Of a stretch of DNA of 64,000 nt, positions 1 to 64,000 are shown piece after piece. The notes below the pieces were generated by a model. That model had not been told where the DNA came from. It searched no databases and worked only from the letters and a program-made list of their open reading frames with translations. Each line of letters starts with the position of its first letter. Positions within the stretch are counted from its first letter, which is position 1. Source of the stretch: an uncultured Clostridia bacterium (GTDB lineage: Bacteria > Bacillota > Clostridia > Christensenellales > CAG-138); NCBI GenBank assembly GCA_946625575.1, contig CAMOTD010000006.1, positions 16,251 to 80,250 of the forward strand, written 5' to 3'. The position numbers were made by a program, and so were the translations under genes.

Positions 1-554
1 CGAAATCCCCCTTTCCGGTAAGGTTCGTGGGGTTTCCGCCCTATATGTATTTCCTTATGAAAATGCTTAAGGACGAGGGGATCCGCCTGAAAACGGGCCG
101 CCGTTCGACGGTGCTTCTCGGCGGCGGCTGGAAGGGCTTCTCCGGGCTCGAGATCGACCGGGAGGAGTTCCTTCGTCTGCTTGACGAGGTCCTCGGCATA
201 GGGCGGGAGCGCTGTTTTGAGTTTTACAGCGCCGTGGAGCACCCTATGGCTTACGTGAAATGCAGCGAGGGGCATTTCCACATCCCCTGTTACAGCCGCG
301 TGATAATACGCGATACCGCTTCGCTTGAGCCGGTGAAGGACGGCGAGGCGGGGCTCTTGAGCTTTGTAACGCCGCTCGTCACGTCCATGCCGCTCGTCAG
401 CGTCGTTACGGACGATATCGCCGTAAGGCATGAAGGACCCTGCGCCTGCGGGCTCAAGGCGCCGTATTTCGATCTTTTGGGCAGGGCGGGCGTATCCGGT
501 ATAAAGACCTGCGTTTCCGGCGCGAACGAGTTTTTGGGAGGGAAAGATGCTTGA
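1..554 (+). CDS. LuxE-like acyl-protein synthetase (acyl-adenylate-forming), 5' end cut by window edge
   Basis: The frame stays open from the window edge through the GTG at 27. The C-terminal half carries the GGGWK motif typical of LuxE-type acyl-protein synthetases. Its stop overlaps the start of the downstream LuxC-like gene (547). Confidence 0.6.
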   Translation, partial: KSPFPVRFVGFPPYMYFLMKMLKDEGIRLKTGRRSTVLLGGGWKGFSGLEIDREEFLRLLDEVLGIGRERCFEFYSAVEHPMAYVKCSEGHFHIPCYSRVIIRDTASLEPVKDGEAGLLSFVTPLVTSMPLVSVVTDDIAVRHEGPCACGLKAPYFDLLGRAGVSGIKTCVSGANEFLGGKDA

Positions 555-1824
555 CGCGATAAACAAGCTGATGGGTACAGCCGAAAAGCCCGATATGGAA
601 GCCCTTAAAAAGCGCGTCTCGGCGGCAAGGCGGCTTCCCGCGCTTGACCGTGAGAAGGTGATATGCGCCTGCGGCGCGCTCTCCCGCGAGCTTGCCTCCC
701 CCGAATACGCCGCCATGCTTTCGGGGCTCGGCATGCCGGAGGAAAAGATACGGCGCGAGATCTCGCTTGCAGCGGAAATGCTTTCGGAGGGGTATCTGCG
801 CGAAAGGGTCAAAACGGAGCTCGGCGAAGCGGAGGACGCTGCATTCACTCCGTTCGGGAGCTCCCGCCCGGTAAAGCGCGGTTTGAGGCCCCTCGGCGTG
901 CTCCTTCACATATCGGCGGGGAACGTGGACGCGCTGCCCGCATTCAGCGTGATAGAGGGGCTTTTGACAGGCAACGTGAACCTTCTGAAGCTCCCGCGGG
1001 AGGATAACGGGCTTTCCGCCGCCGCACTCGAGCGGCTTTGCGTGATCGAGCCAGCGATCGAGCCGTTCGTCGAGGTGCTCGACGTGCCCTCGACCGATAC
1101 GGAAACGCTTGCTGCGCTCGCCGAGCTTTCGGATGCGGTGGTCGTCTGGGGCGGAGACGAGGCGGTCGCCGCCGCAAGGAGGCTTGTTAAGCCCGATACA
1201 CGCGTGATCGAGTGGGGACATAAGCTGAGCTTCGCCTATTTTTCCGGCGCGCAGGCTGACGAGGCGCTTTATTCCGCAGCGGAGAACATCTGCATGACCG
1301 AGCAGCTTTACTGCAGCTCCTGCCAGGGGATATATCTCGATACGGACGATTTTGAAGAGGTCTGCCGCTTTGCGGAGCGGTTCGCCGCGATACTGGGCGA
1401 GGTATCGGAAAAATATCCGTTCTCCGGCGGAGACCGGATACGGGCGCAGAAAACGCTGGAGCTTTATACCGAGGAGCTTGAAGCCCGCCCGAACGAAAAG
1501 CGGGTATTCTGTGCAAACGGTGCGGGTGTGATCGCCGTGAACGACGGCGCCCTCGAAGCATCATATCAGTTCCGCTGTCCGTGGGTGAAGCCGCTGAAAA
1601 GGGAGAGGCTCCCCGAAACGCTCGCGCCGTATAAAAACCGATTGCAGACGGTGTTTTTGAGCTGTGCCGACGAAGAAAAAGACGCGCTGTCGGAGCTTTT
1701 GCTCAAGACCGGCGTCTTCCGTATAACGGACGGGAGGCTCATGTCCCGGGAATACTGCGGCATGCCGCACGACGGGGAGTATCCGCTCCTCAGATACGTG
1801 AAGCGCGTGTCAGTGGAAATATGA
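547..1824 (+). CDS. LuxC-like acyl-CoA (fatty acyl) reductase
   Basis: 425 aa. It has the LLHISAGNVDALP...NLLKLP segment characteristic of the LuxC acyl-CoA reductase family. It is translationally coupled to the LuxE-like gene (8-nt overlap). Confidence 0.6.
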   Translation: MLDAINKLMGTAEKPDMEALKKRVSAARRLPALDREKVICACGALSRELASPEYAAMLSGLGMPEEKIRREISLAAEMLSEGYLRERVKTELGEAEDAAFTPFGSSRPVKRGLRPLGVLLHISAGNVDALPAFSVIEGLLTGNVNLLKLPREDNGLSAAALERLCVIEPAIEPFVEVLDVPSTDTETLAALAELSDAVVVWGGDEAVAAARRLVKPDTRVIEWGHKLSFAYFSGAQADEALYSAAENICMTEQLYCSSCQGIYLDTDDFEEVCRFAERFAAILGEVSEKYPFSGGDRIRAQKTLELYTEELEARPNEKRVFCANGAGVIAVNDGALEASYQFRCPWVKPLKRERLPETLAPYKNRLQTVFLSCADEEKDALSELLLKTGVFRITDGRLMSREYCGMPHDGEYPLLRYVKRVSVEI

Positions 1825-1865
1825 AAGAAGCGTTCCCGGATGCGTCCGGGAACGCTTTTTACGAC

Positions 1866-2708
1866 TCAGCTTATATTCAAAAGTATCAGCGCGCCGATTA
1901 TCATTATAATGCCGATCACCTTGCGGACGCTCAGTTTTTCTTTGAACAAGAGTATCCCCGCCAGGCTTATGAGCACTATCGCGCCGACGTTGTAGATGGG
2001 GTACACGATGACCGCCTTGAGATCCTGCAGCGCTAGCAGCAGGAAGCGTGACGCAAAATAGTTCGGTACGCCGATAATCACGCCGAAAACCAGGTCCTTC
2101 CAAGTGATCCTCTTGCGGGTGACTATCGTCATGATCCCCGCAAGCGCGAGCGCGGTCAGGAAATTGCAGAACAGGAAATGATCCTTGACAGCCTCAACGC
2201 CGAAGTTATCGTAGATATTAGCCATGGATTCGGTTAGCCCGCTGACGAAGAGAAGCAGCAGCAGGAACACGCCGGAGCGTTTGGAGCCTTCCGCCTTGCC
2301 GGGCTCGAGGTAGATTATTATTATCGCCGCCACCGCCAGAACGAAGCCGACGATATTGAACACGGTCGGCTTTTCGCCAAAGGCCGCCACCGCCATGATC
2401 GTGGGAACGAGCACGCCGAGCTTCATGAAAACGGAGGAGAGCATCACTCCGTTTTTGCTTATGTTATGCTTCATCAGCATGAAGCTCAAAAGATACAGGC
2501 AGCCGCTTCCAAGACCGAGCAGCACAGCGAAGGTCATCCCCTCCTGCGGCGCGAACGGGCGCTTGTCCTCCATGAACAGGAAAGCGATGAGCGAGCAAAC
2601 GAAATAGTTCGCCATGAACATCGCGAAATTGTTTTTGATATGTTTTTCGCCGAGGCGCATTATTATCGCGACGGCGGAGCTTGCGAGCACTGCAAAGACG
2701 AGATTCAT
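1866..2708 (-). CDS. DMT-superfamily (EamA-like) polytopic membrane transporter
   Basis: About 10 hydrophobic helices across the translation. I prefer the ATG at 2708 (MNLVFAVL) because GGAGGG lies 4 nt upstream. The track ORF extends to 2729. Confidence 0.5.
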   Translation of the reverse strand: MNLVFAVLASSAVAIIMRLGEKHIKNNFAMFMANYFVCSLIAFLFMEDKRPFAPQEGMTFAVLLGLGSGCLYLLSFMLMKHNISKNGVMLSSVFMKLGVLVPTIMAVAAFGEKPTVFNIVGFVLAVAAIIIIYLEPGKAEGSKRSGVFLLLLLFVSGLTESMANIYDNFGVEAVKDHFLFCNFLTALALAGIMTIVTRKRITWKDLVFGVIIGVPNYFASRFLLLALQDLKAVIVYPIYNVGAIVLISLAGILLFKEKLSVRKVIGIIMIIGALILLNIS

Positions 2709-2742
2709 TATACCCTCCGGTCTGATCAATGCGATGGTTCGA

Positions 2743-3747
2743 TCACTGTTCCCCGTCCTCCGGCGAGGGCTCGGGCGGGAAGAGCGCTTCCCGGAGCCGA
2801 TCGGAGAAAACCCTCAGATCGTTGATCTCGCTGAACGCTTCGTTGTAGTACGGGTGGCTGATCGCGTTCCCGCTCAATGCAACGAACCCCTCGTAAGGAT
2901 TTACCATAAAGTAATAATCGCTTTTAACGTCCTCGCTCCTGAGCAGGAAGAAAATGTATCTGCTCCCCGCCTTCGGACCGTGGGCGGAATGGGCGTCGAC
3001 GATCTTCGGCGTTAAGTCGGTTGCGTTTATCACGGGGCGCCCGTTGTAGGGCGAAAGCACAACGTCAAGCCTGTCCCCGTACCTTAGCCCGCCGAAGAAG
3101 CCGTTCTCGACCTTTATCCTGATGAAGACCTGTTTCTGGGTGGAGAAAGTGCTCTCGCCGCCGCCGACCGACCGACAGGGGATATCCGTAGGCTCGCTTA
3201 CGGAGAGCACGCGCGCGGCGACGATCTCGTCGCAGGCGTTTGCAAGCGCGCTGAATTCGCCGTAGAAGAAGCTCTGCGAGGGCACGGTAAGTATTTTCCG
3301 CTGTTCCTCGATATCGCGCTTAATGCTTTCGATACTGCATACCGCGTTCTCGAATTCCGCAGTTCCGCCGTTAACGGGAACGGGCTGACCGGTCATTATC
3401 CGGTAGTCATCCCCGTCCTCCGCGCCGGGTGCGAGATAGAAAAGGTACCTTCCGCCGAGCTGCGCCTCCGCGGCGATATCGAAGGTGCTCCCCGCCTCAG
3501 CCGCGCCGTCGAGCACCTCGTCCACACGGAATGTGGCAAGGGGCCTCCCCGCGTCGGGGTTGGCGGTCCTCATGCAGGTGGAAATAACGATCTTTTCCGC
3601 GTCGCGGTATAAAAGGCTTACGGAGGCGGGCGGAAGCTCCGTTTCATTGGGATCGGACCTGTCGTCGGGCAGCGGCAAACCAACCGATACCGCGAACAGT
3701 ATCAGCAGAAGCATAAGCACAGCCGCTATCCTTTTGAGCGCCCTCAT
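2743..3747 (-). CDS. hypothetical N-terminally anchored/secreted protein with two related domains
   Basis: MRALKRIAAVLMLLLILFAV is a signal/anchor sequence. GGAGGAG lies 6 nt upstream of the ATG at 3747. There is an internal similarity (GGRYLFYLAPGAEDGDDY versus AGSRYIFFLLRSEDVKSDYY). I recognise no family. Confidence 0.45.
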   Translation of the reverse strand: MRALKRIAAVLMLLLILFAVSVGLPLPDDRSDPNETELPPASVSLLYRDAEKIVISTCMRTANPDAGRPLATFRVDEVLDGAAEAGSTFDIAAEAQLGGRYLFYLAPGAEDGDDYRIMTGQPVPVNGGTAEFENAVCSIESIKRDIEEQRKILTVPSQSFFYGEFSALANACDEIVAARVLSVSEPTDIPCRSVGGGESTFSTQKQVFIRIKVENGFFGGLRYGDRLDVVLSPYNGRPVINATDLTPKIVDAHSAHGPKAGSRYIFFLLRSEDVKSDYYFMVNPYEGFVALSGNAISHPYYNEAFSEINDLRVFSDRLREALFPPEPSPEDGEQ

Positions 3748-3849
3748 TTCAGTCTCCTCCGATATGGGCATACTCGCCCTATTATTTGATTATAACACCT
3801 GCGAATGAAATATACAAGCATGACGACGCTAAAATCATCTTAACGACTG

Positions 3850-3878
3850 TTGCGGATGAACGCGCCCTGTGCTATAAT
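3850..3878 (+). promoter_or_regulatory. sigma-A-like promoter for galK
   Basis: TTGCGG (3850-3855), 17-nt spacer, TATAAT (3873-3878) preceded by TGC (extended -10). Confidence 0.45.
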
Positions 3879-3938
3879 ACCCGCGATATTTGAAAGATCG
3901 GCAGATATTGCCGAGAAAGGTGCAGGTAATCCATTATT

Positions 3939-5126
3939 TTGAACGAATACGGTCTTCGCTCAAGCGATCTTTTCAGAACTTGTTTCCGCAAAAGCCCCGA
4001 TACGGTGCTTTTTGCGCCCGGCAGGGTCAACCTGATCGGCGAACATATAGATTATAACGGCGGACGGGTAATGCCCTGTTCGCTGTCCCTCGGCACTTAC
4101 GCCGCCGCGGCAAGGCGCAATGACGGAGTGATCCGTCTTGTTTCCGTCGACATGGGCGGCGCGGTCGTCGAGACCACGTCCGAGGAGCTTGCTTCCCTCC
4201 CCTGCGTGCCGCTGAGTTTCGCCCGCTTCGGCTGGGCGGAGTATCCGCTCGGCGTTGCCGCGAAGCTGATCGAGAACGGCTTTTACGTCGGCGGTTTCGA
4301 TATGGCGGTCTGCGGCAGCCTTCCCCGCGGCTCCGGGCTTTCTTCCTCCGCATCGCTCGAGGTGCTCACCTGCGCCGTTTTGAAGGAGCTTTTCTTCATT
4401 CGGCTGACCGGCGAGCAGGCGGCGCTCATTTCCCTCGCCGCCGAGCGCGACTGTGCTGGCGTGAACTGCGGTATCATGGATCAGTTCATCTGCGCGAAAG
4501 GCAGGAAGGATCACGCCGTGCTGCTCGATACGCACACCCTGTCGAACGAATATCTGCCCTTCGATCTGAAGGATTCGCAGCTTTTGATAATGAATACCAA
4601 AAAGCCCCGCCGGCTCGCGGGCTCCAAGTACAACGAGCGCCGCGCCGAATGCGAGGAGGCGCTCCGGCTGATCGTCGCTTCCGGGATGGACAGGAAGCAC
4701 CTTTGCGAGCTTACGCATGAAGAATTCGCTTCCGTCGAAGCCCTTCTGCCCGAAACGCTCCGCCGCCGCGCGCGCCATGCCGTGACGGAGAACGAACGCA
4801 CGCTCAATGCCGCCGAAGCTCTGAAGACCGGCGATATCGTCACGCTCGGCAAGCTCATGAACGCCTCCCACGATTCGCTTAAAAACGATTACGAGGTAAC
4901 GGGCAGGGAGCTCGATTCCATCGTTTACGCGGCAAGGGATCAGGAGGGCGTCCTCGGCGCGAGGATGACCGGCGCCGGGTTCGGCGGCTGCGCCATCGCG
5001 ATAGTCGAAAAAGACGCCGCCGAGAGCGTAAAAGCCGGCGTGACCGAACGCTACAAGGCGCAGACCGGGCTGAACTGCGAGATCTACATCGCTGAAACGG
5101 GCGAAGCGCCCTTCGGAAAGGGTTGA
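3939..5126 (+). CDS. galK: galactokinase
   Basis: GHMP-kinase signatures are present: GRVNLIGEHIDYNGG, PRGSGLSSSASLEV and GAGFGGC. Apparent TTG start. Confidence 0.9.
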   Translation: MNEYGLRSSDLFRTCFRKSPDTVLFAPGRVNLIGEHIDYNGGRVMPCSLSLGTYAAAARRNDGVIRLVSVDMGGAVVETTSEELASLPCVPLSFARFGWAEYPLGVAAKLIENGFYVGGFDMAVCGSLPRGSGLSSSASLEVLTCAVLKELFFIRLTGEQAALISLAAERDCAGVNCGIMDQFICAKGRKDHAVLLDTHTLSNEYLPFDLKDSQLLIMNTKKPRRLAGSKYNERRAECEEALRLIVASGMDRKHLCELTHEEFASVEALLPETLRRRARHAVTENERTLNAAEALKTGDIVTLGKLMNASHDSLKNDYEVTGRELDSIVYAARDQEGVLGARMTGAGFGGCAIAIVEKDAAESVKAGVTERYKAQTGLNCEIYIAETGEAPFGKG

Positions 5127-5131
5127 CGGAA

Positions 5132-6211
5132 ATGAAAAAGCTCGCCATTATACTTCTCGCGGCTTTACTGCTCTCTTTTGCGGCGTGCAGTTTCGGCAAA
5201 AACGATACTCCCGTTCCCACCGACGATCCCGCGAACACCCAATTGCCGACCGCCGAGCCAACGGATGAGCCAACGGTTGAGCCAACGGAGGAACCCACCC
5301 CCGATCCGACTCCGGCTCCCGGCGAATTCGTATTTCCGGACGATATTACGGACTATGCCTTTGAGTGCATCGGCAATGCCGATTCGCATATGACCGAGGC
5401 TGTCGAGTTTATCAGGCAGCACCCTATAAGCGTGCCCGGGGAAACGCACCCCTTCGTTCCCCCCAATGAATTCGAAAAGCTTTCCGGGGATGCGCTTTCG
5501 GTGTACAACGCCATGCTCGAAGCCGCCGGCGCTTTCAGCGAGCTTACCGTCGACTCCTGTTCGTCTGACGATATGGAGGCGGCGCTCAATGCGCTTTATA
5601 CCGATCATCCCGAGATAGAGACCTATTTCTCCATGATCGAAAGCGAGGACGGTTATTGTTCGCTCTATTCGATGCCGAGCGGGCGCTACGTCGAGCCCGC
5701 GGAGGATATGGATGCATTGAAGGATCAGGTCGCCGCGCTCGAGCTGACCGCGCGCTATATCGCGAGCCTTATCCCCGAGGAGTTCTCTCCCATTGACAAA
5801 TACCGCACGCTTGCCTATTACATCTGCTTGAACACGCAGTACGCGCACGTTGAGGGAGAGATCCCCCGCTATGCGACGACGCCCTTCGGCGCGGTGATAA
5901 ACGGCTACTCGATCTGCCAGGGATACGCCCTCGGGTTCGAGTACCTCTGCCGCGCGGCGGACCTCGACTGCCGCAGGCTGACGAACGGGCGTACCGACGA
6001 CAATATGCATTTCTGGGATATCGTGACCCTCGATCAGGGTACTTATTTCGTGGACGTCACCTGGTCGGACACGGGCAGCCCCTGGTACCAGGACAATCTG
6101 TTCTTCGATTGGTTCATGTTCCCCGCCGATCGGCATCACGTCGCCGCGGACGGAACGACCACAACGGGTAAGGCTTTCAACAAGCTCGATTGGTACGTAT
6201 CGGATGAATAA
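5132..6211 (+). CDS. lipoprotein with transglutaminase-like cysteine-peptidase core
   Basis: Lipobox LLSFAAC. A Pro/Thr/Glu-rich linker follows. The C-terminal YSICQGYALGFEYLCR...HFWDIV...DVTW pattern matches a Cys-His-Asp transglutaminase-like core. The ATG at 5132 is in frame with the track ORF start at 5123. Confidence 0.6.
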   Translation: MKKLAIILLAALLLSFAACSFGKNDTPVPTDDPANTQLPTAEPTDEPTVEPTEEPTPDPTPAPGEFVFPDDITDYAFECIGNADSHMTEAVEFIRQHPISVPGETHPFVPPNEFEKLSGDALSVYNAMLEAAGAFSELTVDSCSSDDMEAALNALYTDHPEIETYFSMIESEDGYCSLYSMPSGRYVEPAEDMDALKDQVAALELTARYIASLIPEEFSPIDKYRTLAYYICLNTQYAHVEGEIPRYATTPFGAVINGYSICQGYALGFEYLCRAADLDCRRLTNGRTDDNMHFWDIVTLDQGTYFVDVTWSDTGSPWYQDNLFFDWFMFPADRHHVAADGTTTTGKAFNKLDWYVSDE

Positions 6212-6273
6212 ACGTACGTTTTGACCGAATCGTCGTAAGACGATGACCGATCTCACTTCTGTCGAACAACAAA

Positions 6274-6312
6274 AGACTCTGCGGCGGACGCGATTCGCGG
6301 CAGAGTCTTTTT
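6274..6312. terminator. bidirectional intrinsic terminator between convergent genes
   Basis: Imperfect inverted repeat AGACTCTGCGGC...GCGGCAGAGTCT, flanked by an A-run upstream and a T-run downstream. It sits between the + lipoprotein gene and the - atpD gene. Confidence 0.6.
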
Positions 6313-6325
6313 ATTATTGAGTTTT

Positions 6326-6955
6326 TCAGCCTTCTTTTTCCTTGAGCATATCCTTCGTCTTCATGAGGCGGGTCAAATTCCCGCGCTCGTTTTCGTCGAG
6401 CTTCATGGAGATATCGTGGATGGCGTCCTTGAGCTGCGGTATCATTACGTACTCCAGCGCGTTGACACGGCGGCGGGTCTTCTCGATCTCGTCCGCAAGA
6501 AGATTGCAGGTTTTTTCCACCTCGGCAAGCTCGATGAGAAGCGGCATCAGCTCGGAGAATTTTGCGACGGCGTTATCGAGCTGGGACGAAGTGCCGAGCA
6601 CGCCGTAGGGCAGCCCGTGCGATTCGGTGGGGATGTAATTGAGGCGCGGCACCTCCGTCGAGAGCACCTTCGCGCTTTCGACGCCTATCCTCGCGGCAGA
6701 AGCGGGATAGCAGAGCGCCTCCTCCACGGCGGCGGAGCTCATGGTCGCCTTTGCGATGACGAAGCTTTGCATCGACTCCGCCATGAGCTTTTCGACGCGC
6801 TCCCTCAGCTCCTTGTTGCGGCGCACGTACGTGATGAAGCGGCGCACCGTTTCATCGCGCTTGTCTTTCATCAGCTTGTGTCCCCTCGTCGCAGTAACGA
6901 GCCTCTTTTTTAGGCGGCTCATTTCCATTCGGGTGGGCTTATAAGAAATTGCCAT
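6326..6955 (-). CDS. atpD: V/A-type ATP synthase subunit D
   Basis: The N-terminus PTRMEMSRLKKRLVTATRGHKLMKDKRDE is typical of V-type subunit D. It is the last gene of the operon. Confidence 0.9.
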   Translation of the reverse strand: MAISYKPTRMEMSRLKKRLVTATRGHKLMKDKRDETVRRFITYVRRNKELRERVEKLMAESMQSFVIAKATMSSAAVEEALCYPASAARIGVESAKVLSTEVPRLNYIPTESHGLPYGVLGTSSQLDNAVAKFSELMPLLIELAEVEKTCNLLADEIEKTRRRVNALEYVMIPQLKDAIHDISMKLDENERGNLTRLMKTKDMLKEKEG

Positions 6956-6971
6956 GAGCTATGGTCTCCGT

Positions 6972-8354
6972 TTACTGCTCTTTCTTTTCGTAATACTTGT
7001 CGAGATATTCGTCGCGGATACGCCTCAGTTCCGACCTCGGGAGTATCCTCAAAAGCTCCCAGCCGATGTCGAGGGTCTCCTCCACGGAGCGGTTGGTGTA
7101 ATACCCCTGGGAGACGTATTTCGCCTCGAACTCGTCGGAGAATTTGGCATAGAGCTTATCCACGTCGGAAAGCGCGGCGTCGCCCAGTATGACGGCGAGC
7201 TCCTTCGCTTCCTTGCCGCGCGAGTATGCGGCGAAGAGCTGGTTCATCGTGTCGGCGTGATCCTCGCGCGTTTTGCCCTTGCCTATGCCCTTATCCTTCA
7301 AACGCGAAAGCGACGGCAGAACGTTTACGGGCGGGGTTATGCCCTTCCTGTTGAGCTCCCTTGAAAGGATTATCTGCCCCTCGGTGATGTAGCCGGTAAG
7401 GTCGGGGATCGGGTGGGTGATATCGTCCTCCGGCATGGAGAGTATCGGTATCATCGTGATGGAGCCCTTCGAGCCCTTTATCCTGCCTGCGCGCTCATAC
7501 ATGGTGGCAAGGTCGGTATAAAGGTAGCCGGGATAGCCGCGGCGGCCGGGGACCTCCTTGCGGGCGGCTGAGATCTCGCGCAGCGCCTCCGCATAATTGG
7601 TGATATCCGTGATTATTACGAGCACGTGCATGCCGAGGTCGTAAGCCAGATACTCCGCGGCGGTTATCGCCATGCGCGGGGTGGCAATACGCTCGATGGC
7701 GGGGTCGTTCGCAAGGTTGACGAACGTGACCGTCCTTTCGATCGCGCCTGTCTTTTTGAAATCGTTTATAAAGTAATCGGCTTCCTCGAACGTGATGCCG
7801 ACGGCGGCGAACACGACGGCGAACGGCTCGTTCGTGCCCCTGACCTTCGCCTGCCTCGCTATCTGGGCGGCGAACTGTGCGTGAGGAAGACCGGAGCCGG
7901 AGAACACGGGCAGCTTTTGCCCGCGGACAAGCGTGTTCAAGCCGTCGATCGCGGATACGCCGGTCTGTATGAACTCATTGGGATAATCCCTCGCGGCGGG
8001 ATTCATCGGCGAGCCGTTGATATCCAGCATCTTTTCGGGGATGAGCGGCGCGCCGCCGTCCTTTGGGCGGCCCATACCGTCGAATACTCGCCCGAGCATA
8101 TCTGGCGCGACGGCGAGCTCAATGCTGTGACCGAGGAATTTAGCGCGGGAGTCGGATATCTTCAGACCCTGCGAGCCCTCGAAGAGCTGCACGAGCGCCT
8201 TCGACCCGTTTACCTCCAGCACCTTGCCGCGGCGGATATCGGAGCCGTCGGTCCTTTTGATCTCGACAAGCTCGTCGTATTTTACGCCGTCAACGCCGTC
8301 CACCATTACGAGCGGACCGACTACCTCGCGGATCGTTGTGTATTCCTTACGCAT
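6972..8354 (-). CDS. atpB: V/A-type ATP synthase subunit B
   Basis: 460 aa with typical non-catalytic B-subunit sequence ([29 protein letters not shown]). Confidence 0.92.
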
Positions 8355-10125
8355 TTTCGTTACCCTCTGTCAATTTTCTGACCTCATTCGCGAGCTCGGC
8401 GGAAAGCTCTCTCGCGAGCTGTTTGTGATCCTTCTCCTGGCAGTACTTGAATCTGCCGAGCTTTTCCCTGACGGGCATCGCAGCGAGCTTTTCGAACGGA
8501 GCGCCGGCTTCGAGCGCGGCGGAACCCCTGTCGTAGAACTCGAGCAGGAGCTTCAAAAGCGCATGCTGCTTATCCGGGGAGGTGTAGGTATCGGTCGCGT
8601 CGAACGCGTTCTGATGGAGATAGTCCTCGCGGATGCTCCTCGCGGTCTCGAGCTTCAGACGGTCGCGCTTCGAGAGCGCGTCGATACCGACGAGAGAAAC
8701 GATCTCGGAAAGCTCCGCCTCCTCCTGCAGGAGGGTCATCGCCCTGGTGACGCATTCGCCCCAGTCCTCCGCGATGTTCGAATCGAACCACGGCTCGAGC
8801 CTGTCGGTGTAGAGCGAGTAGCTCGAGAGCCAGTCAATCGCGGGGAAGTGCCTCGCGTAGGCGAGCTTTGCGGAAAGTCCCCAGAACACCTTTACGATGC
8901 GGAGCGTCGCCTGTGAGACCGGCTCCGAAATATCGCCGCCGGGAGGCGATACGGCGCCGATCGCGGAGATCGCGCCCTTCCTGCCCTCCGAACCGATGGT
9001 GAGCACCTGACCCGCCCTCTCGTAGAACTCGGCAAGGCGGCTCGAAAGATAAGCGGGGTAGCCTTCTTCGCCGGGCATTTCCTCAAGACGGCCGCTCATT
9101 TCACGGAGCGCCTCCGCCCAGCGGGATGTGGAATCCGCCATTATTGCGACTTTATAGCCCATATCGCGATAATACTCCGCGATCGTGATGCCCGTGTAAA
9201 TGGACGCCTCACGCGCGGCGACGGGCATATCGGAGGTGTTCGCGATAAGCACCGTGCGCTTCATCAGCGAGAGCCCCGTCCTCGGATCGACGAGCTCGGG
9301 GAACTCGGTAAGAACGTCCGTCATCTCGTTTCCGCGCTCGCCGCAGCCGACGTAGACGATGATATCCGCGTCCGCCCATTTGGCGAGCTGATGCTGAACG
9401 ACCGTCTTGCCGCTGCCGAAGGGGCCGGGGACCGCCGCGACGCCGCCCTTCGCGATGGGGAAGAACGTGTCGATAACGCGCTGGCCGGTGATCATCGGCT
9501 CATTGGGAGGGAGCTTTTCCTGATACGGTCTGCCCTTTCGGACTGGCCATTTCTGCGCCATGGTAAGCTCCTCCTCGCCTTTTTCACCCTCTATGACGGC
9601 GATGGCGTCGTGGATCTTGTAGAGCCCTTCGGGAACGAGGCGCTTCAAAACGCCCGTCTTTCCCGGGGGGACCATTATGTAGTGCTTGACCGCGCCGGTC
9701 TCCTGCACGAAGCCGAGCACGTCGCCGCCGACAAGCTTTTTGCCGACCTCTGCCGTCGGCTGGAAATTCCAGACCTTTTCAGGATCGAGCGCGGGAGCGG
9801 CAATGCCCCTGGTGATCCTTGAACCGGCGGACTCGAAAAGCACGTTCAAGGGCCTCTGGATACCGTCGTAAATGGACTCGATAAGTCCGGGACCGAGCTC
9901 AACGGAGAGCGGCGCGCCCGTGGGATAAACAGGCTCGCCGGGACCGATGCCGCCCGTTTCCTCGTAGACCTGTATGGAGGCTCTGTCGCCCCTCAATTCA
10001 ATGACCTCGCCTATGAGCTCCTTTTCGGAAACGTGGACGACGTCGTACATCTGCACGCCGCCCATGCCGTCCGCCGTTATGAGCGGACCGGCTACCTTGA
10101 CGATGGTTCCGTGGTTCTGGGTCAT
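8347..10125 (-). CDS. atpA: V/A-type ATP synthase catalytic subunit A
   Basis: Walker A GPFGSGKT, and [11 protein letters not shown] prefer the ATG at 10125 ([14 protein letters not shown]), which has GGAGG 8 nt upstream. The longer track ORF (to 10230) runs into the repeat block. Confidence 0.92.
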
Positions 10126-10246
10126 GGATATGTATCCTCCGTTAGTATTGTTCGTGGTTGGTGTTTTCCGCCCGAACGGCGGCGTGTGAGGCGCCTGGGT
10201 CTGACAGGTCACACTCGTTCGGAAAAGCAAAATGTCCGTTTCATCT

Positions 10247-10430
10247 GCTTCGGGACTTTTGCGGTTTCAGACGGCAAAGCCGTTTTTTTCTTCCGCTTCG
10301 GGACTTTTGCGGTTTCAGACGGCAAAGCCGTTTTTTTCTTCCGCTTCGGGACTTTTGCGGTTTCAGACGGCGAAGCCGCTTTTTTTCTTCCGCTTCGGGA
10401 CTTTTGCGGTTTCAGACGGCAAAGCCGGCT
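10247..10430. repeat. head-to-tail tandem repeat, about 48-bp unit, 3 full copies plus 1 truncated
   Basis: The unit GCTTCGGGACTTTTGCGGTTTCAGACGGCAAAGCCGTTTTTTTCTTCC starts at 10247, 10295, 10343 (49 bp, 2 substitutions) and 10392 (diverges after GCCGG). Each copy carries ACGGC-AAA-GCCGT plus T7 on the + strand. Confidence 0.9.
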
Positions 10431-10431
10431 G

Positions 10432-10632
10432 AAATTTTCGCCTTCCCGCGAAAAAGCAAAATGTCCGAATCTTTAACAGCGGAGCTGTTAAAGTATAATT
10501 TCCGCCTTCCCGCGAAAAAGCAAAATGTCCGAATCTTTAACAGCGGAGCTGTTAAAGTATAATTTCCGCCTTCTCGCGGAAAAGCAAAATGTCCGAATCT
10601 TTAACGGCTGAGAGCCGTTAAAGTAAAATATC
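10432..10632. repeat. head-to-tail tandem repeat, 64-bp unit, 3 copies, each with a 10-bp-stem hairpin
   Basis: CCTTC(C/T)CGCG starts at 10441, 10505 and 10569. The hairpin CTTTAACAGC-GGA-GCTGTTAAAG lies at 10471-10493 and 10535-10557. The variant CTTTAACGGC-TGAGA-GCCGTTAAAG lies at 10599-10623 and overlaps the atpF stop codon. Confidence 0.9.
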
Positions 10633-10929
10633 CGCCCCGATCGCTTTCTCGACGTTCTCCCTCACGCTGCGCATTGCGGCGCCGGTCGTGCCCCTGCTGT
10701 CGGGGATGGGGATTATTGCGGGGAAGGCGCTCGACCTGTACTTTGAAACGGTCTGCGCCGCCGCCTCGAACACGGGCTCGGTTATGAATATCACCTTTGT
10801 GTTCCCGGCGGCAAGCTTATCTATCAGCTTGCCCGCGGCATGTCCGTCGGTCTCGAAATACACGTCGAGCCCTGCGGCTCTTCCGAGCAGCACGGAATCC
10901 TTATCGCCTATCATTGCTATATCAGCCAT
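10618..10929 (-). CDS. atpF: V/A-type ATP synthase subunit F
   Basis: 103 aa. The sequence IAMIGDKDSVLLGRAAGLDVY...VIFITE is typical of subunit F. It overlaps the atpC stop. Confidence 0.85.
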   Translation of the reverse strand: MADIAMIGDKDSVLLGRAAGLDVYFETDGHAAGKLIDKLAAGNTKVIFITEPVFEAAAQTVSKYRSSAFPAIIPIPDSRGTTGAAMRSVRENVEKAIGADILL

Positions 10930-11920
10930 AAAGCGCCATGCTCCTTTCCTCGATCACGGACGCGGGAATGCCGCTCCTCTTTGCGGTCAATATGAGCCTT
11001 ACGACCTCCGCCTCCCTCTCCCTTGCGAGGAGATACCCAACTATGGGCGCGGGGGTGTCGATATCGGATCTGTTGCCGGAGGCGAGCCCGATAAGATACT
11101 CGTCCCTTGCCTTTTCGACGGGGGCAACGGCGCCCGTCTTCAAATACTCGCTGAACGCGGCGCGGATGCGCTCCTTTACTTCGCTGATCTCAAGCGGGCT
11201 TTTGAGCAGAGCCGCCGCCTTCTCCTTCGAATCGGAAAGCGCCTCGCGAAAGCGCTTAAGCTCCGCCGCCGAGTATTCGCCCGTGGGAAGCAGCCTTTCG
11301 TCCGGCACGTCACGGAGTATCGCGATCAGGTTCGTAAAATCGGCGAGCGCGGAAAAGTACTTCTTTACAAACTGGTTTTTGAGCCCCATGGCGTATTTCA
11401 TATACGCGCAGTCAAGCTTTACCGAGACCGCCTGCGGATCGGCGGAACGGTACGTGTCGACGTCAAGCTCCTCGAGCGCCGCGGCGATCGTCTTCGGCAG
11501 CATGGAATAATCGCCCTTTTTGACGGCGGCTTTAAGCTTCTCCCCGTCATAGATACCGCCGAAGCCGAGCTCCGCCTTGTCAAGCTCCGCGCCCAAGAGA
11601 CGCAGCTTGTAGAGAAGCTTTATGTTCGTGATATCATGCCGCATACGGAAGACCTCGAGCACCGGGGCAAAGTGCCTCGGCATGAGCTCCTCCGTTACAG
11701 AGTATGCCTCGCCGAGCTCCGCGCGGATCATCGCCTCCGCCCGATCCGGCTCATCGGGATCGGACTTCATGCCATAGCCGGACTCCGAGAGTATCTTCAA
11801 ACACTCCTCGTAGTCCTTCGCGGCGGCAAGGCGGGAGACCGTCTCTCTCGTAAGGAGGCGTTTCTCTATAACGCGCAGTCTCGCTATGCTGTTTATAAGG
11901 CTTTCAGCCATAGTTCGCAC
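10922..11920 (-). CDS. atpC: V/A-type ATP synthase subunit C (d-type)
   Basis: 332 aa helical protein in the canonical operon position between E and F. Confidence 0.8.
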   Translation of the reverse strand: MRTMAESLINSIARLRVIEKRLLTRETVSRLAAAKDYEECLKILSESGYGMKSDPDEPDRAEAMIRAELGEAYSVTEELMPRHFAPVLEVFRMRHDITNIKLLYKLRLLGAELDKAELGFGGIYDGEKLKAAVKKGDYSMLPKTIAAALEELDVDTYRSADPQAVSVKLDCAYMKYAMGLKNQFVKKYFSALADFTNLIAILRDVPDERLLPTGEYSAAELKRFREALSDSKEKAAALLKSPLEISEVKERIRAAFSEYLKTGAVAPVEKARDEYLIGLASGNRSDIDTPAPIVGYLLAREREAEVVRLILTAKRSGIPASVIEERSMALYG

Positions 11921-11925
11921 CTTGA

Positions 11926-12504
11926 TCAGTTAAACAGAAGCTCCGCGGCCTTTGCGGAGGTAAGCTGGCGAACTTCCTCCATGAGCGCGTCGAAGGAGCA
12001 GTTCTTGACGTAGTTCGAGCCCTTAATTATAAACCCGTCGGTTATCGAGGGATCGGCTTCGCCCACGCTGACGCCGGAAACGGCGCCGCCTTCGATCAGC
12101 GCGCGGACGGTCTCCAGATCCTTTTCGGCGGGGCAGACGGTCTCGCCGCCCTCGCACTCGCGCTCCAAGAGGCGCTTTAACAGGGCTGCGCGCCCCTCGC
12201 CGTCAAGCGCGGCGATGCGCTTATATGCCTTCGCATACGCCTCGTCAATGAGGGCGCGCTTGCGGACGAGCAGACGCTTCCTGCCCGTGAGCTCGGCGTT
12301 CGTCCTTGCCGTGGCGAGCGTGAGCTCCCTCTGGCGGGACGCCTTTTGGGTAAATTCGTCACGCAGGGCTTCCTTATCCGCCTCGAGCTTCTGCCTGACG
12401 GCGTTGATATCCTCCGTCGACTTCCACTCGATAGCCGCGGCGTCGGCGCGCGCTTCCTCCATTATGCTGGCTATGAGCTTTTCGGCTCCGTTATTGGTAT
12501 CCAT
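11926..12504 (-). CDS. atpE: V/A-type ATP synthase subunit E
   Basis: 192 aa with a charged coiled-coil N-terminus and a globular C-terminus, in the canonical position after K. Confidence 0.8.
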   Translation of the reverse strand: MDTNNGAEKLIASIMEEARADAAAIEWKSTEDINAVRQKLEADKEALRDEFTQKASRQRELTLATARTNAELTGRKRLLVRKRALIDEAYAKAYKRIAALDGEGRAALLKRLLERECEGGETVCPAEKDLETVRALIEGGAVSGVSVGEADPSITDGFIIKGSNYVKNCSFDALMEEVRQLTSAKAAELLFN

Positions 12505-12513
12505 ATTTCACTA

Positions 12514-13107
12514 TCAGGCGTTTACGGGAACGCCGACGACCATCAGTATGGAAATGATCAGCGCAAGTATCGCGTAGAGCTCTACCATGATGGCGAAGGT
12601 GATACCCATGCCGCCGTTGCCCTGCTTTGCCACGATGCCGATGCCCGCGCAGCAGACGCGGGACTGGAAGTAGGCAGAAACGAGACCGACGACGCCGATG
12701 GGAAGACTCGCATAGAAGAAGCTGCGTCCGAGCTCCGTGGAGAGCTGCATAACACTGCCGTTCAGTATGCCGCTGAACACCGCGATGAACATCGCGATAA
12801 CGAAGCCGTAAAGACCCTGCGTTGCGGGAAGAAGCTCAAAAATCAGGCAGCTGCCGCCCTTTTCGGGATCCTCCGCAGACACGCCCGCCGCTGCGCGGCC
12901 TGCCATGCCAACGCCGAGAGCGGAACCGATGCCGGGGAGTATCATGGCGACGCAGACCGCTATCGCAGCCCAGATATAGCCCGAGGGACCCTTGGGGGCT
13001 TCCGCGCCGATGGTGGGTGCGCCCTCTTCCGCAAATACGGCGCCGCACACGGTGAGCGCGAGCAGGGCAATGATTACGACGGCTGCAAACTTCTTGATCT
13101 TTTTCAT
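12514..13107 (-). CDS. atpK: V/A-type ATP synthase proteolipid subunit K, with extra N-terminal hydrophobic segment
   Basis: LLPATQGLYGFVIAMF and MVELYAILALIISILMV closely resemble, from memory, Enterococcus hirae NtpK (LLPGTQGLYGFVIAF, MVETYAILGFVISFLLV). About 40 additional N-terminal residues include a signal-like helix. Confidence 0.85.
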   Translation of the reverse strand: MKKIKKFAAVVIIALLALTVCGAVFAEEGAPTIGAEAPKGPSGYIWAAIAVCVAMILPGIGSALGVGMAGRAAAGVSAEDPEKGGSCLIFELLPATQGLYGFVIAMFIAVFSGILNGSVMQLSTELGRSFFYASLPIGVVGLVSAYFQSRVCCAGIGIVAKQGNGGMGITFAIMVELYAILALIISILMVVGVPVNA

Positions 13108-13133
13108 AGTAGACTCCTTTTTGGTGTGAAAAA

Positions 13134-15077
13134 TTATTTGACGTTATTGTATTTTGTATCTATACCGAGGGGGCTGAAAAGCTTGCCGCCCGGAGTATAA
13201 AAGCGGTTATAGTATTCGATGAACTGAAGCCTCGCGCAGTGTATGAACGCGCCGAGGGCGTTTATCGCCACGCAGAACACGTGCAGTATAACGAGGAGCA
13301 CCGCCGCGACGAGGAAGCTTACGACTCCGCCGACCACGGGAATGCCCTTCAGCATATCCTTCGCGATGCCGGCGACCAGGTTGAACGCGCTGCCCATAGC
13401 GCCGGTCGCAAGACCCAGGGCGAACACACGCGAATAGCTCAGCACGTCGGAGAGGAAGCCGGTGATGTCATACAGCTTGCCGAGTCCGCCTATCACGCGG
13501 CCGACGCCCTTCTTTGCCCTGCCGCCGAATCCGACGAGGAGGATCACTCCCACACCGATGAGCCCGAAGGCGATATAGCGAAGGTTCCCCTTGAGCAGGA
13601 ACACGAGCCCCGCTCCGGCGAATATGATCAGCCAGGAGCCGATATCGAACAGCGCCGTCTGCCAGTCGCCCCGTTTAATATGAAGGACTATCGACACGAT
13701 CATTCCGACTATGATCTGCCCGAAGCCGAGCGCGCAGTACGCGATGATCGCGGTCATCTGATCCTTCATCGGATCGATCAGCGGGAAGGGGAAGCTCTCG
13801 CCGAAGAGGTCATACCAGTTCATGCCGAAGCAGGTGCCAGCCAAAAGACCGAATACCATGGTGGAAAGCCCGCCCCAGAAGAGTATCTTCGCGACCTGTT
13901 CCGTGCCCTTCTTCGGCTTCTTGAGCTTCAGGAAGAGCGCTGCGCCGATGCTCATAACAAGGCCGTAGCCCGTATCGCCCATCATGAGTCCGAAGAACAG
14001 GAGATAGAACGGCGTCATGACGACGGTGGGATCGAAGCCCCTCGGGTCGGGGGGCGAATACATATTCGTAATAAACTCGAACGGAGCGAAGAACTTGCTG
14101 TTCTTGCAGTACGTGGGCGGCTGCTCTTCGTCATAAGGATCGCGGATCTCAAGATAATGGACTCCCGCGTTCTCGTTAACGATCGCTTCAAGCTTATCCG
14201 CCTCATCCGAGCGGACCCAGCCGTTAAGCAGGAAGGTCTCCCTCGTGGCGAAAAGCTCGCATCTCGCCTGCGCGCGGTTCTGCTCGATAAGCGCGCCGTC
14301 AAGACCTTTTTTGAGCTCCTCCGCCTTTTCTCCGAGCGCCGCGATCGCCTTTGAAAGCTCTTCGTTTTTCAGTTCGAGCGAAGCCGCCTCGCTCTCGAGC
14401 AGAGCGTAATTATCCGCCGCGAGCCCCTCGTATTCGGGGAGCGAAGCCTCCGAAAAGCCGGCTGAATGGAGGCTCGCAAGAGTCTCCTCCCGCGAGGCGT
14501 TCGGTATCGCGGCGAGTATCGGCGTCTTCTGCCCCTCGGTGGGATACGCCTCGTAAACCACGCCCGCTTCATCAAGCGCGCCGAGCTTTTCGGGCTTTAT
14601 GAGCCCCAGCACAAAGCCCGCCGTTTTTGTGGGACGGATCTCGTCGAGGGGGATAGAAACGCCCTTGAACGGACGAAGCGCCTTCAGCGCCGCGGCGGTC
14701 TTCTCCTTGTCGTTCTTGACCTGATTGAGCTCCTTCTGGAGCCCTTCAAGCTCCTCGGCTATCACGATCGCGCCGGGCACGGACCCGATCAGCTCATCCT
14801 CCGAGCACTCGGGCGGCGCTTCAAGCAGACCGGGCTTTTTAAGATACGGATTAAGGCGACTTAAAGCCGCCTTGATACGCTGAACGGTATTGTTTTTTTC
14901 GGCAAGCTCGCTCTCGCAGCCGGACCTGAAAAGACCCGAAGCCTCGCCTAAAGAGGCGGGGCCTTCAGCCTCCGAGCGCTCTATCTGAACTACCCCGTTA
15001 TTCTGAAGCGCTTTCATCACGCGCCGTTCGTCCGTCTTGAGACCGAACAGCGATATGTGCTTCATAGGTACGATCAT
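13134..15077 (-). CDS. atpI: V/A-type ATP synthase subunit I (a-type stator)
   Basis: 647 aa. The cytoplasmic N-terminal half is followed by multiple C-terminal TM helices. MKHISLFGL is a typical N-terminus. Confidence 0.88.
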   Translation of the reverse strand: MIVPMKHISLFGLKTDERRVMKALQNNGVVQIERSEAEGPASLGEASGLFRSGCESELAEKNNTVQRIKAALSRLNPYLKKPGLLEAPPECSEDELIGSVPGAIVIAEELEGLQKELNQVKNDKEKTAAALKALRPFKGVSIPLDEIRPTKTAGFVLGLIKPEKLGALDEAGVVYEAYPTEGQKTPILAAIPNASREETLASLHSAGFSEASLPEYEGLAADNYALLESEAASLELKNEELSKAIAALGEKAEELKKGLDGALIEQNRAQARCELFATRETFLLNGWVRSDEADKLEAIVNENAGVHYLEIRDPYDEEQPPTYCKNSKFFAPFEFITNMYSPPDPRGFDPTVVMTPFYLLFFGLMMGDTGYGLVMSIGAALFLKLKKPKKGTEQVAKILFWGGLSTMVFGLLAGTCFGMNWYDLFGESFPFPLIDPMKDQMTAIIAYCALGFGQIIVGMIVSIVLHIKRGDWQTALFDIGSWLIIFAGAGLVFLLKGNLRYIAFGLIGVGVILLVGFGGRAKKGVGRVIGGLGKLYDITGFLSDVLSYSRVFALGLATGAMGSAFNLVAGIAKDMLKGIPVVGGVVSFLVAAVLLVILHVFCVAINALGAFIHCARLQFIEYYNRFYTPGGKLFSPLGIDTKYNNVK

Positions 15078-15092
15078 CGCGTTTTCTCCCGA

Positions 15093-15407
15093 TCAGAATT
15101 CCTTTAGAATATAGTTTACGATCGCTTCCTCCGCCTCGGGAAGCCTGGCAGACGCGCCGGTGATGAGGGCTTCCGCCTCCTCCGCGCTCTTCACAAGCAG
15201 CCTCTCGGCTTCGCCGGAGGCTTCCTTCTCCGCCATGGCGGCGGCAAGGGCGAGCCCCGCCTTGGCCTCCTCCCGCGCGATCTTGAGGGAAGCGGCGGCT
15301 TCATCCTCCGCGGCGGCAAGGGCGTTCCTTGCGGTCTCCTGCGCGTTCCTGCGCAGCGCTTCGGCGTCAGCCTCGGCGGCTGCGATACGCTCAATTATCG
15401 TAGGCAT
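15093..15407 (-). CDS. V/A-type ATP synthase small stalk subunit (G/H-like)
   Basis: 104-aa Ala/Glu-rich helical protein. It is the first gene of the operon, 15 nt upstream of atpI. Confidence 0.6.
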   Translation of the reverse strand: MPTIIERIAAAEADAEALRRNAQETARNALAAAEDEAAASLKIAREEAKAGLALAAAMAEKEASGEAERLLVKSAEEAEALITGASARLPEAEEAIVNYILKEF

Positions 15408-15465
15408 TTAATACAAGTTCCTTCCGATGATTCGGGCGGCGAACGCGCCCGTTTTGCTGTTTAAC

Positions 15466-15494
15466 ATTATACCATCCGAGCCGGACGATTGCAA
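15466..15494 (-). promoter_or_regulatory. sigma-A-like promoter of the V-ATPase operon
   Basis: Read on the minus strand: TTGCAA (15489-15494), 17-nt spacer, TGG-TATAAT (-10 at 15466-15471). It lies about 60 nt upstream of the first ATG. Confidence 0.5.
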
Positions 15495-15563
15495 GTAAAA
15501 TGGGCGTAAAAAATAGTTTGGAGAATATTGCGGATCGGAGCCGAACAATGTATAATTCATCAT

Positions 15564-16469
15564 ATGAAGAAGCATGGCTTGAGATCGACTCTGCTGCCGG
15601 TATTTACGGCGCTTATATGGGGCACGGCGTTCGTTGCGCAGGACGTCTGCGCCGAGGACGTGCCGCCCATGGCGTTCAACGCGATACGCTTTTTTATCGC
15701 GGTGCTTTTTCTTGCCGCCGTAAAGCTCGTGATAGGGCTCTTCAAAAAGAAAAAAGCCCCCTCCGCGGAGGAAAGACCGTCCGTAAAGAAGCTCATCCTC
15801 GCCGGGGCGCTCTGCGGCGCGGCGCTGTGCGTCGCCTCGAACCTTCAGCAGGCGGGCATGCACTGGGGCACCGAGGCGGGCAAATCCGGCTTCATCACCG
15901 CGCTTTACGTGGTGCTCGTGCCGATCGGCGGACTGCTCCTCAAAAGGAGGATCCGTCCGATATTCTGGTTCGCAGTTGCGCTCGCCGTCGCGGGGCTGTA
16001 CCTTCTCTGCCTCCACGGGAGCTTCAAATTCGCCCCGGGAGACCTTCTGACGCTCCTCTGCGCCGCCGCGTTCACCGTACAGATACTGCTTATCGACCGT
16101 TTTGCCGGGGAGCTTGACCCGATCCTTTTCTGCATCGCAGAGTTCCTCACCGCGGCGATCCTGTCGGCGGTCGGCATGCTGGTCTTCGAGAAGCCCGAGA
16201 CCGCTCCGATCCTCGCGCACGCCCTGCCGATACTGTACGTTGCGATTTTCTCCTGCGGGGTGGCGTACCTTCTGCAGATAATCGCCCAGCGGGACGGCGA
16301 CCCCACGGTCGTATCGATACTTTTCAGCCTCGAGGCGGTGTTCTCCGTTATCGCGAGCGCGATAATTCTCCATCAAAGGATGAGCGCCCGTGAATACGCG
16401 GGCTGCGCGCTTCTTTTTGCCGCCGTGCTCATCGCCCAGCTGCCCGAAAAAAAGACAGGCGGAAAATAG
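15564..16469 (+). CDS. EamA/DMT family transporter
   Basis: Ten predicted helices. The N-terminus LLPVFTALIWGTAFVAQ is typical of EamA proteins. The start is uncertain: ATG at 15564 is preferred, and the track ORF begins at TTG 15528. Confidence 0.75.
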   Translation: MKKHGLRSTLLPVFTALIWGTAFVAQDVCAEDVPPMAFNAIRFFIAVLFLAAVKLVIGLFKKKKAPSAEERPSVKKLILAGALCGAALCVASNLQQAGMHWGTEAGKSGFITALYVVLVPIGGLLLKRRIRPIFWFAVALAVAGLYLLCLHGSFKFAPGDLLTLLCAAAFTVQILLIDRFAGELDPILFCIAEFLTAAILSAVGMLVFEKPETAPILAHALPILYVAIFSCGVAYLLQIIAQRDGDPTVVSILFSLEAVFSVIASAIILHQRMSAREYAGCALLFAAVLIAQLPEKKTGGK

Positions 16470-16530
16470 CCGACAACCGATAAAAAAGCCGTTTTGAGAA
16501 AACTCAAAACGGCTTTTTTGATCCAAATTA

Positions 16531-17958
16531 TTACGGCATTACTCCTTCGAACCTCGTATCGAAATCCTCTCCGTCGGGAGTGACGGTGAGCGTGTATTCC
16601 GTGCCAAGATCCGTCTCGTGCTTGTCGGAATAGATAAGCAGCTGTCCGCAGCGCGTATCGATATACGCGGCGTTATCCCACAATTTCTCATATCCGATGC
16701 CCGAGGAACGGTAAAGCCCGTCCCCGTTGCGGCTGATATAAATGCAGTATTTGCCTATGACTGCCATTTCCCTGACGCCGCTGTCCGTAAGGCGCGGTTT
16801 TTTGCCCGTCTTTGCGCAATACAGATCGCCCAGTTCATCCAGATACCAGAAATGCGAACCGTCCGAAGAGAACTCGTAGTCGGCGGCGATGCCGGCGATC
16901 TTTGACGCCTTATTCCCCACGCCGTTCAGGTAAAGGGCGCCGTCCGCGCTCCAGAGCACGTGCTGCCCGTCGTGCGAGACCTTGTACGATTCGGCGTCGC
17001 CGACGATCTCCGACGCGCCGCCGTCCTTGTCTATGCGGACTATATCGTACAGATACCCGCTGTCCGTCTTCGTCCTCAAAAGCCAGAGCCCGTTGGTGAA
17101 CGAATCGACGTCGTTTATATAGGCGTAGAGCGTGATTATGCTCCTGCTGTAAACGTCGGTCTTGAGCGGGAAGCCGAAGCCCTTGCCGAGCTCTGTGTCA
17201 AAGCCGTCGCTGAGGCGGAAAAGGCGGTTGATCTTGTCGCCGGTGATATAGACGACCTCGCTGAGATCGCGGGTGAAATTATAGCTTGAAAGCGAGTCGC
17301 ACTCGGTGGAGATGACCCTGTCCTCCCCGCCCTTCCTCACGGTGAACGCGCCTGAATCCGTGTCAAAATAATAAATGATATCCGCGTCGTCGGAAACGGC
17401 GATCACGATCGCTGTCTTATCCTCCAGAACAGGGGTCAGACTGCCGTCCTTATAGAGCTTTGAACTGTATCCGAAGCCGTCTCCGGGATAGGAGGCGGTG
17501 AATGCCGCGCATTTGCTCGAGGGGGAAACGGCGAGCTGCACAAGGGAATCGAGCCCCTCTTCGACCGTTCTGACGCTGTCGTCCGCTGCGGAATAGACCT
17601 TCAGCGCTCCGTCCTGGAGGAAGAACGCGGTACTGCCGTCAAAGGATATCTCGGCGTCCGTGACGCCGATGCCGAAGGGTACCGTACCTGCTTCGGAAAC
17701 GTAATAAACGCTCGACCTTACCCATGCAAGGCAGGCTTTGCCGTCTGCGGAGATGTCGATCTGCGCCACGCCCTCCGCTTCGCCGTCCAGGAGCGCGCCG
17801 TTAAGCACGAAGCGGGACCTGCCGGTTTCCGCGGAATAGACCCTCGCGATGTTGGAATCGAGCTTGGGTCCCGTTTCAACGCCGCTGCTGCATGAAGCCA
17901 ACGAGAAAAGCGTCAGCGCCGCCAGCAAACAAATGAAAGCCTTTTTTGCGTTTCTCAT
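16531..17958 (-). CDS. lipoprotein, repeat-rich (beta-propeller-like), unknown function
   Basis: Lipobox LFSLASC. Recurrent S-x-DG / Y-Y-V motifs occur throughout. It is a paralogue of the upstream gene (YNFTRDLSEVVY versus LEFNRDLTEVTF). Confidence 0.5.
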   Translation of the reverse strand: MRNAKKAFICLLAALTLFSLASCSSGVETGPKLDSNIARVYSAETGRSRFVLNGALLDGEAEGVAQIDISADGKACLAWVRSSVYYVSEAGTVPFGIGVTDAEISFDGSTAFFLQDGALKVYSAADDSVRTVEEGLDSLVQLAVSPSSKCAAFTASYPGDGFGYSSKLYKDGSLTPVLEDKTAIVIAVSDDADIIYYFDTDSGAFTVRKGGEDRVISTECDSLSSYNFTRDLSEVVYITGDKINRLFRLSDGFDTELGKGFGFPLKTDVYSRSIITLYAYINDVDSFTNGLWLLRTKTDSGYLYDIVRIDKDGGASEIVGDAESYKVSHDGQHVLWSADGALYLNGVGNKASKIAGIAADYEFSSDGSHFWYLDELGDLYCAKTGKKPRLTDSGVREMAVIGKYCIYISRNGDGLYRSSGIGYEKLWDNAAYIDTRCGQLLIYSDKHETDLGTEYTLTVTPDGEDFDTRFEGVMP

Positions 17959-17962
17959 ATGA

Positions 17963-19447
17963 TCATTCCTCTCCGGAGGTCATCAGCGCGCCCTTCAGCG
18001 CAAGCTCGTAATCGACGCCGTTTGCGGAAACGTAAACGTCATAAACCTTGTTGCCGAACGTATCGGTGTAAAGATCGGTGTAATACAGATATGCGGCGGG
18101 CATCGCCTCCACGTGGGAGACGCCGTCCGAAACGCCTTTAAGGGGACGATCGCCGTCGGCATAGATCAGCTTGCCCGTGGAATCGTAGTCCGCGAGGAAA
18201 AGGCATTTATCCTCCCCTGCGAGCACGGTATAGACCGTGTTTTTCGCAAGCTGCACCGCGGGAGCGCTGCCCTCGATATAATAGAGCCCGAGGTCGTAGC
18301 CCAAGCAGTAGAACCGTCCGCCGTCCCTTGACATATTGTAGCTGTAGACGTTTTTGCTTACGGTTTGCGCCGTCTTGGGATCGTTCGCCTGCATCATATA
18401 GAGCACGTTATCCGCCATAAGCACGGAGAGCCTTCCGCCGTCCTTCGTTAACGAGAAGCCGTACGCGCCGTTCGCAAGCAGCGCCGCGCGCCTGTTGGAA
18501 TCGACGTACCAGAGGCTGTAGATCTTGCGCGCGTTCGGATCTGAAGACGAGGTCTTGAAGCTGTAATACACGCCGCCGAAAACGCTCGAGCAATCCTTTA
18601 CGGCGCTGCGGCAGCTTTCGCCGCCCTGCATGGACTCGCACGCCGCTATTGCCGCAAACACGGACTCGTCCTTGACTATCGGCTTTGCCGAAGAGCCCTT
18701 GACGCTGTAATACGTGGTGCCGTTCATATCGAAGGTGACCTCGGTAAGGTCGCGGTTGAACTCAAGCTGGCCCGAAACTCCTTCGCCGATCCTTTTGACC
18801 TTTTTACCCTTTGCATAGCAGAGAGCGACCGAATCCGGCTCGACGTAATACCAGAATCCCGCGTCGTCGCCTATCGCCGTTATGTAAGCGTTTTCGCCCA
18901 ATACGCGGCTTTCGCCCGCGGTATGCGCGAAGGCGGTGTGATCCCCCGCCGCGTTCTTAACGGAATAGCCGACCGTCCTGCCGTCCGGCGAGATCACGAT
19001 CGACTCGATCGAAGCGGCGGCTTCGGGCTTGATATCCTCGAGCTGCCCGTCCGCATGATCGTATATATGCACCTCCGTCGCGGTGGTGAAGACTATCTTC
19101 TGCCCGTCGAGCGAAAGGAGCGCCCTTAATACTCCGGCGGGGTAGATCTTCACGACGCCTTCCCTGTCGACTCGGAAAAGCCCCGTGCCGGCGCGGACTA
19201 TGCCCACCGTGCCGTCGCAGGATATGAAGGAATCCACGTGCCCCGGGATCCTGTCCTCAAGCATTTCGGAATCCACGAGGAAGCGCGTCACGCCCTCCTC
19301 GTCGGCATAGAAATAATTGATATTATGCGCGTATTCCTTTGCTTCAGGGCGTTTCGACCCCTTTATGTCGAACACTATCGCGACGGCAGCGGCGATCAAA
19401 GCCGCCGCAAGTGCCGCAGCGAGTATCTTGACCCATGTCTTTTTCAT
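17963..19447 (-). CDS. N-terminally anchored repeat-rich (beta-propeller-like) protein, paralogue of 16531-17958
   Basis: Uncleaved-looking TM anchor ILAAALAAALIAAAVAIVF. It has SPDG-type repeats (ISPDGRTVGYSV) reminiscent of TolB/PD40 blades. It lies 4 nt from its paralogue. Confidence 0.5.
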   Translation of the reverse strand: MKKTWVKILAAALAAALIAAAVAIVFDIKGSKRPEAKEYAHNINYFYADEEGVTRFLVDSEMLEDRIPGHVDSFISCDGTVGIVRAGTGLFRVDREGVVKIYPAGVLRALLSLDGQKIVFTTATEVHIYDHADGQLEDIKPEAAASIESIVISPDGRTVGYSVKNAAGDHTAFAHTAGESRVLGENAYITAIGDDAGFWYYVEPDSVALCYAKGKKVKRIGEGVSGQLEFNRDLTEVTFDMNGTTYYSVKGSSAKPIVKDESVFAAIAACESMQGGESCRSAVKDCSSVFGGVYYSFKTSSSDPNARKIYSLWYVDSNRRAALLANGAYGFSLTKDGGRLSVLMADNVLYMMQANDPKTAQTVSKNVYSYNMSRDGGRFYCLGYDLGLYYIEGSAPAVQLAKNTVYTVLAGEDKCLFLADYDSTGKLIYADGDRPLKGVSDGVSHVEAMPAAYLYYTDLYTDTFGNKVYDVYVSANGVDYELALKGALMTSGEE

Positions 19448-19461
19448 CCGTTTTCCGTCCT

Positions 19462-20844
19462 TTACAAGAGTTTCTTCGTCTGGATATAGACGTCGCCGCT
19501 GCCGAGCGTGACGACTATATCGCCCGCGGACGCGTTTTCAAGCAGCCAATCGGATATCTCCTCAAAAGTCGGCACGTACAGGGCGTTACCGGTCGCCTCG
19601 TTTATGGCTTTGACCATATCGCGCGCGTGGACTGTGCCGTCGTCCTTCTCGCGTCCGGGATAGATATCGGGCACGAGCACCTTTTTGACGCCCTTGAAGC
19701 AGTCGCCCTGATGCCCGCAGAAGAGGGTCTTCGCCCTCGTGTAGCTGTTGCATTGGAACACGCAGTAAACGTCCTTATGCGGTGTGCGGAGCGCCGAATC
19801 GACCGCCGCCCTTATCTCCGCGGGATGGTGCGCGTAATCGTGGAACACCCTTACGCCGTTCCTTTCGCCGTAATACTCGAACCTGCGGCGGGTATTCTCG
19901 AAATGGGAGAGCGCATCCGCCGCCGTGTCAAAGTCCGTGCCGTGCGAGAGCGCGACCGCCATCGCCGCAACGGAATTGAGCATATTATGCCGCCCGGGCA
20001 CGTGAAGCGCGACTCTGCCGACCCTTTCGCCCCGGAACATGAGGTCGTAGGAGGGACAGCCGAACTCATCATACACGGCGTTTTCGGGATAATAATCGGG
20101 CCCGAACGCGGTATCGAGACCGTAGGTCAGCTCCGCGACCCTTCCCCTGTACTCCTCAAGCAGCCCGCGAACCCTTTCGTCGTCCGTGCAGCCGATGAAC
20201 ATGCCGCCCTCCGGGATGAGCGCGACGAACTTGCGGAATGCGTCGGTGATATGGTCGATATCCTTGAAATAATCGAGATGATCGTCGTCGATGTTGTTGA
20301 TCAGCGCGACGGTGGGACGAAGCGTAAGGAAGCTCTCCACGTACTCGCACGCCTCGGTAATGAACAGATCGTGAGAGCCGAGCCGAGTGCCGCCCTTCAA
20401 AAATTCGACGAAGCCGCCCACGTGGACGGTCGCGTCGAGACCGCCCTTCTCGGCGATAAGGGCGAGCATGGAGGTTATCGTGGTCTTGCCGTGGCAGCCG
20501 GCGATGCCGACGACGTTCCTGTAATTCTCACTCAGCCAGCCGAGCGCGACGGAACGCTCCATCTCGGGTATGCCGAGCTCCCTTGCCCTGACCCTCTCGG
20601 GATTGTCGGGCTTTATCGCGGCGGAATAGATGACGAGGTCGCTCCCGTCGACGTTCTCCGCCTTCTGCCCTATGGTCACGGGTATGCCGAGCTCAACGAG
20701 CCTTTCAGTAAATGGCGAAACGGAGCGGTCGCTCCCGCCGACCTCGTATCCCCTTGCGCGAAGTATCTGCGCCAGCCCGTTCATCGAGCAGCCGCCGACG
20801 CCGATAAGATGTATCTTTTTTACGTTTTCGAGTTTGCGATCCAT
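19462..20844 (-). CDS. murC: UDP-N-acetylmuramate--L-alanine ligase
   Basis: IHLIGVGGCSMNGLAQIL at the N-terminus, and the Mur ligase P-loop GIAGCHGKTTITSM. Confidence 0.9.
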   Translation of the reverse strand: MDRKLENVKKIHLIGVGGCSMNGLAQILRARGYEVGGSDRSVSPFTERLVELGIPVTIGQKAENVDGSDLVIYSAAIKPDNPERVRARELGIPEMERSVALGWLSENYRNVVGIAGCHGKTTITSMLALIAEKGGLDATVHVGGFVEFLKGGTRLGSHDLFITEACEYVESFLTLRPTVALINNIDDDHLDYFKDIDHITDAFRKFVALIPEGGMFIGCTDDERVRGLLEEYRGRVAELTYGLDTAFGPDYYPENAVYDEFGCPSYDLMFRGERVGRVALHVPGRHNMLNSVAAMAVALSHGTDFDTAADALSHFENTRRRFEYYGERNGVRVFHDYAHHPAEIRAAVDSALRTPHKDVYCVFQCNSYTRAKTLFCGHQGDCFKGVKKVLVPDIYPGREKDDGTVHARDMVKAINEATGNALYVPTFEEISDWLLENASAGDIVVTLGSGDVYIQTKKLL

Positions 20845-20972
20845 TTGAGCCTCCGAAAAAAGTCTTACTCAACTTTTAATTATATTCCATTTTGAGCAAA
20901 AAGGCAATAAGCCGCTGAAAAAAACAGCCCCTCTTTCAGAGAGCTGATCCGGATCCTGTCTTGTACGCGGTT

Positions 20973-21764
20973 TTACTCCGCCGCCTTCTTCCTCGGCAGG
21001 GCGAGCAGCACTATGCCGAGCGCGAAGAGGAATATCGAAATGAACTGGCTTGTGGATAAAGGACCCACGAAGCCGCGGTATGCGTCGCCGCGGAAGAACT
21101 CGAGTATGAAGCGGTAAACGGGGTATGTCACAAAGTAGAGTCCGAGGAGCTTCCCCTCGAGCTTTTTCTTTCTGAACAGCGCGAAGAGCACGAAGAACAG
21201 CGCGAAATTGAGCCCCGCTTCCACGAGCTGCACCGGGAAGCGCGAAACGCCGTTCGCGCCCTCCGCAATGGAATTATGATAGACGAAGCCGAATTTCGAC
21301 TCCACGCCGTAGCAGCAGCCGCCGAGGAAGCAGCCGATCCTGCCGAAGCCGTGGAAGAGCGGTATCGCAACTGCGCCGAGATCGTAATAGACCGATTTAT
21401 CCTTTTTGACCTTGACGGCAAGGTAGATCGCACCGGCGATCAAAGCGCAAATCAGCCCGCCGTAGAACACCGCGCCGCCGAATATGAACGAGAGCCGCGA
21501 AACGAGCTCCTTAAAAGAACCGATCGAGCCGAGCTCCTTTATGAGGAGTATGAGATCCTTTGCTCTGGTGAATGCGTAAAGAATGTGTCCGCCGATCAGC
21601 GCGCCGAGCCCGGCGAACAGGAGCATCATCTGCGTGCGCATATAATCCGCGCCGCGCTTTTTGCCGATCGCGGGGATGAGGAAAACGACCAGGATCGCGC
21701 CGATCCCCGCCATGAGCCCGTACGTCGAAACGTCCTTATTGAGTATGTGGATGCTGGGTAACAT
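20973..21764 (-). CDS. lgt: prolipoprotein diacylglyceryl transferase
   Basis: GFGRIGCFLGGCCYG and RFPVQLVEA motifs in a polytopic protein. Confidence 0.85.
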   Translation of the reverse strand: MLPSIHILNKDVSTYGLMAGIGAILVVFLIPAIGKKRGADYMRTQMMLLFAGLGALIGGHILYAFTRAKDLILLIKELGSIGSFKELVSRLSFIFGGAVFYGGLICALIAGAIYLAVKVKKDKSVYYDLGAVAIPLFHGFGRIGCFLGGCCYGVESKFGFVYHNSIAEGANGVSRFPVQLVEAGLNFALFFVLFALFRKKKLEGKLLGLYFVTYPVYRFILEFFRGDAYRGFVGPLSTSQFISIFLFALGIVLLALPRKKAAE

Positions 21765-21778
21765 TACGTTTTACCGCT

Positions 21779-21818
21779 TAAAAAAGCAGACACGGGGCAT
21801 CCCCCATGTCTGCCTTTT
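21779..21818 (-). terminator. intrinsic terminator after the DUF4190-like gene
   Basis: GCAGACA-CGGGG...CCCCA-TGTCTGC stem flanked by A5 and T5. Read on the minus strand it is followed by a U-run. Confidence 0.55.
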
Positions 21819-21826
21819 TGTTAAGA

Positions 21827-22129
21827 TCAATTGTTGAGGTTGCTGAGAGCCTCGGAACCGGTGCCGAGACATACAGTGCAGATCGTGCAGCCGAGGTATA
21901 CGACAAACAGGACGATACCGAGGATGAGACCTACGATGGAGAGGGTGCGACCGATCTTAGCCATCTTGGTGGGCTCGCCATTCGCCTCTGCAAGGGGCAG
22001 CGCCTTGTTGCCGAGAACGAGACCGATGATACCGGCGATGATACCGGGAATACCATAGCCCCAGCTAAGAACGATACTTGCAATACCCAGGATCAGGGTC
22101 GCAATAGACTTACCTTTTGAAGATTCCAT
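21827..22129 (-). CDS. small membrane protein (DUF4190-like)
   Basis: Two Gly/Ile-rich helices (LILGIASIVLSW..GIIAGIIGLVLG). The ATG at 22129 has AGGAGG 8 nt upstream. Confidence 0.6.
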   Translation of the reverse strand: MESSKGKSIATLILGIASIVLSWGYGIPGIIAGIIGLVLGNKALPLAEANGEPTKMAKIGRTLSIVGLILGIVLFVVYLGCTICTVCLGTGSEALSNLNN

Positions 22130-22163
22130 ACTATTATTCCTCCTAACCAAAGAATGTAAACAT

Positions 22164-22192
22164 ATTTTACCTCTAATTTCGCGTTATGTCAA
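22164..22192 (-). promoter_or_regulatory. sigma-A-like promoter for the DUF4190-like gene
   Basis: Read on the minus strand: TTGACA (22187-22192), 17-nt spacer, TAAAAT (22164-22169), inside an AT-rich spacer. Confidence 0.5.
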
Positions 22193-22384
22193 CCCAAAAA
22201 AATACCTTGTTTCAAATGGGTTTTCCTCTGGCGGCTAAAAATGTTAAAAAATATTTAACAAATTATGGAACCTTTTGGTATGCTCGTGCGTTATATAAGC
22301 GACGGAGGCAAATGCGAGGACGTCTCCGAGCTTGAGGGGAATTAGTCGCCCCCCTCAATGCAAAGTTGGTTTTCTTCCTTTCTG

Positions 22385-22421
22385 AAAAAGAAAACGGCAG
22401 TTTGCTAACTGCCGTTTTTTT
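22385..22421 (-). terminator. intrinsic (bidirectional-looking) terminator after the AI-2E transporter gene
   Basis: ACGGCAGTT-TGCT-AACTGCCGT stem flanked by an A-run and a T-run, immediately 3' of the stop at 22429. Confidence 0.65.
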
Positions 22422-22428
22422 ATTCCTT

Positions 22429-23619
22429 TCATTCCGCGGGTCTTGCCGCAGCTCCCATGCGTTCCTTCTTCTCTTTCTCCGCTTGCTTTTCCAGGTTCCT
22501 CTTCTTCACCCAATCGCCGAAGATGCGGTAGATGACGGCGGCGGTGGGGACCGCGACGAGCAGTCCGCCCACTCCGAACAGTCCGCCTGCGACGACTATC
22601 GCCGCAAGCACGAGCATGCCGGGGATGCCGACCGCGTCGCCGACGATGCGCGGATAGACGAGATTGTCGTCGATCGCCTGGATGCCGATTATCATCAGCA
22701 CGAACCACAGCGCGAGCCAGGGGTTATCCTGCCTTGTCATCAGTATTATCAGCGCGGAGGGCACGGTGCTCGCCCACGGACCGATTATCGGGATAAGCGC
22801 CGCGAGGCAGATGAACACCGATATGAGCTCCGGATAGGGCATCCGGAATATCCTCATCCCGATATAGCACAGCACGCCGATTATAATACAGCTTGTGAGC
22901 TGGCCCGTGATGTAGCGCTTGAAGGTGGTGTTCGCGTAGCTCACGTAATTCATGAAGCCCTTGAAATGCTCCGTCGGGATTATCGCAGCGGCGGTCTTCT
23001 CCACGAAGCGCTTTATCTTTTCCTTGCGGATGAGCGTATGCACGCTGATGACCATCGTTACGAGCACGCTGTAAAGCACGCCGATTATGCCCATCGTCAG
23101 GCGCGGGATCTTGGGGAGGAAGTTGACCGCAAAATCGTTTATCCGCTGCATGAGGTTAGCGAGCACCTTGTCGATTATGCTGTACGCCTCGGGGCTAAGA
23201 TTGAGCTCCTCCGTCCACTTGTTGACGTGCTCGACAATGAACGAGATATAGACGTCAAGATTCGAAACGAGGGTGACTATGCTTGCCACGACCTTCGGCA
23301 CGACGAGCGCCGAAACGAGGGCGACCACACCGAGCACGAGCACGTACGTTATAATGACGCAGATCGCCCTTGTGAGCCCGGGTTTTTTTGCCTTGAGTTT
23401 TTTGAAAACTCGGTCCTCGAAGAAGCTCATGGGGAGGTTCAGCACGAACGCCAGGCAGAGACCGTAGAGGATAGGCGCGACGACTTTGGCAAAAGTCGAC
23501 ACCGCGCTGCGCACCGGACCGAAGTGCTCCAATATCTCATAGAGCACGATTCCGAGCACGACGATCAGCGCAGCGGCTATCGCGATCCTTCTCTTTTCTC
23601 CTTTAAGCAGTGTTTTCAC
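22429..23619 (-). CDS. AI-2E family (PerM/YdiK-like) transporter
   Basis: 396 aa polytopic protein. The C-terminal GLFGVGGLLVAVP segment is typical of the family. Confidence 0.75.
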   Translation of the reverse strand: MKTLLKGEKRRIAIAAALIVVLGIVLYEILEHFGPVRSAVSTFAKVVAPILYGLCLAFVLNLPMSFFEDRVFKKLKAKKPGLTRAICVIITYVLVLGVVALVSALVVPKVVASIVTLVSNLDVYISFIVEHVNKWTEELNLSPEAYSIIDKVLANLMQRINDFAVNFLPKIPRLTMGIIGVLYSVLVTMVISVHTLIRKEKIKRFVEKTAAAIIPTEHFKGFMNYVSYANTTFKRYITGQLTSCIIIGVLCYIGMRIFRMPYPELISVFICLAALIPIIGPWASTVPSALIILMTRQDNPWLALWFVLMIIGIQAIDDNLVYPRIVGDAVGIPGMLVLAAIVVAGGLFGVGGLLVAVPTAAVIYRIFGDWVKKRNLEKQAEKEKKERMGAAARPAE

Positions 23620-23694
23620 GGCTCACCTCCGTTTGAAAAGCGAACGTGCGGTTAGTTTATACCGCCGCGCCGTTCGCCATACGGCAATTATGCG

Positions 23695-24327
23695 TCATTC
23701 GTTCCCGCGGAGACGCTTGTCCGCCCAAAGCTCGACCGTTATATAGGCGCTTATCGCGTCTATCGCGCGCTTGTTATGCCCGCCGTGCATTACGGCGAAA
23801 TCCGCACAGCGGATATATTTGGAAACGACTTCGTCATACCAGGGTTTTACGGTCGCAACGTACTGTTCCGCCACGCCATTTATCTCCCTGCCCCTTTCCT
23901 GCGTGTCGCGCAGCATCCTTCTCAAAAGGCACATATCGGGATCGACGTGCATATAGACCTTAAGGCTCATTCTGTCCATCAGTTCCTTATTATAAAAGAC
24001 GTGGATGCCCTCGAGTATAACGACGTCCGGCGGTTCAATGAGCTCCGTACTGTCCGCGCGGACGTGGTTGGCGTAATCATAGCCCTTCTTCGTGATGGGC
24101 TTCCCGGCTGCGAGGAGGTTCATGTCCTTTATCAGCTCGTCGTAATCGAATATCTCGGGATCGTCGTAATCGGTCGTCACCCTTTCGGCAAACGGTTTAT
24201 AGCTCTGATCCTTATAATAGCAGTCCTGCCCGATTATGACGGTATCGCAGTCGAGCGAATTCTTTATCTCCTTCGCAAGGGTGGATTTCCCGCTGCCCGA
24301 GGCGCCGCAGATGCCTATAATGATCAT
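23695..24327 (-). CDS. udk: uridine kinase
   Basis: IIGICGASGSGKSTLA P-loop. Length and remaining sequence fit Udk. Confidence 0.88.
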   Translation of the reverse strand: MIIIGICGASGSGKSTLAKEIKNSLDCDTVIIGQDCYYKDQSYKPFAERVTTDYDDPEIFDYDELIKDMNLLAAGKPITKKGYDYANHVRADSTELIEPPDVVILEGIHVFYNKELMDRMSLKVYMHVDPDMCLLRRMLRDTQERGREINGVAEQYVATVKPWYDEVVSKYIRCADFAVMHGGHNKRAIDAISAYITVELWADKRLRGNE

Positions 24328-24364
24328 ATCGAATACACTTTCCCGGTCAAAAAACCGATTTGAT

Positions 24365-24859
24365 TCATCTTCTGAACAGCTTTCGCCACACGCGCCATGC
24401 CGCGCTCTGGAGCTTGAACGATACGGGGCGGATATGCCTCGTCGCGACCATCCATGCCGAGTAGAGCTTATACCCTGGCTCCTTCATATCGGACGCCCTG
24501 CCGCGGCTGACGAAGCCGGTCACGACGCCGATCACGGCCTCCCTTTTGACGGGCGGATCGCATTCGGTGCGCTTATCGCCGCAAAACACGTATTTATCCC
24601 TGCGCCGATCGACCGAAACGAGCCGGTGCAGGACGTACTTTTTTTCATCGTCCGCGCCCGAAACGAAGAGCGCGACCGTCCCGCGCTTTATTTGCTCCGG
24701 CGGATATCCGAGGGTGACGCTGTCGCCGTTTGCGCGGAGCATCGGCAGCATGCTCCCCCCTTTTGGAGTAAAGCTCACCGTGCCGCCTTCTTCAAGACGG
24801 GAGCGGATCAGCCCCTCCATATCGGAAAGGGACGCGCTTACCTTTCGCTGCTCTGCCAT
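24365..24859 (-). CDS. S24/S26-family serine peptidase-like protein
   Basis: GGSMLPML resembles the G-x-SM-x-P nucleophile box of signal-peptidase/LexA-type peptidases. A later GDKR could supply the general-base Lys. 164 aa. Confidence 0.55.
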   Translation of the reverse strand: MAEQRKVSASLSDMEGLIRSRLEEGGTVSFTPKGGSMLPMLRANGDSVTLGYPPEQIKRGTVALFVSGADDEKKYVLHRLVSVDRRRDKYVFCGDKRTECDPPVKREAVIGVVTGFVSRGRASDMKEPGYKLYSAWMVATRHIRPVSFKLQSAAWRVWRKLFRR

Positions 24860-24871
24860 AAAGCCGGCCCG

Positions 24872-25135
24872 TTAAACGAGCAGCCCCTCGGCGGAGAGCT
24901 TCTTTACAAACCTTTCTATGCCTGCGCGGGCGGTATCCTCGTCCACGTCATATTCCGCGAGCATCGCCTTTACGAGCGAAGCCTCGTCCCTGTCCTCCTC
25001 AAGGAGCTTCCAAAGGAACGCCGCGGTATCGTTAAGGGTTATCATGCCGTTGAAGTCGAGCGAAGTCTTCCCCGCGGGGACGACTATCGTCGCGTCGGCG
25101 ACCTGTCTTAAAACAAAGCCCTCTTTTATCTTCAT
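24872..25135 (-). CDS. PqqD-family (RiPP recognition element-like) protein
   Basis: 87 aa. The pattern FVLRQVADATIVVP...MITLNDTAAFLWKLLE....LVKAMLAEYDVD......IERFVKKL is typical of PqqD-like peptide chaperones. The ATG at 25135 has AGGAG upstream. Confidence 0.65.
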   Translation of the reverse strand: MKIKEGFVLRQVADATIVVPAGKTSLDFNGMITLNDTAAFLWKLLEEDRDEASLVKAMLAEYDVDEDTARAGIERFVKKLSAEGLLV

Positions 25136-25146
25136 CGTGTTTTCTC

Positions 25147-25836
25147 CTAACAAGTTTTCATTACGCTGTATGCAAGACGGGCGGCTTCCTCGTCCGGTCT
25201 GCATCTTAAAACGAATACGGGGACCGTCGATACGAGCCTGTCCACCGTTTCGAGAAGCTCCGTCATGCGCTCCCTGCTGATCCTTCGGACGGTCTGGGGT
25301 ATTATCCTGACAGCCGCCTCCTTCGCAGAGAGCCTTTCGATCGAATTATCCCCCGCCTGCTCGATAAACGCTATCGCCTGAACGGGCAGGGTCTCATCCC
25401 TGTTCAGATCGTACTTCCCGCTCCATGGGGTGCCGGAGGCGAGGAAGCCGTTTTCGCTCCGTGTGAGCGCGGGCTTATCGTCGTTAAGGATATAAGCCCC
25501 CTCGAAGCATTTGAGCCAGAGCCCGGTATGGGTGGACTTTCCCGCGCCGGAATCGCCGGAGAAGAGATACGCCCTGCCGTCGAGCGCCGCGGCGGAGGAA
25601 TGAAGCATCATACCGCCCCTCTTGATGAGCTCGAAATAAAACTTCGTGCCCGAGGCAAGATACCTCGCTTCCGCGTCCTTGAGCCCGGTGTGGAGCATAC
25701 ATTCCGCAGCCTCTTCATCCGTTACCCTGACGGTAAAATCGGGGATGCGCCCGGTCACGCGGTATTTTTCCGCACGATCGAGAAAAACGTCCCCGCAGCC
25801 TTCGGCGTCGAAAACAAAACCCGCAGCCGAGTACAA
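25147..25836 (-). CDS. HPr-kinase-C-terminal-domain-like P-loop protein
   Basis: LFSGDSGAGKSTH Walker A in the context found in HprK-related kinases. TTG start preceded by GGGGTGAG. It is the first gene of a tightly packed minus-strand operon. Confidence 0.55.
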   Translation of the reverse strand: MYSAAGFVFDAEGCGDVFLDRAEKYRVTGRIPDFTVRVTDEEAAECMLHTGLKDAEARYLASGTKFYFELIKRGGMMLHSSAAALDGRAYLFSGDSGAGKSTHTGLWLKCFEGAYILNDDKPALTRSENGFLASGTPWSGKYDLNRDETLPVQAIAFIEQAGDNSIERLSAKEAAVRIIPQTVRRISRERMTELLETVDRLVSTVPVFVLRCRPDEEAARLAYSVMKTC

Positions 25837-25871
25837 GCGCTCACCCCCCCCGATTCAAAGGATCAATATTC

Positions 25872-25900
25872 ATTATATCATTTTATTTCTTCGCGCACAA
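25872..25900 (-). promoter_or_regulatory. sigma-A-like promoter of the HprK-like/PqqD/S24/udk/AI-2E operon
   Basis: Read on the minus strand: TTGTGC (25895-25900), 17-nt spacer, TGA-TATAAT (-10 at 25872-25877). Confidence 0.45.
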
Positions 25901-25959
25901 TAGCTTTTTCGCACAGTATCTGTTATAATAAGCCCAACGATACCAACGGAGGCAGTATA

Positions 25960-26826
25960 GTGACAGGCGCTTCAATAAAAAGGATATTGCCCGTTCTTAT
26001 GGCGGCGGCGATGCTTTTTGCCGCCGGCTGCGGGAAAAAGCCCTCGGGGGACGAGCCGGATGCGATAATAGATATCGGCTTGCCCACCCTGTCGCCTGCG
26101 CCGGAGGGCACCGACGAGCTTTTGCCGACGCCGACCCCCGCGCCCGATACGCTTGAGGGAAGGATCCTTTCCGGGCTGGTTTATCCGCTTAACGGCGGCG
26201 AGCCGACCGGGCTCTCCTTCAAGGCGGAGAGCGTCGACCTTGACGGCGACGGAGATCCCGAGGAGATCGCCGTTTCGGACGTTGACGGAGGTCCCGCGCT
26301 CACGGTTGACGGCGAGGCGTTCCTCGATATAGGCACGAAGGTGAGCCTTGCTTCGCTCGACGGGAAAAACATTTTCTTAATTTCGGAGACCCCCGGGAAG
26401 GAAGGTTTCTTCGTATTCCATCCCGATAAGGAAGGCAACCTCTTCTGCCGTCTTTACGCCATAGCCCGTAAGGGCTCCGCGGAGGGGCTCGTTACCCCGG
26501 CGCCAGTCGAGGACCTTATACGCGGCGGGCTCGACGTGATGCTTCACGATCCGCTTTTGTATTCGGCGGTCGACGGCGCAAAGCGCACCGTGCGCCTTGA
26601 TATGGACGGCGACGGGAATAACGAGGAGATCGTTTTCGACAGCGAAACGCTTTCGATAAACGGCACGGAGGACCGCCTGATACTGACCACCACCATGCCC
26701 CGCTTCGTTTTCGATCCCGAGCGGGATACCATAGTCCTTTACGGTTCCGCGGGCGACACCGCGATACGCCTTTGGGTGGAGAACGGAAGCGTGAAATTCG
26801 ACCAAAGCTATACGACGCTGCTGTGA
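25960..26826 (+). CDS. lipoprotein with Asp-rich calcium-binding-type (FG-GAP/VCBS-like) repeats
   Basis: The GTG at 25960 has GGAGG upstream. Lipobox LFAAGC. Repeats DLDGDGDPEEIAVSD and LDMDGDGNNEEIVFD. The upstream part of the track ORF is antisense to the HprK-like gene. Confidence 0.6.
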   Translation: MTGASIKRILPVLMAAAMLFAAGCGKKPSGDEPDAIIDIGLPTLSPAPEGTDELLPTPTPAPDTLEGRILSGLVYPLNGGEPTGLSFKAESVDLDGDGDPEEIAVSDVDGGPALTVDGEAFLDIGTKVSLASLDGKNIFLISETPGKEGFFVFHPDKEGNLFCRLYAIARKGSAEGLVTPAPVEDLIRGGLDVMLHDPLLYSAVDGAKRTVRLDMDGDGNNEEIVFDSETLSINGTEDRLILTTTMPRFVFDPERDTIVLYGSAGDTAIRLWVENGSVKFDQSYTTLL

Positions 26827-26856
26827 TCTCAGGCAGCCGGCAAAAACAATAAGAAA

Positions 26857-26886
26857 CCGAGGATGGATCTCCATCCCCGGTTTTTT
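26857..26886. terminator. imperfect hairpin plus T-run between convergent genes
   Basis: CCGAGGATGGA..TCCATCCCCGG followed by T6. Confidence 0.4.
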
Positions 26887-26968
26887 ATTTCCCAATTCGT
26901 TTTCTCGGCTGAAAACCTGATTCTCCTTATGCGGATACACCCTTCCCCGTTCTTGTTTTTTCGTCGCT

Positions 26969-29095
26969 TCAGTTCACCTTTAATATCCGGGCGGCGCCGT
27001 TCGACCAAACCGTCTCCATTTGATTGAAGAAGTTGTAATCGATATTGTAGCTTCCCATCTCCCAGACGCTTATCAGCACGTAGTCGACGCCGTACTCCTT
27101 CGCGCAGTCGTCAAAGCAGGAGTACGGATCCTCATACATCTGCTGTACACGGTAATATCTTTCGGTGAAATCAACGCCGTGAAAGAAGAGGAACACGGGC
27201 GAGCCGCAGACAATGCTGCGCCCGGTCAGCATCGCGACCGCGTTGTTGTGGTTCGTCGCGGTGAGTATTATATCGTCTGGCGCGGTGTTCTGTTTTATCC
27301 AGTCAGCCGCTTCGACAAGCTCCGGCGAGACGGTCTGGTAGCCCGTCTCTTTATAGACCGGCTTGAGTCCCTCAAGCTCCCAATGATCGCCCGAGACGTA
27401 TTCGCGCGCTATGGTCATAACGCCGGAGAGCGTCGCCGCCGCTATTATAACGGCAAGCACGAGATCGCAGGCAAGCCGCCTTCCGAGGGGGGCTTTTTTA
27501 TTTTCCTGCCCGATCTCCTCCTGCACGGCGTCCGCGCGGCGGAGCCTTGCCCATGCCCTTATTATAAGGTCGGCGGTCAAGCCGCAGGTGAAGGCGAACC
27601 ATACGAAGAGGAGCTTGTTGTTATCGTAATTATTCGGCTGGAACACGACGAATTCGCAGATCAGCCAGATCGGGAGCACCGAAGCGAAGAACAGCTTGTG
27701 TTCCTTCTTCGCGGCGAGGAACGCGGGCAGCATGAGTATGAATATCAGGCCCATGTTCTTTATGTAGAACCAAAGCCAGGAATCCGATTCGTTGCACCAG
27801 TTAAGATGGAACTTCACGAACCCGCCCGCGCTGCTCTGCTTGAACGTGAAAAGGAAGAGCTGCGGAGAGGCGAACAGCATCGTTACCGCGCCGAACAGCA
27901 GGAACCATGCGAGGTTCCGCCAGCCTCCCTTATCCTTTATGCCGCAGCTCGGCATACAGATCTGCTTTATGAACAATATCCATATAAGCGCGGCGCTGAT
28001 GATGCCGAGCGCGAAGAAGCTGTGAGTATGCACGAGCGGCATAGCTCCCGCGAGCACGCCGAGACAGATGAAGAGCCTTTTCTCCCGGTCGAACGCGGCG
28101 CGCCGGAGCATCTGGAGCGCCGGGAACAGCAGCGCCCAGCCGAAGAGGGTAGCCCTTTGGGGGATGAGCATATCGGCGATGGTATTCACCCAGCGCAGAC
28201 CCAGATCGACGTAATTGGTCGGCGTTTTGTACCAGCCGTCAAGAAGCCTCCTGCCCATGTCGAGCGCGGAAGCATAGTTGATATTCGCATTTACCCCGTA
28301 AACCTCGCTGAGCCAGTTCTCCCATGCTTCGGGCGTCGTGAGAGAAGCATAGGTCTTCGCGTTGTCGAAGAAATAGGCAAAGCCGAAGCCGCCTCCGATA
28401 AAGAAGAACGCCGTTGCGAGACACGCCGACGACGAACGCCCGAACCAGTCCTCAAAGAAAAGATACACGCCGAGTACGACCATAATATAGGCGTAGAGCG
28501 CGGGAAGCAGCGCCGCAAAGCGCAGGGATGCTCCGAGAGTATAGAATGTGGAGCTGACGCTGTCGCAGAGGAAAGGGTAGCCGAGAAGCGTATCCGGCAG
28601 TATGGAGTACATCGGCGGGAACGATTTCTGCACGGAGATGCTCGTGATAAAGCCGAGGTGCATGCAAAGATCGCCGTAGGTGCACTGACCGACGTGGAGC
28701 GACCCGTCGGACGCCGTCCTGATAAAATGATTATTCATAAGAAGGAGCCCGACGATCACGAGCGGGAGCGCGGTCAGTATGAGCCAGATATCCTTCTTTT
28801 TATCAAAGCCGCCCGTTCTCGCCCGTTTTCTTCCGAGAACAAGGCATAGGACGCCCGCCGCGAGCGCCGCGGCAAGCGATATAAGCTGCGCGGCAAGCGT
28901 GAAATCCATAATGAACGCGAAAAGCGCAGGCAGCCAGAGGAGCATGACGAGCCCGGCAGTCATACCGAAGAGCAGCTGCTTTGCGAACCTGTCCTTCGGA
29001 AAAACGAGCCTTGAAATAAAAAAGCCCGAAACGGCGAACGCCGAAATGTAAAGAACGGAAAGCGTACCCATTAGCAGCGGGTATAGACCTGCCAT
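26969..29095 (-). CDS. large polytopic membrane protein with C-terminal extracytoplasmic domain (possible GT-C-type glycosyltransferase)
   Basis: About 15 hydrophobic helices over roughly 550 aa, then a soluble C-terminus of roughly 150 aa. The ATG at 29095 has AAGGAGG upstream. The architecture resembles ArnT/PMT-type enzymes, but I see no diagnostic motif. Confidence 0.4.
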   Translation of the reverse strand: MAGLYPLLMGTLSVLYISAFAVSGFFISRLVFPKDRFAKQLLFGMTAGLVMLLWLPALFAFIMDFTLAAQLISLAAALAAGVLCLVLGRKRARTGGFDKKKDIWLILTALPLVIVGLLLMNNHFIRTASDGSLHVGQCTYGDLCMHLGFITSISVQKSFPPMYSILPDTLLGYPFLCDSVSSTFYTLGASLRFAALLPALYAYIMVVLGVYLFFEDWFGRSSSACLATAFFFIGGGFGFAYFFDNAKTYASLTTPEAWENWLSEVYGVNANINYASALDMGRRLLDGWYKTPTNYVDLGLRWVNTIADMLIPQRATLFGWALLFPALQMLRRAAFDREKRLFICLGVLAGAMPLVHTHSFFALGIISAALIWILFIKQICMPSCGIKDKGGWRNLAWFLLFGAVTMLFASPQLFLFTFKQSSAGGFVKFHLNWCNESDSWLWFYIKNMGLIFILMLPAFLAAKKEHKLFFASVLPIWLICEFVVFQPNNYDNNKLLFVWFAFTCGLTADLIIRAWARLRRADAVQEEIGQENKKAPLGRRLACDLVLAVIIAAATLSGVMTIAREYVSGDHWELEGLKPVYKETGYQTVSPELVEAADWIKQNTAPDDIILTATNHNNAVAMLTGRSIVCGSPVFLFFHGVDFTERYYRVQQMYEDPYSCFDDCAKEYGVDYVLISVWEMGSYNIDYNFFNQMETVWSNGAARILKVN

Positions 29096-29154
29096 GTTTT
29101 CCTCCTTAAACAAAAAGCCCCGGCGCGGAAAAAACTCCGCATGCCGAAGCGAGC

Positions 29155-29694
29155 TCACATGAATAACGAGAGCCTTGTCAGCGGCGCGACGCGCAGACGC
29201 GTTTCGCCGTAGATCCTGCCGTAGGGGATAAGATAACGGTCCAGCGCGGAGACCGCGGGGCGTTTATCCGGCAGAAGCAGTACCGAATCCTCCGGAACGG
29301 AGCAGTCGAGCTCGGCATATTCGGACCATTCGCCGCCGTATGCGCTTTCGTCGATAAGCTCGCCGTCAAGATACGCTTTGCCGTTCCTGACCTGATAAAG
29401 CGAGCCGCCCTTTGCCGCTACGCGGTAAAAGGCATAGCCCGAGCCCAGATCCGCGCGGACGATATCGCCCACGGAATAATCTGCGATGAAGCGGGAGACT
29501 CTGTCAACGAGCAGGAGCTCGCCCGTATTGAGCTCCGCAACGTTCTCGTCGTTCACCTCAACGGGAACGAGTATCACCTTGAACAGTATGAAAACAAGGA
29601 AAAAGCACAAAAGAAGTATGACGGCGATATCCGCAGCCCTTCTTGCCGCGGATTCCGCCCTCGTATATGTGCTTCTGACCGTGTATTCCTCCAT
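29155..29694 (-). CDS. signal peptidase I-like protein lacking the catalytic Ser/Lys (pseudo-peptidase)
   Basis: N-terminal TM anchor. The GDIV box and the C-terminal PDKR..S.LDR box align with S26 boxes C and E. The SM-x-PT box reads NDENVAEL and the KR box reads YRV. Confidence 0.5.
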   Translation of the reverse strand: MEEYTVRSTYTRAESAARRAADIAVILLLCFFLVFILFKVILVPVEVNDENVAELNTGELLLVDRVSRFIADYSVGDIVRADLGSGYAFYRVAAKGGSLYQVRNGKAYLDGELIDESAYGGEWSEYAELDCSVPEDSVLLLPDKRPAVSALDRYLIPYGRIYGETRLRVAPLTRLSLFM

Positions 29695-29697
29695 CCG

Positions 29698-30354
29698 TCA
29701 GCGGATCCCCCTTGCGTTTTTGAACGGATACATAACGCCGTGCACCCTGCCGATCACGTCATAGAGCGGTATCGCGCCGACGTCTCTCGAGTCCTTCGAG
29801 TTGGTGCGGTGATCGCCCATCACGAACACGCAGCCCTCCGGCACGGTATAGACGCCGTTAACAACGCCCTCGCACCTGACGGGGATATACGTCAAGCCCT
29901 TGTCTATCAGCATGGTCTTGCCGTACGCGGATTCGTCGATCTGAACGCCGTCGACGTAAACGGAACTGCTGAACGATACGATATTCGTTTCGGGATCGAC
30001 GTTCCTTTCGGTCCTTACCTCCACGGTCTGCCCGGCGGTGGCTACGACCCTTTTAACGAACGCGGTATTGCCCATCTCGGGGAAATGGACGATCACAACG
30101 TCCCCCGCTTTGGGCTTTGAAAACCAATAGCTCACCTTTTCGACTAAGCACCTTTCGCCGTTCTGCAGCGTGTTCATCATGGAGGGACCGTCCACCTTGA
30201 CGGGCTCCAAAACGAAAGCGCGCACCGCGAGCAGCACCAGCACGAGTCCAACTATGAAGATAAGAAAATCGATATTCGAAGCCGCCCTGTAGCCGGGCTC
30301 CTTTTCATGCAGCGTCTCGCATACCTTGCGGGTGTCCTTATCGTTCCTTGTCAC
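29698..30354 (-). CDS. lepB: signal peptidase I
   Basis: All S26 boxes are present: DGPSMMNTL, GDVVIV, VKRVVATAGQTV, GDHRTNSKDSRD. Confidence 0.88.
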   Translation of the reverse strand: MTRNDKDTRKVCETLHEKEPGYRAASNIDFLIFIVGLVLVLLAVRAFVLEPVKVDGPSMMNTLQNGERCLVEKVSYWFSKPKAGDVVIVHFPEMGNTAFVKRVVATAGQTVEVRTERNVDPETNIVSFSSSVYVDGVQIDESAYGKTMLIDKGLTYIPVRCEGVVNGVYTVPEGCVFVMGDHRTNSKDSRDVGAIPLYDVIGRVHGVMYPFKNARGIR

Positions 30355-30547
30355 TTTGATCCTCCGAAATCTTTTTTGCGGCCCTCAGGAAATCGCCCCT
30401 GTCGAGCATCACGATCCTGCCGCAGCCCAAGCATTTTATCTTTATATCGGCGCCCGTCCTCACGATCTCCCATTCGTTCGATCCGCAGGCATGGGGCTTT
30501 CGCATTATCACTCGGCGGCCGAGTTCTATACTTTCGTTATCTATCAT
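30338..30547 (-). CDS. DUF951-family small zinc-ribbon-like protein
   Basis: 69 aa with KPHACGSNEWEIVRTGADIKIKCLGCGR, typical of DUF951. It overlaps lepB by 17 nt. Confidence 0.6.
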   Translation of the reverse strand: MIDNESIELGRRVIMRKPHACGSNEWEIVRTGADIKIKCLGCGRIVMLDRGDFLRAAKKISEDQSDKER

Positions 30548-32523
30548 CAGTCGTTGCCCACCCAGCGCAGGAAGAAGTACAGCCTTGCCCCGAGCTTTGC
30601 GTCGTAATGATTGTCGCCGCAGGTCACGAGAGTCATGAACCTGTCGTTCGTGCAGACGCTCGCGTCGAAATCAAGCGTGTTCTTGCCGAGCTGATACTCG
30701 AGCCACCCCTGCCTGTCCTGCTCGTTCATGGCGTTGAAGGTGTACGGCCAGCAGGTGTTGAAGAGCTGCGAGGAATCATCCGCGCGGCGGAACGCGCCCT
30801 CCTCGTACATAGCCCAGACCTCCCAATACCCGGTCTGCCCGTAGGTGTTTATGCACCACACCCTGTTCTTGTATTCGCCGAGCTTCGAAGCGCTGTCCTG
30901 GATATTGTGCAGCTCATGGAACATTGTGCCGGACTGCCTTGAATTGTGCCCGGTTATGACGATGTTCCTGTTGGGTCTCGACCAGTAGAAATAGATACTG
31001 CCGCGTCCCGTGCTCGCCTTATTGATGTTGTGATCGTTGTAATACCAGTTCTGCCCGTACATGATCGGGTAGGAGATATTGGTCCCCTCGAGCGTGATAT
31101 AGCCGAGCGCATCGGGATTGAGACGCCTTGCGTCCGCAAGCTCGTTCATATAGGGATAGGTCTTCGCGTACTGATCCGCGGCGCCCGTGCCCTCCGCCTG
31201 AGCGGTGATCACGTCGATATCGTTCACGTCGATCGAGCCGGGCTTCGAGGTATCCGCCACGGCGTCCGCGGCGCGCAGGAACGCGCCCTTAAGCTGCGTC
31301 TTCTTTGCGGCATGATCCTTGACGAGCTTGACGTCCGTATCGTCGATAGCTCCGTCGCCGTTGACGTCGCCGATGAGCACGCAGACGGCGCCCTTCGCTT
31401 CGCTGGTTACGGGATCCGCCCAGCTGATCTCCCTGCCCGTGGCGACGGGCGCGCCGTCAAGCTCAGCGCCGGGAGTGAGCCCCAGCAGCCAGCCCTCCTC
31501 GGAAACGTAGGGGAGGAGCCTCCAGCCGGTCACGTTCACCGCAAGGTGAGAGTCGTCGCCGAAGCCCTCGCAGGTGCCGTCGCCATGCAGCACGACGGCG
31601 TGTGTTTTGGAGGCGGAAACGGAGTAAACGCCCGTCGTCTCCCCCTCGATGAAATCGGCGTCGGTAAAGAGCCTGCCGGTGCTGTCCACGCCGTAGGTGG
31701 CGCCCTCTGCGGCGGTTATGAACGCGATATCGCTCCAATCGAAGCTCTTCGCCTCCCCGCCGGAAACGGGATACGCCTTGACCGTGCCATCATAATACAG
31801 CACGGAGAAATGATCCTCCGCCGCGGCGATATCGATAACGGGCTCCTCATTTACATCCTCGGAAAGCTCCAGCCCCGCGGCAACGACGTAACATTCCTCA
31901 TTAAGACCGAGGGTATAGTCGGCGGCGGCGGCTATCTTTGCAATGCCCGTCCATTCCGCGACGGCGCACTGACCGGCGTTATCCTCGCCGAGCGCGGTCA
32001 CGGAGCCTCCGCTGACAAGCCCGACAATATGCGCGCGTCCCATGGCGATATCGGTCACGCCCGTCCAATCGGCGGTGCCGGTAAAGGGCGCGTTCCCGTC
32101 CTCGGTTATCGCGGCGAAGGAAATGCTTCCGTCCCGCATGAGGGCGGCGGTCACGCTGCCGTTTGACGCGAGCTTGTTCACTTTGATCCAGTCGAAGATA
32201 AGATTCTGACCGGAGACCGCTTCTCCCATGAACCGTATGCTTCCGTCCGAAGCGACGCCGTAGGTGCCGGTGGGCACGGCGTAAACGTATCCCATCAGGT
32301 CGCGCTTTACGGGAGCGGCGGATTCCCTGCTCTTTTCCGTGGGCGCGGCGGTGGACTCGTCCGTGGCGGGGACGTCGGTATCTGCCGCCTCCGTAGGCAG
32401 GGGCTCGTCCCCGTGAGCGGGGCCGCAGCTGCATCCGGAGCAGCCCGCTCCGAGCACGAACGCCGCCGCGAGCGTCAAAAGAAGCGCGGATTTCAGGATT
32501 ATTTTAATGGATTTGTTTTTCAT
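30547..32523 (-). CDS. lipoprotein with RCC1-like repeats, dockerin-like EF-hand module and C-terminal class-B sortase domain
   Basis: Lipobox VLGAGC. RCC1-like GRAHIVGLVSGGSVTALGEDNAGQC. Dockerin-like GDVNGDGAIDDTDVKLVKDH. SrtB-like NPDALGYITLEGTNISYPIMYG...VITGHNSRQSGTMFHEL...TLVTCGD...ARLYFFLRWV. Confidence 0.6.
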   Translation of the reverse strand: MKNKSIKIILKSALLLTLAAAFVLGAGCSGCSCGPAHGDEPLPTEAADTDVPATDESTAAPTEKSRESAAPVKRDLMGYVYAVPTGTYGVASDGSIRFMGEAVSGQNLIFDWIKVNKLASNGSVTAALMRDGSISFAAITEDGNAPFTGTADWTGVTDIAMGRAHIVGLVSGGSVTALGEDNAGQCAVAEWTGIAKIAAAADYTLGLNEECYVVAAGLELSEDVNEEPVIDIAAAEDHFSVLYYDGTVKAYPVSGGEAKSFDWSDIAFITAAEGATYGVDSTGRLFTDADFIEGETTGVYSVSASKTHAVVLHGDGTCEGFGDDSHLAVNVTGWRLLPYVSEEGWLLGLTPGAELDGAPVATGREISWADPVTSEAKGAVCVLIGDVNGDGAIDDTDVKLVKDHAAKKTQLKGAFLRAADAVADTSKPGSIDVNDIDVITAQAEGTGAADQYAKTYPYMNELADARRLNPDALGYITLEGTNISYPIMYGQNWYYNDHNINKASTGRGSIYFYWSRPNRNIVITGHNSRQSGTMFHELHNIQDSASKLGEYKNRVWCINTYGQTGYWEVWAMYEEGAFRRADDSSQLFNTCWPYTFNAMNEQDRQGWLEYQLGKNTLDFDASVCTNDRFMTLVTCGDNHYDAKLGARLYFFLRWVGND

Positions 32524-32638
32524 TTTCTCGGTTTCTCCTTGGCGTTATATCAAACCGATCATATCATACCACATTTTTCACAAAAAGAAAACCGCTTTAT
32601 CGAAAGCGGCCAAAAAAATCTTTGCTTGGGCGCACCCT

Positions 32639-33409
32639 TCAATGCTTTCCAATGGGTATCTGCGCCCTGACCGCCCTTACCTCGGCGGGATCGATATCGA
32701 AGGAGAGTATCTCCTCCCCCTCGCCCGCGCGGGCGATCACCCTTCCCCACGGGTCGACGGCGATCGAATTCGCATAGGAAACGTAGCTTTTCGAAGCGTC
32801 CCTCGCAGGGGCGCAGCCGAACGTGAAAACTTGCTCGTCCACCGCTCTCGCCCTGAAAAGGAGCTCCCAATGCAAGGGTCCCGTCGTCATGTTGAACGCG
32901 GCGGGCACGGCGAGCATATCGATCCCCTCCATGCCGTGTATGAACGAGGCGAAGCGGACGTCGAAGCAGATCGCGACGCCTATCCTGCCGAACGGCGTGT
33001 CGAACGCGGTGCTCCCATCCCCCTTTGTGAGCGTTTCCGACTCGAAGAAGCGCTGACCGCCCTTTACGTCTATATCGAATAAATGCGCCTTCCTGTGCTT
33101 TGCCGCGAGCTCGCCCCGGGGATCGAAAACGAGCGACGTGTTGTAGATCCTGCCGTTATCGAGCTCCGGCATGCTGCCGCCTACGACGTATGCTCCGGAG
33201 GCATAAGCCATATCCGCGAGCGCCTCCGTGACGCGCCCGCCGACGGGTTCCGCGTTCTCGACGAAAGCCTGCGGTCTGTATTCGCAGCAAAACATCTCGG
33301 GAAGCATTATAAGGTCGTTCTTCCCCGCCGAGCTTACAAGCCGCGCGGCGTTTTCAAGGTCCGCCGTCTTGTCGCCCGTCACGCGCATCTGTATGAGAGA
33401 TATCCTCAT
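32639..33409 (-). CDS. carbon-nitrogen hydrolase (nitrilase superfamily, omega-amidase-like)
   Basis: MRISLIQM start, E (LPEMF), K (HRKAHLF) and C (VAICFD) catalytic-triad contexts. 256 aa. Confidence 0.8.
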   Translation of the reverse strand: MRISLIQMRVTGDKTADLENAARLVSSAGKNDLIMLPEMFCCEYRPQAFVENAEPVGGRVTEALADMAYASGAYVVGGSMPELDNGRIYNTSLVFDPRGELAAKHRKAHLFDIDVKGGQRFFESETLTKGDGSTAFDTPFGRIGVAICFDVRFASFIHGMEGIDMLAVPAAFNMTTGPLHWELLFRARAVDEQVFTFGCAPARDASKSYVSYANSIAVDPWGRVIARAGEGEEILSFDIDPAEVRAVRAQIPIGKH

Positions 33410-34149
33410 GTTTCCTCCTTAAAATACGCGAACGCTCTTCCGTCGCGTTCCCGCCTCAGCGCCCCCGCTGCAAGCGCGCAGCCGAGCATCAAACGCGTTT
33501 CGTCCTCCGGTCTTGAAAGCGCCAAGGCGCATTCCTTCACCGTGAAACCGTCCGGCTTTTCAAGAAGCCCGGGCGGCACGAACCTTGACCAATCGTCCTT
33601 TGCGGCAAAGACCCATTCCTCCTTCAGTTCACGCGGCACGAGCTCGTATTTCACGACGTTCGGCGCGCGGCGCCGCTTTCTTTCGCCGGTCTTATAACGG
33701 TATTCGTCCGCGTCGACTATCGGCACGACGATCATCAGCCCCGGATGCGAAAGGAATCGGCGAATGTGGATAAGCCCCCTGAACGCGTCCTCGACACGCC
33801 CCCTTTTTGGCGAAAGACGGGGCTTTTTCAGCTCGCCCGTTTCGGTATCCATATAGATGAGCCGGCGTTCCCCGACGATCGGATGCACGACCGTTACGGG
33901 GCATTTTTCAAGGAACGTCTCCAGCTTGCGGTTAAGCGAAAACAGGCTGCCCGTCTGTATCTCCGTAATGCCGTCCTCGTTCATGATATCCGCAAAAAAG
34001 CCCTCGAAGGCGATCTCGTGCTTCGTTTCGTCGGGCTCGTAATAGTATTTCAATGCGGAATGGAGCGACTTTTCGCCCAGCATGCCTATGCCGTCCGGCT
34101 TCCTCAAAAGCGCGCGGCTGACGGCGGCGGAGAATTTCAGGCTGTCCAT
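33406..34149 (-). CDS. hypothetical protein, possible PD-(D/E)XK nuclease fold
   Basis: EKSLHSALKYYYEPDETKHEI...FADIMNEDGITEIQTGS resembles a D...E-x-Q/K nuclease core. It has a 4-nt ATGA overlap with the downstream hydrolase. The start is uncertain: 34149 ATG, 34083 ATG or 34209 TTG, none with a good RBS. Confidence 0.4.
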   Translation of the reverse strand: MDSLKFSAAVSRALLRKPDGIGMLGEKSLHSALKYYYEPDETKHEIAFEGFFADIMNEDGITEIQTGSLFSLNRKLETFLEKCPVTVVHPIVGERRLIYMDTETGELKKPRLSPKRGRVEDAFRGLIHIRRFLSHPGLMIVVPIVDADEYRYKTGERKRRRAPNVVKYELVPRELKEEWVFAAKDDWSRFVPPGLLEKPDGFTVKECALALSRPEDETRLMLGCALAAGALRRERDGRAFAYFKEET

Positions 34150-34285
34150 ACGAGAATGATACCACAGTTTGCATTCCAAAACAAGAGCGCCGTTTTCATC
34201 TTTCACCAAAATACGCGGTAAAGCGTATTATATCCTGAGCGGCAGTCAAAGCCGCTTCCAAAAATCCTTAAAGGAGGCATCTTCT

Positions 34286-34504
34286 ATGTGCAACGGTATG
34301 TGCAACTCGAACTTCGGCGATAACTGGTGGTGGATCATTATCCTTCTGATCCTGTTCGGCGGCAATTCCTGCGGCTGTGAGAACAACAACGGCTGCGGCT
34401 GCGGCAACAACAATTGGCTGCTCATCCTCATCATCGCCCTTCTCGGCGGCTGGGGCGGCTGCGGCTGCGAGAACAACAACAACGGCTGCGGCTGCGGCTG
34501 CTGA
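34286..34504 (+). CDS. 72-aa Cys/Gly/Asn-rich, internally duplicated double-TM mini-protein (YjcZ-like?)
   Basis: AAGGAGG (34271-34277) lies 8 nt before the ATG. The sequence is MCNGMCNSNFGDN-WWWIIILLILFGG-NSCGCENNNGCGCGNNN-WLLILIIALLGG-WGGCGCENNNNGCGCGC. A terminator follows directly. Confidence 0.6.
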   Translation: MCNGMCNSNFGDNWWWIIILLILFGGNSCGCENNNGCGCGNNNWLLILIIALLGGWGGCGCENNNNGCGCGC

Positions 34505-34514
34505 CGCTTGAAAG

Positions 34515-34558
34515 AAAAAGGGGTGCCTCATTGAACGGGGGCAACCCCTTTTTCTTTT
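34515..34558 (+). terminator. intrinsic terminator after the Cys-rich mini-gene
   Basis: GGGGTGCC...GGCAACCCC stem (one bulge) followed by TTTTTCTTTT. Confidence 0.6.
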
Positions 34559-34704
34559 CGTCCGGTCTCAAAATATATCCTCTTTACCCCTTTATCTGCC
34601 TTGATTTTCGTTATATAATGAAGAGGATAATGCGGGAATGGGCGATAAGGCGCTTTTCCGCTTAAACACCAATTCAAAAATCTAAAAAAGGATCGGGTAA
34701 AAAA

Positions 34705-35781
34705 ATGGACGAACTCAAAAAAACTCCGCTTTACGAGGCGCATATCGCTCTCGGCGGCAAGATGGTCGATTTCGGCGGCTGGGCGCTCCCCGTTCAGTAC
34801 AGCTCCATAATCGAGGAGCATAAGGCTGTCCGCAATGCCTGCGGCCTGTTCGACGTTTCTCACATGGGCGAGGTATTCGTCGTCGGCAAATCCGCCTTCG
34901 ATTATATCCAGAACCTTGTGACCAACGATATCACCACGATGACTCCCGGCCGCTGCCGTTACGCCGTCATGTGCTATGAGGACGGCGGCGCAGTCGACGA
35001 CGTCCTTATCTACAAATTCGCGGACGACCGCTATATGCTCGTCGTAAACGCCGCGAACACCGCGAAGGATATCGAGTGGATGAAGAAGAACGTCTTCGGC
35101 GACGTTCAGATCATCAATGAGAGCCCCCTTTGGGCGCAGCTCGCTCTCCAGGGACCGAAGTTTGAGGAAGTCCTCAACGCCGCCGGCTACTACGGCGAGA
35201 TCCCCGCGAAGAACTACACCTTTACCGAGAACAATATCGTTGCCGGCGTAAGGTGCCTCGTCTCCCGCACGGGCTACACCGGCGAGGACGGCGTTGAGCT
35301 CTACTGCGCCGCGGGCGACGCGATGAGGCTCCATGCCGCTCTTCTTGCCGCGGGCAAGGAATTCGGTCTTCTCCCCTGCGCTCTCGGCGCGAGGGACACC
35401 CTCCGTTTCGAGGCGTCCATGCCCCTTTACGGTCACGAGATGAGCGATAAGATCAACCCCGTCGAGTGCGGCGTCGATTTCGCCATCAAGTTCAAGAAGC
35501 CCGCCTTCATCGGCCGCGAGGCGCTCATCCAGCCCAAGACCCGTCAGCGCATCGGTCTCAAGGTGCTCAAGGGTCTCGTTCGTGAGCATATGCCCGTGCT
35601 CGCCAACGGCAAAGAGGTCGGCTTCACCACCAGCGGCGGTCCCGCTCCCAGCCTCGGCGGCAATTACGCCATGGCTATCGTTCCCGCGGATCTTCCCGAA
35701 GACGCCGAGATCACCGTCGACGTCCGCGGCCGTCAGGTCCCCTGCCAGCGCGTGGAGCTCCCCTTCTACAAGAGAGCGTGA
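34705..35781 (+). CDS. gcvT: glycine cleavage system aminomethyltransferase T
   Basis: TPLYEAHIALGGKMVDFGGWALPVQY N-terminus, with full-length similarity pattern to GcvT. Confidence 0.92.
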   Translation: MDELKKTPLYEAHIALGGKMVDFGGWALPVQYSSIIEEHKAVRNACGLFDVSHMGEVFVVGKSAFDYIQNLVTNDITTMTPGRCRYAVMCYEDGGAVDDVLIYKFADDRYMLVVNAANTAKDIEWMKKNVFGDVQIINESPLWAQLALQGPKFEEVLNAAGYYGEIPAKNYTFTENNIVAGVRCLVSRTGYTGEDGVELYCAAGDAMRLHAALLAAGKEFGLLPCALGARDTLRFEASMPLYGHEMSDKINPVECGVDFAIKFKKPAFIGREALIQPKTRQRIGLKVLKGLVREHMPVLANGKEVGFTTSGGPAPSLGGNYAMAIVPADLPEDAEITVDVRGRQVPCQRVELPFYKRA

Positions 35782-35898
35782 CGCGCGATACCGCGTTCCT
35801 TATGAACGCGCCGCTTTTAGTTCAATCCCCTGCGCATCGCAATGACATATGCGAAAAAGCAGCTAATGAAAAAAATAATAATCTGGAGGTAACTTAAT

Positions 35899-36276
35899 AT
35901 GACACCCAATGATCGTAAGTACACCCGTGACCATGAGTGGGTCATGGTAGAAGGCAACGTTGCAAAGATGGGCATCACCGCTCACGCGGCAGAGGCTCTG
36001 GGCGATATCGTTTATGTTGAGCTTCCCGCCGTCGGCGATGAGACCGTTATCGGCGAGAGCTACTGCGTAGTCGAGTCCGTCAAGGCCAGCTCCTCCGTCT
36101 TCTCCGCCGTCACCGGCACCGTCGTCGAGGTCAACGAAGAGCTCGACGCCGCTCCCGAGAAGCTGAACGAGGACGCTTTCGAGAACTTCATCGCCGCCGT
36201 CGAGTTCACCGAGATCAACGAGGACGAGCTCATGGACGCCGAGGAGTACGACAAGTTCTGCGCGGAAGAGGAATAA
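35899..36276 (+). CDS. gcvH: glycine cleavage system protein H
   Basis: 125 aa with the lipoyl-lysine motif VESVKASS. GGAGG lies upstream. Confidence 0.92.
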   Translation: MTPNDRKYTRDHEWVMVEGNVAKMGITAHAAEALGDIVYVELPAVGDETVIGESYCVVESVKASSSVFSAVTGTVVEVNEELDAAPEKLNEDAFENFIAAVEFTEINEDELMDAEEYDKFCAEEE

Positions 36277-36347
36277 TCAAAAAGCACACCAATGACGCCG
36301 GCGGGGTCCTCCCCGTCGGCGCAGCAACATTATAAAGGAGTACAATC

Positions 36348-37688
36348 ATGAGATCATACGTACCCAACACCGAAAAAGAGCGTATGGAGATGCTCGCCGA
36401 TATCGGCATGAGCTCCATGGACGAGCTCTTTAAGGATATCCCCGCGGATCTTAAGCTCGACCGTCCGCTCGATCTTCCCGAGCCCATGAGCGAAATGGAG
36501 CTCCGCGATCTTATCCGCGGCTTCGTCTACATGAACGAGGAGGGCGGCCCGCTCTTCCGCGGCGCAGGCGCTTACCGCCACTACATCCCCTCCGTCATTC
36601 CCCAGCTCGTTATGAGGAGCGAGTTCTACACCGCCTATACCCCCTATCAGGCGGAGATGAGCCAGGGCATGCTGCAGAGCCTCTTCGAGTATCAGACGGT
36701 CATCTGCCGCCTCACCGGGCTCGACGCAGCCAACGCCTCCGTTTACGACGGCGCGACCGCCGCAGCGGAAGCCATGCTGATGCTCAGGGACAACAAGCGC
36801 AAGAAGAAGATCCTCTATTCCGCCGCGCTCAATCCCGACGTGATCACCGTTATGCACACCTACGGGCACTGCGCCGGGCTGGAGCTCGTCGAGATCCCCG
36901 TTACCGATAAGGGCGTTTCCGATATCGAGGCGATCCGCTCGAATATGGAGGGCGCTGCCGGCTACATTGGCGCGAACCCCAACTATTACGGCAATCTCGA
37001 GCCGATGGATGAGATCGCGGAAGCGGTCCACGCAGCCAACGGTCTCCTCGTTGCATACGTCAACCCCATTACGCTCGGCGTTATAAAGCGTCCCGCCGAT
37101 TACGGCGCGGATATCGCGATCGGCGACGGGCAGCCTCTCGGCATACCCCTCTCCTTCGGCGGTCCGTACGTCGGCTTCATGGCGGCAACCAAGAAGCTCA
37201 TGCGTAACCTTCCCGGGCGCATTGCGGGCGAGACCCGCGACGCAGAGGGCAACCGCGTGTTCGTGCTCACCCTCCAGGCACGCGAGCAGCACATCAGGCG
37301 CGAGATGGCGTCCAGCAATATCTGCTCCAACCAGATGCTCTGCGCGATCATGGCGTCCATGTACTGCTGCGTGATGGGTCCGAACGGCATGCGCGAAGTT
37401 GCCGAGCAGAACATCGCCAAGGCGCATCTCCTGGCAGATAAGCTCACCAGGATCGAGGGCGTAAAGCTCCGCTGGCCCGAGACCCCGTTCTTCAACGAGT
37501 TCGTTATCGACGTCGATAACGCCGCGGAGATCAGCAAGGCGCTGGAGAATTACTCCATCACCGGCGGTCTCGTGCTCAAGGATGGCGGCATGCTCTGGTG
37601 CGCGACCGAGACGAACAGCGTCGACGAGTTCGACTTTGTCTGCGATATCATCCAGGATACCATTGATTCCATGGGAGGTGACGAGTGA
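36348..37688 (+). CDS. gcvPA: glycine dehydrogenase (decarboxylating) subunit 1
   Basis: 446 aa. YIPNTE-type N-terminus ([13 protein letters not shown]) and [10 protein letters not shown] motif. Confidence 0.9.
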
Positions 37689-39139
37689 TGCGTTCCGAAT
37701 ACAAACTGATTTTTGAGCGTTCCCATGAAGGACGCAGGGCTTACGATCTGCCCAAGTGCGACGCGCCCGACGCGACCGACAGGATCCCCGAGAGCATGCG
37801 CGCGGCGGAGCCCTTGAGGCTTCCCGAGCTCGGCGAAGTGGACCTCGTCCGTCATTTCACCAACCTTTCCCGCCGCAATTTCGGCGTTGACAACGGCTTC
37901 TACCCCCTCGGCTCCTGCACGATGAAGTACAATCCCAAGATCAATGAGGAGCTTGCTCCCATGTTCGAGGACGTTCATCCCCTGCTCGCGCCCGAGATGG
38001 CTCAGGGCTGTCTTGCGCTGATGGCGGATATGGAGCATATGCTCTGCGAGATCTGCGGCATGGACGCGTTCACCCTCCAACCCGCGGCTGGCGCGCACGG
38101 CGAGCTTACCGGTCTTATGCACATAAGGGCGTATCACGAGCATCGCGGCGATCTTGAGCGCAAGGTCATCATCGTTCCCGACGCGGCTCACGGCACCAAC
38201 CCCGCCTCCGCAGCTATGGCGGGCTTCAAGGTCAAGGAGATCAAATCCGCTCCCGACGGCGGCGTCGACCTCGACGCGCTCCGTGCGGCGGTCGGTCCCG
38301 ACACCGCGGGCCTCATGCTCACCAACCCCTCCACCCTCGGCCTCTTCGAGAGGAATATCAAGGAGATCGCCAAGATCGTCCACGAGGCGGGCGGCCTCCT
38401 CTATTACGACGGGGCGAACCTCAACGCCATTATGGGCATCGTCCGTCCCGGCGATATGGGCTTTGACGTCATGCATATCAACCTCCACAAGACGTTCTCC
38501 ACGCCCCATGGCGGCGGCGGTCCCGGCTCCGGTCCCGTCGGCGTAAAGAGCCACCTCATACCCTTCATGCCCGTGCCCCGCATCGAGCAGAAGGACGGTC
38601 TCCTCACGCTCAATTACGACAAGCCCGATTCCATCGGCAAGATCAAGAGCTTCTACGGCAACTTCGGCGTTATCGCCAAGGCCTACTGCTATATCCGCTC
38701 CCTCGGCGCCGCCGGTCTCAAGGAAGCGAGCGAGAACGCGGTGCTCAACGCGAATTACATCATGAACAAGCTCCGCGGCGTCTATGAGATCCCGCACGAC
38801 CGCACCTGCATGCACGAGTGCGTCGTCACCCCCGGAGAGCTGATGAATTACGGCGTAAACACCTCCGATATCGCGAAGGCGCTGATCGACCGCGGGTATC
38901 ATCCCCCGACGATCTACTTCCCGCTGATCGTGCACGAGGCGATGATGATAGAGCCCACCGAGTCCGAGTCCCGCGAGACCCTCGACGAGTTCATCGAGGC
39001 GATGAAGGATATCGCCGAACAGGTCAAGGTCGACGCCGCCGCGATCCACGCCGCGCCCGTGACCACGCCCGTCGGCCGTCCCGACGAAGTCACCGCCGCA
39101 AGGAAGCCCATCGTCAAGTACGAGCCCGAAACCGTGTGA
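37685..39139 (+). CDS. gcvPB: glycine dehydrogenase (decarboxylating) subunit 2
   Basis: 484 aa. The PLP-lysine context is [16 protein letters not shown]. It has a 4-nt overlap with gcvPA. Confidence 0.9.
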
Positions 39140-39162
39140 CAGCATAATTGAAATGAAGAAAA

Positions 39163-39189
39163 AACCGATGCTTCCGCATCGGTTTTTTT
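39163..39189 (+). terminator. intrinsic terminator of the gcv operon
   Basis: AACCGATGC-TTCC-GCATCGGTT followed by T7. Confidence 0.8.
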
Positions 39190-39225
39190 CAACGTCAATT
39201 ATTCATTATTCATCATTCATTGAAA

Positions 39226-39257
39226 AAACCCGCCCTGCTGTGCAGGGCGGGTTTTTT
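39226..39257 (-). terminator. intrinsic (bidirectional) terminator after the BMP lipoprotein gene
   Basis: ACCCGCCCTGC-TGTG-CAGGGCGGGT flanked by A6 and T6. Confidence 0.8.
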
Positions 39258-39267
39258 ATGATCTTGA

Positions 39268-40539
39268 TCAGTTGTTGGTATCGGTGAGCTCCTTGATGCC
39301 GTCGATCCTGAGATCGAAGTAGGGAGCACTGCGGTACTCGGACTCATGGAAGTAACCGTCGGTGATGACGTTGATCTTCTCGCCCTCGTACTGAACGGCG
39401 GAGTAATCGGCGTTCATGGTGGAGAAATCGAACTCATAGGAATCCTTCTTCTCGCCGCCTACGGTGAAGGTGTTGATATCGAACACGTGGAGAGTGCCGG
39501 CCTTGATGGCGGCGATGACCTCTGCGACCTTCTCGGCAGTGCCGGGAGCGCAGGAAGCGCCGAGCTCGGAGATCATGTTGGCGTCTGCCTCATAGCCCGC
39601 GGTGTAGTCGTGCTGGAGCTTATTGCCCTCGATGAAGTCCTTGAGGACCATCTTGTAGAGGACTGCCCAGTTGTTCTGCGCGGAGGTGAGGGCGGCGTTG
39701 GGGGCTACGCTGAGCATATCCACGTTGTAGCCGACGGAATAAGCGACGGTGCCTTCCTTAAGGGCGGCCTCGACAGCGGAGGGAGCGCCGGTGGAGTCGG
39801 CATGCTGACCGATGATGACGCAGCCGCGCGCCATAAGGGCCTTAGCGGTCTCGTTCTCCTTATTGAGATCGAACCAGGAGGAGGTGTACATAACGTCCAT
39901 ATGAGCCTCGGGAACGATGGACTTGATGCCGAGGAAGAACGCGGTGTAGCCGGAAACGACCTCCGCATAGGGGTAAGCGCCGACGTAGCCGATGTAGGGA
40001 TCGGTAACGGTGCCGGCGTCCATGAGCTCCTTGAGCTTCATACCGGCGACGACGCCGGAGACGTAACGGGACTCATAGGTGTGGGGGAAGATGTTGATGA
40101 CGTTGCCGAGCTTACATACGTTGGCGGTATCGCCGGTAGCCGGAACGAAGACGACCTCGGGGAACTCCTCAGCGGCCTGTACCATATAGGACTGATGACC
40201 GTAGCTGTTGGAGAATATGATATTGCAGCCGGCGTCGACGAGCTGAGCCGCAGTATCATAGCAGGTAGCGTTTTCGGGAATGACGTACTTCCAGGTCACC
40301 TGATCCTCATTGATGCCAAGCTCCGCCATGGCGGCCTTGAAGCCCTCGATATGAGCATAGGTATAACCCTCGTTCTCATCGCCGACGAGTATGACGCCGA
40401 TCTTGAGAGCGGAGACTTCGTGGGGCACGTTGTTGAAAGGTCTTTCCTCTTTGGCGTCATTGCCGGAGGGCTTGCCGGAGCAGGCGGCGAGCGCGAGGAC
40501 CATCACAGCGCACAGAACGATCGCAAGAAACTTTTTCAT
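39268..40539 (-). CDS. BMP-family (Med/PnrA-like) ABC transporter substrate-binding lipoprotein, probable nucleoside binding
   Basis: The ATG at 40539 has GGAGG upstream. Lipobox LALAACSG. IGVILVGDENEGYTYAH and IGYVGAYPYAEV are typical of BMP lipoproteins. Confidence 0.8.
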   Translation of the reverse strand: MKKFLAIVLCAVMVLALAACSGKPSGNDAKEERPFNNVPHEVSALKIGVILVGDENEGYTYAHIEGFKAAMAELGINEDQVTWKYVIPENATCYDTAAQLVDAGCNIIFSNSYGHQSYMVQAAEEFPEVVFVPATGDTANVCKLGNVINIFPHTYESRYVSGVVAGMKLKELMDAGTVTDPYIGYVGAYPYAEVVSGYTAFFLGIKSIVPEAHMDVMYTSSWFDLNKENETAKALMARGCVIIGQHADSTGAPSAVEAALKEGTVAYSVGYNVDMLSVAPNAALTSAQNNWAVLYKMVLKDFIEGNKLQHDYTAGYEADANMISELGASCAPGTAEKVAEVIAAIKAGTLHVFDINTFTVGGEKKDSYEFDFSTMNADYSAVQYEGEKINVITDGYFHESEYRSAPYFDLRIDGIKELTDTNN

Positions 40540-40615
40540 GTTTTCCTCCAAAAAATTTTTTGGTATTACCTTTGTGCCTTTTTCAACTGTTTCCGACACA
40601 AAATCCACCAATACT

Positions 40616-40643
40616 ATTGTAGCAAAAACAGACCTTTTGTCAA
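40616..40643 (-). promoter_or_regulatory. sigma-A-like promoter for the BMP lipoprotein gene
   Basis: Read on the minus strand: TTGACA (40638-40643), 16-nt spacer, TGC-TACAAT (-10 at 40616-40621). Confidence 0.55.
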
Positions 40644-40788
40644 TAGATTTTTATCACACCTTGCGCCGCGCGGATAATATATTGTGTCACTTTCGGCACA
40701 TTGCTTTTACTGCCGCGATTTTTATGGTAATATATATGGGTAAATATGTGCCTTCCCGCATTACGGCAGGCAGAAAGGATGTTTATTT

Positions 40789-41844
40789 ATGAAGAAGCTC
40801 ATCGCCGTCGCTCTCGCCATGCTGCTTGCCGCGGCATTCGTTCCCGGCGCGATCGCCGCTCCCCATACGGAGGAGGTCTCCGTTACTTATACCGGCGCCT
40901 CCACCGACGCGACGAACATCAGCGTGGGCGGGTATTTCTACTGGACGCTCAGCATCTCCGCCGCTTCCAGCCTTTACAGCGGTCAGTGGCTGGTCGATTA
41001 CCCCGAGGCGTACGTCACGCCGGTCAACTATTCCGCGACCTGGTCCGGCAGTCTTGCGAGCATAATCAGCGCCGCAGGTTCAAACGCGATCTCCGATACC
41101 CCCTCCGTGACCTGCAATCTTACCTATGAGGGTATGACGGGCGGCAATCCCCAGGGCGTTGCCGGCAATATGTATAACAACATCGGCATGGGTCTGCTCT
41201 CGTTCACCCATTGGGGCATCCAGGACGGCGCTCCCTTCATCCGCATAAGGTACCGTCTCGATCAGCTGCCCCCCCGCAACGTGACCGAGTTCGATGAGAC
41301 CGGACATTATCTGCCCTTCCCCGTCATCGTCGTAAGCAGCTATTACTACATTGAGGGCAGCACCATCGCCCCCGGCAACGAATACTGCCGCGAGCATGAG
41401 CATATCAACGTCGTAAACGGCAAGGTCTACGTCAACACCGACGATCCCACCGATATCTACACCGTCAACTTCTACGGCTTCAACAATGAGCTCATCTCCT
41501 CCCAGCACGTGACTGCCGGTGAAGCCGCCGTCGCGCCCGACGTGGACGCGCTCGTTACCGACAGCGTCGGCCCGCACCGCTTCTTCGGCTGGGACGCCGA
41601 TTACAGCTCGATCACTTCCGATCTTGACGTGCACGCCGAATACGTGCTCGTTGGCGACGTCAACCTGAGCGGCGACGTTGCGGCGGACGACGCGCTGCTT
41701 GCGCTCCGTTATTCCATGCAGATCGATACGCTTTCCGCCAAGAACGTCTTCGCCGGAGATATCGACCAGAACGGTCAGCTCCAGGCGGACGACGCGCTTA
41801 TCATACTGCGTTATACCATGGGCATCGTTACCGGTCTCGTATAA
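40789..41844 (+). CDS. secreted dockerin-containing protein (N-terminal cohesin-like?, InlB-B/Flg_new-like repeat, type-I dockerin)
   Basis: Signal peptide ending AIAAP. YTVNFYGFNNE...FFGWDADY resembles a Listeria-Bacteroides repeat. The C-terminal duplicated dockerin is GDVNLSGDVAADDALLALRY / GDIDQNGQLQADDALIILRY. Confidence 0.65.
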   Translation: MKKLIAVALAMLLAAAFVPGAIAAPHTEEVSVTYTGASTDATNISVGGYFYWTLSISAASSLYSGQWLVDYPEAYVTPVNYSATWSGSLASIISAAGSNAISDTPSVTCNLTYEGMTGGNPQGVAGNMYNNIGMGLLSFTHWGIQDGAPFIRIRYRLDQLPPRNVTEFDETGHYLPFPVIVVSSYYYIEGSTIAPGNEYCREHEHINVVNGKVYVNTDDPTDIYTVNFYGFNNELISSQHVTAGEAAVAPDVDALVTDSVGPHRFFGWDADYSSITSDLDVHAEYVLVGDVNLSGDVAADDALLALRYSMQIDTLSAKNVFAGDIDQNGQLQADDALIILRYTMGIVTGLV

Positions 41845-41864
41845 ATCCGTATCGTTTCTTCGGT

Positions 41865-41900
41865 CCCCCGCATCGGGCTCGCCCCGCGGGGGCTTTTTTT
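41865..41900 (+). terminator. intrinsic terminator
   Basis: CCCCCGC...GCGGGGG stem followed by C and T7. Confidence 0.7.
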
Positions 41901-41945
41901 ATGCAAAAAAACCGTGCCTGCCGCGCGTTTTCGAGCCGTTTTTTG

Positions 41946-41974
41946 TAGACAAACCGTTTTATTTGCGATATAAT
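41946..41974 (+). promoter_or_regulatory. sigma-A-like promoter for the ABC ATPase/permease genes
   Basis: TAGACA (41946-41951), 17-nt spacer, TATAAT (41969-41974). A 7-bp GCCCCCG/CGGGGGC hairpin (about 41993-42013) sits in the leader. Confidence 0.45.
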
Positions 41975-42036
41975 TTTATTTGTTGATTTCTGCGCCCCCG
42001 TATTATCGGGGGCATTCGATGTAACGAAGGAGGGCT

Positions 42037-43623
42037 TTGGTTCTGATGCAGAGAAACGAAGTTGTAACGGATCGTCCCGTATCCGGCACGCCCGCCGTAA
42101 GGATGGAGCATATTACGAAGGTTTTCGGCTCCGTCATTGCGAACGACGACGTAACGCTGGATATCTTCCGGGGCGAGATACTTTCCCTGCTGGGGGAGAA
42201 CGGCAGCGGAAAGACCACTCTTATGAATATGCTCTCGGGCATCTACTTTCCCGACGCGGGCACTGTCTCGGTCGACGGCAGACCCGTTTCTATCAAGTCG
42301 CCGAAGGACGCCTTCGATCTGCATATAGGCATGATCCACCAGCACTTCAAGCTGGTCGATATACTGACCGCGGCGGAGAATATCGTGCTCGGTCTCAATG
42401 AGAGCTATATGCTCAATCTGAAGCGCGTGCATGCCGAGGTGACCAATATCTGCAGTAAATACGGATTCGACCTCGATCCCGACAAGAAGGTCTACGATAT
42501 GTCCGTATCCGAAAAGCAGACGCTTGAGATCATCAAGGTGCTGTACCGCGGCGCGGACATACTGATACTGGACGAGCCCACCGCCGTGCTCACCCCGCAG
42601 GAGACGGAAAAGCTTTTCGGCGTCATGCGAAACATGAAGGCGGACGGCAAAGCCATCGTAATTATCACGCACAAGCTGCATGAGGTCATGTCCATATCCG
42701 ACCGCGTGGCGGTGCTCCGCAAGGGCCGCTACGTGGGCGATATCGCCACCTCCCAAACCGATCCGCAGCAGCTGACCGACATGATGGTCGGGCACGCGGT
42801 AAAGCTGAATATTGAAAGACCGGAGCCGAAGGATCTTCGCGAATGCCTTAAGGTGGAAAACCTTTCCGTCGTGGATATCGACGGCATAAGGAAGCTCGAC
42901 AAGGTATCGTTCACCGCGTACGGCGGCGAGATACTCGGCGTCGCCGGCGTCGCCGGCAGCGGTCAGAAGGAGCTTCTGGAGGTCATCGCGGGACTTCAGC
43001 CCGCACAGAGGGGCAGCAGCGTGATCTACACCGACCGGAACGGCAAGGTCTCCTCCCTCATCGGTAAGAGCCCGCTTGAGATAAAGAAGCTCGGCGTGCA
43101 TCTTGCCTTCGTGCCGGAGGACAGGCTCGGCATGGGTCTCGTCGGCAACCTCGATATAGCGGACAATATGCTTATCCGCACCTATACCGAGGGCAGCGGA
43201 ATTTTCGTCAATATGAAGCGCCCGCGCAAGCTCGCGCAGGATATCGTTAAGGAGTTCGAGGTAGTCACCCCCGGCATCACCACCCCCGTAAGGAAGCTCT
43301 CCGGCGGCAACGTGCAGAAGGTGCTCGTCGGGCGAGAGATATCGGGCGACCCCTCCCTGATGATGAGCGCATACGCCGTTCGCGGACTCGACATCAACAC
43401 TTCGTACACCATATACCGCCTTATGAACGAGCAGAAGGCGCGCGGCACGGCGGTCATATACGTGGGCGAGGATCTCGATGTGCTGCTCGAGCTGTGCGAC
43501 AGGATCATGGTGCTCTGCGGCGGCAGGCTGAGCGGCATCGTCGACGGGCGCACCGCCACAAAGGAGCAGGTCGGTCTTATGATGACGCATCTTAACGAAG
43601 CGGGAACGGAGGACGCCGAATGA
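42037..43623 (+). CDS. ABC transporter ATP-binding protein, duplicated ATPase (BMP/sugar type)
   Basis: Two nucleotide-binding domains (GENGSGKTTL; LSGGNVQK). The start is either TTG 42037 or ATG 42046, with AGGAGG at about 42027-42033. Confidence 0.85.
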   Translation: MVLMQRNEVVTDRPVSGTPAVRMEHITKVFGSVIANDDVTLDIFRGEILSLLGENGSGKTTLMNMLSGIYFPDAGTVSVDGRPVSIKSPKDAFDLHIGMIHQHFKLVDILTAAENIVLGLNESYMLNLKRVHAEVTNICSKYGFDLDPDKKVYDMSVSEKQTLEIIKVLYRGADILILDEPTAVLTPQETEKLFGVMRNMKADGKAIVIITHKLHEVMSISDRVAVLRKGRYVGDIATSQTDPQQLTDMMVGHAVKLNIERPEPKDLRECLKVENLSVVDIDGIRKLDKVSFTAYGGEILGVAGVAGSGQKELLEVIAGLQPAQRGSSVIYTDRNGKVSSLIGKSPLEIKKLGVHLAFVPEDRLGMGLVGNLDIADNMLIRTYTEGSGIFVNMKRPRKLAQDIVKEFEVVTPGITTPVRKLSGGNVQKVLVGREISGDPSLMMSAYAVRGLDINTSYTIYRLMNEQKARGTAVIYVGEDLDVLLELCDRIMVLCGGRLSGIVDGRTATKEQVGLMMTHLNEAGTEDAE

Positions 43624-45299
43624 TACATATTTCAAAGAGAGTCGATTTCATCCGCGGCAAGGCGGCGTGGCTCAACCCGTTCATCGGCTGGGCGATCAGG
43701 ATACTCGCCGTGCTTCTGTCGCTCGTCGTCAGCGGCATACTGATCTATTCGATAACGAAGCTCAACCCCATACAGGTCTACATTGTTATGGGCAAGGGCG
43801 TATTCGGAACGAGCCGCCGCATCTGGGCGTGGCTCAGGGACCTTGCGCTGCTCCTGTGCATCTCGGTCGGTCTTGCGCCGGCGTTCAAGATGCGGTTCTG
43901 GAACATCGGCGCGGAGGGGCAGGTGCTCGTCGGCGGCATAGCGACCGCCGCCTGCATGATCTATCTCGGCAACGCCGGTATCCCCACCCCGATCTTCCTT
44001 ATTATAATGGCTTCGGCGAGCATACTCGCCGGTATGATCTGGGGCGTTATCCCCGCCCTTTTCAAGGCGAAGTGGAACACCAACGAAACGCTGTTCACGC
44101 TGATGATGAACTACATAGCGATACAGCTCACCTCGTTCTTCATCCCGCGCTGGGAGCATCCGAAGGGCTCCAACACCGTCGGCATTATAAACGCCGGCAC
44201 CAAGGCGGGCTGGATCCCCGCCCTCCTCGGCAGGCAGTACCTTATTAACATACTGATCGTCGCCGCGGTCGTAATACTCATGTACTTCTATCTTAAAAAG
44301 AGCAAGCACGGGTACGAGATCGCCGTCGTCGGTCAGAGCGAGAATACCGCAAGATACGCGGCGATGAACGTGAAGAAGGTCATTATAAGGTCCATGGCGC
44401 TCTCCGGCGCGATCTGCGGTCTCGGCGGCTTCCTTGCCGTATCGGGCGCGGACCACACGATCTCCACCGCCACTGCGGGCGGCAGGGGCTTCGTCGCGAT
44501 AATCGTCGCCTGGCTCGCCAAATTCAACACGATCACTATGGTGCTCATCTCCGCGATGCTGATATTCCTCGAAAAGGGCGCCATTGCCATCGCGTCCGAA
44601 TTCAGCCTCTCGAACGACGTATCGAAGATAATCACCGGTATTATACTCTTCTTCATACTCGGCAGCGAATTCTTTATCAATTATGAGATCAAGATCTCGA
44701 GCGGCGCCGTCAACCGCGAAGCCGTGAAGAAGAATTCCGCCGGCATGGTGCGCGGCAATTATTGGCAGGCGGTGCTCCTCTCCCTGCTCGGAAACCTCCT
44801 TTCCGGCACGGCGATCGGGCTCTTCGTGTTCAACCCCGTCCGCGTCGGCCTCGCGGGGGCGAGCCGCGCCGTCTATAACGGCGAAAAATTCAGACCGGGC
44901 GACGTATTCAGCCGCTTCAAAAAGGGCAGGTATCTGCACACCGTAGGCACGATGGCGCTCGTAACGCTGTTCATAACCCTCGGTCTGGGCTGCCTTATCG
45001 TTCCCGGCGTGATCGTTGCGATCGGTCTTTCGAGAGTACCCTATCTCCTCGCCGCGGAAAAGGACGGTGAAAAGACGGCGCCGATGGATATCCTCCGCCG
45101 TTCCTGGAGCATGATGAAGGGACACAAGACCGATCATTTCGTATTCCGGCTCACGTTCATAGGCTGGGCGATACTCAATTTCCTCACTTTCGGGATACTG
45201 GGTCTGTTCTGGGTGAACCCGTATTTCAACACCGCGCTCGCGGGATATCACGAGGAGCTCGTCAAAGTTGAGTCTCAGGACAAAAAGGAGGTGTGCTGA
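43620..45299 (+). CDS. ABC transporter permease (BMP type) fused to a C-terminal DUF975-like membrane domain
   Basis: Residues 1 to about 355 look like a branched-chain/BMP-type permease. Residues from about 360 to 559 carry VRGNYWQAVLLSLLGNLL ... SWSMMKGHKTDHFVFRLTFIGWAILNFLTFGILGLFWVNPY, which I recognise as DUF975-like. Confidence 0.7.
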   Translation: MIHISKRVDFIRGKAAWLNPFIGWAIRILAVLLSLVVSGILIYSITKLNPIQVYIVMGKGVFGTSRRIWAWLRDLALLLCISVGLAPAFKMRFWNIGAEGQVLVGGIATAACMIYLGNAGIPTPIFLIIMASASILAGMIWGVIPALFKAKWNTNETLFTLMMNYIAIQLTSFFIPRWEHPKGSNTVGIINAGTKAGWIPALLGRQYLINILIVAAVVILMYFYLKKSKHGYEIAVVGQSENTARYAAMNVKKVIIRSMALSGAICGLGGFLAVSGADHTISTATAGGRGFVAIIVAWLAKFNTITMVLISAMLIFLEKGAIAIASEFSLSNDVSKIITGIILFFILGSEFFINYEIKISSGAVNREAVKKNSAGMVRGNYWQAVLLSLLGNLLSGTAIGLFVFNPVRVGLAGASRAVYNGEKFRPGDVFSRFKKGRYLHTVGTMALVTLFITLGLGCLIVPGVIVAIGLSRVPYLLAAEKDGEKTAPMDILRRSWSMMKGHKTDHFVFRLTFIGWAILNFLTFGILGLFWVNPYFNTALAGYHEELVKVESQDKKEVC

Positions 45300-45300
45300 T

Positions 45301-46356
45301 ATGACAGTGCTTGTACAGATCATTTCACTCATAACCACCGCGATCTCGTTCGGCACGGTCATCATGTACGGCAGCCTCGGCGAGATACTGACGGAGAAAT
45401 CCGGTCATCTGAACCTCGGCGTTCCCGGCATCATGTACATGGGCGGCATCGGCGGTCTTATCGGAGCGTTCATCTATGAAACGCACACCGCATCGCCCGT
45501 TCCGTTCGTAGGGCTCGTTATCGCTCTTGTGAGCACGCTCCTGTGCTCGCTCCTGGGCGGTCTCATTTACAGCTTCCTCACCGTTTCGCTCCGCGCGAAT
45601 CAGAACGTCACCGGTCTTACGCTGACCATATTCGGAAGCGGACTTGCGAACTTCTTCGGCGGCAGCCTCTCGAAGCTCGCCGGCGGCGTCGGTCAGATCT
45701 CCGTCGCCTCCACCTCCTCCGCCTTCCGCTGGACGCAGCATATCTCCGACCGTCTCGTCGCGCTGCTCTCTGCGAAAGCGGCTGAGGGCGGCTTTATGAA
45801 GTTCCTCGCCGGGCTCTTTGACAGCATCGACAGGATATTCCTCAATTACGGCTTCATGGTGTGGCTCGCCATCGCCATAGCCATACTTATGAGCATATTC
45901 CTCAACAGGACGAGCCGCGGTCTTAACCTGCGCGCGGTCGGCGAGAACCCCGCGACGGCGGACGCCGCGGGCATCAACGTAAAGCGTTATAAGTATCTTT
46001 CCACCTGCATCGGCGCGATGATCTCCGGTCTCGGCGGGCTCTACTACGTAATGGATTACATAAAGGGCACGTGGGCGAACGACGGCAATATAGAGGCCGT
46101 CGGCTGGCTCGCCGTGGCGCTCGTTATATTCGCCACGTGGAAGCCCCTTCGCTCGATCTGGGGCGCGTACCTGTTCGGCGCGCTGTACTGGCTCTACAAT
46201 TTCATCCCCGGTCTTACCCGCAGCTCGCAGGAGATCTTCAAGATGCTCCCCTATATCGTTACGATCATCGTGCTAATAAGCGTTTCGCTCCGCCATAAGC
46301 GCGAGGATCAGCCTCCGACTTCGCTCGGGTTATCGTATTTCAGAGAAGACAGATAG
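45301..46356 (+). CDS. ABC transporter permease (second BMP-type permease)
   Basis: The ATG at 45301 has AGGAGG 8 nt upstream, directly after the preceding stop. It is polytopic and ends in the typical SLGLSYFRE tail. Confidence 0.8.
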   Translation: MTVLVQIISLITTAISFGTVIMYGSLGEILTEKSGHLNLGVPGIMYMGGIGGLIGAFIYETHTASPVPFVGLVIALVSTLLCSLLGGLIYSFLTVSLRANQNVTGLTLTIFGSGLANFFGGSLSKLAGGVGQISVASTSSAFRWTQHISDRLVALLSAKAAEGGFMKFLAGLFDSIDRIFLNYGFMVWLAIAIAILMSIFLNRTSRGLNLRAVGENPATADAAGINVKRYKYLSTCIGAMISGLGGLYYVMDYIKGTWANDGNIEAVGWLAVALVIFATWKPLRSIWGAYLFGALYWLYNFIPGLTRSSQEIFKMLPYIVTIIVLISVSLRHKREDQPPTSLGLSYFREDR

Positions 46357-46373
46357 CTTCGGCATTCGGCTTC

Positions 46374-46401
46374 AGCCGGCAGTTTGTACTGCCGGTTTTT
46401 T
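46374..46401 (+). terminator. intrinsic terminator of the ABC operon
   Basis: AGCCGGCAG-TTTGTA-CTGCCGGTT followed by a T-run. Confidence 0.7.
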
Positions 46402-46421
46402 ATTGCCGCCCATTATTATGC

Positions 46422-46450
46422 TTGACTTGAGCCCCCTATGATGCTACTAT
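46422..46450 (+). promoter_or_regulatory. sigma-A-like promoter upstream of the 855-aa exoprotein gene
   Basis: TTGACT (46422-46427), 17-nt spacer, TGC-TACTAT (-10 at 46445-46450). This implies a leader of about 180 nt. Confidence 0.45.
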
Positions 46451-46637
46451 GTAATTTAGAAGCATATCCGCCCCGCTTTGAAGAAACAATATTACGGCGC
46501 GGCGGTTTTATGATCTCCGGCAGCCACAATTCACGGATCATGCTTTGCCGCAAAACGGCGGCAATTATGCAGATATTGAGCCTCAAAAAACAATATGAAA
46601 GGATGCCTTTGGGCGGCAAAGGCAAAGGGACAAAAAC

Positions 46638-49205
46638 ATGAATAAGCGTTTGTTCAGGGTGTTCGCCTCGGCGCTCGCCGTGCTGCTCGTAATGACGGCG
46701 TCCGTGCGTCTTCCGATGCTTGATTCGCACGCGGAAGCAGACGCCGGGCTCACCGTTGACGAGATCACCGAGTACAGCTATGAGGTTACGCCGATACTTG
46801 CGCCGTTCCCCTATTTTATCTACGTTAAGACGGATAACCCCGATCCGGAGAGCTTCATGTTCGTGGATAAGGAAAGCGTGTATTTCGGCGATGACGCGAC
46901 CGGCTCGATTTCGCTGCCCGGTTCGAGTTACGGTTCGACGATCAGCACAGAGACCGATCCCGGTACGTATTACGTTTCCCCCTATGATTACGCGGACGTC
47001 GAATACGAAAACACGTCCACCCGCCGTGTCAACGGGGGCTATATTTTCCGTTTTGACGGCGCCATACCCGACGGAGGAGAGCTTGTACTGAAAGCCCGCA
47101 CCTCCCAGGGAACGAGCCTTCTCAACCATACCTATCAGGAGACCGACGTTACGATCCCCTGCCCTCAATTCAAAACGAGGCAGGACTATCTGATCGACAC
47201 GTATTCTTCGGATACCCAGTCTTTCTTTGAGAAGATGGACGCCATACAGGCGGGGCTGAACGCGATCGCCATTTATCCGCGCAGTGTTTACGACAGTTCC
47301 AGCCCGAACACCGTGACGCCTTACCCGCTGCTCGCGAGCTCGCGCTATCCGGAGCTTTCGCTCAACGAGCATTATCCCATGTACAACCTTTCAACCGGCG
47401 GAACGCTGCTCTATAACGCATATCCGTTCGTGCTCGATTCGCTTGGCGTGCCCGGCACGATGGCAAACGTCGCGCTGATGCTCGAACCGGATGCGCAGAT
47501 CAGCTACGGCAGCACTCACGCATTCGTCAACGTCACCTTCGGCGACGAAACGCATTCCTACGGCGGCGCAGGCAGGGGCGGCAACGATCCCCTTTTCACC
47601 GAGGACGTTGACAAGACCTTCACCTTCAGCGGCGCAGAAAACGATATGGGCACTCACGGCGGAGTTGAAAGCTTCGGCGTGCAGTTCGACGCATATGCCG
47701 AAGCCGCTGCGGCGGCAATGGAGCCGTACCGCGATCTTATCGCCGGCGCCACGTTCAAGCAGACGATAGGCGCGACCGGCGGCACGTGGATCCGCATTGG
47801 CACCGAGGGCAGCTTCAACTTCGGCACGTCTTTCTCTTACGCGGTCCCGCACGGCGGCTGGGTCGAGTTCCCGTCCCAGACATGGATCGACGGCAGGTTC
47901 ATCAGCCAATATGAGAACATCGTCCTCCGCGCGAAATTCAGCGATTATCCCACCGCAAGGATACTGCTCCACGACGTGACCTACACGGGCAACGACGGGC
48001 AGGAGCATACCCAGGACGTTATCTATACTTATGTAAGCTCCGCGGACGAATGGCAGGCGCTGTATTACTACGGGCCCAACCTCAAGCTGACCCGCGCCCA
48101 GGTCGAGGAGATCGTCGCTTCCTGGACGGAGGGCAGCCGTCTTCCCGAAGATGGTCTCATCTACGACGGCAGGGAGTACCCCGGAACGCCCTTCCATAAC
48201 ACCCTTGTCGAGGGGATCGAAGCGCCGGAGACATTTACCGCGGTGCTCGGCCGTTCGTACAGGCTGCCCGTCACGGTGCTTCCCGAGGACGCGACGTATC
48301 CCCAGGTCACAATGACCTCCACCGACTCCTCCGTCGTTTACTGCGGAAACGGCGCGTACTTCGGCGCGAATGCTGTCGGCACAGCCACCCTCACGATCAC
48401 CACGAACGACGGCGGCTTCTCAAAGACCTGCGTCGTAACGGTAGTGCCCGATAATGAGCTCAACGAGGCGTTGAACATCGAGGGCGGCGAGCTCGATTTC
48501 ACCCGCGGCGGCGAAAAGCTCTTCACCGTTGAGGAATGCGGCGACAGGCTCGTCGCAAAGCAGTCCGGCATTGTGGATTACTATGACTCCAGCATCGATA
48601 CAACGCTTGAGCTGAACGCCGGCGACAGGCTGTGCTTCGATTACAGGATCGGCACGGCGGATCCCTCCGATACCCTTTACGTCAGCATGGGCGGATACTA
48701 CTATATGTTCCGCGCGTATGGCAGCGATGCGTGGAGAGTCAATAATATCACCGCCCAGCAGGCAGGCACTTTTAACGTGACGTGGAACTTTATAGGCAAA
48801 GCCGACGGCTCCTTCTGTATGCTGGATAACGTGAGGATCGTCCGCAGCGGCGAACCCAATCCCACGCAGATAGTCGATCCGACGCCCACTCCCACGCCGA
48901 CTCCGACGCCGACTTCCACTCCTACACCTACACCTACTCCGACGCCCACACCGACTCCGACTCCCACGCCGACTCCAACTCCGACGCCTACGCCGACTCC
49001 GATCCCGACCGGAGCGCCGCTGCTCGGAGACGCCAACGGCGACGGTTCGGTTGGAGCTGACGACGCGCTCCTGATCCTCAGGTACTCGCTCGACATAATC
49101 GGGAGCGACGGGCTCGTGCTTGAAAACTGCGATATGAATTCGGACGGCGAGATCGACGCCTCTGACGCGCTGCTTCTTTTAAGACTTGTGATGCAGATCG
49201 GATAA
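46638..49205 (+). CDS. large secreted protein with Big_2-like Ig domain, Pro-Thr linker and C-terminal dockerin
   Basis: Signal peptide. Big_2-like VTVLPEDATYPQVTMTSTDSSVV...GTATLTITTNDGGFSKTCVVTV. (PT)n linker. Dockerin GDANGDGSVGADDALLILRY / CDMNSDGEIDASDALLLLRL. Confidence 0.7.
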   Translation: MNKRLFRVFASALAVLLVMTASVRLPMLDSHAEADAGLTVDEITEYSYEVTPILAPFPYFIYVKTDNPDPESFMFVDKESVYFGDDATGSISLPGSSYGSTISTETDPGTYYVSPYDYADVEYENTSTRRVNGGYIFRFDGAIPDGGELVLKARTSQGTSLLNHTYQETDVTIPCPQFKTRQDYLIDTYSSDTQSFFEKMDAIQAGLNAIAIYPRSVYDSSSPNTVTPYPLLASSRYPELSLNEHYPMYNLSTGGTLLYNAYPFVLDSLGVPGTMANVALMLEPDAQISYGSTHAFVNVTFGDETHSYGGAGRGGNDPLFTEDVDKTFTFSGAENDMGTHGGVESFGVQFDAYAEAAAAAMEPYRDLIAGATFKQTIGATGGTWIRIGTEGSFNFGTSFSYAVPHGGWVEFPSQTWIDGRFISQYENIVLRAKFSDYPTARILLHDVTYTGNDGQEHTQDVIYTYVSSADEWQALYYYGPNLKLTRAQVEEIVASWTEGSRLPEDGLIYDGREYPGTPFHNTLVEGIEAPETFTAVLGRSYRLPVTVLPEDATYPQVTMTSTDSSVVYCGNGAYFGANAVGTATLTITTNDGGFSKTCVVTVVPDNELNEALNIEGGELDFTRGGEKLFTVEECGDRLVAKQSGIVDYYDSSIDTTLELNAGDRLCFDYRIGTADPSDTLYVSMGGYYYMFRAYGSDAWRVNNITAQQAGTFNVTWNFIGKADGSFCMLDNVRIVRSGEPNPTQIVDPTPTPTPTPTPTSTPTPTPTPTPTPTPTPTPTPTPTPTPTPIPTGAPLLGDANGDGSVGADDALLILRYSLDIIGSDGLVLENCDMNSDGEIDASDALLLLRLVMQIG

Positions 49206-49218
49206 CGATCACAAATTT

Positions 49219-49254
49219 GCACCCGGGACGGTTTGACATCCCGGGTGCTTTTTT
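49219..49254 (+). terminator. intrinsic terminator
   Basis: GCACCCGGGA...TCCCGGGTGC stem followed by T6. Confidence 0.8.
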
Positions 49255-49368
49255 AACGACTTTACACGTTCTTTACAAAAGCCTTACAGAGCCTTTATTG
49301 AATACTGAGGGAAAGCGGGATAAAATATACTCGTAATCTGGCAGAGTCTTCTGCAACGGAAGGAGCAA

Positions 49369-49905
49369 ATGGCAATGTTACCGCTTATTCTTTCAACAGG
49401 GTTTTTCACCGATTGGGCCGAGACATGGGCGCACAACATCGGCGGGATAGTCCTTGTCGTGATCGGAATGATACTCATCGTCGTGGAGATGATCGTCCCC
49501 GGCTTCGGCGCGGCGGGCGTTTCCGGCGGTATTGCGCTTATCGCAGGTTTGGCTATCGGCTCAAGCAGCCTTACGGGCGCGATGTTCTCGCTGCTCATAA
49601 TCGTTGCCCTGCTTGCGATAATCGCAACACTCATATTCAAATCCGCGCTCAAGGGCAAGCTCAGCCGCTCGCCCGTGGTATTGAACACCGCGATAGAGGC
49701 GGGCTCCACCGAGCGTTCTTCCGAGGAGATGCACCGTCTTATAGGAAAGACCGGCAAAACCGTCACCGCGCTCCGCCCCAGCGGGATCGCGCTTATCGAC
49801 GGCAAACGGGTGGACGTTTCATCCGAGGCGGAGTTCATCGATAAGGATCGCGAGATCGAGGTCGTCAGCATCGACGGCATGAAGGTGCTCGTCAAACTCA
49901 GATGA
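49369..49905 (+). CDS. NfeD-family membrane protein
   Basis: N-terminal hydrophobic helices plus a C-terminal OB-like segment (GKTGKTVTALRPSGIALIDGKRVDVSSE..IEVVSIDGMKVLV). It sits upstream of floA, as in yqeZ-yqfA. Confidence 0.75.
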   Translation: MAMLPLILSTGFFTDWAETWAHNIGGIVLVVIGMILIVVEMIVPGFGAAGVSGGIALIAGLAIGSSSLTGAMFSLLIIVALLAIIATLIFKSALKGKLSRSPVVLNTAIEAGSTERSSEEMHRLIGKTGKTVTALRPSGIALIDGKRVDVSSEAEFIDKDREIEVVSIDGMKVLVKLR

Positions 49906-50111
49906 AGCGCTGCGAAAAATGCCGAACGCTCTATTCCGAAGAAGCCGCCGCGTGCCCCAAATGCGGCGTAAAGGAGTATGAGGAGGCTCCCGCGGGGGAA
50001 AAGCCCGATAAGGGCAGCGTCGCCCGCGACTGGATCTGGCTCGCAGTGGGGATCCCTCTCTTCATCGGGCTGATCTATCTCCTCGTTTACGTTATCAAAT
50101 TATTAGGCTGA
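49902..50111 (+). CDS. zinc-ribbon protein with C-terminal TM helix
   Basis: CEKC...CPKC ribbon followed by [22 protein letters not shown]. It has a 4-nt overlap with the NfeD gene. Confidence 0.55.
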
Positions 50112-50130
50112 AAGCCGAAAGGAGTTTCTT

Positions 50131-51144
50131 ATGTTCACAACTGCTTGCCTCGCCATGCTTGCCGGGGGGCTCACTCCGCTGATCATTGCGGCAATAGCGA
50201 TCGCGGTCGTCTGCTTCATCATCCTGTTCTTCTCGTTCATACCGCTCGGGCTGTGGATATCCGCCGCTGCGTCCGGCGTAAGGGTCGGACTCTTCACCCT
50301 CATCGGTATGAAGATCAGGAAGGTCCGCCCCGCAAGGATTATCAACCCCCTCATAAAGGCAACTAAGGCGGGTCTTTCGCTCTCCATAAACAAGATGGAA
50401 GCGCACTACCTTGCCGGCGGTAACGTTGACCGTGTTGCGAACGCGCTGATCGCGGCGCAGAGGGCGGGCATCCCCCTCGATTTCGAGAAGGCCTGCGCTA
50501 TCGACCTTGCAGGACGCGACGTTCTGACCGCCGTGCAGATGAGCGTTAACCCCCGCGTTATCGAGACTCCCGTCATCGCGGCTATCGCAAAGGACGGTAT
50601 CGAGCTCAGGGCAAAGGCGAAGGTCACCGTTCGCGCTAACATCGACCGACTCGTCGGCGGCGCCGGTGAGGAGACCATCATCGCCCGTGTCGGCGAGGGT
50701 ATCGTTACCACGATCGGTTCGTCCGTATCCCATAAGGACGTTCTCGAGAACCCCGATCTTATCTCCCAGACCGTTCTCGGCAAGGGCCTTGACGCGGGCA
50801 CCGCATTTGAGATACTCTCCATCGATATCGCGGACGTTGACGTCGGCGTGAACGTAGGCGCTAAGCTCCAGACCGACCAGGCGGAGGCCGACAAGCGCAT
50901 CGCTCAGGCGAAGGCCGAGGAGCGCCGCGCAATGGCTATCGCGCAGGAGCAGGAGAACAAGGCGGAGGTCCAGGGCATGCGCGCCCGTGTTATCGAGGCG
51001 GAAGCAGAGGTTCCCAAGGCAATGGCGGAGGCGTTCCGCAACGGCAACCTCGGCATAATGGACTATTATCGCATGAAGAACATGATGGCGGATACCGATA
51101 TGCGTGAAGCCATCGGCAAGACCACCACCACGGAGAACAACTGA
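50131..51144 (+). CDS. floA: flotillin-like protein FloA (UPF0365/SPFH)
   Basis: [13 protein letters not shown].....IGM.LR.V.P..I motif, with length and charged C-terminus typical of YqfA/FloA. Confidence 0.85.
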
Positions 51145-51165
51145 CAAGCAAAGGAGTGATGGAAT

Positions 51166-51786
51166 ATGCCGTTCCTCATATTCCTCTTCATAGCGGGAGC
51201 GATCGTATTCTCTGTCGCCGCCAAGAAAAAGGCCCAAACGGCTGCGAAAGAGCAGCAGGCGCGTGTAAACAGACAGGTCTCCGAAGCCTCGGGCGAAGGG
51301 GCGGACAACCGCCCCGACCCCGTTAAGGAGGCCCAAGCGAGGGCGCGCCAGGAGGAGCTCAAGCGCCGTCTGGAGGAGAATGCCCGCCGCAGGGAGGCCG
51401 AGCGCGCCGCGGCGCAGACCTACGCCGCGCAAACGGTTCAAAAGCCCGCCGCACAGCAGACCGAGCGCCGCCCGCTTGAAAAGCGCACCATGGAGTCCGC
51501 GTTAAAAAAGGAAAGGCCCATCGCCTCGCATTCCGTTGACGACTGCGGCGGCGGGAGCATTCACGACGGCTTCCATGAAGGCGTATCGCAGATCAGCAAC
51601 AAGCCCCCGGCATTCGCCGGCACCCTCGGTCACCGCCTTGCGGACGAGGACGAGCGCCTTGAAAAAGAGGCTGCCGCCGCCGAGAACGCAAAGAAGGTGC
51701 TCAACAGGATCTCCAAGCTCCCCCCGCTCGCGCAGGGCATGATCTATTCAGAGATACTCGGCAAGCCCAAGTCCGAGATCGCATAA
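51166..51786 (+). CDS. hypothetical N-terminally anchored, Ala/Glu/Arg-rich protein
   Basis: TM helix FLIFLFIAGAIVFSVAA, a charged low-complexity middle, and a conserved-looking tail LPPLAQGMIYSEILGKPKS. It is followed by an 11-bp-stem hairpin at 51797-51824. Confidence 0.45.
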   Translation: MPFLIFLFIAGAIVFSVAAKKKAQTAAKEQQARVNRQVSEASGEGADNRPDPVKEAQARARQEELKRRLEENARRREAERAAAQTYAAQTVQKPAAQQTERRPLEKRTMESALKKERPIASHSVDDCGGGSIHDGFHEGVSQISNKPPAFAGTLGHRLADEDERLEKEAAAAENAKKVLNRISKLPPLAQGMIYSEILGKPKSEIA

Positions 51787-51857
51787 CAATGACCGAGAGC
51801 CGCCGGAACACCCTCCGGCGGCTCGATTAAAAAGCCTTAGTGCAGAAAGGAGCCGCA

Positions 51858-52325
51858 ATGAAGCTGCTCTTCAAACAGCGTTTCTTCTCATGGTTCGACA
51901 GCTACGATATCTATGACGAGGACGGAAACACCGTCTACACCGTTAAGGGGCAGCTCTCGTGGGGGCATCTCCTCAACGTTTACGACGCCGCGGGCGAGTA
52001 CCTCGGCAGAGTGAAGGAAAAGGTGCTGGTGCTCCTGCCGGAATTCGAGATATTCATGGGCGACGTGAGCATCGGCTCGATCAAGCGCAAATTCCTGCCC
52101 GTGTTCCGCCCCGCATACAGTATCGATTTCAACGGCTGGAAGGCGGAGGGCAATTTCATGGAGTGGGATTACACGATCACGGACGACGAAAGCGCCTGCG
52201 TTGCGACCGTCTCGAAGGAGCTCTTCCGATGGACGGACACTTACACGATAGATATCTTAAACCCCGCGGACGCGCTCTGCGTGCTCATGTTCGTGCTCGC
52301 GATCGACGCGGAAAAGTGCTCGTGA
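51858..52325 (+). CDS. LURP-one-related / YxjI-like (tubby C-terminal-like fold) protein
   Basis: MKLLFKQRFFSWFDSYDIYDEDGNTVYTVKG is the typical N-terminus of this family. The ATG at 51858 has AAAGGAG upstream. Confidence 0.65.
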   Translation: MKLLFKQRFFSWFDSYDIYDEDGNTVYTVKGQLSWGHLLNVYDAAGEYLGRVKEKVLVLLPEFEIFMGDVSIGSIKRKFLPVFRPAYSIDFNGWKAEGNFMEWDYTITDDESACVATVSKELFRWTDTYTIDILNPADALCVLMFVLAIDAEKCS

Positions 52326-52442
52326 TAAAACGATGACAAAAAATGGCTCGCCTTGGGATGCCTGCGCATAGGGGGGTCGTTTTTGCATCTTCCCAAAACC
52401 GGTCGTCTGTGGTATCATAAGAAAAAACTTTAGGGGTCTGAC

Positions 52443-53318
52443 ATGAGATTCAAGGTCGCGCTTCTGCAGCTCATGCCCGGGCAGGGGCTGGCGGAGCAGT
52501 ATTCGATAGGCGAGCGCGCCTGCCGCGAGGCGGCTCGCATGGGCGCGGATCTCGCGCTTTTTCCGGAGATGTGGTCGACGGGATATGAGTTCCCTCAGGA
52601 GCAGGAGGCGCTCGAGGCGGCGTCGATCGGCAGGGACAGCTTCTTTATGAAGGGCTTCAGCAGCCTTGCGCGGGAGCTGTCTATGGCGATAGGCGTGACG
52701 TATCTTGAGAGCTACGGCGCGTTTTCGAGGAATTCGCTCGCGGTCTATGATATGCACGGCGAGCGCGTGCTCGATTACGCGAAGGTGCACACCTGCGATT
52801 TCGGCGAAGAGCGCGTGCTCACGCCCGGAGTCGATTTCTTCGTCAAGCCGCTTGAAACGAAGGAGGGCGCGGTGAATATCGGGGCGATGATCTGCTACGA
52901 CCGTGAGTTCCCCGAGAGCGCCCGCGTGCTGATGCTCAAGGGCGCGGAGATCATTCTTTGCCCGAACGCGTGCCCGATGGAGATAAACCGCCTCTCCCAG
53001 CTTCGCGGAAGAGCGTATGAGAATATGCTCGGCATTGCCACCTGCAATTACCCCCAGGGCAAGCCCGACTGCAACGGTCACTCCTCCGCCTTCGACGGAG
53101 CGGCGTATCTGCCGGAGCTGCCCGAATCCCGTGATACCTGCATTTTGGAGGCGGGCGAGGAAGAAGGGATCTATATCGCCGATTTCGATATGGATATGCT
53201 GCGCGAATACCGCAAAACCGAGGTGCACGGCAACGCATACCGCCGTCCCGAAAAATACGGGCTCCTTATCTTAGAAAGGGTTGAAGAGCCGTTCATCCGC
53301 AAGGACAGAAGAAGATAA
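52443..53318 (+). CDS. carbon-nitrogen hydrolase family protein
   Basis: FPEMW (Glu), VHTCDF region and MICYDREFPE (Cys) contexts of the nitrilase superfamily. Confidence 0.75.
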   Translation: MRFKVALLQLMPGQGLAEQYSIGERACREAARMGADLALFPEMWSTGYEFPQEQEALEAASIGRDSFFMKGFSSLARELSMAIGVTYLESYGAFSRNSLAVYDMHGERVLDYAKVHTCDFGEERVLTPGVDFFVKPLETKEGAVNIGAMICYDREFPESARVLMLKGAEIILCPNACPMEINRLSQLRGRAYENMLGIATCNYPQGKPDCNGHSSAFDGAAYLPELPESRDTCILEAGEEEGIYIADFDMDMLREYRKTEVHGNAYRRPEKYGLLILERVEEPFIRKDRRR

Positions 53319-53379
53319 GTATTTTACGTTATAAAAGCTCCCCCGGCTGCGCCGGAGGAGCTTTGCTTGTTTTACGGGA

Positions 53380-54018
53380 TCACATAGTGCCGAAGATACG
53401 GTCGCCCGCATCGCCGAGACCGGGAACGATATAGCCGTGCTCGTTAAGATGATCGTCTATCGCTGCGGTGAATATCTTCACGTCGGGATGCATCTCCTGA
53501 ACGGCGCGGATGCCCTCCGGGACGGCGACAAGGCACATGAGGCGAACGGACTTGCAGCCCGTTTCCTTGACCTTCCTGATGCCCTCGCAGGCGGAGCCGC
53601 CGGTGGCAAGCATGGGATCGACAACGACGACGTCCCTTTCATCAATGTCGGCGGGGAGCTTGCAGTAATAGGTGACGGGCTTAAGCGTTTCCGGATCGCG
53701 GAAGAGACCGATATGCCCCATCTTGGCGGTGGGGATAAGGCTCATGATGCCGTCCGTCATGCCAAGACCCGCGCGGAGAATGGGCACAACGCCCACCTTG
53801 CAGCTGATAAGCATATGCGCCGTGGTGGGCGCAATTGGGGTCTCGATCCTGACTTCGTCAAGGGGAAGATCACGCGTGACCTCATAAGCCATAAGCGTTG
53901 AAAGCTCGGCAAGCAGGGTGCGGAAATCCTTCGTGCCGGTATTTTTGTCCCTCAAGAGGGCAAGCTTGTGCTGCACGAGGGGATGGTCGATCACCGTTAC
54001 GTTTTTGAATTCGCTCAT
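53380..54018 (-). CDS. upp: uracil phosphoribosyltransferase
   Basis: [16 protein letters not shown] and the PRPP loop [13 protein letters not shown]. Confidence 0.92.
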
Positions 54019-54048
54019 GATTTGCCTCCGTTGATTTATATGATGTAT

Positions 54049-54492
54049 TTATCTTGCTTTGTCATAGAAGGAGATCTTCGCGATCCTTCCCTCATGTCTG
54101 CCGCCGTCGAACGGTTCGGCAAGCCATGTTTTTACGATCGCCTTCGCCGTTTCGACGCCGATGATCCTGCCGCCCATAGCGAGCACGTTCGAGTCGTTAT
54201 GATGCCTTGTGAGCGATGCGGAAAGCACGTCCGAGCAGAGCGCGCAGCGAATGCCCCTGACCTTGTTGCAGCAGATCGAAACGCCTATGCCCGTGCCGCA
54301 GATCGCGACGCCGCGCTCGAATTCGCCGCGGGCGACCGCCTCCGCCATGGGAAATGCAAAGTCGGGATAATCGACGCTCGCCTCGGAATAACAGCCGAAA
54401 TCGGTGACCTCATGCCCGAGCGCCTCCATAAATGGGATGACCTTCATCTTGAGTTCATATCCGCCGTGATCGGAGCATATCGCTATCTTCAT
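54049..54492 (-). CDS. rpiB: ribose-5-phosphate isomerase B
   Basis: MKIAICSDHGGYELK and ICGTGIGVSI motifs. 147 aa. Confidence 0.9.
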   Translation of the reverse strand: MKIAICSDHGGYELKMKVIPFMEALGHEVTDFGCYSEASVDYPDFAFPMAEAVARGEFERGVAICGTGIGVSICCNKVRGIRCALCSDVLSASLTRHHNDSNVLAMGGRIIGVETAKAIVKTWLAEPFDGGRHEGRIAKISFYDKAR

Positions 54493-54513
54493 ATCGGAAA
54501 AGCACCTTTCGAT

Positions 54514-55554
54514 TTATTCATTGAGCACGGTGAAGCCCGCCGCCCTCAAAAGCCTGTTCATGTAGGCAAGCCCCTGATCAGCTTCCTCCACGCCCTCGGC
54601 AAAAATGACGTCGACCCTTCCGGACCATCGCCTCAGCGCGGCGAAAAGCTCCCTGCAAAGGGAACCGGGCTCCTCCCTGTCCCCTATTATATCACAGTTC
54701 ATCCCATGATAACAAGAGCGAGTTTGCTCCGTTCCCAACACGACGCAGTTTTTGCCCATCGCTTCCTCGATCTCGTATTCGCGGCAGATTATCGAGGCGA
54801 TCTTCCTCGGATTGCCGACGGCGACGATGACCTCAGCGTCCGGCGCGTAATGCCTGTGCTTCATGCCGGGGGACGCGGCGACCTCGCCCTCCTTAAGGGG
54901 CCTGAGCACCGCGGGCGATACCTCGACGGGCCCGATGACCTGCTCCAGCATCTCTCTCGTGATGCCGCCCGGTCTTAATATGGTGGGTCTGCCGACGAGC
55001 GTCAGCACCGTCGATTCGACGCCGATCTCGCATGCGCCGCCGTCAAGCACGACGTCGATCCTGCCGTCCATATCCTGGAGCACGTGTTCCGCGGTCGTCG
55101 GGCTGGGTCTGCCGGACAGATTTGCGGAGGGCGCCGCGATCGGCACGCCCGCCGCGCGTATCAGCGCAAGCGCCGTCTTATGCTCCGGCATCCTGACGGC
55201 TACGGTGTCGAGCCCCGCGGTGACCTCGTCGGGAACTATATCGCTCTTTACGAATATCAGCGTGAGCGGTCCCGGCCAGAAGGCGTCCATGAGTCTTTTC
55301 GCGCCGTCCGGCACGTGCCGCCAAAGATCCTTTACGTCCGATTTTTTGGCGACGTGAAGTATAAGGGGATTGTCCTGCGGTCTCCCCTTCGCTTCGAATA
55401 TCCTTTCGACAGCCTCGCCGTCGAGCCCGTTTGCGCCGAGTCCGTAGACCGTTTCCGTCGGGAACGCGACGAGCCCGCCCGCGCGGATCACCCGCCCGGC
55501 GTACTGCGTGCCGTTTTCCTTTTGCGTTTTTGCGTTGAATACTTCGGTGTTCAT
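54514..55554 (-). CDS. tsaC: L-threonylcarbamoyladenylate synthase (Sua5/YwlC type)
   Basis: FPTETVYGLGAN, KGRPQDNPLILH and SANLSGRPSPT motifs, plus a Sua5 C-terminal domain. Confidence 0.88.
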   Translation of the reverse strand: MNTEVFNAKTQKENGTQYAGRVIRAGGLVAFPTETVYGLGANGLDGEAVERIFEAKGRPQDNPLILHVAKKSDVKDLWRHVPDGAKRLMDAFWPGPLTLIFVKSDIVPDEVTAGLDTVAVRMPEHKTALALIRAAGVPIAAPSANLSGRPSPTTAEHVLQDMDGRIDVVLDGGACEIGVESTVLTLVGRPTILRPGGITREMLEQVIGPVEVSPAVLRPLKEGEVAASPGMKHRHYAPDAEVIVAVGNPRKIASIICREYEIEEAMGKNCVVLGTEQTRSCYHGMNCDIIGDREEPGSLCRELFAALRRWSGRVDVIFAEGVEEADQGLAYMNRLLRAAGFTVLNE

Positions 55555-55612
55555 TTTTCTTCTTCAGCTGTGTGCATACTTATCAATGCAAACGCTCCCC
55601 CGCGCGCTGCCG

Positions 55613-56683
55613 TCACTCCTCTTCGCCTTTCAGGAGCTTCATCCTCTCGTCGAGGATGAGCGCGTCGATCATCTCGTCCATATCGCCGTCGACGAACGCC
55701 TCCAGCTTGTAGAGCGTCAGCCCGATGCGGTGATCCGTGACGCGGCTCTGGGGGAAATTGTACGTCCTTATCTTCGCGGAGCGGTCGCCGGAACCGACCA
55801 TCGCTCGGCGCGCCTCCGCCTCGGCGTCGTGCGCGCGGGTGGAATAGAGCTCGTAAAGGCGGCTCTTCAAAACGCGCATCGCCTTTTCGCGGTTCTGGAT
55901 CTGGCTCCTTTCGTCCTGACTCTGCACCACTATGCCCGTGGGGATATGCGTGATCCTTATCGCGGACGAGGTCTTGTTGACGTGCTGCCCGCCTGCGCCC
56001 GAGGAACGGTAGGTATCGATCCTGATGTCGTTCGGATCGATGACGACGTCGACGTCCTCCGCCTCGGGAAGCACGGCGACGGTCGCGGCGCTGGTGTGTA
56101 TGCGCCCCTGCGATTCTGTCTCGGGCACACGCTGTACGCGGTGCACGCCGCTTTCGAATTTCATGCGGGAATAGGCGTTTTTGCCGTTTATCTGGAAGAC
56201 GGCTTCCTTTATGCCGCCTATCTCGGTATCGTTCATGTCGATCACTTCGAGCTTAAAATTATGCCGCTCGGCGTACCTTGAATACATGCGGAAGAGCGTC
56301 GCGCCGAAGAGCGCCGCCTCATCCCCGCCTATGCCGGCGCGGATCTCGATTATGACGTTCCTCTCGTCGTTCGGATCCTTCGGAAGCAGCATGAGCTTCA
56401 GCTGTTCCTCGAGGAGCGACGCCTTTTCCTCCGCCTCACGCAGCTCCTCGTGAGCGAGCTCTTTAAGCTCCGCGTCGTCGGTGCCGGCGATGAGCTCCCG
56501 CGCCTCCTCCCGAGAGGCGAGCGCCGCGGAGTATTCATCGTAAACGGCGACTATCTCGCCAAGCTGCGAATGCTCCCTGGCGAGCTCTCTGAAAAGGGTC
56601 TGGTCGCCGATCACGGCGGGCTCCGAAAGCCTTTCGCCCAGCTCCTCGTATCTTTCCTTCATTTTTTTGAGTTTATCAAGCAT
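55613..56683 (-). CDS. prfA: peptide chain release factor 1
   Basis: PET tripeptide context ([17 protein letters not shown]) and GGQ motif ([12 protein letters not shown]). Confidence 0.95.
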
Positions 56684-56692
56684 TATAAGACC

Positions 56693-57502
56693 TCAAAAAC
56701 CGATCGAAACAACGCGCTCTATACCGTTAAGATCCTTTACCGTACGGGTCTCGCGCCCGGGAAACAGCGCCCTGACCGCGTCCGCTTCGCCCATGCCGAC
56801 CTCCATTACGAGCGCGCCGCCGGGCAGTATATGCTCCGCGGCGTCGGCGGCGATACGGCGGTAGAGATCGAGCCCGTCCCTGCCCCCCGCGAGGGCGAGC
56901 GCGGGCTCCCGCTTCACCTCTTCCGGCAAATGCGCCATATCTTCATCATTTATATAGGGCGGGTTCGCGGTGACGATATCATACCGCGAAGCGCCGAAGA
57001 ACAGATCCGCCTCGCGTACGGTCACTTCCGCGTCGTTTTTCAGGGCGTTTTCCCTTGCGAGCCGGACGCACGCGGGCGAGATATCCGACGCCTCCGTCCT
57101 TATCCCCGAGAGCTTGTTGAGCGATACCGCGACGCAGCCCGTGCCGGTGCAGATATCGAGAAGCGTTTTATACCCTCTCTCCTTGATGAGCGAAAGCGCC
57201 TCCTCGCAGAGGGTCTCCGTATCCTGCCTCGGTATGAGCGCCGCGGGACTCACGTTGAATTCAAGCCCCATGAAGCTCCATCTGCCCAAAATGTATTGAA
57301 GCGGCTCGCCCGAAAGACGCCTTTTTATCATTTCCTCAACGGCGGAGAGCGCGTCGGCGTCAAGCTCCTTCTCCGAGAGGAATATCCGTGCGCGGTCGAG
57401 CCCGGTCGCTTCCCCGAGCATGATGCGGGCTTCCGTCTCCGCCTCGTTTGAGACGGGCAGAAGCCGCGTTGTTATTTGCTTTATTGCCTCGCGGGGCGTC
57501 AC
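56693..57502 (-). CDS. prmC: release-factor glutamine N5-methyltransferase
   Basis: PLQYILG, LDICTGTGC SAM motif and the NPPY catalytic motif (VTANPPYI). Confidence 0.9.
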   Translation of the reverse strand: MTPREAIKQITTRLLPVSNEAETEARIMLGEATGLDRARIFLSEKELDADALSAVEEMIKRRLSGEPLQYILGRWSFMGLEFNVSPAALIPRQDTETLCEEALSLIKERGYKTLLDICTGTGCVAVSLNKLSGIRTEASDISPACVRLARENALKNDAEVTVREADLFFGASRYDIVTANPPYINDEDMAHLPEEVKREPALALAGGRDGLDLYRRIAADAAEHILPGGALVMEVGMGEADAVRALFPGRETRTVKDLNGIERVVSIGF

Positions 57503-58683
57503 GCCTCTTCCTCCGAAGCGGCGTTTTCCCCCTCCGGTGCGGGTTTTTCCTCCGCAGGACTATCCTCCGCAGGCGGGTCGATGTTAACGACCTCGTCCTC
57601 TTCGGCGGCTTCAGAAGCCTTTGCCCTTTCCTCCGCCTCCTTCTTCAAACGCTCCTCCTCGAGCTTCTTTTCCTCGAGCGGGTTCTTCTCTCCCATGGCG
57701 AGGTAGAAGGAGTAGATGGCGACCTCGAGCATATCGAGATCCGGCTCCCTGGTGGTGATGAGCTGCAGCGCCATGCCCGGCGCGCGGACTATCTTCGTTA
57801 TAATATTATCGCGCTTTGCGGCGGCGCGGAGGACTTCGTAGCTCAGACCCGCAACAAGCGGCAGCGCCACGAGCCTTACGCCGAGGCGGATCAGGAACGC
57901 GAGCGCCTTATGGAGCCCCTCGGGCGGGAAGCCGAGGGAGTGCATCACGATGTCGATGACCGTGTTCACGATGATCGATATCGCCATTACGAGGAACAGA
58001 TAATTCGTGCCGCAGCGCGGGTGGAGACGCTTGTACTTCTTTGCGTTTTCGGGGGTCAGTTCGTCAACGCCCGCCTCATAGCAGGCGATGGTCTTATGCT
58101 CCGCGCCGTGGTACATGAACACGCGGCGGATATCCTTTATGCCCGAAACGGCGAAGAGATAACCGACGTAAATGAGCAGCCTCAAGCCGCCCTCCACGAG
58201 CGAGCGCCAGATATAGAAGGAGTCCTCCGCCGCGCTCGCCGCTTTGCCGAATATGAGCTGCGCGACGAACTGGGGCAGGAACATGAACAGACCGACCGCA
58301 AGCAGTATGCCGAGCACCATACCGACGCCCATGACGGCGTCCATTATGTCTATGTGAAGCTTATCTGCCAGCCATTTTTCAAATTTCGAGGGTTCTTCCT
58401 CAAAATCCTCGCCGAGGAGCTCGGTCGATTTGGAGGTGGTCTCCATACCGGTCTTAAGGCTCTCGATGAACGCCACGACGCCCCTTATTACCGGCAGTCC
58501 GAGGAAGGTGCCCTTCTGCGCCTTCGACCTGTATTTCCTGTAACTCTTTACAATGCTTCCGTCCGCACGGCGCACCGCCATAGCGATGCCCACGTCGGAT
58601 TTCATCATTACGCCCTCCATTACGGCCTGACCGCCGACAGAGCAGCGCCTTACCGCGGGTGCGGTCTTCTCCTTTTTTGCCAT
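57499..58683 (-). CDS. DUF1385 (YqhQ-like) membrane protein with acidic C-terminal extension
   Basis: VGGQAVMEGVMMK and HGAEHKTI motifs typical of DUF1385. There is a Glu/Ala-rich tail of about 70 aa. Confidence 0.7.
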   Translation of the reverse strand: MAKKEKTAPAVRRCSVGGQAVMEGVMMKSDVGIAMAVRRADGSIVKSYRKYRSKAQKGTFLGLPVIRGVVAFIESLKTGMETTSKSTELLGEDFEEEPSKFEKWLADKLHIDIMDAVMGVGMVLGILLAVGLFMFLPQFVAQLIFGKAASAAEDSFYIWRSLVEGGLRLLIYVGYLFAVSGIKDIRRVFMYHGAEHKTIACYEAGVDELTPENAKKYKRLHPRCGTNYLFLVMAISIIVNTVIDIVMHSLGFPPEGLHKALAFLIRLGVRLVALPLVAGLSYEVLRAAAKRDNIITKIVRAPGMALQLITTREPDLDMLEVAIYSFYLAMGEKNPLEEKKLEEERLKKEAEERAKASEAAEEDEVVNIDPPAEDSPAEEKPAPEGENAASEEEA

Positions 58684-58720
58684 CCTTTATCCTTTCAAGG
58701 CAGTCTCCTGCCGATGTTGT

Positions 58721-59875
58721 TCATTCCTGTGTCCAAACGGCGTACAGCGTATGATCGCGCATTTCGGCGATCGGCGTTTCGGGAGTAAGCGGCTCGCCGT
58801 CGTGCGTAAGGCTCCAGCCCTTGAAGGCGTACCCCTGCCTGACGGGAACGGCGTCGAGCGCCTCGCCGTAGGGGAGTATGCTTCCCGACGCGTCCTTTGC
58901 GAACACTATCGCAAGGCTGTTTTCGGGCAGGCTGCCGCCCTTCGGATCGTATGAGATCTCTATCTCGAGCTTGAGATGCCGCTTCGATATCAAACGATAG
59001 AACTTGTAATAGCCGCCGCTTGAATGCAGCTTGTTGGCATAGGCGAGGAAATCGTCCGCCGAACGCGATTTTTTGATCGCGCGCGGGGATATCTCCTCCA
59101 CCGTGTCGACCGTGACCGGCTTTCCGGATGCGTCGGTCTTTATGCCCGTGATGATTATGCAGTGCCCGCGATAGACGGGGCTGCCGTGCTCGTCGACGCC
59201 GCTCGCATGGGCGCAGATCATGGCATCGCCCGGTTCGAGTGCAAGAAGATCGTTATAGGTATATGCGCTCTCATGTCCGCGGGTCGCGGGGACCTGGCGG
59301 CAGACGTTCCAATCCACAGCGTCCGATATGAACATATAGGTCGTCATATGCGGGATCTGCCACGCGTATGAGAGGAACGCGGAGCAATCCGAGCCCAAAA
59401 GCGCGCCCCAGTTGGCGTCCCTCGCCGTCGCCGCCCTTGCGGCAAGATCGAAATCCGATCCGGGCGCGTTGGCGGTCTTTAAGAAATTGGCTATCGAATA
59501 GGCGTACGTGGGAGTCCTGCCGCTGTCCGCGTCGACCCAGCCGATGTACTGCTGCCTGCCGACGAATTCCGTGGCGTTGAAGAGCGCGCTCCTTGAATAG
59601 GGCATGCTGTTTTCAACAACTCCCGCCTGGTATTTCTTATCGGAATTGCAGGCGTAAAAGCTGTACCGGGGAAGCCACGTATTCTCCCCCTCGGGGCTGC
59701 CGAGGAAGGCGAGCCTCAGCGCCCTTTCCACGATTATCTCATTCGCGGCAGGGTATGAAACGCCGGCGGGGGCGCTGTTTGCGGTATTTCCCGCCGCCGC
59801 GAACGAAAAGAACGCGAATACAAGCGCCAGTATCAGCGCAGCCTTTTTTGCCGTTTTTGTCCGATGAATTATCAT
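58721..59875 (-). CDS. secreted protein with papain-fold (NlpC/P60- or amidase-like) Cys/His core and C-terminal InlB-B/Flg_new repeat
   Basis: Signal peptide. GSDCSAFLSYAW (candidate nucleophile Cys) and YRGHCIIITG (candidate His). C-terminal YDPKGGSLP...QGYAFKGWS...DHTLYAVW. It has a 4-nt overlap with the upstream gene. Confidence 0.45.
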   Translation of the reverse strand: MIIHRTKTAKKAALILALVFAFFSFAAAGNTANSAPAGVSYPAANEIIVERALRLAFLGSPEGENTWLPRYSFYACNSDKKYQAGVVENSMPYSRSALFNATEFVGRQQYIGWVDADSGRTPTYAYSIANFLKTANAPGSDFDLAARAATARDANWGALLGSDCSAFLSYAWQIPHMTTYMFISDAVDWNVCRQVPATRGHESAYTYNDLLALEPGDAMICAHASGVDEHGSPVYRGHCIIITGIKTDASGKPVTVDTVEEISPRAIKKSRSADDFLAYANKLHSSGGYYKFYRLISKRHLKLEIEISYDPKGGSLPENSLAIVFAKDASGSILPYGEALDAVPVRQGYAFKGWSLTHDGEPLTPETPIAEMRDHTLYAVWTQE

Positions 59876-61137
59876 TCGTTATTACCTTTGTATTCCCAGG
59901 TTTGACCTGCGTACCCGGCGCTCTTTCTGACGCTGTCGTAATCCGTAAGTATCGCATAAGCCGCACGGGCTTTTTCGACGTCCTCCTTAGTTATGCTCGC
60001 CGGATCGCCGTAGCGCGCCCTTATGTAGATCGCCCTCAGCTCCTCGTCGGTGACCTTCAAAAGCTTCTTCTGCGCCTCGTCGGAGACCTCTGAGCTGGTG
60101 TTGCTGCTTTTGAGCTTGACGCCCCACGTTCTCAAGTAAGTCAGATATTGCGCGTAGATCGCCCTTATCTCGCCCGAATTGGTGCGGCGCTTATGCTTTT
60201 TGGCGCGGCGGAAGCCGGGCACTTCTTCCTCTTCTCCAACGGAGAAGGTGAGATCGTCTTTATAGATATCGCGCGAAGATCTCTTGTTCTTCAAAAGCAA
60301 GATGAGCGCGACGATCAATATCGCGGCGAATATTATAACTGCAACGACCGCCCACGGCGTATCCAGCTTGGGCAGCTCCACGGCAATGCCGTGCGGCTTG
60401 ACGTCCGTCGCTCCGCCGGGGATCACGGGCTCGACGACTTCGGTCGGCTCCGGGGTCGGCGAAGGGGATACCTGCGGTTCCGACATAGTGTACTGGTACA
60501 AGCTGCTCATCACGTAGTAGTAGCCGTAAAGGAACAAGCCGAACAGCCCTGCAATGGGCGTTATGATATAGCTTATATACGGCAGAGCGAATCCGATACC
60601 GCAGCCTATCGCGGCGGCGACAACGACCGGTATAATGAAGAACAGGCAATTTCCGGACTGCCAGCGGAAGCTCTTCACGCTGCCCGTCCTGCAGGCGCGG
60701 AGCGCAAGTATGCCCAGGAGCAGGAACAGCACCACCATGGGCTTGGTCGTCTTATTGCCCACTATAGGGAGGAACGACGTGATCGCCCACACCGGCGTAA
60801 GGCTCGCCAGCGGCATATAGATCCTTCTGTAACGCCATGCCTCGATCGCGTATGCTCCCGATGCGACCGCCGCAGCGGAGTAAACGAGCGGGACCGCGCA
60901 CCCCGAAAGCATTATTACATCCCGTCCGCAGAAAGCAAGCCCCGCAAAGGGGATCAGCATTACGACGAGCCTTAACGCGGGATGGTTCAGCCGCACGGCG
61001 GCAAAGCTTGCCGCAAATATGAGCAGCACAATCACGGCGGCGGGGATCCAGCTGTAACGGAAGGGCCCGAAATGGGACACGATCGCAAAGTAATAGCATG
61101 CCGCGGCGGTGATCCTGAATGAAACGAAGTTCTTCAT
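59872..61137 (-). CDS. polytopic membrane protein with C-terminal DUF4129-like domain
   Basis: Six to eight TM helices and a Pro-rich linker. The C-terminus EIRAIYAQYLTYLRTWGV...LRAIYIRARYG resembles DUF4129, which is normally the tail of TgpA-type transglutaminase membrane proteins. Confidence 0.5.
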   Translation of the reverse strand: MKNFVSFRITAAACYYFAIVSHFGPFRYSWIPAAVIVLLIFAASFAAVRLNHPALRLVVMLIPFAGLAFCGRDVIMLSGCAVPLVYSAAAVASGAYAIEAWRYRRIYMPLASLTPVWAITSFLPIVGNKTTKPMVVLFLLLGILALRACRTGSVKSFRWQSGNCLFFIIPVVVAAAIGCGIGFALPYISYIITPIAGLFGLFLYGYYYVMSSLYQYTMSEPQVSPSPTPEPTEVVEPVIPGGATDVKPHGIAVELPKLDTPWAVVAVIIFAAILIVALILLLKNKRSSRDIYKDDLTFSVGEEEEVPGFRRAKKHKRRTNSGEIRAIYAQYLTYLRTWGVKLKSSNTSSEVSDEAQKKLLKVTDEELRAIYIRARYGDPASITKEDVEKARAAYAILTDYDSVRKSAGYAGQTWEYKGNNE

Positions 61138-62207
61138 TCTTCACCCTCCTCTCCGACGAGCACGCAGGCGGGAACGTCCGAATGCTTATTGATCCACGAG
61201 ACGCACGCGGCGTTCCTTCTCGACATGGTGGGGGTTATGATTATGCAGCCCCTTGAGCCGCGCCCGCCCGCGACGACGCGCTCCGCCAGCTCCTCGAACG
61301 AGAAATACCTGACGAAATTGGATACGCCTATCCTGCGCTGAACGCCGAAGGCGTGCTTCCTGCCCACGCCCTTTTCCATGCTGAAAAGGTCTCCGTTGGA
61401 TATCAGCGCATAGGGGATCTTGTTTTCCTCAAGCTTGTCGATCACAGTTCTGACGAGCGATAAGCAGTGTTCTATCAAACGTTTGTTGGTCAGATCCTCA
61501 ATATTGACGACCACCGCGACGTCGGTATCGACGGTGAAATCGTGGTTCTTTACCATGAGCTGCCCGGTCTTCGCGGTCTGCGCCCAGGATATGTTCTTCA
61601 GCGGTTCATACCCCGTATACTCGCGATAGCCCAGAATAAGATTGGGGTCCTCGTGAATAAAACGGCGCACGGAAACGTCGCCAAGGTATCCGCCGACTGC
61701 CGTGATATCCTGATCTTCGGGCGCGGGAAGCGCCGTGCAGACGACCCTCTTCGGGATATCGTAGCCGCTGGTGACGCTGCTGAATCCCAAAAAATCGCCG
61801 CACTCAACGTAGACCTTGCCGATCTCGTGATGACCGCGGTGCTTGAATGAGATCCTTACCTTGCCCTCATACATCCTGTGAGGCATAAGGAAAAAATCAA
61901 CGGTGAACATCCTGCCGAGATAATTCTCCGTCTTCTCATAGCCGTGGCGGCGGATCCACTCCTCATCCTCCCTGACCTCGACCGCATCGTTCAGAAGGAA
62001 CGATACGCCCGCGCTCATAACGGGAAGTATGGAGGAGTTCCTGACCCGGTAGCTCAGCGTGGCTATTTCGCCAGGCTCCGTAAGCTCCATATTGACGTCG
62101 CACCGGAAAATGAGCTTTTGCGGCAGCCTGTTGACGCTTATCACTTCAATTGTGATGACCACCGCTAAAACGGCGACGATCATCGTAATAATAACGTATA
62201 CCGGCAT
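61134..62207 (-). CDS. DUF58 domain protein (vWA-like, MoxR partner)
   Basis: N-terminal TM, an Ig-like region and the IHEDPNLILGYREYTGYEPLKNISW motif typical of DUF58. The overlap with the moxR stop and its own start is 1 nt. Confidence 0.7.
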   Translation of the reverse strand: MPVYVIITMIVAVLAVVITIEVISVNRLPQKLIFRCDVNMELTEPGEIATLSYRVRNSSILPVMSAGVSFLLNDAVEVREDEEWIRRHGYEKTENYLGRMFTVDFFLMPHRMYEGKVRISFKHRGHHEIGKVYVECGDFLGFSSVTSGYDIPKRVVCTALPAPEDQDITAVGGYLGDVSVRRFIHEDPNLILGYREYTGYEPLKNISWAQTAKTGQLMVKNHDFTVDTDVAVVVNIEDLTNKRLIEHCLSLVRTVIDKLEENKIPYALISNGDLFSMEKGVGRKHAFGVQRRIGVSNFVRYFSFEELAERVVAGGRGSRGCIIITPTMSRRNAACVSWINKHSDVPACVLVGEEGEE

Positions 62208-63145
62208 TATTGTTCAAGGGGTACGGGCAGCTCGTCGAGCAGTTCGGAGATAAAGGTCTCCGAATCCATGTGGCTGCGGGTAATTACAGCTATCCTGTGG
62301 GAAAGCACGGGGATCGCCTCGCGCTTTACGTCCTCCGGTATGACGTAATCGCGGCCCTCCATCGCGGCAGAGATCTGGCTCGCCCTGTAAAGAGCTATGG
62401 TACCCCTCGCGGAGACGCCGTAAGCAAGGCGTTCGCTCTCACGCGTGGCGGTGACTATCGACATGATGTAATCCTTAACGTCGTCGCTGACGTTAACGAG
62501 CTTGTACTCGTTCCTCAGCGTCATCAGTTCCTCCCGGGTGATGCACACGGAAAGCCTGTCGATGATATCCTTCGCGTCCTCGCGGCCCATGATCTGCTTC
62601 TCCTGCTCCTCGGTCATGTAACCGAGCTTCATCTTCATGAAGAAACGGTCGAGCTGCGCTTCGGGCAGCGGGAACGTGCCGTAGGACTCGACTGGGTTCT
62701 GCGTCGCCATGACGATATAGGGCTCCTCCATGCGGAAGGTCTCGCCGTCGATGGAGATCTGCCTCTCCTCCATTACCTCGAGCAGAGCGGACTGGCTCCT
62801 CGGCACGGCGCGGTTGATCTCATCCGCGAGCACTACGTTGGCGAAGAGCGGTCCCTTCCTCAATTCGAACTCGCTCGTTTTCTGGTTGAAGAAATGAATA
62901 CCCGTAAGATCTGTCGGTACGATATCCGGCGTGAACTGGATCCTCTTGAAGTTGCCGCCGATGCTCTTTGCAAAGGCTCTCAACAGCATCGTTTTGCCCG
63001 TGCCGGGGAGATCCTCCAGCAGCACGTGTCCGGAGGCGACGAGGCAGACGCCAAGGCGGCGGATCGCCTCGTCCTTGCCGACGATGACCTGCCCGCAGTT
63101 CTCGATAAGACGCTTCTTGTACTTAACAAAAATATCGGTGTTCAT
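62207..63145 (-). CDS. MoxR-family AAA+ ATPase
   Basis: LLEDLPGTGKT Walker A, VLADEINRA Walker B, and MATQNP sensor. Confidence 0.88.
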   Translation of the reverse strand: MNTDIFVKYKKRLIENCGQVIVGKDEAIRRLGVCLVASGHVLLEDLPGTGKTMLLRAFAKSIGGNFKRIQFTPDIVPTDLTGIHFFNQKTSEFELRKGPLFANVVLADEINRAVPRSQSALLEVMEERQISIDGETFRMEEPYIVMATQNPVESYGTFPLPEAQLDRFFMKMKLGYMTEEQEKQIMGREDAKDIIDRLSVCITREELMTLRNEYKLVNVSDDVKDYIMSIVTATRESERLAYGVSARGTIALYRASQISAAMEGRDYVIPEDVKREAIPVLSHRIAVITRSHMDSETFISELLDELPVPLEQ

Positions 63146-63258
63146 TTTATAACTCTGCCGCTGTAACGCGGTCCTTTCTTGAGATTTTTGTATGATTTTT
63201 CATTATATCACATCCGCGGCAAAACTGCACGCTTTTTTTCTGCAAAGCTCCGTAAATA

Positions 63259-64000
63259 TCAACCGTTCTCTTCGCACGACAATTCCAAAAGCTGCAGCTC
63301 GTCTCCGAGATCGCGAAGGACCGCTTTGCCGTGCGCGATCAGTTTGTACCAGTCCTTTGTCTCCCTGTCTGTTCTATCGGCGTCCTGGAGCGACATCATG
63401 GGCATGATCGGCACGTGCCTCTCCGCTTCCCCAATGCCCCATGCCTCGGGATTGATCTGGTATAATCTGAAATACAGAGTGCAGGTTTCCTCGTCTACGC
63501 TTTCCACAAGCGCAAAGCGGATCGGGAATGAGTACTTTTCGGTCGGATAAGGGGGAACGTTCCAAAAGCAGCCGTCACGGAAAAAGCAGTTAAAGCTCTC
63601 GTTTTCATCGAGCATTATGCTGTAATCCTCCCGATCGGGAGAAATGGTTTTCCCAAAGAAATAGGTCAGCGTTTCATTGACCTGTTCAAGCGTCAGCGTT
63701 CGGCAGGAAACGCCGTTGTCCTGCCGTTCAATGACGGAATCCTTATCGTTCGCTCTTCTGTACCCAAAGACAAATCTTATCAGCTCGGCGTCCTCATCCA
63801 GATCGGTCTTCGTGTCCATGATGTTCTGCTGAACTATGTAGGTTACGAAACGATTCACCCGAATCTGATTCTCGCTGATCTCCCATGCGGGAGGCTTTTG
63901 CGTTTCCTCTGGAACGTCGGTCGTCTCCGCCTGTTCGGTCACCGTCGGTTCGGTCACCGTCGGTTCGGTCACCGTCTGCGCGGGAGCAGCTCCCCGCTTG
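63259..64000 (-). CDS. hypothetical protein, N-terminus probably beyond window edge
   Basis: The frame stays open upstream of the GTG at 63972 to the window end (..AAPAQT-VTEPTVTEPTVTEQ). There is a TEPTV low-complexity linker followed by a globular domain of about 200 aa that I do not recognise. Confidence 0.4.
   Translation of the reverse strand, partial: KRGAAPAQTVTEPTVTEPTVTEQAETTDVPEETQKPPAWEISENQIRVNRFVTYIVQQNIMDTKTDLDEDAELIRFVFGYRRANDKDSVIERQDNGVSCRTLTLEQVNETLTYFFGKTISPDREDYSIMLDENESFNCFFRDGCFWNVPPYPTEKYSFPIRFALVESVDEETCTLYFRLYQINPEAWGIGEAERHVPIMPMMSLQDADRTDRETKDWYKLIAHGKAVLRDLGDELQLLELSCEENG

Follow-up and report, generated by a model that had tools for sequence, protein, structure and literature searches.

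A strain-variable array of structured repeats between atpF and atpA in a V-ATPase operon of an uncultured Clostridia bacterium

Protective 3' hairpins and structured 5' ends shape the differential decay of operon segments (PMC5927463). In the malE-malF REP element and other protective hairpins, a stable hairpin stands at the 3' end of the upstream cistron within an operon (Dar & Sorek 2018, PMC5927463). Intercistronic hairpins of this kind keep their position in related species and lie at the boundary of genes that are needed in different amounts. Other spacers are occupied by repeats. Pneumococcal BOX elements, boxA-boxB(n)-boxC (Croucher et al. 2011, PMC3049150), are modular composites of structured units whose middle module of 45-48 bp occurs in zero to several tandem copies and varies among strains; they are co-transcribed with their neighbors and have a predicted RNA fold. 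BOX elements, of which a genome contains more than 100 dispersed copies, are regarded as mobile and carry terminal inverted repeats and target-site duplications (PMC3049150). MIRU-VNTRs are tandem units of 40-100 bp between operon genes with copy numbers that are polymorphic among strains, and MIRUs are present at numerous loci and contain a short ORF that is coupled to the start codon downstream (PMC12548453, PMC3184786).

The spacer between atpF and atpA described here shares features with all of these systems. Like the protective hairpins, it has a stable hairpin at the 3' end of the upstream cistron, in a position that is kept in relatives and that separates genes whose products are required in unequal amounts. 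It differs from them in that the stop codon lies inside the hairpin, a junction follows behind and the whole is tandem and strain-variable, an arrangement known here from its sequence. Like BOX, it is a modular composite of structured units with a predicted RNA fold and a variable middle module, but the searches described below found the array at a single locus, and the end of the neighboring gene is part of one of its units. It shares unit size, tandem layout, intra-operon position and strain polymorphism with MIRU-VNTRs. Unlike MIRUs, it has no coupled short ORF overlapping a flanking stop or start codon, the unit lengths of 64 nt and, in a sister species, 77 nt are not divisible by three, and the same searches turned up no further locus.

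RNA between ATP synthase operon genes also has a precedent. The ATPC RNA motif in Rfam is a conserved RNA structure of unknown function located between genes of cyanobacterial F-ATPase operons. This motif is not known to be amplified in tandem. The likeness is one of position, whereas operon type, phylum and structure all differ. The Rfam scan of the present locus returned no match: at gathering level there was none in the whole window, and in a permissive scan of 9500-11500 the best sub-threshold matches reached 18 bits with E over 1.

The spacer and its repeat modules

The stretch of DNA that was analyzed is 64,000 nucleotides long and is called the window. Pfam confirms a V-ATPase operon on its minus strand in the order I, K, E, C, F, A, B, D. 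The operon genes and the segment next to atpA are as follows.

13134-15077, minus strand: atpI (Pfam)
12514-13107, minus strand: atpK (Pfam)
11926-12504, minus strand: atpE (Pfam)
10922-11920, minus strand: atpC (Pfam)
10618-10929, minus strand: atpF, V-ATPase subunit F, 103 aa (Pfam PF01990, E 8e-20; ORF list)
10620-10618, minus strand: atpF stop codon TAA
8347-10125, minus strand: atpA, V-ATPase catalytic subunit A, 592 aa, ATG at 10125-10123 (Pfam PF00006, PF16886, PF22919, PF02874)
6972-8354, minus strand: atpB (Pfam)
6326-6955, minus strand: atpD (Pfam)
10126-10222, minus strand: unique segment U preceding atpA (about 90 nt), present in all conspecific contigs that reach it, with isolated SNPs only
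10140-10136, minus strand: Shine-Dalgarno sequence GGAGG of atpA, within U

The gap between atpF and atpA (10126-10617) measures 492 nt, whereas the remaining junctions in the ORF list are overlaps or gaps of at most 26 nt. The original prediction, which singled out a gap of about 490 bp, was correct on this point. Ahead of atpA, a ACGGAGGA...TCC ATG motif is kept in the spacers of relatives. A consensus scan found no sense-strand sigma-70 promoter for atpABD inside the spacer. Its sole promoter-like site (10601-10629, 9/12 match) is on the plus strand at the upstream end of the spacer, is directed into atpF and consists of the H1 palindrome listed below. Only one sense-strand ORF of at least 20 aa lies within the spacer (10209-10325, TTG start, 38 aa), and it touches neither atpF nor atpA. 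A search for tRNA or tmRNA in the 64-kb window found none.

Two head-to-tail repeat families had been reported to make up most of the spacer, and both are recovered by two programs. TRF finds a 48-bp unit repeated 3.9 times at 10239-10427 (96% matches) and a 64-bp unit repeated 3.2 times at 10433-10636 (93% matches), units of the 10-100 bp size that defines a minisatellite. A second repeat search starts the 48-nt copies at 10235, 10283, 10331 and 10380, with spacings of 48, 48 and 49, and the 64-nt copies at 10433, 10497 and 10561, in register with TRF. Read on the sense strand, the spacer can be written as a string of modules in which H is the stop-codon hairpin, X is ATTCGGACATTTTGCTTTT, S is the small hairpin UUUUCGC-GGGAAG-GCGGAAA, B is the 48-nt unit and U is the unique 90 nt.

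10599-10623, minus strand: H1, an 11-bp hairpin CUUUAACGGCU/AGCCGUUAAAG with the atpF stop codon within its 5' arm (inverted-repeat search, RNAfold)
10435-10598, minus strand: 64-nt 'A' array beyond H1 (TRF, repeat search, module parsing), made up of the next eight modules
10598-10580, minus strand: X1
10583-10563, minus strand: S1 hairpin
10557-10535, minus strand: H2
10534-10516, minus strand: X2
10519-10499, minus strand: S2
10493-10471, minus strand: H3
10470-10452, minus strand: X3
about 10455-10435, minus strand: S3
10239-10427, minus strand: 48-nt 'B' array (TRF, repeat search, independent contig L067), made up of the next four units
10427-10380, minus strand: B1, 48-nt unit
10379-10331, minus strand: B2, 49 nt
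10330-10283, minus strand: B3, 48-nt unit
10282-10242, minus strand: B4, truncated
10223-10241, minus strand: terminal X box AAACGGACAUUUUGCUUUU (pattern search, module parsing)

The hairpins CTTTAACAGC/GCTGTTAAAG at 10471-10493 and 10535-10557 are perfect, as is CTTTAACGGCT/AGCCGTTAAAG at 10599-10623. An A:T to G:C swap with pairing kept had been pointed out in the copy over the atpF stop codon. This swap is real, and one copy from other contigs (L007/L008) carries its G.U intermediate on the operon sense strand. Behind H stands AUUCGGACA and U runs appear only after 10 nt, so that this hairpin does not have the form of a sense-strand intrinsic terminator. A terminator consensus scan flags the S hairpins on the minus strand, weakly. 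The 17-nt box GAAAAGCAAAATGTCCG, reported four times, is recovered by pattern search at 10222, 10451, 10515 and 10579. Allowing up to three mismatches, the window contains five matches against 0.25 expected by chance, the fifth being a three-mismatch match at 43160. Each B unit consists of a small hairpin CGGCUUUGCCG, a core GCAAAAGUCCCGAA that is complementary to X, and an A-rich linker GGAAGAAAAAAAG. The terminal X box can pair with the B4 core, and this hairpin is part of the MFE fold.

The end of atpF reads GGCGGATATTTTACTTTAAC and the boundaries of the 64-nt units read GGCGGAAATTATACTTTAAC, so that the unit takes in the last ~20 nt of atpF. As its boundaries read, the 64-nt unit is a tandem duplicate of the ~20-nt atpF end together with H, X and S, with no insertion of foreign DNA. 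Because the unit includes the atpF 3' end, the array arose in place.

Variation among strains and relatives

An exact look-up of the AtpF protein returned over 20 contigs, obtained from various samples with various assemblers, and the sample labels suggest ruminant gut metagenomes as their sources. In each 1200-nt flank of the spacer, the conspecific contigs show 0-11 mismatches to the window (>99% identity), and the flanks of contig DGHD01000019.1 of GCA_002392505.1 are identical to it, with 0 mismatches in 2400 nt. The conspecific spacer ranges in length from 132 nt, without repeats, to 561 nt, and one further record implies 662 nt. Module parsing distinguishes at least eight module orders among these contigs.

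HXU (no repeats): L006, L009, L017, L021, L024
HXBHXU: L001
HXBBXU: L002, L022
HXBBHXU: L004, L005, L018
HXBBBHXU: L003, L025
HXBHXBBXU: L007, L008
HXHXHXBBBBXU: window
HXHXHXBBBBBXU: L019

A copy-number-variable VNTR had been one of several suggested roles, and it is shown directly by spacers of 132 to more than 560 nt and many module orders between nearly identical flanks. The repeat-free H-X-U alleles are also consistent with the proposal that the 48-bp array was inserted into a 64-bp unit. The spacer is very probably a local, structured, strain-variable modular minisatellite. Since some strains have no repeats, the repeats are dispensable and the array cannot be required. The most fitting view of the extra copies is that they are tolerated variation, which may have a tuning effect. 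A rule by which X and B-core counts are balanced was considered and discarded; it holds in the window (4:4), L002 and L007, and fails in L001, L003 and L019.

The copy numbers come from short-read assemblies and are to be read with caution. Runs of N occur within the array in L020 and L023, many contigs end there, and 18 of the 28 contig blocks with the window's atpF are shorter than 2 kb. These features would be expected if repeat mis-assembly had made or distorted the array. However, the independent assembly L067, which breaks inside the A array, reproduces the window's four 48-bp units with identical SNP order and identical 49/48/48 spacing, and L023, whose flanks are identical to the window, has three 64-bp units. 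More generally, S to B, B to B, B to H and B to X junctions and the order of unit SNPs recur across independent samples and assemblers, and the distinct B-to-H, B-to-X and S-to-B junctions are beyond what collapse could create. Repeat-free alleles are present in Logan contigs, whose assembly from short k-mers would end at repeats instead of spanning them. An assembly artefact is very improbable on this evidence, and the concern is with precise copy numbers and not with whether the array exists.

Relatives were collected by a search for AtpF homologues, followed by retrieval of the encoding contigs. Their spacers fall into four groups.

AtpF 79-84% identity: spacer 36-51 nt, with a small hairpin at most
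AtpF 85% identity: spacer 70 nt
AtpF 90% identity (L028): spacer 109-110 nt, one 19-bp hairpin, without the junction
AtpF 88% identity (sister species L048, L060/L061, L062): spacers 189, 265 and 419 nt, a 12-bp stop-codon hairpin followed by 1, 2 or 4 tandem 77-nt units

At the atpF stop codon or immediately past it, L028 (19 bp), L048 (12 bp) and L034 (6+4 bp) keep a hairpin of unrelated sequence. In L028 its 5' arm GAUAUACUCUUCUGAGUCC consists of the last atpF codons and the stop codon, and its folding energy is -36 kcal/mol (z -7.7). H1 thus has two marks of a protective 3' hairpin, stability at the end of the upstream cistron and retention in relatives. The same element described below is tandemly amplified, independently, in the sister species.

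A predicted three-way-junction RNA

Three helices can be built from the junction between the two arrays.

10394-10470, minus strand: complete three-way-junction module (RNAfold of 8 unit variants, covariance model R1, sister-species covariation)

P1 pairs X3 (UUCGGAC.UUUUGC) with the core of the first 48-nt unit (GCAAAAGU.CCGAA), P2 is the S3 hairpin (UUUCCGC with GCGGAAA, loop GGGAAG), and P3 pairs UUUCAG.CGGC with GCCG.CUGAAA. When X, S and the first B unit are folded together by RNAfold (87 nt), the three-way junction is predicted in seven of eight distinct variants from the window species. It is also predicted in four of five distinct sister-species units, which differ in sequence. A covariance model built from window-species units alone (R1) matches the window at 10388-10474 with 114 bits and recovers the sister-species units at E values of 2e-9 to 2e-5; its search of the other relatives' spacers found nothing.

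MAFFT alignment of the two species' units shifts P3 and the 3' half of P1 by one column, and an alignment guided by the covariance model was used instead. In this model-fitted alignment of two lineages, 96% of cells are standard pairs, compared with 30-58% paired in slid controls, and 9 of 30 base pairs show compensatory changes with both sides altered between the window species and the sister species. On the same basis the covariation score is 0.229, against 0.084 in shuffles, and none of 500 shuffles reaches it. The repeat copies are paralogues that are open to homogenization by gene conversion. On this two-lineage alignment, the module has the multi-helix fold with covariation that is looked for in riboswitch-like RNAs. 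The original prediction held that the structure itself is under selection and proposed aligning the spacers of related genomes. In that alignment copy number varies and pairs covary, and the hairpin swap with its G.U intermediate, the stop-codon hairpins of relatives and the two-species covariation of the junction together support selection on structure, more strongly than the window's sequence by itself could.

In the predicted fold, box X and the 48-bp core form the two strands of helix P1, which is why they resemble inverted copies of each other, and the repeat units are pieces of a single structured element. A B unit had been considered as an inverted copy of the X-S part of an A unit; that alignment is marginal, with 62 of 2000 shuffles reaching it, and P1 pairing explains the resemblance better. 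The covariance model also scores the reverse strand of the junction weakly, from the same complementarity between X and the B core. The element is most likely a structured intercistronic RNA that local recombination has amplified in the window species.

Wobble pairs fall on the sense strand, as U.G in P2 of the sister species, U.G in some P1 helices of the window species and G.U in the L007/L008 copy of H; the one exception is a C.A mismatch in P2 of L001. These wobbles favor an RNA made from the operon strand. They bear on the proposal that the 48-bp units are small plus-strand intrinsic terminators forming a barrier against opposing transcription. The sequence ACGGC-AAA-GCCGT followed by T7, originally assigned to every 48-bp unit, is intact in two, a variant in the third and absent from the fourth. 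GACGGC-AAA-GCCGTTT followed by T7 is indeed flagged on the plus strand in three of four units, as are the H palindromes. However, homologous sister units have neither an antisense-strand hairpin with a T-run nor the T7 runs themselves, the only promoter-like plus-strand site points from the upstream end of the spacer toward atpF and is made of the H1 palindrome, and repeat-free alleles exist. This suggestion consequently fared poorly, and an antisense barrier is hardly credible.

A covarying, conserved junction upstream of atpA that occurs in tandem copies in two species could be taken for a cis-regulatory aptamer, or for a leader that binds a V-ATPase subunit or a global RNA-binding protein, with the copies providing cooperativity or titration in the control of atpABD translation. 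The purine-rich P2 loop (GRGARG) and UUUUGC/GCAAAA are invariant between the units of the two species. Yet most conserved positions of the module sit in helices rather than junctions, the junction lies ~100-350 nt from the Shine-Dalgarno sequence, for which no alternative pairing is predicted, and Rfam has no match. The junction is also missing from five conspecific contigs without a B unit (L006, L009, L017, L021, L024) and from another sister species, L028, which has the hairpin alone; junction and array are therefore dispensable. A regulatory leader of this kind is improbable.

The layout invites a second comparison with pneumococcal BOX (PMC3049150), since A(n)-B(n) has a variable middle module, P1 looks like terminal inverted repeats, and presence of the junction differs between alleles and species. 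By this account a small non-autonomous mobile or dispersed repeat (BOX-, REP/BIME-, MITE- or MIRU-like) landed in the spacer and then expanded. Against it, the A unit holds the atpF 3' end, and compensated substitutions between the species have altered the outer part of P1, which does not suit the end recognized by a sequence-specific transposase. The P1 arms are readable as inverted repeats, but no target-site duplication is visible between L028 (empty) and L048 (one unit), two species that are too diverged for a clean comparison.

Searches for further copies also count against a mobile repeat. Pattern searches of the 64-kb window, apart from the three-mismatch box match mentioned above, find only the array, as does the covariance-model search of the window, where the best other match has E = 2.3. 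The B-core 20-mer matches one contig in the JGI metagenome scan, itself the atp locus. The X-box 20-mer has seven matches in the GTDB scan, all of them coding coincidences (a GFGHFAF motif) in unrelated phyla: Gastranaerophilales, Vampirovibrio and one Nitrosomaritimum MAG. Three scans of viral contigs gave no match. The REP-like dispersed family that had been envisaged was thus not found in the window, JGI, GTDB or viral scans, which a family with fewer than one copy per 100 kb could escape. Overall, a mobile origin has only a slim chance.

A neutral minisatellite is another explanation. Slippage and unequal crossing-over occur readily in a hairpin-rich spacer, and by this account the copies would be tolerated junk without a role, at most the ancestral stop-codon hairpin being functional. 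Repeat-free alleles within flanks >99% identical, within-array copies that are 96-100% identical and hence point to recent expansion, the highly variable module order and the absence of the junction from L028 all agree with this reading. However, the junction is kept between two species with nine compensated pairs, the sister species has likewise amplified this element in tandem, and neutrality would mean that a core energy operon carries an additional 500 nt of structured RNA in its interior, before the cistrons that are most highly required. Pure neutrality is unlikely, while deserving to be taken seriously.

A possible boundary in the operon mRNA

The preferred reading, in which the spacer is a structured intercistronic RNA, suggests a way in which it might act. 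The ground plan on the sense strand would be H, a 10-11-bp hairpin with the last atpF codons and the stop codon in its 5' arm, followed by X, S and a unique 90-nt leader with a strong Shine-Dalgarno sequence. In many alleles, X-S and the first 48-nt unit would close the three-way junction (P1 = X:B-core, P2 = S, P3). The array may have originated by unequal recombination or slippage between short shared boxes, with duplication of [atpF 3' end-H-X-S] giving the 64-nt units and duplication of [P3 tip-B core-A-rich linker] giving the 48-nt units; later deletions would have occurred likewise.

The element could then serve as an RNA-level boundary between the I-K-E-C-F and A-B-D segments of the mRNA. 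An endonuclease would cut in the single-stranded A/U-rich linkers, after which H would shield the atpI-K-E-C-F segment from 3'-to-5' exonucleases. The downstream structures and the free-standing Shine-Dalgarno sequence would allow atpA-B-D to be stabilized and translated independently, which fits the higher stoichiometry of A and B (3:3, versus 1 for F). Copy number would be largely tolerated variation that may tune the balance. By analogy with protective hairpins, we put forward such a stability or processing mechanism at the I-K-E-C-F/A-B-D boundary tentatively, at somewhat short of even likelihood. The stop-codon hairpin could equally affect termination or translation rather than decay. Taken as a whole, description and mechanism together, the explanation is about as probable as its converse. 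A bolder version is doubtful: hairpin and junction would form an undescribed cis-acting RNA, belonging to V-ATPase operons of a rumen Clostridia clade, that sets the ratio of the catalytic-head subunits A, B and D to the stalk and membrane subunits I, K, E, C and F, and copy number changed by recombination would be a heritable, reversible tuning knob among strains.

Intergenic VNTRs of structured units and intercistronic protective hairpins are both already known kinds of element. New here are the co-occurrence of a VNTR and a protective-type hairpin at one locus within a V-ATPase operon, the fact that pieces of a three-way-junction RNA have been multiplied, the parallel case in a sister species, and the lack of any matching Rfam family. 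For practical purposes, the array can be used as a strain marker for the organism, and it explains why assemblies break at this locus, with many contigs under 2 kb and N gaps in some scaffolds. If it has no function, it is a clean example of the growth of a hairpin-rich spacer from ~40 to more than 500 nt within a narrow clade. If it is functional, a core energy-conserving operon could be tuned through the number of copies of a structured RNA module inside it, minisatellite dynamics would be linked to subunit stoichiometry, and the module would represent a new RNA motif, known to date from only a few rumen species, all uncultured.

Operon genes and the atpA start site

Three features in or next to the V-ATPase operon, all on the minus strand, are considered here:

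15093-15407, minus strand: 104-aa open reading frame, directly upstream of atpI (gap 15 nt)
10922-11920, minus strand: atpC, called as 332 aa with a GTG start
10123-10140, minus strand: atpA ribosome-binding region, ACGGAGGAUACAUAUCC-AUG

The 104-aa frame has no Pfam match. By position it may encode a small stator subunit (G/H-like), the ninth gene counted in the original prediction. AtpC is 329 aa long in other assemblies and the 332-aa form has no entry in the protein collection, so the true atpC start is probably 9 nt downstream of the GTG. In predicted folds, the SD sequence GGAU can pair with AUCC just 5' of the atpA start codon to form a 4-bp mini-hairpin. The GGAGGA...UCC-AUG pattern is conserved in most relatives checked (among them L028, L034, L048, L055 and L063) and is absent from two of them, L040 and L049.

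Assembly breakage and similar sequences elsewhere

The array is an assembly breakpoint in public assemblies of the window species, where contigs break or are gap-scaffolded. Runs of N lie in the L020 spacer and within the array of 48-nt units in L023 and L066, the L067 contig terminates within the array of 64-nt units, and contigs are shorter than 2 kb in 18 of the 28 index blocks holding window-species AtpF. Published copy numbers for the array are unreliable.

The X-box 20-mer GATTCGGACATTTTGCTTTT is found again in Gastranaerophilales and Vampirovibrio MAGs, plus two 'uncultured bacterium' MAGs (GTDB matches L010, L011 and L013-L016). Their flanks are alike, and the 20-mer translates there as G-F-G-H-F-A-F. 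These matches were rejected as copies of the repeat; they represent a conserved protein motif with no relation to it.

Other tandem repeats occur in the window. A long imperfect hexamer/24-mer repeat at 48878-49009 (TCCGAC x ~21, 74-77% matches) is possibly a coding Ser/Asp-type repeat. Short repeats lie at 34369-34501 and 63915-63976 (CGGCTG-type 6/9/24-nt repeats; 15-nt unit x 4.3).

Sister-species units and allelic tails

A separate tandem array, built of 77-nt three-way-junction units, is present in the sister species (AtpF identity 88%):

L062, 937-1260: four copies
L060, 1513-1777: two copies
L048, 1498-1686: one copy

In internal units CCGAAAAAC replaces CCGCAAAAC, with the loss of one pair from P1, a helix of the junction.

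The tail that follows the last X box takes two alternative forms:

10223-10250, and the spacers of conspecific contigs L017 and L021: last-X-box tail region

One form is the 9-nt CCGAACGAG, which permits UUCGGA:UCCGAA pairing, and the other is a 29-nt hairpin, TCGCGAGTAAGCGAGGATGACTGATGAGG, resembling the small hairpin S. Both are seen in alleles with repeats and in alleles without them, a distribution which implies that alleles of the atpF-atpA spacer have recombined with one another.

Follow-up and report, generated by a model that had tools for sequence, protein, structure and literature searches.

A divergent kinase, RRE and peptidase gene trio in Clostridia as the probable core of a pathway related to linear polyphosphorylated peptides

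What do a P-loop kinase, a PqqD-like protein and a signal-peptidase-like enzyme act on when their genes lie side by side at the head of an operon, with no peptide precursor in sight? The question is raised by a 64,000-nucleotide stretch of DNA from an uncultured Clostridia bacterium (hereafter the window). The initial annotation described three tightly packed minus-strand genes leading an operon that continues into udk and an AI-2E transporter gene, and both points hold. All three open reading frames are present (Table 1), separated by 11 nt (kinase to RRE) and 12 nt (RRE to peptidase), and a further 37 nt separate the peptidase gene from udk. The sole strong terminator-like hairpin lies 3' of the AI-2E gene. 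The kinase gene begins with TTG, a start that puts the N-terminus of the protein in line with the initiating Met of homologues. The putative promoter scores under the threshold of a consensus scan, so the evidence for it is weak. We assign udk to the same operon as the trio and infer from this no role in a peptide pathway; a link between the AI-2E transporter and the trio is unproven.

Table 1 Features of the operon in the window
Feature	Coordinates	Strand	Evidence and remarks
LppK-like P-loop kinase, ScmC-type, 229 aa	25147..25836	-	TTG start; GGGGGGTGA precedes start codon
LppB-like discrete RRE, PqqD family, 87 aa	24872..25135	-	PF05402
LppS-like soluble archaeal-type signal-peptidase-I homologue, 164 aa, predicted leader peptidase	24365..24859	-	Ser/His/Asp motifs
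udk (uridine kinase)	23695..24327	-	PF00485 E 3e-37; NF004018 E 3e-63
AI-2E family transporter, final operon gene	22429..23619	-	PF01594 E 3e-50
Terminator-like hairpin closing operon	22391..22418	-	Stem of 12 bp with 5 G-C pairs, then T-run
Possible promoter 5' of kinase gene	25867..25895	-	TTGTGC, 17 nt, TATAAT; read off the sequence

The families proposed for the three proteins stand at the level of superfamily or fold. In the kinase, the motifs GDSGAGKST-H (Walker A), NDDKP and GTPWSGK are invariant across 94 homologues. Its best NCBIfam match is TIGR04249 (ScmC; E 1e-9, 38.3 bits), below the cutoff of 125, and the match to TIGR04352 (HprK_rel_A; E 0.003, 16.5 bits) is likewise below its cutoff of 200. 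The protein is unmatched in our local copy of Pfam, which lacks or misses the PF27840 (ScmC family) model; PF27840 is precomputed on a 99%-identical relative and on every homologue listed. Because the family profiles of the kinase and the peptidase found no significant match among the sequences of solved structures (HprK at E 0.95 for the kinase, nothing under E 1 for the peptidase), we used fold searches. With the AlphaFold2 model of the kinase (mean pLDDT 95.6), the top Foldseek matches in the PDB were ATP-dependent PEPCK (E 1e-6) and HprK/P (E 3e-5). On this model the kinase is a predicted P-loop protein of the PEPCK/HprK fold, and, to judge from its relatives, it probably belongs to the Pfam ScmC family.

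The peptidase has invariant GxSMLPM (Ser36), LHR (His78) and GD motifs. Against NCBIfam it matched TIGR02228 (archaeal-type signal peptidase I) alone, at E 1e-6 and below the cutoff, and the folds that its AlphaFold2 model (pLDDT 86.7) matched, all weakly, were those of SpsB, the LexA C-domain, SipA and UmuD'. The SM-P / HR / GD pattern, with a His general base, is common to SipW, Sec11 and the archaeal type I signal peptidases (S26B). Unlike these enzymes, the window protein lacks an N-terminal membrane segment, belongs to a family of about 150–165 aa and is encoded next to an RRE. Its C-terminus is basic and helical, and a cytoplasmic location is predicted. The same genome encodes canonical S26 signal peptidases at 29155-30354.

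The initial annotation knew of no characterisation of this combination of genes. One exists for LppK, LppB and LppS: lppA-K-B-S-D-N clusters in Bacilli, including Paenibacillus alginolyticus, make linear polyphosphorylated peptides (LPPs), as published in May 2026 by a study that included heterologous expression (Popov et al., Nat Commun, PMC13381572). There, the RRE (LppB) binds a YxxP leader, LppK polyphosphorylates Ser3 of the core, and LppS, a SipW-like enzyme with catalytic residues S29, H68 and D93, takes off the leader after T-1 in a reaction that requires LppB (PMC13381572). The scheme of recognition, phosphorylation and cleavage that had been suggested for the trio is established experimentally for the homologous LPP system. 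LPPs were reported from 80 of 9,173 Bacilli genomes; their function is unknown, and an association with capsule loci was noted (PMC13381572).

The window trio resembles this system in several respects. The K-B-S gene order is identical, and the components are of the same kinds: a kinase of the HprK/PEPCK fold, a discrete PqqD-type RRE encoded directly upstream of the peptidase, and a soluble archaeal-type SpI-like serine peptidase with a Ser/His/Asp triad. As in LPP clusters, a macrolactam cyclase is absent. The HMM of the peptidase family finds LppS with E 3e-24. In a MAFFT alignment Ser36 and His78 share columns with the catalytic S29 and H68, while D93 of LppS lies opposite D101 of the window protein, a position held by D or E in relatives.

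There are also differences. The window kinase is of the ScmC type (PF27840 in its relatives), whereas the kinase of Bacilli LPP clusters is of the TIGR04352 type, a feature that the window kinase lacks even though its predicted fold is PEPCK/HprK. The RRE and the peptidase share only about 24-30% of their residues with LppB and LppS. Both instead group with SSN clusters 4 and 9, which were left unanalysed, were scored as ‘RRE others’ and have no LPP RRE (PMC13381572): the peptidase is 29% identical to the cluster 9 SpI SCH01704.1 (E 3e-15), and the RRE is 44% and 41% identical to RREs listed beside SpI clusters 4 and 9, its nearest relatives in that table. Although the RRE is a clear PqqD-family protein (PF05402, E 2e-19), its family profile scored the lasso B1 proteins TbiB1 (2.5e-9), TfuB1 and PbaB1 above LppB (9x8z, 1.2e-5), and the pairwise match to LppB has E 0.18 across 53 aa. 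By these scores and the published table it appears to lie outside the monophyletic LppB clade, and in sequence LppB is no nearer to it than lasso B1 proteins are. The hosts differ as well, being gut and rumen Clostridia rather than Bacilli. The window trio is probably a divergent LPP-type core, with a ScmC-type kinase and an RRE outside the Bacilli LppB group.

Does the trio occur elsewhere, and in what company? In a genome scan, at least 585 species-level genomes yielded kinase relatives. We fetched 80 loci, nearly all of them labelled Clostridia and mainly uncultured gut and rumen MAGs of Oscillospirales type. Neighbours were counted in the 52 related loci whose flanks reach 3 kb or more on both sides. 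In 39 of these a PqqD gene, and in 29 a peptidase gene, is found no more than 5 kb from the kinase gene, which rules out the chance juxtaposition that would have undone the initial annotation; precursor genes accompany 17, ABC exporters 15 and NTP-transferases 8. The recurrent order is precursor-kinase-RRE-peptidase-(ABC)-(NTP_transf_5), and the exporter has the domain layout of the MsbA-like LppD. Since relatives carry precursors, an ABC exporter and NTP_transf_5, the trio represents a larger cassette in reduced form and not the self-standing new system it had seemed. Placement beside large surface proteins (SLH, Big_2, cohesin-like) also recurs among these loci.

The relatives also yielded a previously unlisted family of precursors, with about 130 members, encoded directly upstream of the kinase. 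Its profile matches 129 small proteins at E<=10 and about 100 at E<=1e-3. The matches listed begin with a leader M-K-K-x-Y-x-K-P-E-(I/L)-E and end it with (D/E)(I/V)(I/L)T-x-S, so that a conserved Thr/Ser pair lies near the junction; the cores are short and acidic, with aromatic residues at the end. The Clostridial consensus, YxKPE(I/L)E(I/V)xxF..(D/E)(I/V)(I/L)TxS, differs from the YxxPxVLxHQxIxFETxxS of Bacilli LPPs. A metagenome scan with a narrow precursor alignment returned 11 short contigs. Eight have usable sequence downstream, and in six of those the kinase gene follows the precursors. About one third of the more distant relatives have a linked YxxP precursor with a Ser near the junction. 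Literature searches with precursor sequence strings, ScmC/SynChlorMet, PF14907 or PqqD+S24 returned nothing useful.

Two other kinds of cassette pair a kinase of this type with an RRE. The first comprises SynChlorMet ScmC/ScmD (TIGR04249/TIGR04248) and HPr-rel-A (TIGR04352/TIGR04353), in which a P-loop protein of the HprK superfamily likewise stands beside a PqqD-family protein. The SynChlorMet (SCM) cassette contains radical-SAM/SPASM partners. Such partners are absent here, with no conserved radical-SAM gene near the related loci, and the kinase scores far under the curated cutoffs of these models. The second comprises the phosphorylated lasso-peptide pathways (paeninodin, pseudomycoidin, Bsf; genes A, B1, B2, C, D, K, N), in which a leader-dependent, RRE-assisted HprK-like kinase modifies the linear precursor (PMC10368454) and with which the trio loci have a B1-type RRE, an ABC exporter and NTP_transf_5 in common. 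Could the trio be a set of accessory genes, kinase plus B1, of a paeninodin-type lasso cluster? The best PDB matches of the RRE profile are lasso B1 proteins, and HprK-like kinases and B1 proteins cooperate on lasso precursors (PMC10368454). However, clustering of the ±5-6 kb neighbourhoods of 84 loci revealed no further recurring gene family, the Pfam-labelled flanks of 11 relatives contain neither a macrolactam cyclase (C) nor a transglutaminase-like Cys protease (B2), and the place of the leader peptidase is taken by a serine SpI-like enzyme. We reject this reading on the absence of C and B2 genes from these neighbourhoods and consider it the least probable of all. With no cyclase or B2 and a serine SpI-like leader peptidase, the product is expected to be linear.

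What the window lacks, then, is a substrate. We searched for one with two precursor HMMs, a leader-only HMM and an HMM of 120 family members, run on six-frame translations, as well as with a [WYF]xxP regular expression filtered for conservation across loci. No precursor-like open reading frame was found in the window or within ±7-10 kb of ten clade relatives, and none appeared among small ORFs filtered for ribosome-binding sites from ~1.3 kb before the kinase start to 2.3 kb past it. The linked YxxP-leader precursor of LPP clusters is therefore missing from the window and its clade. The cassette-type ABC exporter and NTP_transf_5 are likewise absent among the ORFs of the window. These searches, together with a Pfam scan of the window ORFs at positions 16531-32523, bear out the initial annotation, which had seen no precursor, radical-SAM enzyme, lasso cyclase, B2 protease or nucleotidyltransferase. 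The precursor, exporter and NTP-transferase may have been lost from the window cassette or never present, and the substrate of the trio would be a peptide encoded beyond these 64 kb.

One residue of the RRE tracks this absence. Where its cleft can be matched to that of LppB, the residues are retained, both the hydrophobic ones and the Asn that holds the Pro kink of the leader, with one exception: Gly (residue 72 of the window protein) replaces the Tyr-anchoring Asp at the LppB-Asp70 position. No linked precursor is recognisable for any of the 16 RREs with this Gly, among them all 10 of the window's clade, compared with a linked precursor in 25 of the 50 other RREs.

A cassette stripped of its precursor, exporter and NTP-transferase, in a lineage whose sisters retain the exporter, might be a non-functional, decaying remnant of an LPP-like cluster. 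We consider this highly improbable. The three reading frames are intact, every family-invariant residue is present, and more loci show the bare trio (11 of 52) than any other architecture. Moreover, comparison with a 77-90%-identical relative gives dN/dS values of 0.16, 0.14 and 0.18 for the three trio genes, and on this range the remnant was rejected. All three genes, within a conserved udk / AI-2E / murC operon, are under purifying selection.

We also asked whether the trio has been repurposed in the window's clade as an intracellular phosphorylation-and-processing module, tied to housekeeping, for a larger protein or for an unlinked peptide without YxxP. The synteny of udk with the trio is kept throughout the clade, as is the AI-2E gene downstream of udk, and the order lipoprotein<|K-B-S-(ABC)-udk-AI-2E...murC is stable in relatives with only 50-60% kinase identity. 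The window and two relatives (L091/L092) have lost the ABC exporter, and ScmC-type kinases are also found solitary in housekeeping contexts. Long fixation in this operon, the lack of a linked precursor, exporter loss in some members and loss of the Asp thus make redeployment from a secreted RiPP possible. However, conservation of the rest of the cleft and of the Pro-kink Asn speaks against it, unlinked precursors are a simpler explanation, and the linkage to udk may be mere stable synteny. No candidate protein substrate emerged. The divergent lipoprotein (25954-26826), considered as a possible substrate, has no motif and no Pfam match and is conserved in synteny only. We therefore regard repurposing as unlikely, although deserving of more weight than a remnant or a lasso set. 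If it is true, phosphorylation and subsequent cleavage of the target would take place inside the cell under the guidance of the RRE.

Together these comparisons favor a reading that we hold to be probable, in which the LPP pathway has a Clostridial counterpart and the trio supplies its core: kinase (K), RRE (B) and leader peptidase (S). In such a pathway, the PqqD-type RRE would bind the leader of a ribosomally made peptide, and the PEPCK/HprK-fold kinase would next put at least one phosphate on a Ser early in the core. For removal of the leader, the RRE would then offer the junction of leader and core to the soluble signal-peptidase-like enzyme with its Ser/His/Asp residues. In Clostridial precursors, cleavage is predicted beside the conserved T-x-S, and phosphorylation on its Ser. 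Both the activities and the order of the steps are those predicted by homology to LppK, LppB and LppS.

A Clostridial counterpart would place the same chemistry in a far larger, uncultured host range (at least 585 species-level genomes, against 80 of 9,173 in Bacilli), with the RRE and the peptidase accompanying the kinase in most related loci. The unlisted precursor sequences can be used for synthesis, heterologous expression and metabolomic searches, and the surface-protein neighbours, which echo the capsule-locus association of Bacilli LPPs, offer a functional lead. The bare trio with its altered RRE pocket would be a natural test case for the evolution of RRE specificity and of substrate linkage.

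The three minus-strand genes reported in the initial annotation were reproduced with their coordinates and spacings: a kinase-like gene (K), a gene for a PqqD-type RiPP recognition element (RRE; B) and a gene for a protein resembling signal peptidase I (SpI; S), with gaps of 11 and 12 nt between them and 37 nt to udk. As the sole strong terminator-like hairpin follows the AI-2E transporter gene, it is plausible that the trio, udk and AI-2E form a single transcription unit; a candidate promoter, TTGTGC-17-TATAAT, was read by eye and is weak evidence. Divergent from the kinase gene lies a lipoprotein gene (lipobox LFAAGC, DGDG repeats) whose product had no match in a Pfam search. On the trio's strand, 3–7 kb upstream, lie two adjoining canonical S26 signal peptidase I genes, with one weak and one strong Pfam match, and a gene whose 658-aa product matches sortase and dockerin.

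Features of the window and of loci from relatives fetched for comparison (L-numbers)
Feature	Position	Strand	Remarks
Kinase-like ORF	window:25147-25836	minus	229 aa; TTG start behind GGGGGGTGA
PqqD-family RRE ORF	window:24872-25135	minus	87 aa
RRE residue 72	window:24920-24922	minus	Gly
SpI-like peptidase ORF	window:24365-24859	minus	164 aa
udk	window:23695-24327		downstream of trio
AI-2E transporter	window:22429-23619		downstream of udk
Terminator-like hairpin	window:22391-22418		after AI-2E
Candidate promoter	window: about 25867-25895
Lipoprotein	window:25954-26826	plus
S26 signal peptidase I genes	window:29155-30354	minus	two
Sortase/dockerin protein	window:30547-32523	minus
Main-family precursors, examples	L046:9693-9863; L040:8958-9077; L082:7097-7459; L093:7814-8123		proteins P0181-P0300
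Second-family small ORFs	L022:1510-1653; L023:9722-9835; L027:9609-9734; L028:1257-1370; L036:9743-9910; L062:9608-9718
Stop-free frame	L041:5714-6115		133 codons
Peptidase–NTP_transf_5 fusion	L018:2427-4049		single 540-aa ORF
Surface proteins, examples	L096:5133-7982; L099:739-7983; L031:8996-9976; L038:8820-9965; L066:8874-9938; L040:10176-11276
Four-helix-bundle genes	L093:8433-8798, 10811-11035; L094:8339-8683

The combination had been thought uncharacterised, a view now superseded. Starting from archaeal-type SpIs beside RREs in Bacilli, Popov et al. (Nat Commun, 20 May 2026; PMC13381572) described lppA-K-B-S-D-N clusters, which encode a precursor, an HprK-like kinase, an RRE, an SpI-like peptidase, an MsbA-like pump and an NTP-transferase, and named their products linear polyphosphorylated peptides (LPPs). 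LppK phosphorylates core Ser3 up to four times; LppB binds a YxxP motif, with Asp70 holding the Tyr; and LppS (S29/H68/D93) cuts the leader after T-1, which requires LppB and proceeds poorly on unphosphorylated precursor. That work leaves both the end product and its role unassigned (PMC13381572). Gene order and chemistry are those of the cassette found here, and by analogy with LPP K-B-S the recognise-phosphorylate-cleave mechanism first proposed for the trio would be essentially right.

The published work focused on similarity-network (SSN) cluster 1 (126 SpIs; 80 of 9,173 Bacilli genomes). Clusters 9 (uncultured Ruminococcus SCH01704.1, Firmicutes CAG:56) and 4 (Desulfosporosinus, Dehalobacter, Anaerocolumna) also appear in its supplementary table, both scored 'RRE others' with neither an LPP RRE nor a TIGR04352 kinase, and were not analyzed further (PMC13381572). 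The window RRE is 44% identical to the cluster-4 RRE (E 1e-21), 41% to that of cluster 9 (E 3e-15) and 30% over 53 aa to LppB (E 0.18). For the peptidase the values are 29% against cluster-9 SCH01704.1 (E 3e-15), 34% against the cluster-4 SpI (E 6e-5) and 24% against LppS (E 0.23); LppS is matched by the peptidase family HMM at E 3e-24, with its catalytic residues aligned. The RRE family profile ranks lasso B1 proteins (TbiB1 2.5e-9, TfuB1 6e-8, PbaB1 1e-7) above LppB (1e-5). From these comparisons, the window trio, though LPP-like in its predicted working, appears to lie outside the Bacilli LppB/LppK lineages, and we file it as a Clostridial variant. A lasso accessory set is the least probable reading, since neither a cyclase nor a B2 protease turned up among the genes surveyed; in relatives' neighbourhoods no cyclase, radical-SAM enzyme or B2-type protease recurred.

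Of the proposed family memberships, that of the RRE was clear (PF05402, E 2e-19), while the kinase and peptidase matched NCBIfam only below cutoff or weakly. The window kinase had no match in the Pfam copy searched and fell below cutoff for ScmC (TIGR04249, E 1e-9) and HprK_rel_A (TIGR04352, E 0.003); its homologues, one of them 99% identical, are assigned to PF27840 'ScmC', a newer Pfam family. The GxxGxGKSTH P-loop, NDDKP and GTPWSGK motifs are kept across 94 homologues. A confident AlphaFold2 model (pLDDT 95.6) best matched ATP-dependent PEP carboxykinases (E 1e-6) and HPr kinase/phosphorylase (E 3e-5), and the enzyme is thus predicted to be a PEPCK/HprK-fold P-loop enzyme. The peptidase, which lacks an N-terminal membrane anchor, weakly matched archaeal-type signal peptidase I (TIGR02228, E 1e-6); its model (pLDDT 86.7) gave weak fold matches only, to SpsB, LexA, SipA and UmuD'. 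Its GxSMLPM, LHR and GD motifs are invariant in the family alignment and show the Ser/His pattern of SipW/Sec11-type enzymes. An exhaustive profile search at E<=1e-10 returned 4,775 cluster representatives; these small soluble SpI-like proteins thus form a large family.

A scan with one genome per species put the number of species-level genomes encoding a kinase relative at 585 or more. Nearly all of the best 80 carry a Clostridia label (Oscillospiraceae, Acutalibacteraceae, Ruminococcus and other 'Clostridia bacterium' MAGs of gut and rumen origin). ORF clustering across 84 non-redundant loci gave no recurrent partners beyond four: PqqD, whose gene usually comes straight after that of the kinase, the SpI-like peptidase, a fused TMD-NBD ABC exporter and the PF14907 nucleotidyltransferase NTP_transf_5. 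Among the 52 loci flanked by 3 kb or more on each side, these occurred in 39, 29, 15 and 8, respectively; the bare trio was the commonest architecture (11/52).

The surveyed loci also varied. Some ScmC-type kinase genes are solitary and stand in housekeeping contexts (DHFR-kinase-UDG-PolA in L030, L037 and L079; MFS-kinase in L015, L047, L055 and L080; others in L054, L059, L068 and L081), where fetched flanks of up to 10 kb showed neither an RRE nor a peptidase; among the 52 well-flanked loci, 10 are of this kind. In L011, L013, L019, L024 and L032 the peptidase directly follows the kinase, and PqqD is missing both from the interval and from the vicinity, all but L013 having a conserved 230-aa membrane protein just upstream; in L018 it is fused to NTP_transf_5. 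Many loci also encode a large secreted surface protein of up to 2,414 aa (SLH-like, Big_2, cohesin-like) ending about 20 nt or less from the precursor or kinase gene, and the C-termini of some resemble peptide cores (..GIEDGGEI, ..GGIEDGGEF, ..IGGDGSVDLGDYIGGNN). Small four-helix-bundle genes (23S_rRNA_IVP/bAvd Pfam matches) sit inside some cassettes, in the precursor/kinase and peptidase/NTP-transferase intervals.

Directly upstream of the kinase gene, relatives carry small ORFs of two families with good ribosome-binding sites. The main family has the leader M-K-K-x-Y-x-K-P-E-(I/L)-E-(I/V)-x-x-F-x-x-(D/E)-(D/E)-(I/V)-(I/L)-T-x-S and short, acidic, Gly/Ser/Thr-rich cores ending in aromatic motifs (...GWY, ...EGWM, ...GDGYIDFDDIL, ...DW(K/Q/E)). 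Searching 5.8 billion proteins with a profile yielded 129 called genes at E<=10 (about 100 at E<=1e-3), 32-72 aa long and all without a name; Pfam and NCBIfam gave no matching family, and the literature text searched made no mention of these peptides. Approached from the peptide side, the order was again precursor(s)-kinase-RRE-peptidase-(ABC)-(NTP_transf_5), and the kinase gene followed the precursors on six of eight metagenome contigs that extended far enough downstream. In relatives the leader-core junction is predicted to lie at the conserved T-x-S, which resembles the LppA FET|xxS junction (T at -1, S the phospho-site) and agrees with the signal-peptidase rule of small residues at -3/-1; a junction after the F-x-x element is a possible alternative. 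The second family, from six low-GC loci (e.g. MATNYDGLDALIMPMSTASA...), has the motif ..YDxLxxxIxPM(S/T).. and no YxxP, and precedes kinase-RRE-ABC-NTP_transf_5 cassettes without the SpI-like peptidase. Main-family precursors often form tandem pairs from different sub-families. The L041 frame, which matches precursor/leader HMMs and over the 70-80 residues shown has SNE/SDE repeats ending ..APLFSYSNFL, may be an unusually long precursor.

The window shares the order divergent lipoprotein, K-B-S-(ABC)-udk-AI-2E...murC with its clade (L005, L007-L010 and L087-L092; kinases 50-79% identical to the window's), in which the lipoprotein adjoins the kinase gene throughout. No recognisable precursor was found in the window or clade loci, the ABC exporter is absent from the window, L091 and L092, and NTP_transf_5 is absent from the entire 64 kb. 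The window RRE is one of 16 with Gly in place of LppB Asp70, which hydrogen-bonds the leader Tyr; the 16 comprise all ten from the clade and six others (loci named: window, L005, L007-L010, L012, L021, L033, L051, L076, L085, L087, L089, L091), and the remaining cleft is conserved. None of the 16 has a linked recognisable precursor versus 25 of 50 other RREs, a correlation uncorrected for phylogeny. This association suggests that Gly-bearing RREs may recognise another leader or have substrates encoded elsewhere.

The trio genes are under purifying selection (dN/dS 0.16, 0.14 and 0.18 against L087), which makes a decaying remnant very improbable. Repurposing to a non-canonical intracellular substrate we regard as unlikely. 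The trio is probably an RRE-guided kinase and leader peptidase that would act on a ribosomal peptide encoded outside the window. Two things remain new: a Clostridial branch, spanning at least 585 species-level genomes, with a ScmC-type kinase, a different RRE clade and new precursor families; and a precursor-less, exporter-less trio embedded in a housekeeping operon.
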